Of a stretch of 64,000 nucleotides of DNA, positions 1-64,000 are shown in pieces. The stretch is from Squalus acanthias. Its lineage: Eukaryota. The stretch lies in assembly GCA_030390025.1 (NCBI GenBank), contig CM059432.1, positions 23,996,001 through 24,060,000 of the forward strand, read 5' to 3'. Both the position numbers and the translations under genes were made by a program. The notes beneath the pieces are model-generated. The model was not told the origin of the DNA. It ran no database searches and saw only the letters and a program-made list of their open reading frames with translations. Each line of letters begins with the position of its first letter. Within the stretch, counting starts at the first letter, position 1.

Positions 1-1639
1 GAGGGAGCAAGACCACCTTGTGAAGCGTTATTCTATGCCCTGGATGCACACCACCTTGTCAATATCGCAGCGCTTCCTCTGCAAGGTAATGCGGAGCTGA
101 AGTCAGTCTGCGGTGTAAATGGAGTGTTTATCATTCCTTCAGATGAGATTAATTTACATGACAGTAACAACGGAAACAAAATAAAAGACGCTAACCATCA
201 GAAAGAAATTAAATGGGAACGACAATACTTATAAAGCAAAGGCACTTTAACAAAGCAAAAACTCATACAATCTAAATTCAGACTTAATGCCTTGTGGAAT
301 GGACAAAATTTAATTTCCCCTTTACATGACAGAAACCATACTCTGTGAGTGTGGAGATTGCTCAGAGAATCTATTAACCTGGCAATTTAAAAAAACACAA
401 GCAGCGGTCAAGTTAATTGTATGCATGGAAAGAACTGAGAGAAACCATGAAATTGACACAATAGAAATTAATCAACTTTACTGAGCCCTTGGGTCAGGCT
501 GAGGATGATCAGAAATTCTTTGATCTACCTACTTCCAAATTCATTATCTCAGGGGAAAACTAAAAGGATAAATTACAGCTGTACAAACTGCAGGTGTGAT
601 AAAGACTTCAAGCTTAACACCCAAGGAGTTTTGAACTAGGCAGTTTGGTTTCTGAGGGAACTCTGCTGATATTTCAAAAATGTAGTAAAAAAAAAGTCTG
701 CTTCTTAAAATAACAGTTCATTTTTTCCGCTTACGCTTACAATGATAACATTTTTCAATGTATTTTCACCATCAGCAAAGCCAGACCTATGTCCCACCCT
801 TGTCCTGATTCCTGACCCTATCCTGACCTTTCTTGTTTTGGAGGCGACAAAAGCTGGCAACCTTACATTACATTTGAGTAACTACAAAAGGGCCTTCTTG
901 ACACTACAGAGTGGCAAAGGAGAAAACTACTTCACAGGTTAATATGATGGAAGACAAGCTATAGACGTGGGAGTATTTTCTGCCGACATTGGCTGCCCAA
1001 GGTGGAAGACCGCTCAGTTCTTCAGAATTGGCATCTTCACCAGCACAGAATTCACAAAATATATAAAGAACACAAATTCCAACATATATTTAATGATTGA
1101 TAGCTATAGTCATTGAGGGTGCAAGCTCTGTGCTCATAGTGAATGCTTCAGGCTGTGTTATTCTGTAATAACAGGCACCTTTCTTCTGTAATGCCATGAA
1201 GGAACTTTTGTAGTGCAGTCAAAGGAAACGTAGGGTTGCCACCTCCAAAACAAGGTAAGGTCAGGATAGGGGTGGGTCGTGGCTTGGGTTCTTGCTTTGC
1301 TGCTGCTGAAAATTCATTGGAAATTTTAATCAGCTCAGTGTCTCCTATTCTAACATAACCCACATTCGGATCGTCACCATGAAATAGATACGGCAAAAAT
1401 GTCAATTTAATAACTCTTATTGCACAATTTTGGATTTAGTGAACTCCTTTTGTGAAAGCTTTTACCACATACTAATGCTGACTGGAGCATTCCCTATGAC
1501 TATTAGTGAATAGGTCACCATGTAGCTGCTGAGCCGTGATGGTTGAGCTTCTCCTGAGTATGCATGTTGTTCTAGGCATCAGTGTGCTCTCCATCAACCA
1601 AAAGGACCAGCACGATTCAGTAACTTATCTAACCAAAAG

Positions 1640-2070
1640 AAAAACTTGCATTTGTATAGCGCCTTTCACAACCTTGGGATGTCCAAAGCGCTTTACAGCC
1701 AATGAAGTACTTTTGAAGTGTAGTCAAATGTAGGAAACGCGGCAGCCAATTTGTGCACAGCTGGCTCCCACAAACTGCAATGAAATAAATGATCAGATCA
1801 TCTGTTTTAGCTGTTGGTTGAGGGATAAATGTTAGCCAAGAAACTGGGAGAACTCCCCTGCTCTTCTTCGAATAGTGCCGCATGATCTTTTACATCCACC
1901 TGAGAGGGCAAACGAGACATCGGTTTAATGTCTGATTTGACAGTGCAGCACTCCCTCAGTACTGCACAGAAGTGCCAGCCAAGATTTTGTGTGCAAGTCT
2001 CTGGAGTGTGGCTTGAACGCACAACCTGCTGACTCAGCGGTGAGAGTGCTACCACTGAGCCAAGGTTGAC
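1640..2070 (-). mobile_element. tRNA-derived Deu-type SINE (SacSINE1-like) with L2-like tail
   Basis: On the minus strand: tRNA-like head (ttggctcagtggtagcactctc...gttcaagcc), core gatgtaaaagatc...gaagaagagcaggggag, tail aaagcgctttgg...ggcgctatacaaatgcaag. Further copies elsewhere in the window. Confidence 0.7.
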
Positions 2071-2289
2071 ATCTTGAGAATAACCTCGAGCCAACGAAAG
2101 CACTTGCCTATGTATTGTGCTTTGATCACTCACAAAGGCGTCCCTAAATGTTCCAGTGTTATTCCCTTTATTTACTTCTCCTATAGGTATTAACATATGC
2201 TGGACTGTGATTCAGTGGTTAGCAAGTGGTCATTCTTTTTTACGCCTAGTTGTAGATGGCTGAGTCCAATCCGATGCAATGATATGAAA

Positions 2290-2440
2290 GTGTTTAGGAA
2301 GAATGTAGTGATGTGGAAGAGTTTAGGAAGACGAGTACGGTGGAAGAGTTAAGGAAGGATGTGGAAGAGTTTAGGAAGAATGTAGTGAAGTGGAAGGGTT
2401 TAGAAAGAATGTAGTGAGGTGGAAGAGTTTAGGAAGGGAA
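2290..2440. repeat. Degenerate ~30-bp tandem repeat (gtggaagagtttaggaagaatgtagtga)
   Basis: About five imperfect copies visible. Confidence 0.75.
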
Positions 2441-2636
2441 TTCAGAGTGCAGGCCATAGTGGCTAAAGGCTGTTCCTTTAAGGGTCTGCACAATGCCGAT
2501 GTGGGGGGAGGCATGGTAGTCCAGACTCAGAAAAATTTAGGACGCAAGATGTTGGACTGGAGTAGGTTGCAGAATTCGAGTGGCCAGTAAGCTAGCGTGT
2601 TTTTAAAAATTCCCATGCATCTTCTGTCCTAGGGTT

Positions 2637-3940
2637 TGGGAAGTGCTATTGAAGAAGCCTTGGCAAGTTGCTGCAGTCCATCCTTTAGACCATACACACT
2701 GCAGCTATGGTACGCCAGTGGTGGGGGGAGTTGATGTTTAAGGTGGTGGATGTACTGCCGATCAAGTGCACTGCTTTGTCCTGAATTGTTTCGAGCTTCT
2801 TGAGTGTTGTTACAGCTGCACCTATCCAAGCAAGTGGAAAGTATTCCATCACACTCCTGACTTGTGATTGTAGGTGGTGGGGAGCATTTGAGGAGTCAAG
2901 AGGTGAGCTACTCGCCGCAGAATATCCAGCCTCTGATCTGCTCTAGTAGCCACATCATTTATGTGGCTGATCCAGTTGAGTTTCTAGTCAATGGCAAACT
3001 GTTGATGGTGGGGGATTCAGCGATGGTAATGCCACTGAATGTCATGGGGCGACTCTCTGTTGTTGGAGATGGTCATTGCCTGACACTTGTTTGGCAGAAT
3101 GTTACTTACCGCTTATCAGCCCAAGCCTGGATGTTGTCCAGGTCTTGCTGTATGCGGGCATGGACTGCTTCATTAACTGAGGAATTGCAAAGAAATATTG
3201 GCATAGCTAGCAAAAACTGAAAGAGCCAAACATTAATCAAATCAGTGATTTGTCCATTCAAATGATATCCATAGAGGCCAACCAGGCAGATGTTCAGCAA
3301 TAGTCAAGTCTTTACAAAGACTTGACTATTGTTGTACACCCACCTGGCTAGAGTTGAAGACTATGCAACCATCAGTGAGAGCCCCACTTCTGACCTTATG
3401 AAGGACGGAAGGTCATTGATGATGCAGCTGAAGTTAGTTATGCCTTGGATGCTGCCCTGAGGAACTCCTGCAGTGATGTTCTGGGGCTGAGCTGATTTGC
3501 CTCCAACAACCACAACCATCTTCCTTTGTGCTAGGTATGACTCTAGCTGCTGGAGTGTTATCCCCCTGATCCCTATTAACTCAGTTTTACTTGGGCTCCT
3601 TGGTGTCATACTCAATTGAATGCTGCTTTGATGTGAAGGGCAGTCACTCTCACTCACCTCTAGAATTCAGTTCCTTTGTCCATGTTTGGACCAAAGCTAT
3701 AATGAGCTCTGAAACCAAGTGGTCCTGGCGGAACCCAAACTGAGCAGGTTATTGGTGAGTAAATGCCACTTGATAGCACTGTTGTCCAACACTTTGCTGA
3801 TGATAGAGAGTAGGCTGACAGGACAGTAATTGGCCGGGTTGGATGTGTCCCAGCTTTTGTGGACATGACATACCTGGGCAATTTTTCACATTGTTGGGTA
3901 GATGCTAGTGTTGTAGCTGTGCTGAAACAGATTGGCTAGA
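2637..3940 (-). mobile_element. Degenerate non-LTR retrotransposon (CR1/L2-group) RT fragment
   Basis: Minus-strand ORF pieces with RT motifs (AGVPQGSI, INDLPS, QQDLDNIQAWADK). Same family as 36912-39097. Confidence 0.8.
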
Positions 3941-4019
3941 GTAAGTACAATTAGTATGGGGTAGAATGTAAACAGCAGAGGTCAGATTACCTGTAGGGTG
4001 GACCCATCGTGAGCATACA

Positions 4020-4495
4020 GCATAGATTCACCCGAATGATGCCAGGGATGAGAAACTATAGGAGAGGCTTGAGATGTTGGGACTATGCCCTCTGGAGCAG
4101 AAAAGGCTATGGGGAGATTTGATAAGGGTTTTTTAAATTCTGAAAAGTTTTGATAGAACAAGTAGGGAAAGATGATTTCCTCTGGTTAGTGAGTCAGTGA
4201 TGATGGCTCATCATTTTAAAATAATCGTTAAGAGTGTGAGGAGAGAGCTTAGGAGACATTTCTTCCCATGAGTGACTTTAGAGCATGGAATACTTTGCCA
4301 CATGGAAAGGTTGAGACAGAGATCTTTGCATCTTTTAAGGAAAAAATGGATTAATATTTGAAGCAGAGGAAGATACAAAGCTATGAGAGAGAACAGACTA
4401 GTGGGATTAGTTTTGGATTGCTTTAACAAAGAGCCAGCCTAAACATGATGAGCTAAATTATCCACTTTTACATTGTAAACTTCTATGGTTCTATA
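4020..4495 (+). mobile_element. Old CR1 LINE 3' fragment
   Basis: Degenerate CR1 ORF2 C-terminus and ttctatg tail. Confidence 0.7.
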
Positions 4496-5374
4496 GTACT
4501 TGGGAGGCCAGCTAGGAGCTTGCTGGAAAGTCAAGCTGAAGTGAATCAAAAATATGAAAATTGTAGTTGTACTGCCAAGGAATCTTTATAGAGATGTTGT
4601 ACCCTACATTCCTTTGATTTACAAATGTATTACTGTCTATCAATTCCTGGGGGAGAGATGAAGTAGTAAAATAAGAGAGTCTGCCTTAGCAAGTCAGCAA
4701 AACGAACTGAACTGTATAATACTTTAGAGAGATCCATCCAGAATGTATTAAATGACTATAAAAATATTGAATATTTCAGAGATTTCTTTCACTTAGCTTA
4801 ATTTATTATTAATTGGAAAAAGGAGGAGATTACTGCATCGGTAACTTTATAGGCATATGTAAAAATTGCTTTTGCAACAGTCAAGAAGATTATTTAAAAA
4901 GAGAGAGAAGCTGTATTAAAACATTTTGGAGATTTTGTTTTTAGAAATGTAGGTTATACAGGGGTGAGCCACAGAGTGGTAGGGTATGGGTATGGTGCTA
5001 GGAGGCGCTTCACAGTAAATGATCAGACTTAACTGTCCTAATGTTGCACTGGGGAGGGGATGGGAAAACTATTCTCCTTGGGCGGGAAGCCTTCTAGCTC
5101 CCAGCTGTCGAACTGCTTTGGCAGACACATGGGAACGTGTTGCCTGTTCACACGTTCAATCTGGGGGTAGCGTGAGGCACGGCGGGTGCTTCTGGGGCAA
5201 ATGGTTAAAAGTAGGAATTTAGAAAAGACTACTATTACTATAAACTATAAATATTACTACATTACTATAAACAACATTTTTTCACGAGATCACAGATAAA
5301 TACAGATAAGGAAATACCTACAGTCTGCCCATAATGCCACCAAATTTGTTCTTGAATGAGTGTAGGATTTTAGA

Positions 5375-5765
5375 GTTATAGAATCATACAGCTCAGAAGA
5401 AGGCCATTCAGCCCATCGTGCCTGTGCCGTCTCTTTGAAAGAGCTATCCAATTAGTCACACTCGTCTAATCTTTCCCCATAGCCCTGTAAATCTTTCTTT
5501 TTCAAGTATATATCTAATTACCTCTTGGAAATTACTATTGAATCTGCAGGCAGTGCACTCCAGGTCATAACAACTCGCAGCATGAAAAAAAAATTCTCCT
5601 CATCGCCCCTCTATTTTTTTTGCCAATTATCTTAAATCTTTGTCCTCTGGTTACTGTACATCCTGCCAATGGAAACAGCTTCTCCCTACCTACTCCATCA
5701 AAACCACTCATAATTTTAAACACCTCTATTGGTTGTCCCCTTAACCTCTGATTTAATGAGAACAT
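5375..5765 (-). mobile_element. CR1 LINE 3' fragment
   Basis: ORF piece RLRGQPIEVFKIMSGFD...TRGQRFKI and CR1-type 3' UTR. Confidence 0.8.
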
Positions 5766-5774
5766 AGAGTCATA

Positions 5775-6666
5775 GGGGTAGAAATTAGGTCGCGCCCCAT
5801 TTGGGGCGCAAATATCGTCTGGACGCAAATATTAGCGCCTGGCGCTAATTATCGGCACTGACAGGAAACTTCACTTTTACCGCCCCGGGAGGTGAGTGGA
5901 GCGCTAAAGCAGGCGCTGCACACCTGTCTTAAGGCGCAAAGGCCGAGCAGTGAGGTGCTAACTCAGAGCGCTGGCGAAGCTCATGTAATGTCAGTCAGCA
6001 ATGAAACACACACACAATGGCACGGGCCAGTTCTTAAAGGGGATGGTTAATCTTGCTTTCCATCCACATCCTGTTCATTGCAGCCTTGAATCTCGGCCTG
6101 GAGAGACTTGCACATCAAATGTGCTGGAAAGAACAATGGAGAGTAACAGGCAAAGAGCTCAGAGTGCAGCTCCCACAGTCTCTGCTAAATCGATACAAGG
6201 AATGGCAAATCAAAATGAACCTGCAAAGTGCTGCTCAGTACCCAAAACTCCTTCACACAATGTTGAAACTCTCCAGAAGTCTCTCTCTCTCTCTCTCAGA
6301 ATGCGTAGTTCAAAAATGGCACCAACAATAAAAGGCAGGAAGCGGTCACCTTTAAATAGCGCTACCCCTTTCCCTTCATGACTGCAGAACGCTCCACTCA
6401 AACTGTCGTTGCTAGTGTCAGGCGATAAGGCAGGGGGCGCCACTCAATATCCGCTCCGGGGCGATACCGGGGTGTTGCGCACTCGACTGACGTCACGATC
6501 TGCCAGCGCAGGAGATCGTGGCCGTAGTGTTTAGCGCCGCCGCAAAATGTCTAGTTAATTTTGCGAGCGGCGCAAACTTCGCCGCACCTGGGCGCTAGAT
6601 GCTTTGCGCCCCATTAGCGCCCTCTTAAGGCGCTAACGGGAGGTGCAACCAACTGAATTTTTCCCC
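5775..6666. mobile_element. Harbinger-like non-autonomous element (MITE)
   Basis: TIRs ggggtagaaatt / aatttttcccc and GC-rich subterminal gcgcc motifs like those of the Harbinger ends in this window. Confidence 0.7.
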
Positions 6667-6667
6667 T

Positions 6668-7380
6668 ATTGAGTCATAACGGCACAGAAGGAGGCCATTC
6701 GGCCCATCGAATCTGTGCCGGCTCTCTGCAGAGCAATCCAGTCAGTCCCATTTCCCCGCTCTATCCCCGTAGCCCTGCAAGTTTATTTCCCTCAAGTGCC
6801 TATCCAGTCTCCCCTTGAAAACATTGAGTGTCTCTGTTTCCACCACTTCCGTCGGCACCGAGTTCCAGGTCATCACCACTCGCTGTGTAAAAAAGATTTT
6901 CCTCTCATCCCCCCTGTATCTCTTGCCCAAAACCTTAAATCTGTGTCCCCTAGTCCTTGTACCATCAACTAGTGGGAACAGCCTTTCCCCGTCTAGCCTA
7001 TCCAAACCCGTCATAATCTTGTACACCTCTATCGATTCACCCCTCAACCTCCTTTGCTCGAATGAAAACAAATTCAGCTTCTCCGACCTGTCCTTGTAGC
7101 TAAGATCCCCCATCCCCGGAACCATTCTGCTAAATCTCTTCTGCACCCTCTCAAGGGCCTGCACATCCTTCCTAAAGTGTGGTGACCAGAACTGGACGCA
7201 ATACTCCAGTTGTGGCCTAACCAGCGCTTTATAAAGGTTCAGCATAACTTCTCTACTTTTGTACTCAATACCTCTATTTATGAAGCCCAAGACCCCATAT
7301 GCTTTGCTAACCACTCTCTCAATATGTCCTGCCACCTTCAGGGACCTATGCACATTAACTCCCAGGTCCCTCTGTCCCTG
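6668..7380 (-). mobile_element. CR1 LINE 3' portion (ORF2 C-terminus)
   Basis: The 238-aa ORF carries QRDLGV, LVRPQLEYCVQFWSP and RRLRG motifs. A second CR1 piece abuts at 7381-7480 and appears to resume near 11886. Confidence 0.9.
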
Positions 7381-7980
7381 CAATTCCAGCTTCTCTACTC
7401 TCTCCATATAACTGAAGGCCCTCATCCCTGGTACCATTCTAGTAAATGTCACCTGCACCCTCTACAGAATTGGACACAATGGGGGGAAATTCACCCCCTT
7501 AGCACCTCCCGTTAGAGCCAGTAGATGGCGCTAATGGGGCATTAGACCAGTATCGCGGGGCGAGGCGAATCCAGCGCTGCACACCAAATCCGGCCCCCCG
7601 TAGCGCAGCCGGTAAGAGGTATCGTCGGGAAAGTCAACGGCAGGTAAATCGTGACATAAATGAGCGTGCAATGCTCACTGACTGCCCGATTTGAAAAATT
7701 GATTCTCACCACTTACCTCACTGCCTGGAGTAAACACTGACAGGGAGAGCTGGCGTGCAGCACCACGAAGCCAGCTCCAGGGACGTTATTTAAAGGCATC
7801 ATCAGTAATCACTTGCAGCTGTCAGGTTAGTGCAGTTTCAGTGGTTTCTTGTCAGTTTCACCCACTGCAACAGTTTCATTCAGTAATTTGAAGGTTCTTT
7901 TGTATCAGGAGTCTTCTGGTAACTAAAAAGTAGTTAAATTTATTCTTCAAAGATTCAAACTGCTACACTTGGTAACATTA

Positions 7981-8250
7981 ATGGGGGCTGTACTGGCAGT
8001 TGACCTCGCCCTCCAGGATCTACAGCGGCGGGAGCGGAGGCAGCGAGAAATATGGGAGTATGTGCGCAGCAAGAAGAGGAGGGACATCAGGGCTCTCACC
8101 AGGAGGCTTTACCCTCTGAGGGTATTCCGAGAGCACTTCTCCTACCTTCAATTAAGCGAGGAGCAGTGTATTAGATTGCTCCGCCTCACCAAGGAGGTGG
8201 TCACAGAACTCTGACGCCTCCGGCAACCAGACCACCAGACTCACACCAGG
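7981..8250 (+). pseudogene. Harbinger transposase N-terminal fragment
   Basis: YPLRVFREHFSYLQLSEEQCIRLLRLTKEVVTEL, homologous to the start of the 10436-11260 copy. Confidence 0.8.
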
Positions 8251-8419
8251 ATGACTAAAAGCCCAGATCCCCTTTGCTCACCACATCCCCATCATTCCAT
8301 CCCTGTCACAGGCTGTATCAAACCATAAAGCTGAAATGACAGATACCACAAAAGAATGGTAAGTGAATTAATAAATTTATCAAAAATCAGTGAACACATA
8401 TTTACACCAAAAATATGAA

Positions 8420-10284
8420 CTATTCATCCTTGTACAATCCCTTAGTGCCTCTCGTTACAGTGCCTATGTCTACTCTAGTGCTCCTACGAAGTGTTGGCCC
8501 AGTGGATGCAGCACGGCTGGTGGAAGGCTGCTGAGTGTCCATGTGGGAGACTTCAGTTGGCCTTGCAGGACGCCCTCGAGCAGCTCTGGGCCTGGAAGGC
8601 CCGGCTGTAGACTGCACCACCTCAGCATGGGCGGCAGCAGTCTGGGCTCGCTGGATGACAGACAGCGACAAGGGCAATGGCAGAGTGGCAGTGGACAGCA
8701 GGTTCCTGCTCCACTGACCCACTGCCACTCCCCCGGGGCAGCACCTCAGCATCCCTAGCAATCTGTTGGAACACAGATTGCTGGCCTGCTGCAATACTGT
8801 GAAAGCCCCAGTCGATGGTGGTAGACCCAGCCATGACGGCAGTAGTCAGAGCTTGCGTGGCATCAAGCTGAGACTGCATGAGAGCAGTCCAAAATTGGAT
8901 GCCACCAAGCATCAACTGCATTACAGCACTAAGACATTGCGTCACTTCCGCCTGTGCTGCAATGGAAACTGCCAGATCGCCCATCACACACGGCATCAGG
9001 TTTGGGTCGCCACAGTTCTCTCTGGGAGCCTACCATCCATTCCAGACTGGAAATGATGGGCTCCATGGTGTGCGCAGAGCCTTGTGCAATGTTGGAGGCG
9101 AACTCCTCCACGCTCATTACCATTGCCGAGAGGCTCTTGGGCATCCTTGCCATTGCACCTATCATCTCTGTATGCATGCCCATCACTCTTCTTCTAAACG
9201 CCTCCCCATCGAGGTCCTCACCTGAGTTATGTGCAGCAGAACTCGCGCACGAACTCCACCTCTGGGGAGCTGGCCTCTGAGCTATCCTTTCCCCCTGGCC
9301 TTGCTGCAGTCCGCTCATCCCCGGTGCATCACCCTGTGCAGATCCCACTCCTATACTAGCATCTAAAGAACGCGTAGTGCCAGTATCTTCGCTGGTGTCT
9401 GTGGGTGAGAGATGCAGTGATGCGGTGTGTGCTTCCTCCTCTCTTCTCCCGTATCGCTCTCTACGGTGCCCTCAGGGATAGGCTGCTCAGGTGCTTGCTG
9501 ATTATCTGAAAGCAAAAAGGCACAAGAGTTGGGTTAGGGTGAGGGGAGGGGGGCAGGAAGGGAGAAATGAATGCGTACAGCATGATTAGCTGGAAAGTGC
9601 GAAACGCTTGTGGGTTGAGGGGGAAGTGGGATGAGAGAGGAAGGAGTAGGGATGAACATACCGTTGTTGCACCCAAGGGGGTCAACGTCGCCGGTGGCCA
9701 TGGCGCCCACCACCTGGCACCCAATAATCTGCAGCACTCTATTTTCCAGCGCAGACTGTGGTTGGATGTCGGCTTGTCTCCCTCCTGTGCGCTCCTGCTC
9801 CCTCCTGTTGTGAGCCAATTGGCCTGCAAGAGAAAGGAAAGTGTGTGAGTGAGTGTGGAGCAATGTGTTTGGGTGATGTGCCTGCCGTAGTTGAATAGCT
9901 GTCATTGTGTGCAATGTGTGAGATGTGGGTGTGAGTGTTGGTAGGTAGAGATTGTTGGTGGGTGAGTGCTGGAGGTGTGGTACTTTAGGCAGTGTGTGCA
10001 GACTGAGGTTCAGATGGTGGTATGCAACATTTGTTGAAGCATTCACTCACCCTGACCACCCGAGTGAGGTCGTTAAATTTCTTCCTGCACTGTGTGTGGG
10101 TCCTGGGGACCACAGTGCTGCCCAAGACCTGATGGGCTACCTCCATCCACATGGTGCAGAAGTCTTGTGGCGAGGGCCTCCTGCCACTTGCTGGGTAGAG
10201 CACCGCCCTCCCTCTCTCCACAGTGAACACCAACACCTCCAATGCTTGATTGCAGAATCTGCGGGCTCTGTCCCTGAGGCATGA
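8420..10284 (-). pseudogene. Harbinger Myb/SANT-like DNA-binding protein gene (spliced, frameshifted)
   Basis: W..VA..V...RTHTQCRKKFNDL motif followed by a gtgagt donor. Later exons are homologous to 29703-31523 (VVQSTAGPSRPRA). Confidence 0.8.
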
Positions 10285-10435
10285 TCTGCTATGAGTACAG
10301 CTGCTTCAGTCCTCCACCTCCCTCTCCTTGACCCGCTGCTGCTTGCTGAGGCAGCTTCTCAGCCAGCAATGCTAAGAATGAGGTTCTGCAGCAACAATAA
10401 CCTCCCCTTTAAGAACTGGAAAAAGCCTATGGCAA

Positions 10436-11260
10436 TCATGACTTACGATTAGACTGCACCTGCTGGGCAAGAGCATTGAGGTTGCGGAGGGGAGTCATGA
10501 GCCAGGTGGAGAGCGGATAGGCCTTTTTTCCGAGCAGCCAGCCGTGAGCTTGATGTGCTAGTCCACCGGTCTGGCGCAGGATGAAGGCATCGTGCCTGCT
10601 GCCAGGATCATGGGCATTGACATTGAGGATTAGCTGTGTGTGGTCGCGCACCAACTGCACATTAAGTGAGTCGTAGCCTTTGCGGATCTCAGGATTGTTA
10701 CGGGGTGCCTGCAAAACCACATGGGTGCAGTCAATGGCGCCCTGCACCATGGGGAATCCCGCTATCCTGGCAAATCCACATGCATGTTCGTCCTGCTTCT
10801 CTCTGGTGATGGGGGAGGAAATGTAGTCCCTTCTCCTACTGTAGAGAGCCTCTGTGACATCCTGGATGCAGCGATGGATGGCGAACTGCAAGATGTTAGC
10901 TATGTCTTCTGTTGCAGACTGGAAGGATCCGCTGGCGAAGAAATTGAGGGTGATGGTGACCTTGACTGCCACTGAGAGAGCCGTGGTCGCCCTGATCTGA
11001 GGCTGGAGGTCTGGTTGCAGGAAATGGCAGAGTTCTATGATCACCTCCTTGGTGAAGCATAGCCTTCTAATACACTGCCCCTTGCTTAATTGGAGGTAGG
11101 AAAAGTGCTCTCGGAATACCCTCACAGGGTAAGGCCACCTGTTGGGAGCCCCGATAGCCTTCCTCCTCCCTCTGGCCACATGTTCCAGTTTTTCTCGCTG
11201 CCTCCGCTCCCTCTGCCATAGATCATGGAGTGCAAGGTTGACTGCCAGTACAGCTCACAT
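10436..11260 (-). pseudogene. Harbinger DDE transposase (HARBI1-like), 3' truncated
   Basis: FFASGSFQ, GFPMVQGAIDCTHV, SLNVQLV, PGSRHDAFIL and GWLLG..AYPL motifs. Confidence 0.9.
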
Positions 11261-11950
11261 TAATGTAACCAATTGTGGCAGTTTGATTTTTTTTTAAGAA
11301 TAAATGTAACTACTTTTTAATTTCCACAACATTCCTGATACTAAATAATCTTGAAATCACGGAATGAGACTGTTGCACTATGTAAAACTGACAAGAAAGC
11401 ACTGAAACTCCGCTAACCTGACAGCTGCGACTCATCACTGATGATCCCTTTAAATAACTTCCCTGGAGCCGGCTTCCTGGTGCTTCATGCCAGCTCTCCC
11501 TGTCGCTGTTTCCTCCAGGTGCTAAGGTAGGTGGTGACAATCAATCTCGCAGATCGGGCGGTCAGTGAGCATTGCACACTCACTGAAGTCACGATCCACC
11601 TGGTGGCGCTGCTGGGGGGGTGGTGGGATTTCGCGTGCAGTGCTGGATTTGCTTCGCCCCGGTGATAATGTTCTAGTGCCCCTTTAGCGTCCTCTGCTGG
11701 CGCTAATGGGAGGCACTAATTTCCCCCCCCCCTTGGTTTTAAGACTTGATTTAGGATTCCAATCATTTTATTGAGCAGTGAGCACGAATTTTGTGTGCAG
11801 TCTATAGCATTTGCGCCTGGCGCTAAATCTCCAACTTTTCTACTGACACTGCTCATTCCTTGGCTATAATGACTTTTTAGACCAATATTCCAGCTGAGGC
11901 CTAACAATTGATATAAAGCTTCTGCCTAACTTCCTTGATTTTGTTCTCTA

Positions 11951-12800
11951 TTTCTCGATATTAGCGGGGATTCGGGGAGGGAGCAGGGGCAGTTTTGTGG
12001 TCAAGAAACCTGGTAGAACTGGTTTCCCTCAGGTCCTGCCGAATTTAATGGCAGGACCTGATTACCATTTTTGGACTCGGTTTCCTGGCCGCAGCTAGCC
12101 ACACTGAGAGGCTGGCTGGCTGTCGGGTGGGTAGGCAAATCAGCAACAGGCCGTAACCAGGGAGCGAAGAGGATGGATGGAGAGATTGGGGGTCGGAGGA
12201 GAACATGGATGTGTGGGCTGGCGAGATCGAGAAGGAGAGGAAAAGATCACCTGGGGGTGGGGGGTCGATCCTTAAAATATTTTAAGGAGGCTGCGTGTCT
12301 CCATTTTAACTTAACTTTTATTTTTAATTCCTGCAAATCAGGCCTCCCAGGCCTGGGGAAACCTGACAGCTGAAGGGAGATGTGAAGGGCCGGATCCATC
12401 AGGTAAGTGCCTTTACAGCACTGCTTGTCGGCCAGGAGGAGCAGGAGTGTTTCCCCTTGGCCCAATAAGCAAGTCTGTAAACCCCTTCGCGATCTGTCCG
12501 CACCCCCTTGGCTGTCCGACTTCCCCCCGCGATCTCTCTGAACTCCCCCCCAATGCCCACCTCCTCCCCGATGACTAGCCGCCTCCCAATGACCAACCCC
12601 CTCCCGATGACTGACCCCCCTCCCAATGACCGACTCCCTCCCGATAACAAATCCCTGGCTGTGGCCTGGAGCTGCAGGCCTACCTGCCCGAAAGCCAGCC
12701 AGCCTTCAATCTGGCTGGCTGAAGCCAGGAAACATAGAATTATTTTTTAAAAGCTGGTCCTGCTAAACCTCCCCCCCGCCTCCCTGTTATTATCGGGGTC
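11951..12800. mobile_element. Non-autonomous DNA element (MITE)
   Basis: Imperfect terminal inverted repeats (gatattagcgggga / tccctgttattatc) and the internal motif shared with other MITEs here. Ends approximate. Confidence 0.5.
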
Positions 12801-12949
12801 AAGTACCAATTTAGATTATGTGCTCAAATGCATAGCAATGCTTGAATTCACAGCCTTCTTACTCAGATATGAGATATTGGTGTGTTTATTGATGTGTTTT
12901 GGTGGGTTTGTTGGTGTATTTGGATGTGTGCCTTTGACATGGTCGACCA

Positions 12950-14065
12950 CACCATCCTCCTCTAATGTCTTTCTTTGTTGTTTAGCTGAATGGGACTGCA
13001 CGTGCTTGGCTCCACTCATATTTATCCAATCATAGCCAGGGAATCTCCACAAATGGCTTCTCTTCCTGCTCCCACACCGGTACATTTGAAGTCCCCAAGG
13101 ATCTATCCTTGGCTTCCTCCTCTTCCTCATCTACTTGCTACCTCATGGCACATCATCCAAAGACATGGTGTCAGGTTCCATGTGTACATTGACAACACAT
13201 AATTCTACCTCTCTACTACTTCTCTCGACCTCTCCATGTCTTTTGTGTTGGCAGCCTGCTTGTCTGACCTCCAGCCCTGGATAAGCCACAATTTCCTCCA
13301 GTCAAACATGGGGAAAACTAAAGCAATTGCCTTTGGCTTCTCCCACAACCAGTGTTCCATTGCTATTGATTCCATCCTCAGCATCCCATTTGACCCTGAG
13401 CTGAGCTTCTGATCCCATATCCTCGACATCGGAAAGACCGCCTGGTTCCGCCTCCATATTATTGCCTGTCTCTGCCCCGCCTTAGCCCATCTGCTACTGA
13501 AAATCCACCTCCCAGACTCGATTATTCCAAAGCTCTCCTGGCCGGCCTCCCAACCTCTACTTTCCATAAACTTGAGCTCATCCAAAATTTTGCTGCCCAT
13601 ATTCTAACCCGTGCCAAATCTGGCTCACCCATCACTCCTGTGTTCGTTGGCCTACATTGGCTCCTGGACTCCCAATGCCTCCAATTTAAAGTTCTCATCC
13701 TTGTGTTCAAATCCCTTCATGACCTCACCCCTTACAATTTGTGAAACCTCCTCCAGCCCTACGATCTTCTGAGAAACCTATATTCCTCCAACTTTGGCTT
13801 CTTATGCATTCCCTACTCTCTTTGCCCCAGCAATGGTGGCCGTGCCTTCAGCCGTCTAGGCCCTAAGCTCTGGCATTCCCTCCCTGAAACCTCTCCGCCT
13901 CTCCACCTCTCTTATCCTTTAAGACCCCAAGGTTTTAGCCACACCTCCTAATATCTACTTTGGTTTGGTGTCAATTTTTGTCTGATTACACTTCTGTGAA
14001 GCGCCTTGGGACATTTTCCTATGTTAAAGGCGCTATATAAATGCAAGTTATTGTTGCTGTTGTTG
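12950..14065 (+). mobile_element. L2 LINE 3' fragment
   Basis: Degenerate RT C-terminus (HGVRFHVYIDNT; cacccatcactcctgtg...cattggctc) and L2-type tail aaaggcgctatataaatgcaag(ttg)n. Confidence 0.8.
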
Positions 14066-15777
14066 TTTATTGATGCATTTGGGTTTGTTGATTGGTGGAT
14101 TTATTAGTGCATTTGGATGGTATTCATTGTGTTTATTATTATTTTTTTAATTTTGTATATTCATTTAGGTTTTTGATGCATTTCATTTGGGTGTATTTGG
14201 GTATGATTATTGCTATATTTTGGTTTTCTCATTGCTCTTTTGTATCTGTTTGACATTTTTAGAAGGTTTGTTAATGTATTTTCGGTGAAATTTATGGGTA
14301 TATTTTGTTGAGTTTACTGGCGAACCTTCAATATCCCTGGGAATAGAATTTCTGCAAAATATCATTCTTGGATTAGTATTCAATGCTGAGATATTCTTAC
14401 AGTATTGTCTCGTCCCAAGTAGGTTGTCAGATATACTGTAACTTACACCCCGTACTTTGGGGGCCAGTCTATGACAAACAGGAAAGTAAACGAGTGAGTT
14501 GCACAGCAGATGTTTTACTAAGTATAACATTTGTTTCAGTGTCAGGTTCTATCTGGGCTCAGAAGACGAGTTTCTGAATATTATTAAGGTTTTTTTTGTC
14601 AAGTTACGTTCTATGCTCCATCAGACATTAATGCTATTTATCTCCAGTTGCATAGCTGTAAGGTGTCCAATAATTACAATTTGTAACGGATTATTTTTTC
14701 TTAGTTTAGATAACATTCCCCTGCACATCTATGCAGGCGAGAAAGAAGAAAAAAACAGGCCAAATGGTTTATTCCCAGATCGATGTTTCAAAGACTTGGC
14801 CTGAGTAAAATCCATTCCCCTTCTCAGCTCGATAAAGAGTAGCCGCTCCTTGACAGCAATCCCGATGTTTATCCTAGCATGAAACTGACAGCACAAAAGG
14901 CCGATCATTCCTGCTCCAACACAGGAAGGTGACAGTGGAACTGAAGCTGCATGCCGGCCTGTACCGCACTTCAAAGCACCAGAGACGGAGTGCCTTTCTC
15001 ATCTGAACTTTCCAACACCTGATATAAATGCACGCTGTCAGCTGGATTAAGGCTGCCTGACTCCGACAGAATGGTTTTCTTTTTCAAACGGCTAAACAAT
15101 GAAACATAATGCAAGGGTTGGGGGAGAGAGGGGGGCGGGGGGAGACCTGGTATTCAATATCAAAGTAAATGTTGGAACATCTTATATGATGGAGACTATG
15201 GCAGCGTGCTGTAATTCCAGTTTGTACTTTCCTTTAAATCATCGTATAGTACAAATGTACCTGGAAGGCTGAAAGAAGTGCTTTTCTGATTCGTCATAGG
15301 CAAGGATATATACCTAGAGAGATAGGCAGGAATATTTTGCAAGGCAGTGTCACGTTCAGCTGATGCGAGCAGCCAAGAAAGAGAATTTTTGAATGTCATT
15401 TGAACCCAGAGTATGACCAGAAATAGGCTCCTATATATCTAGTGATCAGAAGACATTCGCAAATGTTGGAAATCTGAAACAACGTCTAGAAATACTCAAC
15501 AGGCCGCAGGACAGTTGATAACAGAAAGAGAAGGGTCGGCGCCAACATCAAAAATGTTATCTATTTGTCTTTTTTATTTTTAAGTGATATTTTGTGGTTA
15601 AAATGAAGGACATGAAGAATTCCAATTTTTTATCATCATGCATTCACAGGTCAGATTCAGCACAACCTAAATGGAGGGTAAAGTGCCCATTATTCCACCT
15701 CAACAATGTATTGTAACTGCAGTTTATCAGTAAGGTTTCTCTGTGATAAATATTCCATGTCAGCCACTGAATCTAGG

Positions 15778-16032
15778 TGTTAATTTCTTCACTCAGAGGG
15801 TGGCGAACCTGTGGAATTCTCTACCACAGAAGGCTGTGGAGGCCAAGTCACTGAATATATTTAAGAAGGAGATAGATAGATTTCTACACACAAAAGGCAT
15901 CAAGGGGTATGGGGAGAGAGCGGGAATATGGTATTGAGATAGAGGATCAGCCATGATCATATTGAATGGCGGAGCAGGCTCGAAGGGCCGAATGGCCTAC
16001 TCCTGCTCCTATTTTTCTATGTTTCTATGTTC
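15778..16032 (+). mobile_element. CR1 (HER1-type) 3' end
   Basis: NFFTQRVANLWNSLPQ...GYGERAG, then gatcagccatgatc...ttctatgtttctatg tail. Confidence 0.9.
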
Positions 16033-16286
16033 TAATGTTACTCATAATGGTTTAGATGGGTTAGAAAAGTTAACAATGTAAAAAGTGTAAGGCTGCATTT
16101 TGTTATCTCAGTTGAATGTTAAGCTTCTATGAAACAAAAGTTCATATATTCCTCATCTGTTAAAAATGGGTCAAATGTCCACCTCTCATTGGTGGTTTTG
16201 ACCCTTTAACAAGATTTAGGGCATGTGCAGTTCTGACACATATACTTCCTCAGAATGTGATTTAATTAGTCACTTATGATGCACCT

Positions 16287-16907
16287 GAGGTAGAAATTAT
16301 TATGTGTAAAACAGGCGTAATGCTGACAAATTTAGCAGCGGTATGGCCCGCGCCCAACCTGCACATGCGGCTGGTCCACTGCTAAATTCATCAAGCCCGT
16401 CTTTTCGGCTTTCCGGGCAGCCGGCTTAAACAGGCGTTCAGTCCCTTGCCTAATTTGGGGCCGAACGCCTGTTGAAGGATCCCTCTGTAAAATTAGCTTA
16501 TGATGAGTGGCGCAGGTGCCGGGCTTTTCCCCGTTCAGAATACTTCAACGGCCCCTGTGGCCTTTAACGAAAAGTATGTATTCAAAAAAAAGTTAAAATT
16601 AAACAACAAACTATCAGTAGAGCAGGAGGAGCATGAGTGTTCTCCCAACTCCACAGTCGTCACGATCGCCTCCCCGCACCCCGATCCAACCCCACCTCCG
16701 CAGCTGCCAACCAGCCAGCCAGCCCGACATTTGCCATTTTGCAATGTGCTAGCTGCCTATCATGGTGCAACAGCCGCCAGTAGCTCGTGTATAAAATGTT
16801 AATGAAGTCCAATTTCGGGCCGGCCTGAGGTCTCTCGGTTGAGGCGTGCTCTCCCTGTGCAGCACCGAGTCTGGGCGTGAAAACGGGCCCAGCTGAATTT
16901 CTACCCC
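16287..16907. mobile_element. Harbinger-like MITE
   Basis: TIRs gaggtagaaatt / aatttctacccc. Confidence 0.7.
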
Positions 16908-17177
16908 ATGATCCTTTATCGCATCCCAAACAACTAGCAAGCCACTTAACTGGTATAAATGGCAAGCTTTATTAATGTGGTTGCGGAATGTGCATTTGAT
17001 TTTTGATGATGGTTCGTTGATCACAGGAAAAAGCTAGATGTAATGACCAGAGCCATGACAATATGTTGCATGTGATGTGACCTCCAAGTTAACAATTCTG
17101 GGGATCCGGCAAGTAGTCTGGATGAAGGAAGAGTACAAAAATAAAGCAACAATATAATTGTACAGAAGCAACATGGG

Positions 17178-17202
17178 ATATATATATATATATATATATA
17201 TA
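17178..17202. repeat. (TA)n microsatellite
   Basis: Directly visible. Confidence 0.95.
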
Positions 17203-17726
17203 GATGTAAAGAAAACCTGTCTTCAAAGAATGGTGCACTGACAGTTAAATCTTACCAAGGCTGTAGCAAGCAGAGTAGCAAAAATAGGTTTATGCAAATT
17301 ATATGCGCCATGATGACAAAAAGAAACTTCTGCTGCAAGAAATGTCCATGAACCAAATCACTGTCTCGTGCCACATTTCTCTTATGTTTAAAGGCAACGC
17401 TACTATTTAACTGCAAGGCACAGTGTAGAAAGGATGGGAGACCCCATGTGCTCAAGAAACTATCTGCGTATTAGAGCAGAAGAAGATTTATTCTAGAGGG
17501 AGACTCTGAGAAGTTTTGGGACTGCAAATGTTACAAGGGTCCACACCTAATATGTGCCATATTGATGCATTATTTTATGATTTTCAAATGATATATCAGA
17601 GTATACAAACACATTAATAGTGCATGACCATATAATAGTTCAGGGATGAGGGACTTCAGTTTTGTGGAGAGACAAGAGAAGCTGCGATTGTTAATGTTTC
17701 TGCAAAAGAGTTACGCTAAAATACTA

Positions 17727-18296
17727 GGGGGGAAAAATTTGGTTGCTTTGCGCTTCCCATTAGCGTCCCGAAATTCAGCGGGAGGTTAGCGGCGGCGGTA
17801 GCTGGTAGCCTCCGACGATGACGTCATCACCATGCGCAACGCCCCGCTTGCGCCCCGGCCACAAACTTGGCTACTGCCGGACGCTATGTCCAACAGGGTC
17901 AGAGTGCCGTGTTTGCGGCCGGGGCAGCGTAAATTAAAGGGCAGCTGACGGGCGGCCATTTTTTTGGGGCTGCCTGCCAGCACCTGCCCCCTCTCGCCTC
18001 CTCCTGCGGGGTGCCAGCCGCGATCGGTCAGCCCAGCACTCCTCTTGAGTGCCGGGCTCTTTGGCCGGCACCCCGCTCCCCGGTGGTCCAGCAGGGCCCT
18101 GGTGCGCGCTGTGCTAGGCCCCTCCCCTTTAATCAGGGGAGGGAGGCGTGTAATACTGCGGCGCAACATGCTGACGTGCGTGGCGCTGTTGCACGTAGCG
18201 CCTCAAGAGGGAGGGGGCATGGGGTCGCTAACTTTTTTGGGGCGCTAAAAGGCAAAGTTAGCGCCCCAAAGGGGGCAGGACCCAATTTTTCCCCCC
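17727..18296. mobile_element. Harbinger-like MITE, CpG-rich
   Basis: TIRs ggggggaaaaatt / aatttttcccccc. Confidence 0.75.
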
Positions 18297-18313
18297 TATA
18301 CATATAATCCCAC

Positions 18314-18492
18314 CAATGTTTCCGTTAAGCCGTGCGGCTGCGCTGCCACATGGCCACGTAGTGGTCTGGAGCTCCTGGGCAGCCGGCTCACCGGCTTTTA
18401 AATGGAAAAACCGCGCATGCGCGGAAATTTGAATGAGCCGCGCAGCCTGTTAAAGGGGCCTCACACCCCCCAAAAAATTAAAAGGAACTTTG
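18314..18492. mobile_element. hAT-type MITE
   Basis: TIRs caatgtttcc / ggaactttg flanked by an 8-bp TSD aatcccac / aatcctac (one mismatch). Confidence 0.7.
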
Positions 18493-18529
18493 AATCCTAC
18501 CATTAAAGTTTTCTCCCGAATTCTAGATT

Positions 18530-19078
18530 AGAGTAGCTGGGATTGTTCTCTGAGAACCAAGGGACATGGGGATAGTGTGGGAAGGTGGAGATGGGGTAGA
18601 AGATAAGCCAAGATCTTACTGAATGACGGAGCAGGCTCAAAGGGCCAAATGGCCAACTCCTGGTCCTATTTCTTATGCTCTTATGTTCTCCTTGGAGCAG
18701 AGAAGGTTAAGGGGAGATTTGATAGAGGTGTTCAAAATGATGAGGGGTTTTGATAGAGTAGATGGAGAAGAAACTGTTTCCACTGGCAGGAGGGTCAGTA
18801 AACAGAAGACAGAGATTTAAGATAATTGGCAAAAAAATCAAGGGGGTAAATGAGAAGAACTTTTTTTATGCAACGAGTTATTACGATCTGGAATGCACTG
18901 TCTGAAAAGGTGGTGGAAGCAGATTCAATCGTATCTTTCAAAAGGGAATTAGATATATTCTTGAAAAGGAGAAATTTACAGGTCTATGGGAAAAAAGCAG
19001 GGGAGTGAGACTAATTGGAGAGCTCTTTAACAGACACAATGGGCTGAATTGCCACCTTTGTGCTGTTTGATTCTATTG
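18530..19078 (+). mobile_element. CR1 3' fragments (nested)
   Basis: FSLEQRRLRGDLIEVFK and two 3' UTR-like segments. Confidence 0.75.
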
Positions 19079-19763
19079 CCTGGATATACAACTGGGGCAG
19101 GTTACGTAGGCAGGGAGGTGGAGTTTCAGATGGGAATTCCGGAAGTGTGTGTTTCCCCGCATGATGAGGAGTTTTAACTTCACATCGTGCGTCTTTTGGC
19201 CCAGATTCCAGAAAGTCAGCCTGATTGTCAGTTGCGTGGGGAGCACCCAGGACTGTAGGCTGCAGGACCAGGTAGGTCTGATCCACGACCCTGGAGGGGG
19301 TGGTCCGATCCTGGGGAGGTCCAATCCCAGACCCTGGGGGCAGTTCCTCGACCTCAAGGGTCTTTGTATGGGGGGATGGGTCTGGAGGGGGGAGAGCCTG
19401 GGGGGCAGGGGGGAAGCACTCCTGCTCCTTCTGGTCCACAAGCAGTACTGTAAAGTCACTTACCTCCTCCCCGAACCAGTCCACACCTTGCTTCAGCTGC
19501 CAGGTTTCCCAGGCCTGGGAAGCCTGGCTGCCCACTGTAAAACCTACAAAGCAGGTTAAATCAGAGGCTGCCAGCTTCATTAACATATTTAAAATGCCAA
19601 CCCGCCTTCTGGGAGCAGATTGGCTGCCCGCTCCTTGTCCCGCTTCCATAAAACTGGGAAGTCGGCGGGTTGGAGTTGGCTTCCCGACACGCTTGAATTT
19701 TTCCCGACTTAACCCCTCACCCACAACCAATCCCATGTGTTCACCCATGTTAACATTCCCCCC
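19079..19763. mobile_element. Non-autonomous DNA element (MITE)
   Basis: Shares the internal gcactcctgctcc...cacaagcag motif with 11951-12800 and 28111-29050. Ends approximate. Confidence 0.55.
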
Positions 19764-20631
19764 AATGATTCTATGTAATGACAATACAATACCCAAATGG
19801 AGGAATGTGCTAAGAGCTCAAAAATACTCCATCTGCTCTCTTCACAAAGCAAGGGAAACCCAGCGGTGCAACCCAAAGAGAGCACAGTAGGAGGAGGCTT
19901 AGGGTGAGGCAGAGAGCACTGGTAATGAAGGGGTAGCTGTGGTAGGGTTGATGAGATGTTAGCACAGTTCCAGCATGCTGAACATCCTACCTGAATTCTC
20001 TTTGGATAGATCTAAGTGGATCTCCTTTCCAGGGGTGACTTTTAGAACACGTAGACCTCGAAATTTGATGATGCTGCATATGTTTTATAGATGTCAAATA
20101 GGCACAAAAGCATCCAGTATGGTGGGCAGTGTTTCTGAGCCAGAAGCTTGTATATTTGTATAGGCATCAAAAGAAGGGTCCAGGGCCCAGGCCTGAGACA
20201 CATGTTAGTCCCTTTGCATATGCAAATAATGGGCCTAATGCATGTTTGATGCCCATCTATCTGCAGCCTAATCAGTGGTCCTTAAAGGGATCGCTGCAGA
20301 CCACCACCAGAAAGGTATGTTTTGCAGAAAAACGTAGCTGGATCTGGAGCCGGGAGATGCAGGAGTGCTCCTCCCACTTCACATTAAAACTACAGGCTGC
20401 TGCCGGCCATCACTCTCCCCTTCCCGGTTGTCTCCCTCTCTCTCCCAACTAAAACAAATATAAACAACTCGGGTTAAATTAGGACTGTGGGCTAAGTTAC
20501 AGTAAAGACCTAAAGCATATAACTAAATTTAATAAATTAAACAAGGTTATTACCTAGATTAGAAACTATTAATAGACAATTGAGTATTTCAAAACTTGCA
20601 AACCTAATTAGTTAAATAAAATACAATAGAG

Positions 20632-21715
20632 ATGGCAGGGCAGGTGATGTGTTGCAGCTGTAGCATGTGGGAGCTGGTGGACCCCAGTGTAACTAGTGGG
20701 GTGCCACAGGGATCAGTGCTGGGGCCTCAACTATTTACAATCTATATCAATGACTTGGATGAAGGGACCGAGTGTACTGTAGCCAAATTTGCTGACGATA
20801 CAAAGATAGGTGGGACAGCAAGTTGTGAGGAGGACACAAAAAGTCTGCAAAGGGATATAGATTGGTTAAGTGAGTGGGAAAAAATCTGGCAGATGGAGTA
20901 TAATGTGGAAAAATGTGAGGGTATCCACTTTGGTAGGAAGAATAGAAAAGCAAAATATTATTTAAATGGAGAGAGACTACAGAATTCTGCGGTACAGAGG
21001 GATCTGGGGGTCCTTGTACATGACACACAAAAAGTTAGCATGCAGGTACATCAAGTAATTAGGAAGGCAAATGGAATGTTGGCCTTTATTGCAAGGGGGA
21101 TGGAGTATAAAAGTAGGGAATCTTGCTACAACTGTACAGGGCTTGGTGAGACTGCACCTAGAGTACTGCGTACAGTTTTGGTCTCCTTATTTAAGGAGGG
21201 ATATACTTGCATTGAAGGCAGTTTAGAGAAGGTTCACTAGGTTGATTCCTGAGATGAAGGGGTTGTCTTATGAGGAAAGGTTGAGCAGGTTGTGCCTATA
21301 CTCATTGGAGTTTAGAAGAATGAGAGGAGATCTTATTGAAACATATAAGATTTTGAGGGGCCTTGACAGGGTGTTTCCCCTCATGGGGGAATCTAGAACT
21401 AGGGGGCATAGTTTCAGAATAAGGGATCGCCCATTTAAGACGGCGATGAGGAGGAATTTCTTCTCTCAGAGGTTCGTGAATCTTTGGAATTCTCTACCCC
21501 AGAGAGCTGTGGAGGCTGAGTCATTGAATATATTCAATGCTGAGATAGACAGATTTTTGAACTACAGGGGAGTCAAGGGTTATGGGGAATAGGCAGAAAA
21601 GTGGAGTTGAGGCCAAGATCAAATCAGCCATGATCTTATTGAATGATGCAGCAGGCTTGAGGGGCCGAATGGCCTACTCCTGCTCCTTTTTGTTATGTTC
21701 TTATGTTCTTATATT
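20632..21715 (+). mobile_element. Internally deleted CR1 (ORF1 start fused to ORF2 RT)
   Basis: MAGQVMCCSCSMWE (ORF1 zinc-finger start) is joined directly to VTSGVPQGSVLGP...FADD and continues to the CR1 tail. Confidence 0.85.
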
Positions 21716-23267
21716 CTAACAGCTGCCCTTCTCCCTCTCCTGGTCGCTGACTCCCCCCTCTCCCAATTGCTTCCCCCATTTCCTGGTCCCTCCCTCTCTC
21801 CCGATCGCTTCACTCCTTCTCCTGATGACACCCCCCCCCCCCGCTCTGTTCCTGATTGCTTCCCCCTCCTGATTTTTTTCTTAGGTTTTGACGCTGAACA
21901 TAGAAGTCAAAATAACAGCCAAAAAAAACGTTGCTTTTGGAGATACATTCGAATATAGCTTTAGCTTGCTTGGAGAATGTTTACAGGCAACCACGAGGAA
22001 GAGATTTAGAGACCTCATGTATACCCAGTGTTCAATGCTGACACAGATCAATGAGCTTCACGAAGAGATGCCCTCCAGCAGTGCAGGGACTTGCACCGGA
22101 GCAGCTGGTTGGTCCTCATGTCAGTGGCAGTTCTGTGCCATTATATATTCCTGCACAAGTGACAGTAGGTCACACCTGTGAAAGCACATTGATTCCTGCA
22201 ATAGAAACCCTTTGGCACTAATGTAGGTGCATCAGATGCCTCATAAATACCAAACGTTGGAATTCAGCTCCCACTTCTGTGCAGTAACTCTCGCATTCTG
22301 AACGGAATACAACCTAAAACTTATCATCTGGTCAGTGATTCTTCTCTCACCTCTAATGGCACCATCTGTGTCTCCACTGCAAATGTCTTTGTTTTTATTT
22401 TCTATTTTATCAATCTTGCTGTGATCTTTTTTCCTCAGACCTGTCCTCTGTTGTTCCTCATTAGTTCCAAATAGACTGTCCTGTGTGCTCTTTCCCATCC
22501 TTTCATTCCCCACTGGGTTGAAGTCCTACTCTAAATGATTCTTTCCTAGGACATCGAAAATGAAGAACTCCTTTCATCCCTCAGTCGTCCTGTCCTTCTT
22601 TTATCTGCAGTCTTTTAAAATCTGATGATCTAACCACTAGTGATTGGTTTACCTCATCTCCTCCTCAGTCTCAGTAATGTTCTGCATTTTACCTTGGTTT
22701 CTCAATAAAAATACAAAAAATATCCTCGGTTTTGTAGTTGTTACCATGTAAGTGTAGGATCCCTAAAGTGGTTAATTTAGGTCTCCTCTTCATTACACTA
22801 ATGCAAAGGAAACATCTGTTGGAGTTTTATCCATATAAGGAATGAAAATAGTTTGATGAAAATTATTCATGCTGGGTGTTATTCAAGGGTTGAGCAGTGC
22901 AGCCCGTGGTAAAAAGCGTTGTGATTCACTAGCCATCTGTTATCCTATGTATCTATTCTACGTAAATATTCAATGACTACGAGACATCTGCAGCCATCCC
23001 TTTATTATACTACAAAGATATAATAGCAATAAATGCTTGAAAAATCAAAAATGCTCAACTGTTATATCAGAAATGCGAAATGAACCTCCCCGATCGCTCA
23101 GTTGTTAAGTAGACAGCCCCTTGTGGAACTAACTGATACAGACCAGATATGTCCCAGGCTTAATTTCTGGTCTGTGTTGAGTTAGTTGGCATAGCAACTA
23201 ACCTCAACACAGATCTGAGACAGGAGGGGAGAAAATCAGCTGGGTTCCTGCTCCTGATCATCATCCA

Positions 23268-23470
23268 GTGTCAGCCGTGGCTCAGCAGCAGTGCTCTCGC
23301 ATCAGGATGGTTGTGTGTTCAAGTCCCACTCCAGCGATTGGAGCGTAAAATCTAGGCCGCTGCGCATCTTACATTGCAACAGTGATGTCCCACTCCAGTG
23401 ATTGGGCGTGAAGTGCTTTGGCACGTCCTGAGGTCGTGAAAGGTGCTATATAAATGCAATTCTTTCTTTC
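23268..23470 (+). mobile_element. Deu-type SINE, internally deleted
   Basis: Head gtcagccgtggctcag...gttcaagtcccactccag and tail aaggtgctatataaatgcaa. Confidence 0.65.
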
Positions 23471-25142
23471 TTTTCCTGTCGCTCCTGCTGGAGAGTGTAC
23501 ACGCGTGCGCATAAGGTGAATATCAGTCTCAGGTGATGGCTCCCTGAAGCTGGTGGCTATGGAGTTATATCCCAGCATGATTACATGCTTTTAGGAGAGC
23601 GAGGAAGAAAGTTAAGGGGGTGGAAAGAATATTCAAAAATTAACAGGTTTTTTATTTCAAGAGTGCAGCATTATTAATGTACTGTCATGTGGTTTTTGGG
23701 TGAAAGAGAGACCAATTTTACATTAAATATGGACTATTTAGGAAGGAAACAAGTGCATTAATCACCGAGTTCATTAAAGAAGAAAGTAAGCCTAATATTC
23801 ATCATTTAAATGTGTTTGTATTGTCTATTATTTCAAAAAAACTGTATTTAGGAACTTAATGAGCCACTGCACAGTATGGTAGAACACACACAGTAGGGAT
23901 GGAAAAATAAACAATACAATGGATTCATCAAGAAAGGGGACCTGAAGGGGGTATTCCCTTGCTCTCCGCAGGATGAGTTAGATTTCAATAACAACAACGC
24001 CTTAACCAAGAAGTTATAGAAATATTTGCATAAAAATCAAGATACCACCAGTGTTGTATTAAGAAGTGCATCTGACTTTAACTGGCCTTGAGTGCATTAT
24101 CTATAGTTCACCCCACTTATTAATTGCCAGATTTCTTCACCTTCTCGCACCCCACATTTACACACATCTGGTGCAATTTTAACTTTTGGCCCAAAATAGG
24201 TGGTCAGCAGATGGAGTGTCCACCCGTTGTTTGCTACCTCAAGGTTCATTTGCGTGGATCTGGCAAGCTGTGCATACCAAACTGGCACTCTGATAGAGCT
24301 CGCCGATTGGGGAGTGTGGAAAATCGGCCAGCACCTATGCAGAGCCAGCTGACTGTCCGGGCCGGAGTGAGGGGCAGTGGGGGGTGGGCGGGTGGGGGGA
24401 GGCGATCCCGGGGGGAGGGCGGAGAACGCCCATTGGACGTCAGTGGAATGAGTATTTTTGTGGGGCCATGAGGAGCAAGATGAAAATGGTTTCGAGCTGA
24501 GTATAAACATATCTTGTGTCCTTGTGTCCAGGAGCGAGGACGAGCCCAGCAGCGAGGTCGAGGCCCAGGAGTGGCGCAGCGTTGACCAGCAGCGGGGTCA
24601 GGAGGACCACACTGCAGCCTATAAAACCCAGGCAGAGAAGACCTGCGGGAAGGAGGGAGGAGGACAGTAGGAGTATGTTTGTGTGTGTGTGTGCGCTAGG
24701 CTGAGGTAGCAGAACCTGGTCTCCAATCGTCTTGGATCCCCTTGCCATTGGACCAAGACCTTGCTCTGTCAAGCCCATGTGGTAGCTGGTGTGCAACGGC
24801 CACCCCATGTTAAAAGAATTCACGAACAGGCATCTTCCATCTTCCAGTCACTATACACGCCTTCTCACTCTTTCCAAATTCTCCCTATATAGGCAAGATG
24901 TAGAGACATGGCCTGTAGAGGGAGAGGTTGACAAAGGGGTTAGACATACAGGGAGTATGTTGTTTAAATCAATAAGTAGCAGATGGTGCAAAATGCTCCA
25001 CAGGTGATACGGATTGGTGTGGTGCAGAGCCGTACAGTTGAGAAGGATCCCAAGGTCAATTGACGACTTTTGGAAGTTAGCAGCTTTCAGTTGGGGCAGC
25101 AGTTGACCTCAGTGAGGGAAAAAATGGAATGAACTCTTGAAC

Positions 25143-25340
25143 AAAAAGCAATATACTGCAGATGATGGAACTCGAAACAAAAACAGAAAATGCTGAAACG
25201 CTCAGCAGACCAGGCTGTGGTGAGAGATCAGAGAAGTTAACGTTTCGGATGTGCCAGTTCCGATGAAGGGTCTACACACCCGAAATGTTAATTTCTCTGT
25301 TCTCTCTACAGATGCTGCCTGACCTGCTGAATGTTTCCAG
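25143..25340. mobile_element. Penelope-derived palindromic short element
   Basis: Same family as 60593-60770, with a degenerate hammerhead core (ccgatgaagggt...cccgaaatgtt). Confidence 0.6.
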
Positions 25341-26629
25341 GGATGAACCCTTGATTGTCATCTAAGGATCCCTGCTAGATAGTATGTGTGTGTGTGTGTG
25401 TGTGTGTAGACATCAAATGAGGCAATGAGCAAACTCAATTTTGACATCGCTGCATCCACCTCTATGACTTATTAGATTCTGTCAATCACTATTTCAGCTC
25501 ATGCATGTAGACTGACCACTTTAGGGATGTACCAGTGCTCGTGGAACGATATGGGAAATGTTCTGCTTCAGCATTCCCAGCACGCACCGAGGGTGCATAT
25601 TGGGAGATTGTGCACTCGCAGCCTATGATTTTCCACCTTTTCATTTCTAATGGAAGGGCCGTGTTACTTCCTGATATGTGCTACAGGATTGTGGAAGTAG
25701 AACATTTTGAGTAAGGAAAAGAGGGAAGAAATAGAAAATGTGAGAAAAAAATTACTGGATAGTCCTCCTGCCACTTTTTTTAGAAATCCACATGACTGTG
25801 GTGGGACACTTTAATTGGAGGGGGAAGAAAAATGAAAATGGCCATCACTGCCCTCCCAGACCATCTGCCATCTTGCATGATGAAGGATACATAGAAATAA
25901 AAAGAAAGGAGCATTAAGGATTAAAATAAGCTTAGTTTAAAAAGTTATCTTTTTTGTCCTTGTAGAAATTCAACGATGACACTGTGTTGTTCATGCTTGG
26001 TAAACATTATCGGCTTGTTTGTGCTCATTATTAAACTGAACATTACAAGAAAAATAGCAGCTGTGAGATGACTACCAGCTCCAAGCAAAATGATGACATT
26101 GGTACTTTATTAAGGATATCAGCAGCCTTACAGACAGCATTTGCTCTGTAAAGTGCCTGTTATGTCACAAACAGATAAGAACAAATGTCAATGTGAAGAG
26201 TGCGGAGTCAGCCTTAGCTCAGTGCTACCACACTCACACTGTGAGTCGGCAGGTTATGGGTTCAGAGGCTGAGTACATAATCTTGTGCAGCAATGAGGCA
26301 GTACTGCCTCAAAAATTATGGAGTAAAAGAAAAGCCTTCTGAGGCGTGTGACAGATGTGCAGTGTTATAAAAACCGAGCTGATGACTCTTCTGCCGATTG
26401 GTGTGAATAATGAAAGACCGCTGAGGGGCTGTAGTTTCAGTTTTGGGATGCGCTTTTGACAAATGTTGGTGAACCTTCAATCCCTGTGGTGATCCTTGAA
26501 CAATTTTCCTCCCAATTTCTTTTGTTGAGGGACAGAATCCAAACAAATGTTTTGCTCAAGGGCTACACTTAGGAACACTGCAACCTGCTGCACCATGTTG
26601 TGTGAAACCTGGGTCTGCAAAGAAAGCAC

Positions 26630-27048
26630 AAACTAGCACCTTTCACATCCTCCGGATGTCCCAAATTAAATCGCTGCCAATGAATTACTTTTAAACTGTA
26701 GTCATTGTTGTTTTGTAGCATACATGGCAGCCAATAAGCCCACAAACAGCAAATGAGATGGATGATCAGTTAATCTGTTTTTGGTGGTGTTGATTGAGGC
26801 TTTAATATTGTCCAGGACACGGGAAGAACTCCCCTGCTCTTCCTCAAATGGTTCAATGGATCCTTTATGTCGACGTGAGCAGGAAGACAGGGTCTCAGTT
26901 TAGTATCTTATCTGGAAGATGGCACCTCGGAAGGTGCAGTACTGCCTCATTACTGCACAAGATTATGTAGTCAACCTCTGGAGTGGAACTTGAACCCATA
27001 ACCTGCCGACTCACAAGTGAGAGTGTTAGCACTGAGCTAAGGCTGACT
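26630..27048 (-). mobile_element. Deu-type SINE
   Basis: Colinear with 1640-2070. Confidence 0.7.
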
Positions 27049-27070
27049 CTGCACTCTTCACATTGACATT

Positions 27071-27836
27071 AGGGCCAGAAATTCGGCTCCCTGGCTTCCC
27101 GCAGGTGCAAGGATCGCGCACGCACCTACCTACCGCACCTGCCGTTGACCTCTGGGCCCACGGGGACTTCGGCTCCTGGGCCTCCTGCAACTGCCGGCGC
27201 GCAGTGCTTGCGTATCCCAGGGCGTAGTTAGTGCGATGCGTCCCCTGGGATCACGTGGGCCATGGAGAGCCAATGGCAGCAGACCATCTTTCATTCATGG
27301 ATTTGACAGGAAGACCTGTCAAATCTATGAATACAGATCGGCCCCAAAACATCCCTAAAACTACAAATAAATTTAAAAAAAAACATCACATTTTTAAAAT
27401 AACTATAAATTACATTAATTAACTATTTTAAACAAAAATTAAATTTTTGAAAAAATTAATTACATTTTTTAACGGGGCTAAAACTAAACTTACCTTTCTT
27501 TAAAGTAATTAAAAAAGATAAATCTGTGACATTTTTTAATTTTTTTAAAATAAAATCAACACTTACCTTGTTAAAAGAAGGCCTTGCCCATCCTTTTTAA
27601 AAGTGTATCTTCTCTGTGCTTACCTTCACGGAGGAACCTGTAAAAAAAACCGAAGTGCGAGGCGAATGCGCTGGCCCTCCGGCGTGCGCGTTCGACCTCT
27701 GAACCCCTTTCCTCAGGGAAACGGAAGTGCCAGTTTCCCGCGCATGCGCAGTGCATGCAAGAAACCGGCACTTTTGTTCCGTCCACGGGTGAGTACACAG
27801 TGCGTACTCACCCGACAACAGCTGAATTTCTGCCCC
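27071..27836. mobile_element. Harbinger-like MITE
   Basis: TIRs gggccagaaattc / gaatttctgcccc and an internal hairpin near 27293-27332. Confidence 0.7.
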
Positions 27837-28110
27837 ATTGATTTCAACCATGTAAGCAGTGGCTACACTGGGGCTGAAATTCCACTTTCACTTCCATGCA
27901 TCGGCGGGTATAAAACGAGCTGCCGATTCACTATCGCTTGTTTTGTGCTACTGCCGAAGATCGATTTCACGCCCCCTCCCCCCCCCCCCCACCCCCCGCC
28001 GCAGACTGTCCTGCCTGCCCTGTGGACATTAGCAGCCCTCTGCCTCATCATAGCACAAAACATAAGATCACAAAATAATTGCAGATGTAAGAAGGGCAAA
28101 GAGATACTTT

Positions 28111-29050
28111 GGCCTGGATTTTAGCCTGGAGGTGAGTTCTGTGCGGGGGTGCTGTTGTCCGCAGTTTTTAACTGCAGGGCTCCTTTAAGTATTTTTTTGT
28201 GTGGTTCCCGCCCACAGGCAGCCTGATTGAGAGGCTGGAGGCCTTTTGGGCACAAAGCCTGCTTCACAAGAGCAGGTAGATGTATTGGGGAAGTGAGAGA
28301 GATTGTGGGGGGTGTCCCCATCAGGGGGGTTCCGATCGCGGAGGGGAGGTCGATGGTGGTCATGGGGTCCTGATTGCCGGGGGTGGGTCTGACGGTGGAT
28401 GTGGAGGTCCTGATTGCGGGGAGGGTGGGATTCCGATGATGGTCGAGGGGCAGATGGTGGTGGGGGGGTGGTCCGATGGTGGTCAGGGGGGCAGATGGTG
28501 ATTGGGGGGGTGCAGATGGTGGTCAGGGGTTGGTCCGATGGTGGTCAGGGGGACAGATGGTGGTTGGGGGGGGGGCAAATGATGGTTGGGGGAATTCAAT
28601 TGTGGTCGGGGGTGGGTAGATGGTTGTCGGGGAGTCCGATGGTGGTCGGGTGGGAAAATGGTGGTCGGTGAGGAGCAAACAGATCACGGGAATGGCTTTA
28701 CTAAGTAGATTGTTGGGCCTGGAGGAAACACTCCTGCTCCTCCTGGCCCACAAGCAGTGCTCATGGATTCATACCTTTTCGCCTCCTTGCAGCTGTCGGG
28801 TTTCCCGAGGCCCGGGATACCTGGCTGAAATGAGTTAAAATAGAATTAAAATGAAGGCAGGCAGCCTCATTATAATATTTAAATGACCAATCCCCTTCCT
28901 GTGAGCGGATTGGTCGCTGGCCCTCATCCCGCCTCTGTTAAAACCAGAAGTGGGCGAGTTCGAGGCACGTTGGTTTCCTGTTTCAGATTTTTTGCATTTT
29001 CACCTCTGACACGACCCCAACCCACTGTTTTTGAGAGTTAGATTCCACCC
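28111..29050. mobile_element. MITE with internal G-rich tandem repeats
   Basis: Ends ggcctggatttta / ttagattccaccc; (gatggtggtc..gggg)n at about 28300-28670. Confidence 0.55.
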
Positions 29051-29702
29051 TATGAGAAAAGATCAGCAGGTAACATAAAAGGAAACCCAAAAATCTTTTA
29101 TAAACATATAAAAAGTAAAAGGATAGTTAAAGAAATTGAGGGGCCGATTAGGGAGGATTGCAAATGTTACATCCCTGTTCAAAAAAGGAGAGAGGGATAA
29201 ACCTGATAACTACAGGCCAATCAGTCTAACTTCAGTGGTAGAGACGATTGTCAAGGACAAAATTAATTCTCACTTGGAGAAGCATGGGTTAATAAGGGAC
29301 AGCCAGCACAAATTTGTTAAAGGCACATCATGTCTGACTAATCTGACTGAGTTCTTTGATGAAGTAACAGAGAGGGTTGATGATGGTTGTGCAATAGATG
29401 CATATATGGGCCTAGAAATTGGTTTGACCCCGAAAACGGGCGCCCCCACGCACTTCCAAAGGAATGCTGGCAGCACACGAACTTTGTGCTGCCTGCTGAT
29501 TACCATGATTGCGACATTCAGCCCAGCGCTGAATGTGCTGCTGAGTGGCTGATCGCTCAGCAGGGGGCCCAAGTTTGTGCGAGGCTAGCACCAATGAAAG
29601 CTAGCCTGCACTTCTTAAAGGCAGTCTGCACCTTTTAAAGGGGAAGTTCATTCTGCCTGCAGCAGCTCACTCAACTGGCTGGAGACGCAGGAACAACAAC
29701 TA

Positions 29703-31523
29703 ATGATGGCACAAGAGGGGATAGAGTGTGCACCAAGGTTCTCGGATGCAGCACTGGAGGCCTTGGTGCAGGAGGTGAATAGTAGGAGAGAGGTCTTGTT
29801 TTCACTGGGGGCTAGGAGGACCTCCAGGCAAAATCATAAATGGCAATGGGAGCAGATAGCCATAGCTGTCAATGCCAGCAGTGCAGCCCCGAGGACCTGG
29901 ACGCAGTGCAGGAAGAAGTTTAATGACCTCACACGAGTGGTCAAGGTCAGTGAATTCATCTTCAAATGTCATATCCCACCATCTGCACCACAAGCCTCAC
30001 ACACTGCTCAATGCCACACCCCCATCACTCACCTACCAACAATCTCTACCAAACACGACTCGCACCTCACATTCATAGCTTCACCTCACCCTCACACACT
30101 TACCACTGCTGCAAGCCTCACACCCACATCTCACAGCCTGTACACACTCTCACATATATCACCCAAACTTATTGCACCACACTCACTAACACTCTGCCCT
30201 TTCTCTTGCAGAAAAAAGTGGCTTACAATCGGAGGCAGCAGGGACTACACGAAGGGGCACAGACACGCCTGCATAATCTTACTCCCATGGAGGAGACGGT
30301 GCTGACCATTCTTGGGAGGGCAATCGCTGAGCCCGTGGCTAGCGACAGGGCTGAAGCAATCCAAGATGACGGTATCCTCATACCTAATCCTCCTTCTCAC
30401 ATCCCACTTCCCCCTCATCCCACAATCTCTTCTGACTTACAAGCTGCGGATGGTGTAAGCATGCACCTCTTGCTTCCCCCCACCTCACCACAACCTTACC
30501 CTTGTGTCTTTCTCCTTTCAGATAGACAAGAACTACATCCTGGTGGAGGAGCAGGAAGACAATGATCATGAAGAAACAGCATCACTCGATTTCACACTCG
30601 CAGCCACCAGCTCAGATACTGACACTCTGTATACTTTAAAGATAGGGTAGAGGCGGGACCTGCACGTGGTGAGACACTGGGCAGAAGGAAAGGGTAGCGC
30701 AGGTGCCAACTCCCGGAGGGTAAGGTCACACATGAGTTCTGTTGCAGAGGACTCAGATGAGGACTTCGATGGTGCAGCCTACAGAAGAAGGCTGATGGGT
30801 AGGCACACAGAAATGCTTGATGCATTGGCAGACCTGGCAGAAAGCCTGAGTGCAATGTCAAGGAGCATGGAGGAATCTGGCACCAACCTTGCACAGGACT
30901 TTGCACAGAGCTTGGAGCTCATCCTTTCCAGCATGCAAGTGATGGCCAACTCCATTAGTGCACTTGTTGACCCAACCATGATGCAGGGTCTAATGGCCGA
31001 TGTCTCAGCTTCCAAAGCAGCACAGGCGGAAGCAACCCAACATCTGAGTGCTGCAGTGGAAGCTCAGACTTCTGTCATGCAAACTCAGACTGCTCAGAAA
31101 GCTGCCATCGTGGCTGCGTTTACCAGTGTTGAAAGTGGCTTGCAGGGTGTCACAGCAGTCCAGCAATCTGTCCTCCAACAGATTACTAGGACTGCTGAGG
31201 CGCCGCCCCGGGACAGTGGCTCTGTGGAGTACTATCCTGCTGGCCTCTCTCAGGAGGACAGCATTCGTGCTTCCACCACTGCCACTCTGCCATTGCTCTT
31301 GCTGTTGCCTGCTGTTGCTGTTCATGCCGAGGTAGTGCAGTCTACAGCCGGGCCTTCTAGACCCAGAGCTGATCGAGCTCGTCCTACAAGGCCATCTGTA
31401 GTCTACCCCACTGAAAGTCAGCACCCTTCCACCAGCCATGCTGCAGCCACTGGGGTAGCATTTCATAGGCGCACTAGGACTGGCAAAGGCACACAGAAGA
31501 TGGGCACTAAGGTGATTAGTTGA
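29703..31523 (+). pseudogene. Harbinger Myb/SANT-like protein gene (about 3 exons, frameshifted)
   Basis: APRFSDAALEALVQEV...WEQIA...RTWTQCRKKFNDL followed by gtcagt donor; acceptors ttgcag (~30211) and tttcag (~30521). Confidence 0.85.
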
Positions 31524-31688
31524 CTTTGGTGTGTAATATTGGATGGATTGATGTATAAAGCTGGATTGTAATGTTCCTTTTGTGGTGGCTTTCATTTCAA
31601 CATTGTGGCCAAGAGGAGGCTGTGATGGTCCGTATCAGAGGGATGGTAAGGTGTGGGACTATTGGTGAATGTGGAATTGGGATTGTGT

Positions 31689-32900
31689 TCACTGGAACCG
31701 CAGTTGGATGAGTCTATCATGGACAACCCGGGCAGAAAAGGGCTGTCTGGGTTGCCTCCACCCTTCCGCTTTCTCCTCTTCCACTTCCTCCTCCTGCTCT
31801 TCTGCTTCCTCCTCCTGCTTTTCCTCCTCCTCTTCTTCCTCCTCCTCCTCCTCTTTCTCCTCCTCCACCTCCTCCTCCTCCTACTCAGCTGGTCGTCGTA
31901 TGCCTGGAGGCAAGGGCTGTGCCCTCATGATAGCGAGGTGGTGGAGCATGTAGCAGACCACAACGAATCTTGAGTACTGCAGGGCTCCTCCAGAGTGGTC
32001 CAGGCAGCAGAACTGTTGCTTCAACACCCCAATGGTCTGCTCTATGATGTTTTGTGTGGGAGCATGGCTCCCGTTGTATGCATGCTGGCCACATGTGGTT
32101 GGGTTGCGGAGCGGAGTCATGAACCAGGTGGTTAAGGGATAGCCCTTGTCACCCAGCAGCCAACTTCTGGTTTGACATGGTGGCTCAAAGACTGAGGGAA
32201 CAGCGGATTGGCGCATAATAAAACCATCATGACAGCTGGCAGATTACCGGACATTCACCATCATGAGCATGGTCACACACCAACTGTATATGCAGCAAGT
32301 GGAAACCTTTGCGGTTGCAGTACATCTCAGCATTTAGATGTGGTGCCCGCAAAGCCACATGCCTGCAGTCAATGGCGCCCTGCACCATCGGGAAGCCTGC
32401 TATCCTGGCAAAGTCATGTGCACACTCTGCCTGCTCTCACTGTTCAGCTAGAAGACAATGAAGTTCCCTCTCTTAGCATAAAGAGCGTCTGTCACCTCTC
32501 TTATGCAGCAGTGGACGGCAAACTGGGAGATGTTATAGATATCACCTGCTCCAGCCTGGAAGGATCCCGACGCGAAGAAATTCAGGGCCAGTCACCTTCA
32601 CAGCCACTGGCAGTGCTATCCTTGCCCTGGCCTGAGGCTGCAGGTCTGGTTGCAAGAGGTGGCAGAGTTCTGTGAGTACTTCCTTCGTAAAGCGCAGACA
32701 CCTTACCCACTGCTCCTGGCTCAGGCTGAGGTAAGAGAATTGCTCTTGGATGATCCTAGGTGGGTAAGACCATCTGCTGAGAGGCCTTCTCCCCCTCCTC
32801 CTCCTCCTCCCTCTGCGAGCAGCTTGTCCTCTTCTTCACTGCCACTGCTCCATCTCCCTGTCATGTGCAGGCCAAGGGGGATGACAACTACAGCACCCAT
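31689..32900 (-). pseudogene. Harbinger DDE transposase
   Basis: WLLGDKGYPL...HAPTQNIIEQTIGVLKQQFCCLD motifs. The poly-Glu tail corresponds to the (cct)n tract at 31770-31882. Several frameshifts. Confidence 0.9.
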
Positions 32901-33825
32901 GACTGGGAGAAAGTTGTCTGACCACAACCCTTAAAGTCAGAACCAAGGCTTTCTCCACTTGCAGCAACACCCCCTGTCACCTCTCCAACTTTAAACAACT
33001 CTAGAAAGCTCCAATCACTTCCACAAACTTATACATAGCCAGTAGAAATTAATCAGCAACTAACCTTAGAGTGGTTGCTGATTCCTTTAAATATTGCTGG
33101 TGGGGGTTCCTTGCTGCTGCTGAACGCATGTTCAGCTGTGCGAGGTTAAGACAGGCTGTTAGCTCCAGCATTGAGAATGAAAATGGCAGCGCTGGCTTCA
33201 AATCAGTGTTGCATGTTGATTAACGTCATAATCTACCTACTCTACGTACTTCTGGCATACGCTCCTAACGCCTGCCCTACTGCCCTCACCAAGATGCCGT
33301 CTGGCGTGGCACACCGCAGCACGGACACCATTTTCGTCACTAAACGCCACCCACAGTGCCAAAAAATCGGGTGCTATGGAGCCGAATTTCTAGCCCATGA
33401 ACTTTCAAAAGGCATTTGATAAAGTATCTCATAACAGACTTATTCAGAAAATAGAAGTACATGGTGTTAGAGGGACAGTGGTAACTTGGATACGAAATTG
33501 GCTACAATGTTTTTTTTTGCCTCTCCCAGAGATCCATTGGCTGCTGCTGGGTATGGGTATCTAATCATGATGCTTCAAGTATGACAACTATATGGGGCAG
33601 GCTTGATGGACCAGAATGGTCATTTCCTGCCCATCATTTTCATAGGTTCATCGGTTCATATGATGAGGCAGAGAGTAGTGGTGAAGGGATGTTTTTCTGA
33701 CTGGAGAGTAGTATGCAGTGAGGTTCCCCAGGGGTCAGTATTAGGACCATTGCTTTTCTTGTTATCTATAAATGACCTGAACCTGGGCTTAGGGAGTACA
33801 ATTTTGAAGTTTGCAGTTGATACAT

Positions 33826-34127
33826 AACCTGCCAATGGATTTGCAGGATCTTGCGGAGGCAGCGTTGGTGATACCTCTCCAGTGCCTTGAGGTGCCTGCT
33901 GTACATGGTCCATGTCTCTGAAGCATGCAGGAAGGCGGGTATCTGTACTGCTCTGTAGACCATGAGCTTGGTGCTGGGTTTGAGGTCCTGGTCTTCAAAC
34001 ACTCTCTTCCTCAGGCGACCGAAGGCTGCAGTGGCACACTGAAGGCGGTGTTGGACTTCATCATCGATGTCTGCCCTTGTTGACAGTAGGCTCCCGAGGT
34101 ATGACAAGTGGTCCACGTTGTCCACAT
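33826..34127 (-). mobile_element. RTE-clade LINE fragment inserted in CR1
   Basis: VDHLSYLGSLLS...DDEVQHRLQCATAAFGRLRKRVF...SETWT. Confidence 0.85.
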
Positions 34128-35464
34128 TGCAATATAATGCAGATAAGTGTGAAGTGATGCACTTTGGTAGAAATAACATGGAGAGGCAGTATAATCTAAA
34201 TGGTACTATTCTGAGGGGGGTGCAAGAACAGAAGGACTTGGGGTCCATACTCACAAATCTTTGAAGGTGGCAGGCCAAGTTTATAAAGTGGTTAAGAAAG
34301 TGTATGTTGCACTTGGCTTTGTAAATAGCGGCATTGAATACAGAAACAAGGAAGTCATGCTAAACCTTTACAACTTTCTGGTTAGGCCTCAGCTGGAGTA
34401 TTGTGTACATTTGTGTACAATTCTGAGCACCACAGTTTAGGAAAGATGTCAAAGTCTTAGAGAGGGTACAGAGGAGGTTTATCAGGATGATACCAGGGAT
34501 GAGGGACTTCAGTTCAGTGGAGAGACTGGAGAAGCTGGGATTGTTCTCCTTCGAGCAAACAAGGTTAAGGGGAGACCTAATAGAGGTATTCAAAATTATG
34601 AGGGGTTTTGAGAGAGCAAGTAGGGAGAAACTATTTCCTCTGCCAAGTGGGTCGGTAACCAGAGGTCATAGATTTAAAATAATTGATAAAAGAACTAGAG
34701 GGGAAATGAGGAGAAATTTCTTCACACAGAGGGTTGTTAAGATTGAAGCGCACTACCTGAAAGAGTGATAGAATAAGATTCCAAAGAAACTTTTAAAAGG
34801 CAATTGGACATATACTTGAGGAGGACTATTTTGCAGCATTATGGGGGAAAACCTGGGGTGTGGGACTAAATTGCAACTCTTTCAAAGAGCTGGTATAATG
34901 GGGCGAATGGCCTCCTTCTGTGCTGTAAGATTCTATGGTTCCATGATTCCATAAGGAAGGCCATTCAGCTCATTTTAATTTGCCCATTCAGGAGCATCCT
35001 ACAGTCCCACCATTGCCACATCTAATTGTTTCTTAAATGATTCCAGGGTTTTCACTTCCAACAACCTGCCCGGATGTCCTTTTCAAGAATTGTTAACTCT
35101 GCGTGAAGAAGAATTCCCTGATATCAGTAGTAATGTTGCCTAGTCGACCCAATCTCTCCTCATACGACAGTTCTGCCATCCCAGGAATCAGTCTGGTGAA
35201 CCTTCGCTGCACTCCCTCTATGGCAAGTATATCCTTTCTTAGGTAAGGAGACCAAAATTGCACACAATTCAATCATTACTTTCTCTGAGTTATATTCAGC
35301 TGTTGGGAGTTTAGAAGAATGAGAGGTGATCTTATTGAAACATATAAGATTCTGAGGGGGATTGACAGGGTGGATGCTGAGAGGCTGTTTCCCCTAGTGG
35401 GGGTATCTAGATTTAGGGGGCATAGTTTCAGAATAAGGGGTCGCCCATTTAAGACGGAGATGAG

Positions 35465-36500
35465 AAGGCCTTTGACACCGTCAACCGTGATGGATTATGG
35501 AGTGTCCTCCTCAAATTCAGTTGTCTTCAAAAGTTTGTCACCATCCTCCGCCTGCTTCACGACGACATGCAAGCCATGATCACAGAATCACAGAATCCCC
35601 ACAGTGCAGATAAAGGCCATTTCGGCCCATCGAGCCTGCACCGACACATATCCCACCCTATCCCCGTAACCCCACGTATTTAATCCCCCTAACACTAAGG
35701 GTCAATTTATCATAGCCAAATCAACCTAACCCGCACATCTTTGGACTGTGGGAGGAAACCGGAGCACCCGAAGGAAACCCACGCAGACACGGGGAGAATG
35801 TGCAAACTCCACACAGACAGTCACCCGGGGCTGGATTCGAACCCGGGTCCCTGGCACTGTGAGGCAACAGTGCTAACCACTATGCCACCGTGTTGCCCAA
35901 TGGATCCACCACAGACCCAATTCACCTACGGACCGGGGTCAAGCAAGGCTGTGTCATCGCACCAACGCTCTTCTCGATATTCCTTGCTGCAATGCTCCAT
36001 CTCACCCTCAGTAAGCTCCCTGCTGGAGTGGAGCTAATCTACAGAACAAACGGGAAACTGTTCAACCTCCGTTGCCTCCAGTCCAGATCCTAGGTCGTCC
36101 CATCCTCTGTCATCGAATTACAGTATGCAGACAACGCTTGCGTCTGTGCACACTCTGAGGCTGAACTCCAAACCATCGTCAACACCTTCACCGAAGCGTA
36201 CGAGAGCATGGGCCTTACACTAAACATCCGTAAGACAAAGGTCCTCTACCAACCTGCCCCCGCCACACAGTGTTGTCCCCCAATTATCAAAATCCATGAC
36301 AAGGCCTTGGACAATGTGGACCACTTTCCATACCTCGGGAGCCTACTGTCAACAAGGGCAAACGTCGATGACAAAGTCCAACACCGCCTTCAGTGTGCCA
36401 GTGCAGCCTTCGGTCGCCTGAGGAAGAGAGTGTTTGAAGACTAGGACCTCAAACTCAGCACCATGCTCATGGTCTACAGAGCAGTAGTAATACCCGCCCT
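35465..36500 (+). mobile_element. RTE-clade LINE RT fragment
   Basis: KAFD, GVKQGCVIAPTLF, LQYADN, GLTLNIRKTKV and YLGS motifs. Interrupted by a SINE. Confidence 0.85.
35580..35897 (-). mobile_element. HE1-like V-SINE
   Basis: tRNA head plus V-domain (gtggagtttgcacattctccccgtgtctgcgtgggtttcc) and CR1-like tail. Confidence 0.85.
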
Positions 36501-36911
36501 AAACTTTATCATTCTGTGGTTGCTGTCCCGCAGGGATGCTACAACTTCCAGTTTCTGTACATTCTCTGGACCCTTTGCAAATGCAAGGTTAAGATGAGCA
36601 CTGCCTCTTGTTGCTTCCTTGACATGAATTTTAGCCCACTCCAACCCACTTGCCCGAAGCTGATCAGAGGCCGTTTTCTGCCCGTTTTAGACGGGAAGCT
36701 GGCTGTAGGGATGTAAATGAGACCTAACCGTTAAAATATGCCACCCACGATAGCTCCCAGGTGGAAAGGCCGTCGGTTCAACCCAGGAGTTAAAATCCCC
36801 CACAATGTGTCATATAGTAGCTGTGTATTACAGTTACCAACTCTGATTGTAAAGCAATTGGGGTTTCCCAGTCTATATTTGGTTGATTGATTAAAATTAC
36901 TTTCTTGTTCC

Positions 36912-39097
36912 CATATACCCTGCCTATCTCAGAGTTTAACCACCTCCCCTTGACATTCAATGGCATTACCATCATTGAAACCCCCACCATCAACATCCTG
37001 GGGGTCACCTTTGACCAGAAACTTAACTGGACGAGCCACATAAATAGTGTGGCTCCAAGAGCAGGTCAGAGGCTGGGTATTCTGCTGCAAGTGACTCACC
37101 TCTTGACTCCTCAAAGCCTTTCCACCATCTACAAGTCACACGTCACTATTCAAAAAGGGGGGTAGGGAAAAAGCAGGTAATTACAGACCTGTAAGCCTTA
37201 CATCAGTTGTGGGCAAAATGCTGGAGTCCATCATTAAGGATGAAATAGCGGAGCACTTAGCAAATGGGGACAGGATAGGACAGAGTCAACATGGATTTAC
37301 AAAGGGTAAATCGTGCTTGACTAATCTATTGGAATTTTTTGAGGGAGTAACTGGTAAAATAGATGGTGGAGAGCCAGTAGATGTGGTGTACCTGGACTTC
37401 CAAAAGGCCTTCGACAAGGTCCCACATAAAAGATTAGCATGGAAAATTGAAGCTCATGGGATAAAGGGGAAAGTATTGACGTGGATAGAGAACTGGCTGT
37501 CAGATAGAAAACAGAGAGTTGGAATAAACGGCTCATTTTCTGAATGGCAGGCAGTAACAAGTGGGGTACCACAGGGATCTGTCCTGGGTCCCCAGCTGTT
37601 CACAATTTATATTAATGACCTGGATCAGGGAGTCGGATGCAGCATTTCCAAATTTGCAGACGACACTAAACTAGGAGGGGGGGTGGGCTCAGAGGAGGAG
37701 ACCAGGAAGCTCCAGAGCGATTTGGACAGACTGGGTGATTGGGCGGATAAATGGCAGATGCACTATAATGTGGACAAGTGCGAAGTTATCCACCTTGGGT
37801 GCAGGAACGGGAGGGCAAATTATTATTTAAATGGCAATAAATTGGGAGAGGGGGAAGTACAGAGAGACCTGGGTGTTCTTGTACACCAGTCACTGAAGGC
37901 GAGCATGCAGGTGCAACAGGCGGTCAAGAAGGCAAACGGTATGCTGGCCTTCATAGCAAAAGGGTTGGAATACAGGAACAGGGATACCTTGCTGCAGCTG
38001 TACAGGGCACTGGTGAGACCACACCTCGAGTACTGTGTACAGTTTTGGTCGCCTCATCTGAGGAAAGATGTTCTTGCCATGGAGGGGGTGCAGCGGCGAT
38101 TCACCAGGCTGATACCAGGAATGGCGGGATTGACCTATGAGGAGAGACTATGTAGTTTAGGGATGTACACACTGGAGTTTAGAAGATTGAGAGGGGACCT
38201 CATAGAAGTGTATAAAATTCTGACAGGTCTAGACAGACTAGATGCAGAAGGAATGTTTCCCTTGGCGGGTGAGAACAGAACTAGAGGACATAATTTAAGG
38301 ATAAGGGCTAAACCATTTAGGACAGAAATGAGGGGGAATTTCTTCACTCAGAGGGTGGTGAACCTGTGGAACTCATTGCCACAGAGGGCAGTGTACGCCA
38401 GCTCATTAAATATATTTAAGAGGGAATTAGATATATTTCTACAGGCAAAAGGGGTTAAGGGTTACGGAGAGAAGGCGGGGACGGGATACTGAATTGGAGG
38501 ATCAGCCATGATCTCATTAAATGGCGGAGCAGGCTCGAAGGGCCGGATGGCCTACTCCTGCTCCTATCTTCTATGTGTCTATGTATGAGTGTTCTCTTCA
38601 CTTGCCTGGATGGGTGCAGCTCCAAGAACACTCAAGAAGCTCACCACCAGCAGGACAAAGCAACCCACTTGATTTGCACCCCATCCACCACCTTAAACAT
38701 TCACTTCCTCCACCACCAGCGTACCGTGGCTGCAGTGTGTACCATCTACAAGATGCACTGCAGCAACTTGCCAAGGCTTCTTCGACAGCACCTCCCAAAC
38801 CCATGACCTCTGCCACCTAGAAGGACAAGGGCAGCAGACACATGGGAACACCACCTCCTCCAAGTTCCCTTCCAAGTCACGCACCATACTAACTTGGAAA
38901 TACATCGCCATGCCTTCATCGTCATTGGGTCAAAATCCTGGAACTCCCTACCTTACAGCACTGTGGGAGTACCTTCACCAGACTGCAGCAGTTCAAGAAG
39001 GTGGCTCACCACCACCTTCCGAAGGGCAATTAGAGATGGGCAATAAATGCTGACCTTGCCAGCGGCGCCCACATCCCGTGAATGAATTAAAAAAAAG
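36912..39097 (+). mobile_element. CR1/L2-group LINE 3' part, split by a young CR1
   Basis: INILGVTFDQKLNWTSHI motif; tail ggcaataaatgctg...aatgaattaaaaaaaa. Confidence 0.8.
37144..38587 (+). mobile_element. Young 5'-truncated CR1 with open RT frame (37209-38492)
   Basis: Uninterrupted 427-aa RT ORF differing at two visible residues from the copy at 50086-51807. Confidence 0.95.
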
Positions 39098-39378
39098 CCA
39101 GTACCTAATAAACCATGCATATTGTTGAGCGATAGGAGAGTTTATACATAATACATGGACTGCATGCAATGCCATTTATTAATGTGATTGAAATTGATTG
39201 TTTAGGACGCTCCATCTATTTCATTAACGGTGCATTGCATTAAAAAAGGTGCGTTTTTAGAAAGTTTTCCATGCTGTCCGTCAGGGTAAACTCAATCTGC
39301 AACACCTAATGCAGTTTGAAAGATTGAACTTTTGCAAATTGTTTACCTCTCTTGGCTGAATTAATTTGTCAGGAAGTG

Positions 39379-40976
39379 TGTAAAGTTTCGCAATTATCGC
39401 GATTCAAAATAACACAAGAGAAGCAGATTCGTTTGATCAGTTTTATTAAACGAAATGCTGTCCTGATAATAAAGGACACAGAAGCCTGTAAAATGGCCAC
39501 CGAGCATCGTGGCAGAAGCTTCCAGAGACACAGTGGGCAGACAAAATGGCGTTGAATATACATTTAGTATAAGATTGGATCATACTTGGTAAACACTGAT
39601 AAAGACAGGATGCAACCCGTTTGCATTTGGAACAATAGCAAAGATATAAGTGCTGGAATCGTTTTCCTCGGCACAGAAAGGATCATTGTACTGGGCAATC
39701 AAAGGCCCATCCAGACACATCAATACACAAATACCCCCCCCCGGCTCTACAATGAGAGAGACATTGACGGGTGATTAAGTCAGTATTTGGGGGCCCCCAA
39801 AACCAGTCAGGGAGACGATTCATACACATCCTGGCTGGGTCAACAATGGGGAAAACATTAACGGATAGTTGGCCAGTTTCAGGTGCTACCGAAACCCGTT
39901 AAAGAAGACAACCGCCCCATGCTGGGAGTTTTGTGCGCCAATATTACACAAAGGACAAACATTAAGATTTGAGCGGGAGATAAGGAGGACACATCACTAT
40001 AACTATAGAGAACAAATGTCCATCGCTCTCTTATTCGCTTGCCTCTTCATGAACTCGTTTCACTTGTGGGCTCTTGATTTTCTCTCTGGACTTTGCTGAC
40101 TCTTGACTCTTAGCCGTACTGGTCGGTTATTCAAGTGTTGGGTGGAGCTCAATCGGAACGAGCCGCCCCGACAAGGGCAAGTAACAGGGTGCACCATCCC
40201 GAGTGTCGGTAAACGGTGTCTGGACCCGGACCCGAAGAGACGAGACGAGACGAGAAGAAGAGGAGAAGAATCCATCTGCCGCCACGGTCAGTAAACCCCG
40301 ACCGCGCCCGAAAATATAAATAAAGAACTTTTCTTTGAAGTCTACCGACAACCTGTATCGAGCACAGGAAGACTCTTCTTTGAACTGTGTCCGAGGTCCG
40401 TCGAGTTCTTCATGACAACAGGGAGTCTGGCCTGCTTTTCGCAGCAGCGAAAGTAAACAAGTGGGGTGCAGAGACCCTTCCAAACACGTGACAGTCAGGC
40501 ACTGCAGCGAAACGAGCCGAGTGCCTCACGTTAAAATCTCCGAAATTGAACGAGTGGTGAGCATGATTTCCGATCCTACAAATCCAGACGTAGTGTAGGT
40601 ATTATTAAGGGAGGGTGTTTTAATAAGGTTAAGATATAATGTGTTCCCCTTTCTACGATGTGCCGTGTGTTCTCCATTTCCACAGACCAAGCTTTATGAA
40701 TGTATGTATACTTGTACTATCGTTGATTTGCGCCTATGACATGTATTTCATGATTTTAGATGCCATGCAATAAAGATTTCCATTTTGCACTATTCAACCG
40801 GGTCTATTTGAGTTTTCTCTGCATTACTGCTCCCTGCACCTAAGTCCAGGCGAGTGGGTCGAACCACTCACAGGTGCTTATTGCAAAAAGGCTGGCCGGA
40901 GACCAGAGCAAGCAATAGTATTAGGCAACGAAGGCCTAACCTCGCACCAGCACCGTCTGAGACACGCCCCCTTACA
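39379..40976 (+). mobile_element. Solo LTR of a sister family of the provirus
   Basis: TGTAAAG...CCTTACA, 1598 bp, 4-bp TSD agtg on both sides. Colinear but diverged relative to the reverse complement of 41440-43039. AATAAA at 40769. Confidence 0.9.
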
Positions 40977-41004
40977 AGTGAGACCTTCGCCATGTCTTCT
41001 GGAT

Positions 41005-41058
41005 AGGTTGATACCTTGGCTCTATAATATATATATTATAGAGCCAAGGTATCAACCT
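41005..41058. repeat. Perfect 54-bp palindrome
   Basis: aggttgataccttggctctataatata|tatattatagagccaaggtatcaacct. Confidence 0.95.
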
Positions 41059-41439
41059 TAGCTCGGTGGTAGCACACATTCCTCTGAGCACATAATCTTA
41101 ACTTGACACTCCACAGCAGTACTGAGGGAGTTTGCACTCTCAGAGGTGCTATCTTTCAAATGAGACAATGGGCCACAATTAGCTGTCAAAATTACGGTGA
41201 GGCTAATGGCGCTTGCAGGTATTTATGCGTAAATGGTACAGCAACTTCAGGCTCAGAGCAAATGCGCGATTAAATGTGAAAATCCAAAGTTTGTGTTCGC
41301 GTTGCAATGCACTGCCACATTCTGAAAACAGCATCTCGCTGTCTGCCTCACCACTGACATGCATTGAATGTCGTGAAGTTGCTGTATTTGCATGGTAGAT
41401 ACAAACTATACCCACCTCAGATATTTAGGGCGAGTACCT

Positions 41440-43039
41440 TGTAAGGGATTCTGACCCTGCGTGTCTCGCAGCCTGTGAGATTCACGCGGCTCTGTGCAGC
41501 CTGTATGTCAGTGCGGGTCTAGGCCTTGTTGCCTGTTCTGGTCTCCAGCCAGTCTGGGAACACTAGACACACCTGTGAGTGGTTCGAATCACTCGCCCTT
41601 ACGGTTCTAGACACTGGACTTACATGCGAGAGCAGTAATGGAGACGAAACTCATGTAGACTCGGTTGAATGGTACGAAATGGAAAATCTTTATTGCATGA
41701 TACTTAAGATTATGAAATACATGTCATAAGCACAGATTAATGACAGTACAATCTTACAAGCAGTTATATAGTCGATCTTAGGGAAACGAGGAACGAACGG
41801 CACATAGTAAATAGGAGCACACATTACAAATATCCTTAATCCTTAAACCCTCCCCTATCAATATCTATCCTAAACTAGATTCGTAGGATTTCGAGACTCA
41901 TGCTCACCACTCGTGATAACTCGGAGAAATTCCGAATAGCTGATCGGATGTTTTTCACCGCAGCACCCACGTGTCGGTCAGGAGATCTCCTGGTCCCACT
42001 TGTTTACTTGCTTCTGCTGCTCCGGCTAGCAGGCTGGAACGTCTGCTGTCATGAAGATTTGTATTGGTGGTTTTCACATTCCAGTCAATACTTAAGAAAA
42101 GAATTTTCCGGTGTCCGTTCTTTCGAAGAAGTCTTCCTGGCAAGGAAAATGTCAATTCGACCTACAGGCGCGGTCGGGGCTTACTGACTGTGGCGATAAG
42201 TATGGTCTTCGTCTCTTCCCATCTCATCTCATCTCATCTCTTCTCGGGCCTTTGGTTCCGATACCGGTTACCAATACAGGTCTTCGCGACCCGACACGAG
42301 GTAGATCCGAACGGATCACAAAGTTCAACAGTCTTTTAAAAGAGACACGAGGCAAGCAGGAACAAGACGGCGAGTCAAAAACACAGGAGCAGCCACGATG
42401 ATAAGAGAAAGATGGACGGTTTGGAGCCTGCAATTATAGTGCAAAATCTTCCGTTTCCCGCCCAACTTTAATGTCCATTCTTTTGTTTAGGGTCTGGCGC
42501 TCAAATGTCTTGTATGGGTGATCTCCGTTCTTAATGGGTTTCGGGGCTACTCGTAAATGTCTGAGTACCTGTTAATATTTCTCCCATTGTTAAATTGGTC
42601 GGTGTTCTCCCTGGGGGGGTTGTGGGGCTTCCAAGCGTTTTGTATAACTACCTGTTAACGGCTCTCTCATCGTAGAGTCGTTGGGATTTTACATATTAAT
42701 GTCTTTTGGATGGGCCCTTGATTACTCGGTACAATAGCTTTCATTTGTACCTGGGAGACCGATTTCAGTATTTATGTGTATACTGCAAACCCATAATGTC
42801 TCGTGTATTATCTTTACTGTGCTGAATCTTAATCGATCTTGCACAAATGTTTATTGGAACGCCATCTTGTCTGCCTGTTGAAAAGTCTAGAATGTTCTGT
42901 CACGAGGTGCGGCGGCCATTTTACAGGCTGCTTGTGTCCACTTTAAACCTGGCAGCATTCTGCTGAAATAAAAGCTGTTTGAACGAAACTCTGTGTTTTC
43001 TCCTTATTAATAAAATCGCGATATATTGCGAATTCTACA
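41440..43039 (-). repeat. 3' LTR (1600 bp)
   Basis: Direct repeat of 49039-49984 plus 55053-55709. Minus-strand AATAAA at 41689-41694. Confidence 0.95.
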
Positions 43040-43049
43040 GTCCCTCCTG
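43040..43049 (-). promoter_or_regulatory. Polypurine tract (short)
   Basis: Minus-strand caggagggac directly precedes the TGTAG start of the 3' LTR. Confidence 0.65.
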
Positions 43050-43489
43050 TTGATGCGAATAACTCCGCTTATCGTATCAAAAATCATAGTGGTGAGCAAT
43101 ATTATCTCGATTTCTCTCCGAATCCAGCAAATTAATCCCATAACTTTAACCTAACTAGGGTCTCTGTGTCGTCCTTATTTCCCAAGAAAATTACATTTTA
43201 TATCACCGTAGGCATTATTTGCCCTTAAACTTACACCACTTGTTTTCCTTCCCGGCGTAACCAGGCCGATGCCTCTCGTATCACCTGTATATTCATCTTT
43301 TATTCAGGGAAAGGAAAAACAAAACCCAAAACCAAACAATCATTTTTAACTGTAACATCATCACCAAAATAATCAACACCAACTCTTAAAACATGTCGAG
43401 TTCCCAACGTATTTACAATCTCTGAAAATCATGATCGAGTACAAACTTCCGCGGCGCACGTGGCGAGCGGGAGTGACGCCATTTTCCGA

Positions 43490-45816
43490 TCACACGGTGC
43501 TTTCATCGTGCACGCGCACGTAACGTTCTCGCCACTCTCCCGTGTTTTCATGCTTGGTGAGGCGCTTGTCTCTTTTACAATGTACGACCAATAGGTACAC
43601 TACAATAAACTTGGCATACGACTAAAATGTGGGAGGCTATTCTGATCCATGAAGGCACTTCAATATTAGTGAACAGATTCCACCACGGTGGAACTACTAT
43701 ATCCAGAATGTCTGTTCCTATTTCGACAGTTTTCTGTTCTAATGTGTAAAAATGTTTCTGTGACACCGCGACGGCTTTTAAAAGTTTGGTGAGGTGTTCA
43801 GGGAGAGGGGGAATGAGTTATCCGAAATGCGCGACGAATCGCTGCAAGTCGGTGAAATTCTCTTTTACTGTGAGATGAACAGTGGATGGTTCAGGGATTG
43901 GGACAATTCGCTGTTGTGCTACTTGAACTTCCGCCCTGGGTTTAAAACAGAAGCTGCTGTCACTCACCGGACACCGGCTACGGTTTCCATGCTGGTAGTG
44001 TTGCGCTGCAGTGGTAACACAATATGTTCCACCCCCGATGTATGCTACCTGCGGAGGCACATGATCTTGTGCCATTGCCTCCATGGTGCAATTCATGGAC
44101 TTGGCGCCAGTCGTTCTGAACCCGCACTGTGGTGTTAAAAAGGCATTCAAGTGCTGGGGGCACAGTATTATGTGTGCTCCCCTGCCACGACAACCAGAGA
44201 GATCTGTACCTGTCATCGTTTGCTCCCAGCGGATGACGTAAGGTGGAACCGCTGCATAGCGAATGTGGGCTCCCCCCTGAATGACACCAATGTTCTCTAC
44301 CCGATACAGCGGGGCGGGCTTTGCTGTGTCGCCCAAAACCGACATACGTAATACTATTCCCATAATAGTATGGTTTGAACGTCCGCAGTCCACGGGGACT
44401 GGGTAAGCTTCTGAAGCTAGCCTGAGCTGGCACGGACTTAATGCGTTCTGAAAAGGGTGGAGCGCCGGCAGGTGTTTGTTACTTATCGAGGACGGAACCA
44501 AACCTTGTTTTAAATCCTCCAAATTACTGCGGCCCTCGCCCAGTAACCACGCCCCGTAAAGCACGCACACCTCGTTCTGCGCAGCTTGATCGGATGCATT
44601 CCGATCTTCCCTAATCAGGGCATTTACCGTCTTTGCATGTTTCTCCAACTCTGCTATAATTTCCTTTAAATGGAGAGTCATGGCTTGGTCCTCGTGTAAA
44701 CCTGACCCTACCACTTTATTCTCATCTGTTAGAATGTCTTTTAATTGTGTCTTTAAACCATTAATCTGGGTCTGCAGCTCCACACTGTCTAGAGCGTTGA
44801 CCACAGATGTACCCGTGTTAAAAGCAGTGAACGCATCATTCACCAAACCCCTTCTTTGCCTCCCTGCTTGATTCAAAACTAACTGTGGTGCGGTGTACAA
44901 ACTTGTTTTATCAATTTCCGCGAAATCGAATTCGTAAAATTGTCTGAACATCTTGGTCAACAGGACCTGATACAACTGTTCTGTCTTTTTGGGGCACCAC
45001 TCTGGTAACCGCACCTCGGTGAGATTTAAAATCACCGAGGCCACCGCGTAATGTACCCCCTGAAATAGTATCTGGTCTGTGGGGACCAGTACCAAACCAT
45101 TCCCGGGTCCCTTACTAGTTTTAGGGCACCCTTCTTCCTCAGCTAGAACCACCGGAATCGTGGGCGGGGCTTTGCGTGGGCGCGTAATGAGCTCAGTGGC
45201 ATTTACTGGGATCGGAGAGAATGGGGCTCCGCACCCCCTGGTGCTCGCATCCCACCTCATCCCCTGTCCGTTATCCTGCCATTGATTAATGAAAAATATG
45301 GAGATGCCTTTGGGGCAAACGTACTTTGACCCCCACATACATACATAAATTCCCTCGTCCGGTTCCCACCATTTGTCCCAACAGACTTTCACTTGTCCGT
45401 TTGTCCCCGTAATTGTCCGATGGGTATTATTACCCAGTCGTTCCCACTCGACCGAAGAGTTCCTCATAGTTTTGCTCAGCTTTCGTAGCCACCACCATCG
45501 GCTCAATGGGACATTCCCACTACAAGTCAAACAAATCCGTTTGCCGACGGTGACGCTGATCCTGGGTGCGATGATCCTTACTTTGGGGCACAGTAAAGAA
45601 GTCTCTAGAATACTCCGTTGAGTTCGTTCCCAGCCATCCTGGCCACCTTCCCTTGTGGAAATAGGTGCTGGTCTCCTCTGCCTCCCGTCTTCCGGTCCCA
45701 TCCACCGCGATGGGGGCCGTGTCCCCGGAACATCCAAACACCACGACATCCTTGGTGCGGCCTCGATAGGCCAATCCACATCCGATTGCCACGAGCAATA
45801 CTAGAATTCGTTCCAT
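43490..45816 (-). pseudogene. env: Envelope glycoprotein: signal peptide, Ig-like domain, F-type class I fusion protein, TM
   Basis: Signal peptide MERILVLLVAIGCGLA from ATG 45816. Frameshift near 45586 into the 653-aa frame. Furin site RQRR (44850-44861), then GLVNDAFTAF fusion peptide, heptad repeat and Cys-rich region. In-frame TAA at 43818-43820. Second frameshift near 43610 within the TM, then KRDKR tail and TGA at 43490. Confidence 0.85.
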
Positions 45817-46104
45817 CCTTCCTTGGTTCCTGTGATCAGATAGAATGAGGTAGCCAGCCTCGCAAGAGTCTCTGGCTTTTGTGAAGGGTGAGCGGGTCCC
45901 CTGACCTCGCCTCACGTAAACTTCAACGTTCGCTGAATAAACTTCAACTAAACCTATCTTTAAAGCTCCCATCATTTTATCGTTTTCTGTTAAAAACACT
46001 TCAATCTTAACCTTATTAAAAACCTATAAACTTAACCTTGAACTATAAACTTAAAACTTAAAACTAATAACTTTACAGTGCCGCCCGTTCTCAGGGCGGC
46101 CCCT

Positions 46105-47226
46105 TTAAATTCTGAGAAGGCTGCTGCGAGCTCTTCCCGACGGTGGGAGGGCACTGACCCTTCCCTCTGATCTGCCGCAGCCTGTTGCTGCTGCGATGTG
46201 GCCGGCCTGTATCTGGGTTATCTTAACCTTAACTCTACGCCTTGGGGCAGTCTGGGGACATGACCACATCCTCCTGGGCTGGGGTTCTCTACTTGACCTA
46301 CGGGGAGTTGCTATGGGCGGGGGTTCCGTGACGGACGGACCGGGTTCCGAGACTTCCATCGGGATGACCTGGGGTTCCATCACAGTCGCTGGCTCCGCCT
46401 CCGCTGACTCCGCCTCCCTAACCTCGGGGCTTGCAGTTTGTGGCCCCGCCCTGCTTGGCCCAGCAGGCGGCCCTTCACTCGTGATCTCTGCCTCCCCCAA
46501 GGACGGGACGTTCAAAGCGGGCGGCCACATCTCTGGGAGCCACACCGGTACTCTCTGTGCTCCCATAGCGGCTGGCCCTGCCTCCCCTAGCTCCTCCCTC
46601 CTGTCTTCGGGACCTGCAGCTCGTGTGTCCACCCTGTGTGGATCTCTACCTGCAGCCCCCGTCCCCTCCATATCGTAAAAGGGACCGTTCCTGAGAAACC
46701 ACCCGTCGTCATCACTATTCTCATCTGTACTGTCCTCATCTGACCCGGGTACCCTGAATTCTTCCTCATCTAACCCCCAATTCCAGAAAAACGCTGCATG
46801 ATCGTCCGGGATGTCCCTTCCCCTGATGCAAGCTGCTATGCCTGCCTGTGTGCCTTGTGGTCCTACCTGGGGCTGTGCTTTCCCACTGGCGGGGTTTACC
46901 CCTGTAGTTTTCCCCTGCGCACCTGGCTGGTACAGTTTGCACTGGTTTGCATCCTCATACTCCCGGCTTTTGGCTACCCTGTAGGCTGCTTTTATCTCAC
47001 TAAGCTGCGCTTCTAGCCTGAGCACGTCTAACTTTCCCATTGATCGGGCGTTCTCCTCCCGCAGGGCCTGCTCTCTAAGCTGCCCTTCCAGCCCATCTAT
47101 TTTCCCTATTAAGCGGGCGTTCTCCTCCCGCAAGGCCTGCTCTTTTAACCTGGCCTCCTCACCGCAGACCCCCTCCTGTGCGTGTCTTTTAAAAGGACAC
47201 AGGTAGGCAGGCTGCGTGGGCTCTAG
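46105..47226 (-). CDS. ORF2 of the provirus: unknown coiled-coil, acidic and Pro-rich protein
   Basis: Open frame from just after the TGA at 47227-47229 to the stop at 46105. No PR, RT, RNase H or IN motifs. Start uncertain (first ATG near 47040). Confidence 0.6.
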   Translation of the reverse strand, partial: LEPTQPAYLCPFKRHAQEGVCGEEARLKEQALREENARLIGKIDGLEGQLREQALREENARSMGKLDVLRLEAQLSEIKAAYRVAKSREYEDANQCKLYQPGAQGKTTGVNPASGKAQPQVGPQGTQAGIAACIRGRDIPDDHAAFFWNWGLDEEEFRVPGSDEDSTDENSDDDGWFLRNGPFYDMEGTGAAGRDPHRVDTRAAGPEDRREELGEAGPAAMGAQRVPVWLPEMWPPALNVPSLGEAEITSEGPPAGPSRAGPQTASPEVREAESAEAEPATVMEPQVIPMEVSEPGPSVTEPPPIATPRRSSREPQPRRMWSCPQTAPRRRVKVKITQIQAGHIAAATGCGRSEGRVSALPPSGRARSSLLRI

Positions 47227-47258
47227 TCATTGGGTACTATTAGACGGTCCTGCGGCAC

Positions 47259-49034
47259 CTACCCGGTTGCGACCGCCACCTGTCCACGTGCACTCAAGAT
47301 TAGATTGCGCATGGCTCCTAACACTACTTCGATGTCGTCGGGAGGGGTGGGTGCCTTAGCTTCCTTAGCCGGGACAGGCGCCTGGGCTCGGACCGCGGGA
47401 TTTTTATCCTTGGAATCCTTCCAAGGGTTCCTGCAATGCTTGCGCCAGTGCCCTGTCTTCCCACACCCGTAACAAGCATTACCTGCCTGTGGGGCGCGAT
47501 TACCCTCCTGATGCCACTCTCTTTGATACGGGGCTGCGGGTCGTACCTCATGTACTCTTCCCTTAAGGGGACGTGTTGCCATACCCCTTATATTGCGATA
47601 TCCTAACGTGAGTCGATTCAAGACCGACTCTTCCGTAATGTTGGGGTCATTGGGATCAAACCATGCTTTTGCCTGCTCTCTGACGGCTGGTAAACTGTTG
47701 GCTATTATGCACCTAAGCCAATGAGTTAAAGCTAAGCCTTCCACATCTTCGCGCTCGGGCGCACCTAGACAGCTGCGCTCATATACTGGCCACAGCCTGT
47801 CGGCAAAAACCTTCGGGGGTTCTCCCTCCATCTGCACTGTCTGTCCCACTCTAGCAAACGGACCTTCATCGTTCGCCCCCAACACTTCCAGGACCTCATT
47901 CTTTAATTCCTCATAACTCTTGGTTCCCCTCTTGCTCTCGCCTGAGAGACACTGAAGAACCGAGCTGTCTAGTGAGAACAGCAGCATTTTTGCTGTCTCC
48001 CCATCATCGCAGCCGTTAATGGCTGCGGCTTGCTCAACTTCTCTGAAATGTACGGAAGGGTCGTCTGACTCAGTCAGCTTCCGTACGTGATTTATCATAG
48101 CTCGCAGCTGATGTGAGCTGTGAGGCAACACCAGCTGTCCGAGGAGATCCCCCGGTTCTTCCCCACCGTTTCTGCTTGGGCCCCTTTTAATACCCGTTAC
48201 TGGATACAACGGTCCCTTTCCTACTTCTTTTTCAATGGGCTCTTTCGTTTCTTCCATTGCTTCCTCCCTTACCCAGGTTTCCGAATAGCTGGGTGGCGCG
48301 GAGGGCGCAGTGGCTACTACTTCTTCTGCTTTACTTGGTGGGGATTTCTTAAACTTCTCACTTGCTAGCGGCTGGTGTGCTGACGGACTGATCAGGCACA
48401 CCATGCCGTTCGCTTTGTTTACGGCCTTCTTGAGGTGCTCTATCTCCCTTTGGCAGGCACTATGGTCGGCTCCCTCAAACTTATCCTCAAGGGCCAACTT
48501 ATATGCCGCCCTAACCCCCGTTAAGCTCTCTTCTTGAGTTCTTATCTGGGCAGCTTGGCGGTTACATCTTTCCTTTAACCTGCTCTCATTTAACTTTGCC
48601 TCAGTGACCTGGCACTCGAGGTAATCTATCCTTGTTTTATGGTGACTGGAGATTTCCTGGCGTTCTTGGTGCAACGCACTTAAATTCCTAATGAGCAACT
48701 CCCCTCCAGAGACCTTCTCATCCATTTCCTCCTCTAAATGCCTGATCCGAGCTGTTTGCGCTGTAATGACTTGGTTTGAAATCTGGACCTGCCTTTTGTA
48801 ACACATTAACCAGACTGCTTTCTCAAGTGTCTTTCTATGTTCTTTACTATCTGTCCACCTTTCGGCTGCCTCTAGTGGACTCTTATCCGCTAACAATTCA
48901 CTTATCCATTTCTTAGTTAGATTAACCTTTCCGAACACATAATCTGCTATCTTTTCCTGCATAACATTTCGTACAGTCATTCCAAAGTCTAACACACTAC
49001 CCTCTCGCTGCCAGTGTCCTGCCGCGGTCGCCAT
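47259..49034 (-). CDS. gag: Gag polyprotein (591 aa)
   Basis: N-terminal coiled coil, PSAPPSY late-domain motif (48285-48305), helical capsid-like region and CCHC knuckle CYGCGKTGHWRKHC (47433-47474). Confidence 0.9.
   Translation of the reverse strand: MATAAGHWQREGSVLDFGMTVRNVMQEKIADYVFGKVNLTKKWISELLADKSPLEAAERWTDSKEHRKTLEKAVWLMCYKRQVQISNQVITAQTARIRHLEEEMDEKVSGGELLIRNLSALHQERQEISSHHKTRIDYLECQVTEAKLNESRLKERCNRQAAQIRTQEESLTGVRAAYKLALEDKFEGADHSACQREIEHLKKAVNKANGMVCLISPSAHQPLASEKFKKSPPSKAEEVVATAPSAPPSYSETWVREEAMEETKEPIEKEVGKGPLYPVTGIKRGPSRNGGEEPGDLLGQLVLPHSSHQLRAMINHVRKLTESDDPSVHFREVEQAAAINGCDDGETAKMLLFSLDSSVLQCLSGESKRGTKSYEELKNEVLEVLGANDEGPFARVGQTVQMEGEPPKVFADRLWPVYERSCLGAPEREDVEGLALTHWLRCIIANSLPAVREQAKAWFDPNDPNITEESVLNRLTLGYRNIRGMATRPLKGRVHEVRPAAPYQREWHQEGNRAPQAGNACYGCGKTGHWRKHCRNPWKDSKDKNPAVRAQAPVPAKEAKAPTPPDDIEVVLGAMRNLILSARGQVAVATG
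49016..49033 (-). promoter_or_regulatory. Primer-binding site for tRNA-Arg(TCG)
   Basis: TGGCGACCGCGGCAGGAC, after a 5-nt spacer following the 5' LTR, is complementary to the 3' 18 nt (GTCCTGCCGCGGTCG-CCA) of vertebrate tRNA-Arg-TCG as I recall it. Confidence 0.85.
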
Positions 49035-50085
49035 TTTCTGTAAGGGATTCTGACCCTGCGTGTCTCGCAGCCTGTGAGATTCACGCGGCTCTGTGCAGCC
49101 TGTATGTCAGTGCGGGTCTAGGCCTTGTTGCCTGTTCTGGTCTCCAGCCAGTCTGGGAACACTAGACACACCTGTGAGTGGTTCGAATCACTCGCCCTTA
49201 CGGTTCTAGACACTGGACTTAGATGCGAGAGCAGTAATGGAGATGAAACTCATGTAGACTCGGTTGAATGGTACGAAATGGAAAATCTTTATTGCATGAT
49301 ACTTAAGATTATGAAATACATGTCATAAGCACAGATTAATGACAGTACAATCTTACAAGCAGTTATATAGTCGATCTTAGGGAAACGAGGAACGAACGGC
49401 ACATAGTAAATAGGAGCACACATTACAAATATCCTTAATCCTTAAACCCTCCCCTATCAATATCTATCCTAAACTAGATTCGTAGGATTTCGAGACTCAT
49501 GCTCACCACTCGTGATAACTCGGAGAAATTCCGAATAGCTGATCGGATGTTTTTCACCGCAGCACCCACGTGTCGGTCAGGAGATCTCCTGGTCCCACTT
49601 GTTTACTTGCTTCTGCTGCTCCGGCTAGCAGGCTGGAACGTCTGCTGTCATGAAGATCTGTATTGGTGGTTTTCACATTCCAGTCAATACTTAAGAAAAG
49701 AATTTTCCGGTGTCCGTTCTTTCGAAGAAGTCTTCCTGGCAAGGAAAATGTCAATTCGACCTACAGGCGTGGTCGGGGCTTACTGACCGTGGCGATAAGT
49801 ATGGTCTTCGTCTCTTCCCATCTCATCTCATCTCATCTCTTCTCGGGCCTTTGGTTCCGATACCGGTTACCAATACAGGTCTTCGCGACCCGACACGAGG
49901 TAGATCCGAACGGATCACAAAGTTCAACAGTCTTTTAAAAGAGACACGAGGCAAGCAGGAACAAGACGGCGAGTCAAAAACACATACATAGATACATAGA
50001 TACATAGAAGATAGGAGCAGGAGTAGGCCATCCGGCCCTTCGAGCCTGCTCCGCCATTTAATGAGATCATGGCTGATCCTCCAAT

Positions 50086-51810
50086 TCAGTATCCCGTCCC
50101 CGCCTTCTCTCCATAACCCTTAACCCCTTTTGCCTGTAGAAATATATCTAATTCCCTCTTAAATATATTTAATGAGCTGGCGTACACTGCCCTCTGTGGC
50201 AATGAGTTCCACAGGTTCACCACCCTCTGAGTGAAGAAATTCCCCCTCATTTCTGTCCTAAATGGTTTAGCCCTTATCCTTAAATTATGTCCTCTAGTTC
50301 TGTTCTCACCCGCCAAGGGAAACATTCCTTCTGCATCTAGTCTGTCTAGACCTGTCAGAATTTTATACACTTCTATGAGGTCCCCTCTCAATCTTCTAAA
50401 CTCCAGTGTGTACATCCCTAAACTACATAGTCTCTCCTCATAGGTCAATCCCGCCATTCCTGGTATCAGCCTGGTGAATCGCCGCTGCACCCCCTCCATG
50501 GCAAGAACATCTTTCCTCAGATGAGGCGACCAAAACTGTACACAGTACTCGAGGTGTGGTCTCACCAGTGCCCTGTACAGCTGCAGCAAGGTATCCCTGT
50601 TCCTGTATTCCAACCCTTTTGCTATGAAGGCCAGCATACCGTTTGCCTTCTTGATCGCCTGTTGCACCTGCATGCTCGCCTTCAGTGACTGGTGTACAAG
50701 AACACCCAGGTCTCTCTGTACTTCCCCCTCTCCCAATTTATTGCCATTTAAATAATAATTTGCCCTCCCGTTCCTGCACCCAAGGTGGATAACTTCGCAC
50801 TTGTCCACATTATAGTGCATCTGCCATTTATCCGCCCAATCACCCAGTCTGTCCAAATCGCTCTGGAGCTTCCTGGTCTCCTCCTCTGAGCCCACCCCCC
50901 CTCCTAGTTTAGTGTCGTCTGCAAATTTGGAAATGCTGCATCCGACTCCCTGATCCAGGTCATTAATGTAAATTGTGAACAGCTGGGGACCCAGGACAGA
51001 TCCCTGTGGTACCCCACTTGTTACTGCCTGCCATTCAGAAAATGAGCCGTTTATTCCAACTCTCTGTTTTCTATCTGACAGCCAGTTCTCTATCCACGTC
51101 AATACTTTCCCCTTTATCCCATGAGCTTCAATTTTCCCTGCTAATCTTTTATGTGGGACCTTATCGAAGGCCTTTTGGAAGTCCAGGTACACCACATCTA
51201 CTGGCTCTCCCCCATCTATTTTACCAGTTACTCCCTCAAAAAATTCCAATAGATTAGTCAAGCACGATTTACCCTTTGTAAATCCATGTTGACTCTGTCC
51301 TATCCTGTCCCCATTTGCTAAGTGCTCCGCTATTTCATCCTTAATGATGGACTCCAGCATTTTGCCCACAACTGATGTAAGGCTTACAGGTCTGTAATTA
51401 CCTGCTTTTTCCCTACCCCCCTTTTTGAATAGTGGGGTAACGTTAGCTACCCTCCAATCCATGGGCACTGTTCCCGAGTCTAATGAATTCTGAAAAATCA
51501 TACTTAGTGCATCCGCTATCTCTAGGGCCACCTCCTTCAGCACCCTAGAATGCATGTTATCAGGCCCTGGGGATTTGTCCGCCTTCAATCCCTTTAGCTT
51601 CCTTAACACCATATCCTTAGAGATATTGACTTGCGTCAGTTCCTCCTTTGCAAATGTCCCTATTTTTCCCGATATCCCAGGGAGGTTTTTTGTGTCTTCC
51701 TTCGTAAAGACTGACCCAAAGTATGCATTTAGTTGGTCTGCCATTTCTTTATTTCCCGTTATATATTCCCCCGTATCTGACTGCAATGGGCCAACTTTGG
51801 TTTTCACCAG
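50086..51810 (-). CDS. CR1 ORF2 reverse transcriptase part
   Basis: PGPD, NYRPVSLTSVVGK, LDFQKAFD, GVPQGSVLGP and FADD motifs. Confidence 0.95.
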   Translation of the reverse strand: MVKTKVGPLQSDTGEYITGNKEMADQLNAYFGSVFTKEDTKNLPGISGKIGTFAKEELTQVNISKDMVLRKLKGLKADKSPGPDNMHSRVLKEVALEIADALSMIFQNSLDSGTVPMDWRVANVTPLFKKGGREKAGNYRPVSLTSVVGKMLESIIKDEIAEHLANGDRIGQSQHGFTKGKSCLTNLLEFFEGVTGKIDGGEPVDVVYLDFQKAFDKVPHKRLAGKIEAHGIKGKVLTWIENWLSDRKQRVGINGSFSEWQAVTSGVPQGSVLGPQLFTIYINDLDQGVGCSISKFADDTKLGGGVGSEEETRKLQSDLDRLGDWADKWQMHYNVDKCEVIHLGCRNGRANYYLNGNKLGEGEVQRDLGVLVHQSLKASMQVQQAIKKANGMLAFIAKGLEYRNRDTLLQLYRALVRPHLEYCVQFWSPHLRKDVLAMEGVQRRFTRLIPGMAGLTYEERLCSLGMYTLEFRRLRGDLIEVYKILTGLDRLDAEGMFPLAGENRTRGHNLRIRAKPFRTEMRGNFFTQRVVNLWNSLPQRAVYASSLNIFKRELDIFLQAKGVKGYGEKAGTGY

Positions 51811-52228
51811 GGCAGCACGGTGGCATAGTGGTTAGCACTGGTGCCTCACAGCGCCAGAGACCCGGGTTCGAATCTGACCTCGGGTGACTGTCTGTGTGGA
51901 GTTTGCACATTCTCCCCGTGTCTGCGTGGGTTTCCTCCGGGTGCTCCGGTTTCCTCCCACAGTCCAAAAATGTGCGGGTTAGGTTGATTTGGCTATGATA
52001 AATTGACCCTAAGTGTTAGGGGGGGATTAAATATGTGGGGTTATGGGGATAGGATGGGATATGTTAGGGGGAATTAAATACGTGGGGTTACGGGGGTAGG
52101 GTGGGGATTAAAGCAGGGACAGGGTACTGGATTTGGATGATCAGCCATGATCGTATTGAATGGTGGAGCAGGCTCGACGGGCCGAATGGCCTACTCCTGC
52201 TCCTGGATTCTATGTCTATGTTTCTATG
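51810..52228 (+). mobile_element. HE1-like V-SINE inserted in CR1 ORF2
   Basis: gggcagcacggtggcatagtggttagcactg...gttcgaatc head, V-domain and CR1-type tail ending ttctatg. Confidence 0.9.
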
Positions 52229-53371
52229 TCTTTTCCTCTTGATATACTTATAAAAGCTTTTGGAGTTAGTTTTTATATTTTCCGCCAGCTTGCTTTCGTA
52301 AGCTATTTTGCCCCTCTTGATTAAGCCCTTTGTCCTCCTTTGCTCTATCTTAAACTGTTCCCAATCTTCCGCTCTGGCGCTTTTTTTGGCTATTTTATAC
52401 GCCCTATCTTTGGATTTTATGCTGTTTCTAATTTCCCCTGTTATCCACGGTTGAGTCACCTTTTTAGATTTCCTTTTATGCCAGATTGGTATAAACAATT
52501 TTTGCAATTTTGTCATTCTATCTTTAAATGCTTGCCATTGTTTATCTACCTCCAGTCCTCCCAGGAACGTTGTCCAATCAGACCTACTCAGTTCCCGTCT
52601 AATAGCATCATAATTCCCCTTGTTTAAATTCAGGACCTTAGTATCTGAGTCAATTTCTTCGCTCTCCATTTCGAGTGAGAAATCGATCATGTTATGATCG
52701 CTCTGGCCCAAGGGTCCCCGTACAACAAGATTACTAATTAGTCCCTTCTCATTGCACAGTACCCAGTCCAATATAGCCTGTTCCCGAGTTGGTTCCTCGA
52801 CATATTGATCCAGATAACCATCCCTTAAACACTCAAGGAATTCCTCCTCCTCATTATTTTTACTGATTAGGCTATTCCAATCTATATGTAAGTTAAAGTC
52901 ACCTATGATGACAGCTGTGCTCTTATTGCACGCTTCTCTAATTTCCCTCGTGATGCCCTCCCCAACCTCTATTTTACTATTTGGAGGCCTATATACCACT
53001 CCTATTAATGTTTTTCGCCCCTCGCTATTTCTTAGCTCCACCCATATAGATTCTGTATTAACTGAGTTAATATCCTTCCTTTCAATTGCATTTGTCCCTT
53101 CTTTTACCAGCAATGCTACCCCTCCTCCCTTTCTTTTTTGTCGATCCTTCCTAAATACTGAATACCCCTGTATGTTAAGCTCCCAGCCCTGCTCACCCTG
53201 CAACCATGTTTCCGTAATCCCAATTAGATCATAATTATTAACCTCTATTTCCACAGCTAATTCATCTACCTTGTTCCTGATGCTTCTCGCATTAAGGTAT
53301 AAAACCCTCAGGCTTTTTTTATGCTCACATTTTTTATGAATTGGTTTGGCCCTTTGTTTTTTGTTCCTCAC
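52229..53371 (-). CDS. CR1 ORF2 APE-type endonuclease part
   Basis: LYLNARSI, GITETW, GVVYRPP, GDFN and SDHN motifs. Confidence 0.95.
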
Positions 53372-53445
53372 CCTTTTACCATTTATTTCTGTCTGCCTTT
53401 CACTTTCCTCTATTTCACTACATAGGTTTCTAGCCCCCTGCCATA

Positions 53446-54393
53446 CTAGTTTAAATGCTCCCGAACTGCTTTATCAAAAATTACCCCGAGAACATCAGTT
53501 CCATCTTTGCACAGGTGTAGACCGTCCCTTTTGTATAGGTCACACCTACCACAAAACTGGTTCCAATGCCTCAAAAATTTAAAACCCTCCCTCTTACACC
53601 ACTGCTCAAGCCACGTATTTAGCCTAACTATCCTGTTCTCTGTACTCTTACTAGCACGTGGCACTGGTAGTAATGCAGAGATTACTACCTTCGAGGTCCT
53701 ACTTTTTAGCTTGGCTCCTAACTCCCTAAATTCTACTTGTAGGACCTCTTCCCTTTTTTTAGCTACGTCGTTGGTACCAACATGTATCACGACAACTGGC
53801 TGTTCCCCCTCCCCCTCCAGAATGTTCTGCACCCGCGCCGAGACATCCTTGACCCTTGCACCAGGGAGGCAACATACCATCCTGGAGTCTCGGTCGCGAC
53901 CACAGAAACTCCTATCTATTCCCCTTACAATCGAATCCCCTATTACTATAGCCCTGCCACTCTTTTTCCCTCCCTTCTTTGCAACAGAGCCAGTCATGGT
54001 GCCATGAGCCTGGCTGCTGGTGCCTTCCCCCGATGAGTCATCCCCCCCGACAACAGCACCTAAGGCGGTGAACCTGTTGCTAAGGGAGACAACCCCAGGG
54101 GATTTCTGCACTACCTTCCTGCCCTTGCTCTGCCTTTTGGTCACCCATGTACTATCTACGCTGGCCTTAACCTGCGGTGTGACCAACTCACTAAATGTGT
54201 TATCCACAACCCTCTCAGAATCGTGGATGCTCCAAAGTGAGTCCATCCGCAGCTCAAGGGCCGTCATGCGGTCCCACATGAGCTGCAGCTGGACACACTT
54301 CCCGCATACATGGTTGTCAGGGACACAGGAAGCGTCCCTGATTTCCCACATGTTACAGGAGGAGCATGACACAGGTCCGAGCTCTACTGCCAT
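53446..54393 (-). CDS. CR1 ORF1 (zinc finger/leucine zipper plus SGNH esterase)
   Basis: CSSC...CGKC, IGDSIVR, HVGTND and DGLHL motifs; intact 315 aa. Confidence 0.95.
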   Translation of the reverse strand: MAVELGPVSCSSCNMWEIRDASCVPDNHVCGKCVQLQLMWDRMTALELRMDSLWSIHDSERVVDNTFSELVTPQVKASVDSTWVTKRQSKGRKVVQKSPGVVSLSNRFTALGAVVGGDDSSGEGTSSQAHGTMTGSVAKKGGKKSGRAIVIGDSIVRGIDRSFCGRDRDSRMVCCLPGARVKDVSARVQNILEGEGEQPVVVIHVGTNDVAKKREEVLQVEFRELGAKLKSRTSKVVISALLPVPRASKSTENRIVRLNTWLEQWCKREGFKFLRHWNQFCGRCDLYKRDGLHLCKDGTDVLGVIFDKAVREHLN

Positions 54394-54677
54394 GACTTAA
54401 CCCTTATATTACTTTTTAATTTTCTAGTTTTAGTTTATTTATTGACTTTTGTTTTCCCGAAGCTTACTTAGACCAATGTATACTGTACTCCTCTTATTCC
54501 TTTTTAAACTAACCAAATCCCACTAGTTTTAGTTTTACTTTCTAGGAAGGTTTGAGGAAAGTACTTACCAGTTAGTCTTACCTCCCTGGTCTTTCGCTGA
54601 CTTCCCGGTCTTGTGTCCCCTCCTTAAATGCTGTTCACCTGGGTGCTTCCCACCTGGTCCGCTTCCGGTCTCGTCTC

Positions 54678-55055
54678 TCCCGACACTGGCCTCTGCAAAA
54701 AAAGCCCGCGAAAGTGAGTTTAAATACTCACTGTGCTGCTGCTCTCTCCGCTCCCGACACTGGCCTCTGCAAAAAAAGCCCGCGAAAGTGAGTTTAAATA
54801 CTCACTGTGCTGCTGCTCTCTCCGCTCCCGACACTGGCCTCTGCAAAAAAAGCCCGCGAAAGTGAGTTTAAATACTCACTGTGCTGCTGCTCTCTCCGCT
54901 CCCGACACTGGCCTCTGCAAAAAAAGCCCGCGAAAGTGAGTTTAAATACTCACTGTGCTGCTGCTCTCTCCGCTCCCGACACTGGCCTCTGCAAAAAAAG
55001 CCCGCGAAAGTGAGTTTAAATACTCACTGTGCTGCTGCTCTCTCCGCTCCCGACA
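54678..55055. repeat. 74-bp tandem monomers (~5) in the CR1 5' UTR
   Basis: Identical units; ORF starts recur at 54733, 54807 and 54881. Confidence 0.95.
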
Positions 55056-57204
55056 GGAGCAGCCACGATGATAAGAGAAAGATGGACGGTTTGGAGCCTG
55101 CAATTATAGTGCAAAATCTTCCGTTTCCCGCCCAACTTTAATGTCCATTCTTTTGTTTAGGGTCTGGCGCTCAAATGTCTTGTATGGGTGATCTCCGTTC
55201 TTAATGGGTTTCGGGGCTACTCGTAAATGTCTGAGTACCTGTTAATATTTCTCCCATTGTTAAATTGGTCGGTGTTCTCCCTGGGGGGGTTGTGGGGCTT
55301 CCAAGTGTTTTGTATAACTACCTGTTAACGGCTCTCTCATCGTAGAGTCGTTGGGATTTTACATATTAATGTCTTTTGGATGGGCCCTTGATTACTCGGT
55401 ACAATAGCTTTCATTTGTACCTGGGAGACCGATTTCAGTATTTATGTGTATACTGCAAACCCATAATGTCTCGTGTATTATCTTTACTGTGCTGAATCTT
55501 AATCGATCTTGCACAAATGTTTATTGGAACGCCATCTTGTCTGCCTGTTGAAAAGTCTAGAATGTTCTGTCACGAGGTGCGGCGGCCATTTTACAGGCTG
55601 CTTGTGTCCACTTTAAACCTGGCAGCATTCTGCTGAAATAAAAGCTGTTTGAACGAAACTCTGTGTTTTCTCCTTATTAATAAAATCGCGATATATTGCG
55701 AATTCTACAACCTAGTAGGGTAAGTACCCTTTTAATGACATTATAAATGATACTTACTGCCAATCCACCTCTCTGGCATCTAAATTCATTATTACAAGTG
55801 TGGCATCTCATTCTTTCAGGTTTTGAATTTTTCAGGGAGATTTTAAAAATGTTAAATTTTAAATAATTTTTCTTTCTTACTTTTCCTTCCTGTCTCCTTT
55901 TCTCTCTCTCTCTCTTAACCTGATCTTTCTTTCTCTTTCATTAGTTCTCTTTCTGTACCTGAATTGCAATTGATTAATTTACCCTTCTCAATCCTTCTGT
56001 GGTTTATTTTCCAATCGTTAAATCTCATTGGTTGCCCTCTTCACTCAGGTCCCAGATGCCCGGTTTCCCTCGCTGCGCCGTTATCAGCTCGCACTTGCAG
56101 CAACTTTGTGTGAAAAATTGTTTTGAGCTGAAGGGTGGAGGGACAAATCTAACTTACAGCAGATGCCGTTAGATGCCCTGTTACAGCAAAATTTAGCCCA
56201 TTAAATCGAAGCTCATCTGTCTTCTCAGGTGGATGTAAAAGATTCCATGATGCTATTTGAAAATCAGCAGGGTAGTTTAAAATAGATTATCTGGTCATTT
56301 ATTTCATTGCTGTTTGTGGAATCTTGTTGTGCGTAAATTGGCATCCGTGTTTCACTACATTGGCTACACCTCAAAAGCACTTCATTGACTGTGAAGTGGT
56401 TTGAGACATTGTGAAAGGTGTTATATAAATGCCTCTAGATAAGACAAACCAATCTTGACTGATGGCAATGGCCATTTCATCTTCCTCTGCATTCTTTTTT
56501 CAATCGGTCTTTTTAGCAGAACATAAGGATCAGAGACATCTGTTGGCAAACCCAGATGGAGGTCCACAGTAAAGAGATAGCAGAGTGTTATGGTAGCTTA
56601 GATAACCATGTTCTTTCTCAGTTTTACCATTATCGCCTGGAGGTAGGTCAATTTGAGTTCAGACATAAATATTCCAGTGTTTTTGTCAGTTCAGATCAGT
56701 GCTGTATCTTCTGTAATCCAAGTAAGGCTTGCGCATTCATTCACCATTACATCATTCTAAAGTTACTTAACCTGTTGTGGTTTGTTTTCCTTTCACTGGT
56801 GCAATGTTGTTCTATTTTGTTGTTAATTTTTTTTTTGCTTTTTCTTTTCTGTGAAACTGTAATAAAGGGAGATAGCTTAACCAAAATCATACTGTGCTTT
56901 TCATAGACAAAGTCCAACCACCTCCAGTCTTCCTACAAGTCTTGACTACAGTATCATAGATGCAAAATATCAAATTGAAAGTGTTGTGAGAAATGAAGAC
57001 CTTTAGATACCGCCCCAATAGTCACAGTTACCACTCAGCATAAAGCTGGGAATTATGATACTGGACTAGCAACCCAGAGATTGTGAGATCAAGTCCTAAC
57101 ATGACAATTTGTGAAACTAAATTTAATAAATAAGATCACTTATGGGCTAGCACTAGGAAATAAATGACAATGAAAGTTGTTGGATTGTTGCAAAATCCCC
57201 CTGT

Positions 57205-57725
57205 TAACCATGGCTCAGTGGTAGAATTCCTGCCCCTGAGTCAGAAGGTTGTGGGTTAAAGTCCTACTCCAGAGACCTGAATGCAAAATCAAGGCTGACA
57301 CTTCAGTAGAGTATTGAGGGAGTGCTGCACTGTTGGAGGTGCCATCTTTCAGATGAGGTGTTAAACTGATGCCCCGCCTGCCCTCTCTGGTGAATGTAAA
57401 AGATCCTATGGCTCTATTTTGAAGATGAGCAGGGGAAGGCAATTAGGAATGGATAATAAATGCTGGCCGTACCAGCGATGGCCACATCCCAGAAACAAAT
57501 TTTTGCCCGGTATTTTGGCCAATATATATTCCTCAACCAACATCACTAAAATATATTATCTGGTCATTATGACATTGCTGTTTGTGGGACCTAGCTGCGT
57601 GCAAATTGGCTGCCGCATTTCCTACATTACAACAGTAACTACACTTCAAAGGTACTTCATTGGCTGTAAAGCGCTTTGGGATGTCCTGAGGCCGTGACTG
57701 AATTATATAAATGCAAGTCTTTCTT
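57205..57725 (+). mobile_element. Deu-type SINE with a short LINE-tail insertion (~57438-57500)
   Basis: Head ccatggctcagtggtag...gagtcagaaggttgtggg and tail aaagcgctttgggatgtcctgagg. Confidence 0.75.
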
Positions 57726-60592
57726 CCTTCTTTCTTTTACTGGTTCACTAATGTTCTTCAGGGAAGGGAACTTTTACACGCTTATCTCTTATATTCTCTG
57801 AAATTACCTAGCAAGGACTCAGTTGTGAAAGAATCACTGTGGAAAAGAAGGCCCAACACTGCCTTCCCAGGGCAACTAAATGTGGCCTTGCCTACATCTC
57901 ATGTAGGTGTTGCCTACGTCTCAAGAACTAAGAAGAAAACAATTACACGAATCAATTGCTTAATTTACCGCTGGAAGTAAACTAAAATGCCTAATGAGCT
58001 AATTGCTATGATTCAAATATATTGACCCCTTACAATACATGCTTATGACTTCAAATTAATGTACATCAGAGATTGGTGATGGCAAACAAGAGAGTGGCAG
58101 CTGCATTTTTCCCAGTCTGACTTATTTATTGTCAAACATTTAATCGAAAAAAGAGCATTTCCTAAAACAGTCATAGCACCACAACACCAGGGAGGGAGGG
58201 AGGGAGGGAGGCATGAGGAGAGCTTTGATGCCCATCCTTTTCTTATATTTTATTACCTAAAGAAATTACATATGCATGGACAGTGTTAGCCAAGAATGTG
58301 TGCAAGATTCATTGATCCCCTCAAGGTTATCAGAAAACACTCAATTAACAAATGCCCCAAACATCTGGTAAGTATACACTACAGTTCCTCCTTCCATGGA
58401 ACCTGACCATGCAGTTAAATTAGTTGGGAAAACACTGTGCTTATATGTAATGTATTCAGAAACCCCAAAATAGTCCAACAGACAAACAAAACAGCCTCTG
58501 CGGAATGGTTCGTTGTTGCATTTCAGCAGATTTTGCAAGTCTCTGAGAAAATGGATCTGCAGCTGTCTGTCTCCAGTTCCACTGTACTTGTACTTGAGTT
58601 TTCTCAGCTGAGTTGTCTTCTTCCAGCTTCATCCCATCCATTGCCTGTTATTGGGCTATTTTCAGGACATAAGGGCCTTCCTCTCTTAATTAGCCGTCGA
58701 TTACCAGCTTTCCCTGCTGTCCTTCCAAATCAGCATAGAATCATTTTGCCTGTAAAATGCATAGATAAAAAACACTGTGACACAAATAATAAATGCAAAC
58801 GAGTTGACAACTGTCACTGATCAGTGTACAGAATGTATCGAGACGAAAAAAATCAGCTTCACCAAGTAAAAACACCACAGTTAATGAATTTCTCCCAGTT
58901 TAAATAATCCTCGCTTATACACACATAAGAAGTGCTGCATAATTCAGTGGATGACAAAAAACATAAGCTGATTTGCCCCTCCCATCAAAGCAATAATAAA
59001 ACCTGAATAGATTGTGTCTTATTTACAGGACAGAAGGTTGATTTGCATAGACTAACAGAGTCATGCACAATGAGGAGAAAGGGGAGAATTTGAAATAAGT
59101 AAGCTTGTCATCCGCACACAACCTTGCCATGAAGTCAGTCTTGATGTGATTATATCTATGAGACAGTCTTGGTTTTATTCATTTTTTTCTTCCCTTCCCG
59201 GTTTTGAAAATGCGTGTTTTCTCCCCAGCACACATAACCTACACTCTCCACGCTTCCTCATTATTCACAGGGGATTGGAGACTGTTTGCAGTTCCTGTTT
59301 AAATTAATAGATTATTTGGCATGAGCTACATCTTGTCTGGCAGTCATATGCTTTTGATTAACCACGCATAATGCAATGACAGCGTGTGGGTTAAAGCAAT
59401 TTCATACCAATCACTATCCATTATCCAAATCGTTATGACACATTGCAAGAGCTGACACATCTGCGGGTCCCACAAAGAGCACTCAGCCCGTCATTCGTGG
59501 ACCTGGGCACAAATCAGTGACAGTTAGAGAAAGCTGGTCCAAAGTCATTAGCATAGTAATGGGGAACTGAACCAATTACAATTAAAAGCGATGATTGGAA
59601 GCCATTTTGTCAGTAAACATGACAATAAATAAATGGTTTACAGAATGTAGGACGGGAAGCAGAAATTTTCACATTGTTTACGAAACAGTTGCAAGCTAAT
59701 TGGAAATGCTCAGCATTTTTGTTTAGTTTACATATAGATATTTAAAACAGACATTAATGTTCAGCCAAACGGAAAGGCTTCCCTTCCTCCTGTTTTAAAT
59801 GAATAATTTTAACCTAAGTTGGCTGTTGGAGGCTATGACTGTCATTCATTGATATGTCCCACTGTGTTTCACACAGGAAATAGTTGCAAATGGCAAAATG
59901 CAAAGTTTGTTAAATGGTTGTCACTTGGCCAATTTTGTGCTGGTACTATGTCATGTATGTTAGTAAGTGTACACTATGGAGGCTGATTGAGTAGGCACTG
60001 ACCTATTAGGCTTCAGCTTCATATCATCTGAGGCTAAAAATTCTTGTTGGTGGTATTAACTGATAAACGCCTTCATAATGTTATGGCACCTTTTTTGACC
60101 ATTTTTCCACAGAAATAATTTGGGGGAAAAAAATGGATGTTTAAAGCCAAGTGCTTTCTATCACATTTTAAACAAAAATGCATTTTGGTGAAAGATGGTT
60201 AATATACCAAAGGAAGTTGATTTGTCCATAGACTATAAATAATAAGCTATTCATTAGCGTGCCTCAGTAACCAATAAACACCTTATACCATTGCATTGGA
60301 AGGTTTTTAATCCCTTTCTGGCTTTTTACAGTGGAAGATAAAACACAGAAACACAGACACAGGCAGGCAGTTGGCTTTTCGAAATGGAAAGCTGTTAGGC
60401 ATCCAGGCCCAGAATAGACTACGATTAAAGGATTAGAAATGCTGGAAGGCAGTGAGAAATCATCTGCTTAAGTCAGGTAAGACAACCCACTAATGTGAGG
60501 CAGCGTGGCACATTCTTTATTTTGTATTATGACACAAGGATAAATTGTAATGATTGAATTCAGTGAGTCTGATCATAACTGCTACAATAGCC

Positions 60593-60770
60593 AAATACTG
60601 CGGATGCTGGAAATCTGAAATAACAATAGAAAATGCTGGAAATACTCAGCAGATTGGCTTTAAAAATCCAACATCAGTTCTGACGAAGGGTCCCAGACCT
60701 GAAACGTTAACTCTGTTTCTCTCTCCACAGATGCTGCCTGGCCTGCTGAGTGTTTCCAGCATTTTCTGTG
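60593..60770. mobile_element. Penelope-derived palindromic element with hammerhead-ribozyme motif
   Basis: Inverted arms agaaaatgctggaaatactcagcag / ctgctgagtgtttccagcattttct and core CTGACGA-agggtc..gacct-GAAACGTT. Confidence 0.65.
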
Positions 60771-61116
60771 ATCATAACTGCTGTTCTGTTTGCTCACTTT
60801 ACTGTGAAACAAAGTAGCTTATCGATTTGATAAGGCCTCTTCTCACCAAGCCTTTGACTGGTCTGCCTGTGGAGTGACTGAAGAAACAAACATACAAAAG
60901 ATGCAAATATCCAATTCAGGGATGCTACTGGTACACCCCTTCCAAAGTTACACTATCGTACAAGTAGATATTGAAGAATGTGAGTCAACTCCCACAAAGG
61001 TAAAATGCTCAGACTGATTACAGGAGAAATTGATACCACTGAACCTGTAAAGGTATCTACATCTGACCCAAATTACTACTAGCCTTGTATGAGATTCCTC
61101 TGTTTACTATTTTAGT

Positions 61117-61375
61117 CTGAGTGAGCAGACCTGCGGGAGGAACGGAGTCGCAGTCCGGGGATAAAGGCAGCGCAGAGCAGAGACCTGGGAGTCTGATAGA
61201 GCGGAGTACCTGTGGGAGAAACGGAGTCGCAGTCCGGGGATAAAGGCAGCGCAGAGCAGAGACCTGGGAGTCTGAGTGAGCGGACTACCTGCGGGAGGAA
61301 CGGAGTCGCAGACCGGGGATAAAGGCAGCGCAGAGCAGAGGCCTGGGTGTCTGAGTGAGCAGACTACCTGCGAGG
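61117..61375. repeat. 79-bp tandem monomers (~3) in a CR1 5' UTR
   Basis: cggagtcgcag recurs at 61143, 61222 and 61301. Confidence 0.9.
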
Positions 61376-61627
61376 GAGATAGTCGGCAAGCGACACAATG
61401 AAGGAGTGACGTCAGAATTCAAAGGTGTCGCTGGCACAAGGGAGCTGAGAGGTGAGTATAGGGTGAGTATTTGTGGTAAGTATTTTTGTTCTGTTTTCAG
61501 TATATTTCTGCTAAGCAGTTCATAGCCTATCTAATAGAGGGAGGTGCTGATTGGTGGGTAGCTGTTGAGTGTTTCTTGTTAAGCTTATTTCTGTTAAATT
61601 ACCTCCATAGTCTGGTAAATAGAGGCA

Positions 61628-62559
61628 TGGCAGGGCAGCTCAGTTCCGTGATTTGCACATCCTGTGCCATGTGGCATACCCTGGACGCTTCTTGCGGCCT
61701 GGACAACCACGTGTGCAGGAAGTGTTGCCAACTGCAGCAACTCGAGCTCCAGGTTTCGGAGCTTGAGCGGCAGCTGGAGTCACTACAGTGCATCCGCGAG
61801 GCTGAGAAATACTTGTAAAGCACGTTTCTAGAAGTGTTCACCCCGCAGCCTCAGAATGTGCAGGCAGAGGGGGAATGGGTGACCACCAGACAGAGAAGGA
61901 GGACCAGGCAGGTAGGGCAGGAATCCCCAGAGTGCTTCTCGCTCGCTAACTGGTTCACAGTTCTGGAAACTGGTGGGGGTGATGGTTCCTTTGGGGAGAG
62001 CAGCCAGAGCCAAGGCCATGGCACCACAGGGGGGAGGAAGAAGAGTGGAAGAGCAATAGTGATAGGGGATTCATTGGTTAGGGGAACAGATAGTCGTTTC
62101 TGTGGACGCAGACGTGACTCCAGGATAGTATGTTGCCTCCCTGGTGCCAGGGTCAATGATGTCACTGAGCGGCTGCAGGACACTCTGAGCGGGGAGGGGG
62201 AGCAGCCAGAGGTCGTTGTCCATATCGGTACCAATGACATAGGCAGAAAGAGGGATGAGGTCCTGCAGGCAGACTATAGGGAGCTAGGAAAGAGATTAAA
62301 AAGCAGGACCTCAAAGGGAGTAATCTCCGGATTACTCCCGGTGCCACGTGCTAGTGCTTACAGGAATAGGAGGATAGAACAGATGAATGTGTGGCTGGAG
62401 AGATGGTGCAGGAGGGAGGGTTTTAGATTCCTGAGGCATTGGGACCATTTCTGGGGAAGGTGGGAGCTGTACAAGCCGGACGGGTTACACCTCAATAGAG
62501 CCGGGACCAATATTCTCGCGGGGAGGTTTGCTAGTGCTGTTGGGGAGGGTTTAAACTAG
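61628..62559 (+). pseudogene. CR1 ORF1 esterase with premature stop at 61816-61818
   Basis: MAGQLSSVICTSCAMW...IGDS...HIGTND...DGLHL. Confidence 0.9.
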
Positions 62560-62722
62560 CTTGGCAGGGGGATGAGCACCAGCATGTAGGAGTGGAGGGG
62601 AGGAATGGGGTGCATGGAAGAGTGCGTGTGTTGGATGGCACTGGAGGGCAAGGTAGTGCTGGTGGCGGAAGTAGTAGCAAATTAGATAGGTGCAGACTAA
62701 GAAAGACTGCGAAAAATTCAAA

Positions 62723-64000
62723 AATGAGTTTAGAATGCATGTACGTAAACGCACAAAGTGTGGCGAATAAGGTTGGTGAGCTACAAGCACAATTAGCCGT
62801 GTGGCAATATGATGTTGCGGCAATAACGGAAACGTGGCTTAAAAACGGTGAGGACTGGGCACTTAATATTCAAGGGTACAAGGTGTTCAGAAAAGATAGG
62901 GAAGGGAAAAAGGGAGGTGGAGTGGCAGTGCTGATTAAGGAAGACATTGTAGTGTTGGAAAGGGAGGATGTTCTTGAGGGGACAAGGACAGAATCCATTT
63001 GGTTAGAATTGTGGAGCAAAAAGGGTTTGATTACGCTATTGGGGGTATTCTACAGGCCTCCAAATAGTGAGAGGGAGGTAAAGGAGCAAATCTTCAGGGA
63101 AATCGCAGAGACATGCAGGAGCTATAGAGTGGTAATATTGGGGGACTTTAATTACCCAAATATCGATTGGGATAATGCTAGGGTAAAGGGAAAGGAGGAG
63201 GAGGAATTTCTGAAATGTGTTCAGGAGAATTTCCTTGACCGCTATGTTCTTGGTCCAACTAGGAAGGAGGCATTGCTGGATCTGGTGCCGGGGAATGAGG
63301 TGGGCCAGGTTGACCAAGTGTCTGTGGGAGAACACTTGGGTACGATTGATCATCGTATCATAAGGTTTAGATTAGCAATAGAGAGGAGCAAGGAACAATC
63401 TAGAGTGGAACTTCTAAACTGGAATAGGGCTAACTTCAATGGGATGCGAAAGGATCTAGCCAGGGTAAAATGGAACCAAAGACTGACAGGAAAAACTGTA
63501 ATGGAACAATCTTTAAGGAGGAGATGTTCCAAGTACAGGCTAGGTACAGTCCAACAAGAGAGAACCAAAGCAAAGGCTCCTTGGATGACGAGGGAGATAG
63601 AGAAGATGAAGAAACAAAAAAAGTTGGTGTATGATGAATGTCAAGTGAATTCTTTAAGGAAGAACCAGACCAAATACAATAAGTTGAGAGGGGAAATGAA
63701 GATGAAAATAAGACTGGCAAAGAGAGAATATGAGCGTAGAATGGCGGTTAACGTAAAAGGGAAACCAAAAATCTCTACCGGCATGTAAACAGTAAGCGGG
63801 TAGTAAGAGGCGGGGTAGGGCCGATTAGAGACAAAGAAGGTGATATTTGTGTAGAGGAGCAGGGCAAGGCTAGAATACTCAATGAGTACTTTGTATCAGT
63901 GTTTACTAAGTGTATGCTGACAAAATATCGATAGAAGTGGAAAAGGTAGAAGCAATGGAAGGGATGAAAATTGATAGACATGATGTACTAGAAAGGCTGG
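62723..64000 (+). pseudogene. CR1 ORF2 endonuclease region, frameshifted
   Basis: YVNAQSV, ITETW, YRPP and GDFN motifs; frame breaks downstream. Confidence 0.9.

Follow-up and report, generated by a model that had tools for sequence, protein, structure and literature searches.

On its minus strand, the window (the whole 64-kb stretch of Squalus acanthias DNA analysed here) carries a broken copy of a lokiretrovirus-like LTR endogenous retrovirus of cartilaginous fish. Its features are collected in Table 1. The two LTRs were identified by self-blastn, and the 5' LTR is split by a LINE. The LTR pair is 99.47% identical over 946 positions and 99.85% identical over 657, so that about 6 of 1603 positions (~0.4%) differ. 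Blastn against L011/L012 revealed that the window copy has lost ~3.6 kb of the pol that a longer copy of the element retains. An SMC-like extra gene was considered for the open frame upstream of env and ruled out, since this frame consists of the tail of pol and an unaligned piece. The ORF upstream of env in L001 begins with a GPY-type integrase end. Lacking pol, and with an env interrupted by one stop and two changes of frame, the window copy is defunct, unlike more complete copies of its family.

The longer copy has gag, an in-frame pol (PR, RT, tether, RNase H and IN) and an env of 836 codons. Pfam matches in its pol were to RVP, RVT_1, RT_RNaseH_2, RNase_H, Integrase_H2C2 and rve, and it displays the order LTR-gag-pol-env-LTR with the dual RNase H (tether plus RNase H) that serves as the lokiretrovirus criterion. 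The nearest Pol proteins of solved structure were Ty3 (3.3e-72), the XMRV/MLV RT (1e-69) and the foamy virus PR-RT (4.4e-64), which is compatible with lokiretroviruses but not decisive. The element is lokiretrovirus-like by layout and Env and may belong to that group. No RNA data set was listed with the env stretch, and the one definite RNA run, X15, gave 0 reads, which carries no weight on expression. In runs X1 and X4, for which the kind of RNA was guessed, contig depth was 3-8x higher over the LTR and env than over gag-pol and joints were absent, so the excess fits env mRNA and DNA of pol-deleted copies alike.

Table 1. Features of the element in the window
Feature	Position	Strand	Description and basis
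3' LTR	41440..43039	minus	1600 bp; self-blastn
env remainder	43493..43817	minus	membrane-proximal helix, membrane anchor, tail; second frame change near 43600
In-frame stop	43818..43820	minus	truncates env ahead of second heptad region and membrane anchor
F1-like part	43821..44849	minus	hydrophobic fusion peptide, long heptad helix, beta-rich domains; AF2, Foldseek
F2-like part	44850..45128	minus	conserved CP..GPxxGL start to furin-type RQRR (44861-44850); alignment with relatives, AF2, Foldseek
Linker, Ig part to F2-like part	45102..45284	minus	conserved Cys, N-glycosylation sequon, Pro-rich stretch
Ig-like domain of Env	45587..45285	minus	101 aa; residues 138-238 of the 836-aa frame of the unbroken copy
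Canonical Cys codons	45524-45522, 45341-45339	minus
C-strand Trp run	~45497-45489	minus
env N-terminal part	45607..45975	minus	frame differs from that of the Ig part; tblastn of P0007, alignment A3
Pre-Ig segment	45768-45607	minus	conserved, 67 aa
Signal-like hydrophobic stretch	about 45816-45769	minus
Open frame upstream of env	46105..47226	minus	integrase tail of pol (46948-46151) and ~250 nt unaligned at that place
gag-like open frame	47259..49106	minus	one CCHC knuckle
5' LTR, two pieces	49039-49984, 55053-55709 (within 49039..55709)	minus	self-blastn
LINE splitting the 5' LTR	49985-55052		5.07 kb; GDSL-esterase ORF1, APE, RT (Pfam)

In unbroken copies, Env runs from a leader/signal peptide through a 67-aa pre-Ig segment, the Ig segment, a ~60-aa Cys/Pro linker and an F2-like part to RQRR, and then through a fusion peptide, a heptad helix, beta-rich domains, a second heptad region and a membrane anchor to the tail. 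The first-pass annotation had placed the Ig segment between a signal peptide and a Pro-rich linker in the 653-codon frame 43818..45779 (minus strand). The segment does lie within this frame, and the topology described fits the unbroken copies; it does not fit the 653-aa frame itself, because the signal-like stretch and the pre-Ig segment are in another frame and the 64 residues that precede the segment are out-of-frame sequence. The frame change lies near 45606, six codons upstream of the Ig segment, and ~8 codons of other copies are missing there. When P0007 was aligned to the window by tblastn, residues 1-123 were found in frame -2 and residues 132-801 in frame -3. Relatives with longer open frames, namely two Rhinoraja proteins and another copy with an 836-aa frame, translate the segment in the same frame. 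The segment is followed, as annotated, by a moderately Pro-rich stretch and then the F2-like part. Downstream, the second heptad helix and the membrane anchor of the window copy are severed by the stop and the second frame change.

The first-pass annotation had also called this an F-type Env, and the predicted fold agrees. AF2 modelled residues 290-700 with a pLDDT of ~85-97 (~90 in the F2-like part from residue 290 and 80-97 in the F1-like part). The best Foldseek match in the PDB was hPIV3 F (E=4e-10), and the listed top matches, which further include RSV, PIV5, Langya, NDV, Nipah, Hendra, mumps and hMPV, were all paramyxovirus or pneumovirus F proteins with a probability of 1.0. PF00523 (F0) gave no match at E≤0.1 in the 836-aa Env, nor at E≤1 in the window copy or 10 relatives. 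RQRR, a putative furin-type cleavage site, is followed by the hydrophobic fusion peptide G-L-V-N-D-A-F-T-A-F. In the unbroken copy, two helices (residues 397-497 and 732-765) are followed by a hydrophobic helix at residues 783-819; a disulfide may also link SU and TM. A gamma-type Env was ruled out, since no such Pfam family was found.

The string first quoted for the Ig segment is the exact translation of positions 45285-45587 on the minus strand, and the landmarks read from it were all present: CLTC, RWWW 9-11 residues on, and DEGIYVC, with a canonical Cys spacing of 61 residues. The pair corresponds to C159 and C220 of the 836-aa frame, within the spacing of about 55-75 residues that defines V/I-type Ig domains, with Trp at +9 to +11 (10-15 residues after the first Cys in that definition). 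Both Cys residues and the C-strand Trp are invariant or nearly so among 24-29 sequences. The D-x-G-x-Y-x-C motif, with hydrophobic residues at -10, -13 and -15, is found in V-C-W-D-K-W-W-E-P-D-E-G-I-Y-V-C. As a regular expression, the composite Ig motif occurs at a single place in all six frames of the window. A comparison by hhalign of 24 Env-Ig sequences with 30 Ig_3 exons from the host genome gave P=0.0011 with a probability of only 20%. The match covered 71 columns (profile positions 2-73 of 76) with Gly, Cys, Trp and DxGxYxC all aligned, the last being paired with L-x-I-x-x-V...D-x-G-x-Y-x-C of the exons. The neighbouring pre-Ig segment, as a control, gave P=0.062 over 10 columns.

Ig_3 was matched in the window copy at E=0.013, with 16.4 bits relative to a curated cut-off of 30, and in the relative P0013 at E=0.0085. 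The curated Pfam cut-off was reached by no Ig model among lineage members, the best by E-value scoring ~23 bits. A PDB sequence search with the whole frame returned the JAM Ig domain as the best match (E=0.052), followed by three antibody light chains. The profile of the N-terminal region (alignment A3) returned 0 PDB sequences at E≤1, and the whole-Env alignment A1 returned nothing relevant (best E=0.7).

AlphaFold pLDDT over the Ig part was 35-62 when the full-length protein was modelled and 50-67 in a model of the N-terminal residues 54-300 (mean 46.8). Because confidence was low in both, the Ig shape of the model may partly reflect the motif itself. With the N-terminal model, the top 50 Foldseek matches were nearly all Ig V-type domains (TM-target 0.53-0.70, best E=7.7e-4), and re-checking Foldseek's own matches with VIA aligned 96-97 residues at rmsd 2.6-2.7, with Z up to 9.2. 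A Foldseek-independent scan of 48,161 chains also placed almost exclusively Ig-superfamily domains in the top 50, among them CD79b, myomesin/obscurin-like-1, embigin, titin, NCAM2, TCR and BTLA, with Z declining from 8.7 to 7.7 at rank 50. In all, this low-confidence model matched Ig domains with rmsd 2.3-2.7 over 93-97 residues and best VIA Z values of 8.7-9.2, which are slightly above the stated background best of 7-8, and with a rank-50 Z of 7.7, which is well above the stated 4-5. Look-alikes in the ESM-Atlas were Ig families (0.88-0.90). The G strand of the model was drawn from residues 265-273 instead of 231-238, so the limits of the domain are uncertain. The claim of a V/I-set Ig domain stands on several lines, none of them strong, and is held back by the Pfam scores below cut-off and the low confidence of the fold model. 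With support that is moderate overall, we consider it very probable that the segment is an immunoglobulin-fold (V/I-like) domain, and the data support an Ig-superfamily-like domain placed ahead of the F2-like part in a class I Env.

Conservation was compared across the N-terminal region. Among 29 sequences, at least 90% identity was observed in 50 of 99 Ig columns, 21 of 67 pre-Ig columns and 16 of 54 linker columns. The dN/dS of the Ig part was 0.16 between lineages B1 and B2 (dS 0.33) and 0.09-0.13 in 6 of 9 more distant lineage pairs, in which dS is saturated, the other 3 giving no usable value. The linker is less constrained (dN/dS 0.26-0.49). The Ig part is thus under purifying selection between lineages. 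Its variable columns are concentrated in the A strand and in the B-C, C-C', D-E and F-G loops.

Class I fusion proteins usually carry their receptor-binding domains N-terminally in the surface subunit. We propose, with somewhat better than even confidence, that the Ig-fold domain is the outer N-terminal module of a lokiretrovirus-like Env and binds the receptor; given an Ig fold, this putative receptor-binding role is moderately probable. Once Env has been cleaved, the pre-Ig, Ig, linker and F2-like parts, which make up the N-terminal subunit, would act as a retroviral SU and the F1-like subunit as TM. The Ig module would engage a cell-surface receptor, and one polypeptide would thereby cover the attachment and trigger job of the paramyxoviral HN/H/G.

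A less likely, though by no means negligible, reading is that the Ig fold is real and serves as an immune shield or host mimic, or as a clamp or chaperone that holds the F-like core in its prefusion state. Many viral Ig-like domains act in immune evasion, and receptor-binding domains often diversify faster, while the Ig part here is conserved beyond its neighbours (dN/dS 0.09-0.16). Relatives without the module also exist: Mustelus P0015 has a non-Ig N-terminus and P0040 (584 aa) has no N-terminal module, suggesting that the F-like core may work without it. Receptor binding is nonetheless favoured by the location of the module before a flexible linker, the usual receptor-binding site in class I proteins, and by the content of the longer copy, which has gag, pol and env frames only and thus no separate attachment gene. 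The position of the variable columns in CDR-like loops also argues for a receptor binder, and the phmmer search described below turned up no host protein similar enough to be mimicked.

It is improbable that the segment is a Trp/Cys-rich beta module of another fold with Ig-like motifs by coincidence. In favour of such a module, every sequence score is sub-threshold, AlphaFold confidence is low, and the segment has an unusual make-up that includes seven Trp as well as additional Cys at 137, 156, 206, 228 and 255. However, the landmarks follow one another as in Ig domains, at the proper distances, along the whole Ig_3 profile, and none of 200 block shuffles gave a match to the composite motif. 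Moreover, no Pfam family other than Ig_3 was matched, and 21 of the 24 lineage members matched it at E≤0.1 (best 1.6e-4), while the Ig domains that filled nearly all of the top 50 in the unbiased scan were covered over 90-99 of their 93-117 residues.

In the S. acanthias genome, all 150 scored matches to the segment (from 5478 first-look candidates) were 99-100% identical. The open frames around them ranged from 254 to 860 aa, with 815 and 855 prominent by eye, and env frames of 815-860 codons are kept in other copies. Conservation of the Ig domain extends over several lineages that diverged deeply within this genome, and to other sharks and a skate. Its suggested capture, in the sense of a traceable host donor, is not supported: an exhaustive phmmer search of 1.84 billion representatives gave 51 matches, and every one that overlapped the Ig part also spanned the Env-specific pre-Ig segment. 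As no host donor was found, a recent capture is unsupported. That env is instead a host-domesticated (syncytin-like) gene and not part of a mobile or infectious element is highly implausible. Gene predictors do annotate relatives in several sharks and a skate under the name 'uncharacterized protein LOC...', but zinc-finger or Niban genes are fused into some of these models, and the window copy is broken and lies between 1.6-kb LTRs, beside gag and a pol remnant, in a genome that holds at least 150 near-identical copies and several older lineages.

Relatives of this Env also occur in coelacanth and frogs. When the Env-Ig profile was compared with distant relatives by hhalign, P was 0.12 for P0016, 0.18 for P0022, and 0.44 for both P0037 and P0051, values that do not demonstrate common descent of these N-terminal domains with Env-Ig. 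Against host Ig_3, only P0037 was supported (P=8.4e-5, 63 columns). P0051 (0.031) and P0022 (0.054) aligned in the A'-B strands only, P0016 aligned at another place (P=0.01), and P0015 gave 0.46. The UniRef name of P0016, 'Ig-like domain-containing protein', was thus not reproduced by hhalign against host Ig_3. The MAFFT alignment A2 of the N-terminal domains of distant relatives was left out, its C-terminal half being visibly misaligned. Wider protein searches added 7 sequences with alignment A1 and 2 with the frog protein P0022, all close relatives, and yielded no teleost Env.

The LTR difference of ~0.4%, the at least 150 near-identical env copies and a dN/dS well below 1 make the family look very recently active in a vertebrate genome. 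A broader view, which is possible but doubtful, is that the F-type envelopes of retroviruses in lower vertebrates combine attachment and fusion in one modular protein, with an N-terminal Ig-fold receptor-binding module ahead of the F2-like part in shark, skate and some other lineages. The family in this genome, with its near-identical LTRs, many long open env frames and strong purifying selection on env, would then still be spreading by infection or have stopped only very recently. Env genes of this kind account for several 'uncharacterized protein' models in the genomes of shark, skate, coelacanth and frog, some of them fused to host genes by gene predictors. Triggering of paramyxovirus F normally requires a separate attachment protein. 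A natural F-like fusogen that carries an Ig-type module at its own N-terminus would be another solution to triggering and a simple F-triggering system; if the proposal is true, the Env would offer an experimentally tractable, naturally self-sufficient F protein and insight into partner-free triggering of F-like fusogens.

Among known systems, paramyxovirus and pneumovirus F share the fold of the fusion body with this Env (Foldseek E=4e-10 to 1e-6, TM-target up to 0.52) and, as predicted from the sequence, cleavage at a basic site by the fusion peptide that leaves the N-terminal subunit small and the C-terminal one large. In paramyxovirus F, F2 begins almost directly after the signal peptide, whereas ~220 extra residues (pre-Ig, Ig and linker) precede the F2-like part here. 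The element also differs in having no separate attachment protein, and sequence identity to F is 8-15%. Fass et al. in 1997 reportedly described the N-terminal receptor-binding domain of gammaretroviral SU as having an Ig-like beta-sandwich core and being followed by a proline-rich region. The resemblance to this Env lies in the N-terminal beta-sandwich, the Pro-containing linker and the subsequent part that holds the fusion subunit. In contrast, the fusion machinery here is F-like, with no TLV_coat or GP41 Pfam match at E≤0.1. To our knowledge, the canonical Ig sequence signature seen in this segment is missing from the MLV receptor-binding domain. Foldseek comparison of the full-length model with BFVD matched F-like glycoproteins of arli-, lispi- and chu-like viruses, baculovirus F (Ld130) and the walleye epsilonretrovirus Env at E=1.6e-14 to 7.6e-9, with low TM-scores of 0.10-0.46.

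The first-pass annotation knew of no described example of an F-type Env with an Ig module, and we likewise found none in the literature searched; the supplementary lists of papers on errantivirus and anamniote Envs may hold vertebrate F-type envs. F-type Envs on retrovirus-like elements have been known since the lokiretrovirus paper of Wang and Han 2020 (PMC7947760), and coelacanth and frogs are among the hosts listed there. The common features are an LTR element that carries gag, a pol encoding PR, RT, tether, RNase H and IN, and a Mononegavirales-F-like env, and an Env with a signal peptide, furin-type R-x-K/R-R, fusion peptide, coiled coil and membrane anchor. The lokiretrovirus Env model given there has sp, fp, cc and tm only, and the words 'immunoglobulin' and 'Ig-like' are absent from the text and supplement searched of PMC7947760. 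PF00523 similarity, undetectable here, is given there as E=2.2e-7 for a salmon element. The hosts named in the same paper do not include cartilaginous fishes, and its supplement gives 3 genomes of Orectolobiformes screened and 0 positive. The element described here extends F-type (lokiretrovirus-like) envelopes to cartilaginous fishes, beyond the hosts named in 2020 (PMC7947760).

Translation of the minus strand reproduced the 101 residues that the first-pass annotation had quoted, on sequence grounds, as a captured Ig domain on an F-type Env (see table). In the segment, RICLTC resembles a B strand; a Trp run follows 9-11 residues downstream, and then the stretch V-C-W-D-K-W-W-E-P-D-E-G-I-Y-V-C, with the canonical Cys pair 61 residues apart. 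A regular expression for Cys-Trp-D-x-G-x-Y-x-C at Ig spacing matched only this segment in all six frames of the 64-kb window. None of 200 block shuffles had a match, so that chance does not account for the pattern and the observation is real.

The segment lies in the env frame of a provirus whose LTRs were delimited by self-comparison. The upstream LTR is interrupted by a 5.07-kb LINE encoding a GDSL-esterase ORF1, an endonuclease and RT. Only ~6 kb separates the LTRs; besides the env frame it holds a gag-like frame, which has a CCHC knuckle, and a frame of 373 codons. When the window copy was compared with a longer one on another contig, this 373-codon frame proved to be the tail end of pol plus an unaligned piece, and ~3.6 kb of pol was found to be missing. 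The longer copy carries gag, one stop codon, a 1507-codon pol in gag's frame (protease, RT, degraded RNase H (tether), RNase H and integrase) and an 836-codon env. Relative to its 836-aa protein, P0007, the window env is broken at three places. The frame break near 45606 falls six codons upstream of the Ig segment, and therefore the 64 residues that had been read as the signal-peptide side are out-of-frame. A signal-like stretch does precede the segment, as had been claimed, but in the neighbouring frame, together with a conserved 67-aa pre-Ig segment. The pre-Ig segment has a dN/dS of 0.15-0.19, a constraint equal to that of the Ig part, and matched no family or fold; in a low-confidence model, it contributes a strand that pairs with the Ig sandwich.

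Features of the provirus and neighbouring mobile DNA in the window
Feature	Position	Strand	Remark
LTR	41440-43039		1.6 kb; self-comparison
Upstream LTR (1.6 kb), piece	49039-49984		99.5% identical to other LTR; self-comparison
Upstream LTR (1.6 kb), piece	55053-55709		99.8% identical to other LTR; self-comparison
Env residues 1-123	45975-45607	minus	first frame
Env residues 132-801	45605-43596	minus	next frame
In-frame env stop	43818-43820	minus	inside residues 132-801 part
Env residues 798-836	43609-43493	minus	third frame
Frame enclosing Ig segment	43818..45779	minus	653 codons
Pre-Ig segment	45607-45768	minus	P0007 residues 70-136
Ig-like segment of Env	45587..45285	minus	translation, 101 residues
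LINE (GDSL-esterase ORF1, APE endonuclease, RT)	49985-55052	minus	inside ERV 5' LTR
Second copy of same LINE	37107-38586	plus
Third copy of same LINE	61819-63788	plus
Tandem repeat near LINE 5' end	54587-55129		74-bp units, ~6-7
Tandem repeat near LINE 5' end	61129-61377		79-bp units, 3
Harbinger/PIF-like DDE_Tnp_4 transposase fragment	10436-11254	minus
Myb/SANT-like ORF	29619-30305	plus

Mobile elements make up most of the window. At the LINE insertion point, 3 bp are shared by the two LTR alignments. The 3' end of this LINE is 99.7% identical to an inverted partial copy at 38001-38586, so the LINE family is also young. Two of the LINE copies have tandem repeats close to their 5' ends.

The only Pfam family matched by the Ig segment was Ig_3, which supports an Ig domain, but the window copy scored 16.4 bits (E=0.013) against a cut-off of 30. 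Ig_3 was matched at E<=0.1 by 21 of the 24 members of the lineage alignment, the best at 1.6e-4. Among solved structures, the top sequence match to the whole frame was a junctional adhesion molecule Ig domain (E=0.052), followed by antibody light chains; against an Ig domain, no PDB sequence was reached at E<=1 by a profile covering the entire N-terminal region. We also compared a profile of 24 Env-Ig sequences with one built from 30 host-genome Ig_3 exons. The two aligned over 71 columns (positions 2-73 of 76; P=0.0011, at a probability of only 20%) with the Gly, Cys, Trp and D-x-G-x-Y-x-C in register; in the control, the neighbouring pre-Ig segment aligned over 10 columns at P=0.062. Language-model look-alikes of the segment were Ig families (0.88-0.90), which serves as a lead only.

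An AlphaFold model of residues 54-300, built on an alignment of 29 sequences that covers five lineages plus other species, has the shape of an Ig sandwich, but at low confidence (mean pLDDT 46.8; 50-67 over the Ig part). In this model the G strand is formed by residues 265-273, not 231-238. V-type domains made up almost all of the top 50 Foldseek matches (TM-target 0.53-0.70); on re-examination these had Z up to 9.2 at 2.6-2.7 Å over 96-97 residues. An independent scan of 48,161 representative chains had CD79b, myomesin/obscurin-like-1, embigin, titin, NCAM2, TCR and BTLA among its leaders, with Z falling from 8.7 at the top to 7.7 at rank 50, where the tool gives 4-5 as background; for the best match it gives 7-8. 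So uncertain a model may echo the motif. Several independent lines, none of them strong, nevertheless agree, and the segment probably has an Ig fold.

The body of the Env is well supported as an F-type fusion protein. In its sequence, RQRR precedes a hydrophobic peptide, and further on come a long heptad helix, another helix and a membrane anchor. PF00523 had no Pfam match in this Env or in 10 relatives, and sequence-profile searches reached no solved F protein. The AlphaFold model of the 836-aa protein (53 sequences) had a pLDDT of ~85-97 over residues 290-700, and its top Foldseek matches were the F proteins of hPIV3, RSV, PIV5, Langya, NDV, Nipah, Hendra, mumps and hMPV (E 4e-10 to ~1e-6, probability 1.0, TM-target <=0.52), a ranking that bears out the F-type assignment of the first-pass annotation. 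The best matches among predicted viral structures (BFVD) were other F-like glycoproteins: those of arli-, lispi- and chu-like viruses, baculovirus F and paramyxovirus F0 and, unexpectedly, two walleye epsilonretrovirus Envs. These came from the exogenous walleye epidermal hyperplasia virus 1 (E=1.4e-11) and walleye dermal sarcoma virus (E=7.6e-9), with low TM-scores of 0.10-0.24, and long helices may drive the match.

The Ig part is present in other copies and under constraint. In the 3.7-Gb host genome, 150 of 150 scored matches to the segment, drawn from 5478 first-look candidates, were 99-100% identical; the open frames that hold them measure 254-860 aa, 815 and 855 being prominent by eye. 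Older env lineages, found with a relative 50% identical as query, were 53-60% identical to that query, many with stops; of 26 copies fetched, the 22 without an N-terminal stop were kept, and discarding the other 4 is a mild bias toward intact sequence. Across 29 N-terminal Env regions, columns at least 90% identical numbered 50 of 99 in the Ig part, 21 of 67 in the pre-Ig segment and 16 of 54 in the linker. The B, C, E and F strands were nearly fixed, and variable Ig columns clustered in the A strand and the B-C, C-C', D-E and F-G loops. Skate proteins were 73-75% identical over the Ig part. Pairwise Nei-Gojobori estimates between lineages (19 copies, five groups) gave, for the unsaturated pair B1-B2 (dS 0.33), a dN/dS of 0.16 for Ig, 0.16 for pre-Ig and 0.47 for the linker. 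More distant pairs, in which dS is saturated, gave 0.09-0.13 for Ig in six of nine pairs (three had no usable value), 0.10-0.39 for pre-Ig and 0.26-0.49 for the linker. Column conservation and low dN/dS thus indicate that the Ig domain was kept by selection while the virus lineages diverged, which argues for a function in the env-dependent life cycle.

The proposal of capture from a host gene did not lead to a donor. Searched exhaustively with phmmer, 1.84 billion representatives yielded 51 proteins at E<=0.001. Every match overlapping the Ig part also reached into the pre-Ig segment that is specific to Env; with no host Ig donor in evidence, capture from a traceable host gene lacks support. 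Named matches came from sharks (Pristiophorus, Mustelus, Chiloscyllium, Rhincodon, Heterodontus and Scyliorhinus), the skate Rhinoraja, the coelacanth and the frogs Xenopus, Pelodytes and Mantella. Gene models P0006, P0011 and P0043 (Pristiophorus, Heterodontus) join env pieces to Niban 1-like, zinc-finger and fbxo15 genes; these are gene-predictor annotation artefacts, not domain fusions. Distant full-length relatives had 19-32% core identity and dissimilar N-termini. One, P0037, has an Ig-like domain that lacks the Cys pair and matches host Ig_3 at P=8.4e-5 and V-set at E=0.045. Two frog proteins aligned with host Ig_3 over the A'-B strands only, and P0022, from Pelodytes, also had Ig look-alikes (0.83-0.84). 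A Mustelus relative has a Cys-rich, non-Ig N-terminus, and a 584-aa relative has no N-terminal module. Direct profile comparison of the Ig domain with the N-termini of distant relatives gave nothing significant. P0022 and P0051 (Mantella) carry R-E-K-R or R-N-K-R immediately before the N-terminal domain, a possible second furin-type site missing from the shark family. Among sharks and the skate, the Ig module of this family is old, and it may be either ancestral to all F-type envs or one of several heads that were exchanged.

Cleavage at RQRR would yield an N-terminal surface subunit (pre-Ig, Ig, linker and F2-like parts, in that order) and an F1-like membrane subunit. Placed at the distal end of a flexible linker, the Ig module may bind a cell-surface receptor and so trigger refolding of the F-like core, a role that paramyxoviruses give to a separate attachment protein. 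No further surface-protein gene is present in the element. Judged from the hhalign register, the extra conserved Cys 156 and 206 would face outward from strands B and E, which are neighbours, and might be joined in a second disulfide.

Vertebrate retrovirus-like elements with an F-like Env are already known from the lokiretroviruses (Wang and Han 2020, PMC7947760). The searched text and supplement of that paper contain neither 'immunoglobulin' nor 'Ig-like' and name no cartilaginous-fish host, and the Orectolobiformes row gives three screened and none positive. Both terms are likewise absent from the full texts of the errantivirus F/gB, Troyka and BHIKHARI papers, a 2026 ERV structure review and an anamniote Env preprint, which treats gamma-type Env only; the Odin paper lacks 'immunoglobulin', the one word looked for there. 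The literature search turned up no F-type Env described as carrying an Ig domain; the cartilaginous-fish host group and the copy number of such an Env are likewise unreported in the papers searched. The only earlier trace found was an automatic UniRef name, 'Ig-like domain-containing protein', for a Chiloscyllium relative, which Pfam and host Ig_3 profile tests did not reproduce. The Squalus Env is an F-type retroviral Env with a built-in head that is probably Ig-like. In gammaretroviral SU, an Ig-like sandwich and a Pro-rich region likewise precede the part that holds the fusion subunit, and the two Envs would be alike in the order of sandwich and Pro-rich region.

Follow-up and report, generated by a model that had tools for sequence, protein, structure and literature searches.

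Among the systems closest to the locus described here, the mouse IAP 1-delta-1 elements are non-autonomous, carry an internal deletion that leaves an in-frame open reading frame (ORF) of Gag and a Pol remnant, and receive enzymes in trans from helpers; in the available portions of the reports, this Gag-Pol fusion is credited with a cis role for its own RNA (PMC6466679, PMC10924933). Cattle ERVK[2-1-LTR] D-type elements, ETn/MusD, and RecKoRV offer a second likeness, since their central segments were swapped for a piece of another retroelement while the flanks were kept, according to the accessible text of the source (PMC10924933). The shark epsilon-like and snakehead-retrovirus-like endogenous retroviruses (ERVs), from two lineages both present in elephant shark, join gag to pol by stop codon readthrough, as far as the excerpts of those papers go (PMC4422223, PMC13517186). 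The available parts of the wider literature describe such joining for fish retroviruses, in some at UGA, and give UGA-CUA as an animal-virus readthrough context and UGA-CUAG as a mammalian one. Here, a provirus of Squalus acanthias was analyzed in a stretch of 64,000 nucleotides (the window, in whose positions all coordinates are given). From its anatomy and its potential readthrough route, we consider it likely, at a probability of about 0.8, that the frame between its gag and env genes, ORF2, is the collapsed pol of a non-autonomous ERV.

The provirus occupies 41440-55709 on the minus strand, in a setting of repeat-rich vertebrate DNA, with the order gag, ORF2, env and without pol enzymes. 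Its 3′ LTR (41440..43039, minus strand; 1600 bp with TG...CA ends) matches 49039..49984 (minus strand, 5 mismatches) and 55053..55709 (minus strand, 1 mismatch), which are the inner and outer parts of a 5′ LTR interrupted by a near full-length CR1-type LINE (49985..55052, minus strand) that encodes an esterase ORF1, an endonuclease, and a reverse transcriptase (RT). The LTR pair, which differs at 6 of 1600 bases, is flanked by an intact target-site duplication, ACCT (41436..41439 and 55710-55713); from this likeness and the intact duplication, the provirus is young and was mobilized recently without enzymes of its own. The paired TG...CA LTRs, the duplication, and a Gag with capsid fold and nucleocapsid place it among integrated LTR retroelements and ERVs. 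A short purine-rich tract before the 3′ LTR (43040..43051, minus strand) is polypurine tract-like in sequence and may function as one, and the primer-binding site (49016..49033, minus strand), which we take to resemble the 3′ end of tRNA-Arg, overlaps the gag start codon. A scan of the coding strand of 43040-49038 for six protease, RT, and integrase motifs returned a single match, LPQG, outside the ORF2 frame. The enzyme domains are thus absent, and pol remnants stand at both ends of the deletion, the 5′ remnant being assigned by position, as in a pol-deleted ERV.

The gag start codon lies 5 nt past the LTR, overlapping the primer-binding site (49016-49034), and the homologues P0001, P0003, and P0007 likewise start with MAT. 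With the primer-binding site and gag not separated by a leader, the signals for packaging may be located in gag itself or in the LTR, and this could be why gag was kept in cis.

Several other elements surround the provirus. The CR1-type LINE (49985-55052), with its GDSL-esterase ORF1, endonuclease, and RT, contains a 74-nt tandem array at the 5′ end and has a truncated sister copy in the opposite orientation at 37144-38586 (7 differences over 1443 bases); its family was still active once the provirus had inserted. Another CR1-type element, at 61819-63788, is more diverged and retains esterase and endonuclease frames, with a 79-nt tandem array upstream. A solo LTR of a related family (39379-40976, 1598 bp) stands in the opposite orientation 460 bp from the provirus, is 67-75% identical to its LTRs in patches, and has its own 4-bp duplication, AGTG. 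Between the two lies a perfect 54-bp palindrome with an (AT)n core (41005-41058); Rfam searches gave only hairpin-type microRNA matches far under the gathering scores, including sub-threshold ones from this palindrome. Remnants of PIF/Harbinger-like DNA transposons were found at 7073-11602 and 29619-32808, with a DDE_Tnp_4 domain at 10436-11254, a Myb/SANT domain at 29619-30305, and long inverted repeats at 7641-8255 and 10986-11602.

The gag gene (47259..49034, minus strand) encodes 591 aa with an N-terminal coiled coil, a capsid, and one CCHC knuckle that is also present in Gag homologues, the nearest named relatives being proteins of the skate Rhinoraja longicauda (52% identity), which by themselves would point to a cartilaginous fish as host. 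In a structure model (mean pLDDT 58.8), a long helix toward the N-terminus (aa 68-182) was accompanied by a capsid region and the knuckle; Foldseek ranked capsids first in the PDB, none reaching E 0.001, and epsilonretrovirus Gags first in BFVD (WEHV-2, E 6e-7; WDSV, E 1e-6), at low TM-scores. The env gene (43575..45816, minus strand) begins with a signal peptide at 45816, has an RQRR cleavage site, and is broken near 45608, by a stop at 43818-43820, and near 43608. By language-model features, Env may be fusion-protein-like, which we treat as a lead only: it matched an atlas cluster at 0.93 in which 47% of members carry Fusion_gly, behind Baculo_F clusters, while a Pfam search of env for the fusion-protein domain (PF00523) gave no match and its structure model (pLDDT 33.5) was unusable. 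The surface part of env (45340-45580, minus strand) gave a weak Ig-like signal (Pfam Ig_3, E 0.32; junction adhesion molecule, E 0.053) and was beta-rich in the low-confidence model, likewise a lead only. Between ORF2 and env, a T-rich stretch (45960-46100) includes a candidate splice acceptor, TTTTTAACAG, which lies ∼170 nt upstream of the env signal peptide.

ORF2 opens directly behind TGA-CTAG (47223..47229, minus strand), a type II readthrough context that we presume to be the natural gag stop; TGACTAG is unique among the 128 TGA triplets on the coding strand of the element (41440-49984). Four Gag homologues extend 12-13 residues past the motif at which the gag of the window stops, and a similar gag-like tail is present in the window in the ORF2 frame, ending at this TGA. 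In this copy, a break near 47262 at the 3′ end of gag puts it in a different frame from ORF2, the homologues suggesting that the two would otherwise align, and contigs in all four sequencing runs compared differ in length from the window there (one contig per run, about half the summed depth). We read this as a natural gag stop at the TGA, with ORF2 in the place of pol and this copy broken at its gag end. A stem-loop 3′ of the stop was not robust (z -2.81 over 133 nt, -0.97 over 80 nt). The first 21 residues of ORF2 (47164..47226, minus strand; boundary with the following segment approximate) are presumed to be the pol start, a spacer before the lost protease, from their position and from a 20-letter loose contig end in run X16 (47195), which departs from the window after ORF2 codon 10 and continues with different codons, a hint of a copy with other sequence there, perhaps a whole pol. 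Entry into ORF2 by a -1 frameshift at T-TTA-AAA near 47190 was rejected, as two stops close the gag frame earlier. Likewise unsupported was a CUA/CUG readthrough context at the start of lokiretrovirus pol genes, since the 14 starts listed look like those chosen by an ORF finder.

ORF2 itself is a stop-to-stop frame of 373 codons (46105-47226, minus strand), the first ATG of which is codon 63 (47040), and it falls into three parts: aa 1-21, a Gag-derived coil (aa 22-93), and an integrase tail (aa 94-373). A sequence-only reading of this frame had proposed that it repeats a coiled-coil motif of Gag; all of the motifs that it quoted were located within the frame, the corresponding Gag motif lies at about 48460-48535 as it had indicated, and the EQALREENAR unit is duplicated at aa 29-38 and aa 52-61 with a 69-nt period (47151-47083 and 47082-46996, minus strand). 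The coil segment spans 46948..47163 on the minus strand, with a homologous core at aa 40-93. Although BLASTP alone gave a weak match of ORF2 to the Gag of the window (E 0.39), the likeness is above chance in shuffled coiled-coil controls: the local alignment score of 70 was reached by 0 of 1000 shuffles, and the scores of the N-terminal parts by 0 of 2000 under the plain and heptad schemes and by 2 of 2000 under local shuffling, the most stringent scheme. A profile of five Gags matched aa 40-93 at 12.8 bits and ranked ORF2 first among non-self frames (835 frames in the window, E 0.0014), with none of 1000 local shuffles and none of 1000 that preserved the heptads reaching the score, a thin margin over the best shuffle (12.2 bits); hhalign gave E 0.001, at a probability of only 22%. 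The match covers a non-heptad motif, AAY(K/R)-A...EDA, in which AAY is invariant in the five Gags.

Comparison with individual Gags gave the best score, 77, with the homologue P0002 (0 of 1000 in each of three shuffle schemes), followed by the window's own Gag (score reached by 0-1 of 1000 shuffles) and P0007 (21-26 of 1000), and P0001 showed no signal (377 of 1000). By these alignments, the coil is closest to the Gag of another family. Its origin as a DNA-level duplication of the element's own gag was rejected, as there is no DNA likeness between the two, and it therefore came from another family or was acquired long ago. P0002 has an 18-residue duplication placed similarly to that in the ORF2 coil. 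When the Gag coil (aa 60-215) was modeled as a complex with ORF2 aa 18-98, the score was 0.01 with the alignment unused, which is uninformative either way.

The remainder of ORF2 (46105..46947 including the stop, minus strand) corresponds to the last strand of an integrase SH3 domain and a low-complexity Pol C-terminal tail. An HMMER search of 1.84 billion representatives with ORF2 returned two matches, of which one, P0009, was rejected as a low-complexity repeat artefact and the other, P0008 (E 1e-13), is the one credible relative. BLASTP aligned ORF2 aa 94-373 with P0008 at E 5e-19 up to the final residues of both proteins, with a score of 229 against a maximum of 113 in 1000 local shuffles; aa 1-93 gave no match to P0008 (score 24, under the shuffle mean of 29). 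The alignment turns dense exactly at NQCK (aa 94), in the last strand of the integrase C-terminal SH3 (GPY) domain with which P0008 opens; since the match begins there, aa 94-373 can be assigned to the integrase tail. P0008 matched Pfam SH3_Tf2-1 (E 0.0022) and Integrase_p58_C (E 0.1) at aa 12-49, both below the curated cut-offs, and joined at 0.91 an atlas cluster in which 59% of members carry Integrase_p58_C; the pattern GPY...IVDK.SP...HINQ.K.Y is shared between P0008 and lokiretrovirus Pol ends in the part of that report at hand (PMC7947760). With a single homologue and domain matches under the Pfam cut-offs, an integrase origin of the tail is most likely, and the aromatic/acidic, Pro-rich, and basic blocks of ORF2 are, on this alignment, inherited from the Pol tail. 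The closing NQC, which had been paired with DHSAC of Gag, has no correspondence there; it is the start of the integrase match and, by the same alignment, the junction between the Gag piece and integrase. Word-index searches for ORF2 homologues, searches for longer proteins or a full-length Pol carrying the tail alignment (weak evidence), searches of metagenome and viral contigs for an autonomous partner or related loci, and PDB sequence searches with P0008 and env (at E 0.001) gave no matches.

In the collapsed-pol reading, recombination would have stripped pol of protease, RT, RNase H, and almost the whole of integrase, leaving in one frame ∼20 pol-start codons, ∼70 coil codons from the gag of a related family, and a 280-codon integrase tail. 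RNA from the 5′ LTR would be translated into Gag from the ATG that overlaps the primer-binding site, and in copies with an unbroken gag end a few ribosomes would pass UGA-CUAG, as they formerly would have done to make Gag-Pol. The readthrough product, Gag-spacer-coil-tail, would contain no enzyme and would presumably enter particles through its Gag part, and the element would be copied by the enzymes of a putative helper. Since gag is out of frame with ORF2 in the copy studied here, the fusion cannot form from it, and its ORF2 is probably silent.

The stretch 45500-49000 recurs in runs of 8 studies and five coded organisms (20 of the 24 listed), and 13 of the listed runs carry at least half of its words; none of them is recorded as RNA, although X8 and X13 are guessed to be, and the best-matching run may be the window's own source. 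Four of the 20 runs were compared in detail by contigs, and all 30 bins were covered in each. Both junctions of ORF2 were found in other genomes. A 252-nt contig of run X15 (47010-47261) reaches from the stop across the pol start into the coil and has one difference, and coil-tail joints at 46887-46951 occur in X8, X13, and X15, with a gap in the letters between. At these joints, the coil is matched up to the junction and the tail resumes ∼20 codons on, and they possibly represent a second coil-tail junction of independent origin. In the four runs, every contig there lacks the env stop at 43818, and length differences occur near 45608 and 43608, which makes env decay a trait of this copy or its sub-lineage.

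Signs of selection on the ORF2 frame are weak. The sequence-only reading had set the open frame against the decayed env, which is literally true and yet uninformative, since ∼2 substitutions are expected since insertion and gag is broken too; with four breaks over ∼5.1 kb of coding sequence, the probability that none falls in ORF2 is ∼0.37, and this argument for selection was discarded. Among the rows listed, ORF2 indels of known size in other copies measure 21, 39, and 186 nt, plus one of 12 nt obtained by subtraction within a total of 33 letters, all multiples of three (chance 1 in 81), in a tally that leaves out 63 rows and four joints of unknown size and in which all four indels lie in the tail. 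The coil duplicates differ more at silent than at replacement sites (pS 0.41, pN 0.15, ratio 0.37; one-sided Fisher p 0.02, 27 codons).

Whether the collapsed pol is a passenger or has a selected function is a nearly balanced question, tilted somewhat toward the passenger. In a reading of the same anatomy that is nested in the collapsed-pol explanation and that we regard as possible, though distinctly less likely, the Gag-coil-tail fusion is kept by selection for cis packaging of its own RNA in helper particles, the extra coil serving as an oligomerization or membrane handle. At both junctions, the joined pieces stay in their native frames (chance 1 in 9, by hand arithmetic), the lengths of the four indels of known size are divisible by three, the coil duplicates differ more at silent sites, the stop still has its readthrough context, and the stretch recurs across 8 studies and five coded organisms, in 20 of the 24 listed runs. 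Precedents are found in the accessible portions of reports on the IAP 1-delta-1 Gag-Pol fusion (PMC6466679, PMC10924933) and on the zebrafish Bik-1 Gag, whose N-terminal coil targets the membrane (bioRxiv 2024.03.25.586437). However, the indels are confined to the tail, which autonomous copies under Pol constraint would share, and the excess of silent differences between the coil duplicates (pN/pS 0.37) may have arisen within a donor gag (compare the 18-residue duplication of P0002). This copy, moreover, inserted recently despite its shut fusion route, and a coil placed after the nucleocapsid would be expected to face the particle interior, away from the N-terminal coils. A broader version, in which a pol-less cartilaginous-fish family kept its readthrough, swapped its enzymes for a borrowed coil and integrase tail, and was selected for outcompeting its helper, is in our judgment rather unlikely, and with it the proposal that the parent belonged to an undescribed lineage with an epsilon-like capsid, a fusion-protein-type Env, and an alphavirus-type UGA-CUAG readthrough.

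Two further readings separate the coil or the whole frame from this history. If the tail derives from pol and aa 22-93 are an unrelated coil or filler with Gag-like heptad composition, the low scores (hhalign 22%, BLASTP E 0.39, P0001 not significant) and a weak Pfam match to the unrelated coil of Rab11-FIP3 (E 0.0065) would be accounted for, but not the survival of the match in local and heptad-preserving shuffles (0 of 1000 each) or its extension over the non-heptad AAY(K/R)-A...EDA motif with AAY invariant in five Gags, and we hold such an origin to be improbable. Even less probable is the accessory protein of the sequence-only reading, a paralogue of the Gag N-terminus that might co-assemble with or modulate Gag; its gene would be an independent one, translated from a spliced mRNA or starting at the codon-63 ATG. 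The part of that proposal that stood is the homology of the coil to the Gag coiled coil (profile, hhalign), and an internal ATG is present at 47040; in addition, teleost foamy-like ERVs have ORFs between pol and env under purifying selection, in the part of the source available (PMC5210030). The separate protein did not stand: about three quarters of ORF2 is integrase tail, with aa 94-373 colinear to the last residues, there is no start before residue 63, and a Met63 start would lose most of the coil. The frame also opens directly behind a readthrough-type stop at the position of a gag-pol junction, the element has no pol besides ORF2, and no splice joint into ORF2 occurs among the joints listed (contigs only, weak evidence). 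Co-assembly with Gag would follow simply if ORF2 were made as a Gag fusion.

On the collapsed-pol reading, what looked like an orphan gene preserves the traces of two recombination events, both in frame, between families of retroviruses, and the element suggests that a retrovirus lineage with an unusual combination of features was recently active in cartilaginous fishes. Should selection act on the frame, the element would parallel IAP 1-delta-1 naturally in a distant vertebrate and would offer a case for testing how defective ERVs exploit helpers. In the literature covered (part only, with no repeat database), no title or abstract opening describes this element or lineage; further related work, available in part, includes PMC12440569, bioRxiv 2023.10.26.564294, PMC12193657, and PMC2410132.

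The lokiretroviruses resemble the element in the N-terminal coiled coil of Gag, the integrase C-terminal motif, and possibly a fusion-protein-like Env with a basic site, as described in the accessible part of the report (PMC7947760). Their Env site is of the RXKR type, and that found here reads RQRR; the Gag fold here ranks epsilonretrovirus Gags first, in an element without the RT by whose phylogeny, together with a tether domain, lokiretroviruses are recognized, and cartilaginous fishes are not among the hosts listed (PMC7947760). Their smc was rejected as an equivalent of ORF2, since in the same portion of the text it is the N-terminal part of an Smc-Gag-Pol polyprotein rather than a gene replacing pol (PMC7947760). 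The stop contexts described for the epsilon-like and snakehead-like ERVs are, in the excerpts of those papers, not UGA-CUA, and the env here may be fusion-protein-like (as a lead only). The accessory ORFs of the teleost foamy-like ERVs sit beside a complete pol, as far as that source extends, and here no complete pol is present (PMC5210030). The zebrafish BHIKHARI (Bik-1) element, among the endogenous lokiretrovirus relatives, is similarly young and lacks pol, and its Gag (∼600 aa) likewise combines a coiled coil at the N-terminus with a capsid, but in the available text it is a single long ORF with a Gly-rich end, in contrast to the CCHC knuckle, env, and pol remnant found here (bioRxiv 2024.03.25.586437). 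The ERVK[2-1-LTR] D-type elements, ETn/MusD, and RecKoRV are described, in the sections available, as without functional genes, whereas the swapped piece here is in frame on both sides. Relative to IAP 1-delta-1, as far as the available portions describe it, gag here is whole in kind, env is kept, and a foreign Gag coil fills the deletion, and the Pol remnant lies behind a readthrough stop, whereas in IAP 1-delta-1 it is fused to Gag constitutively.
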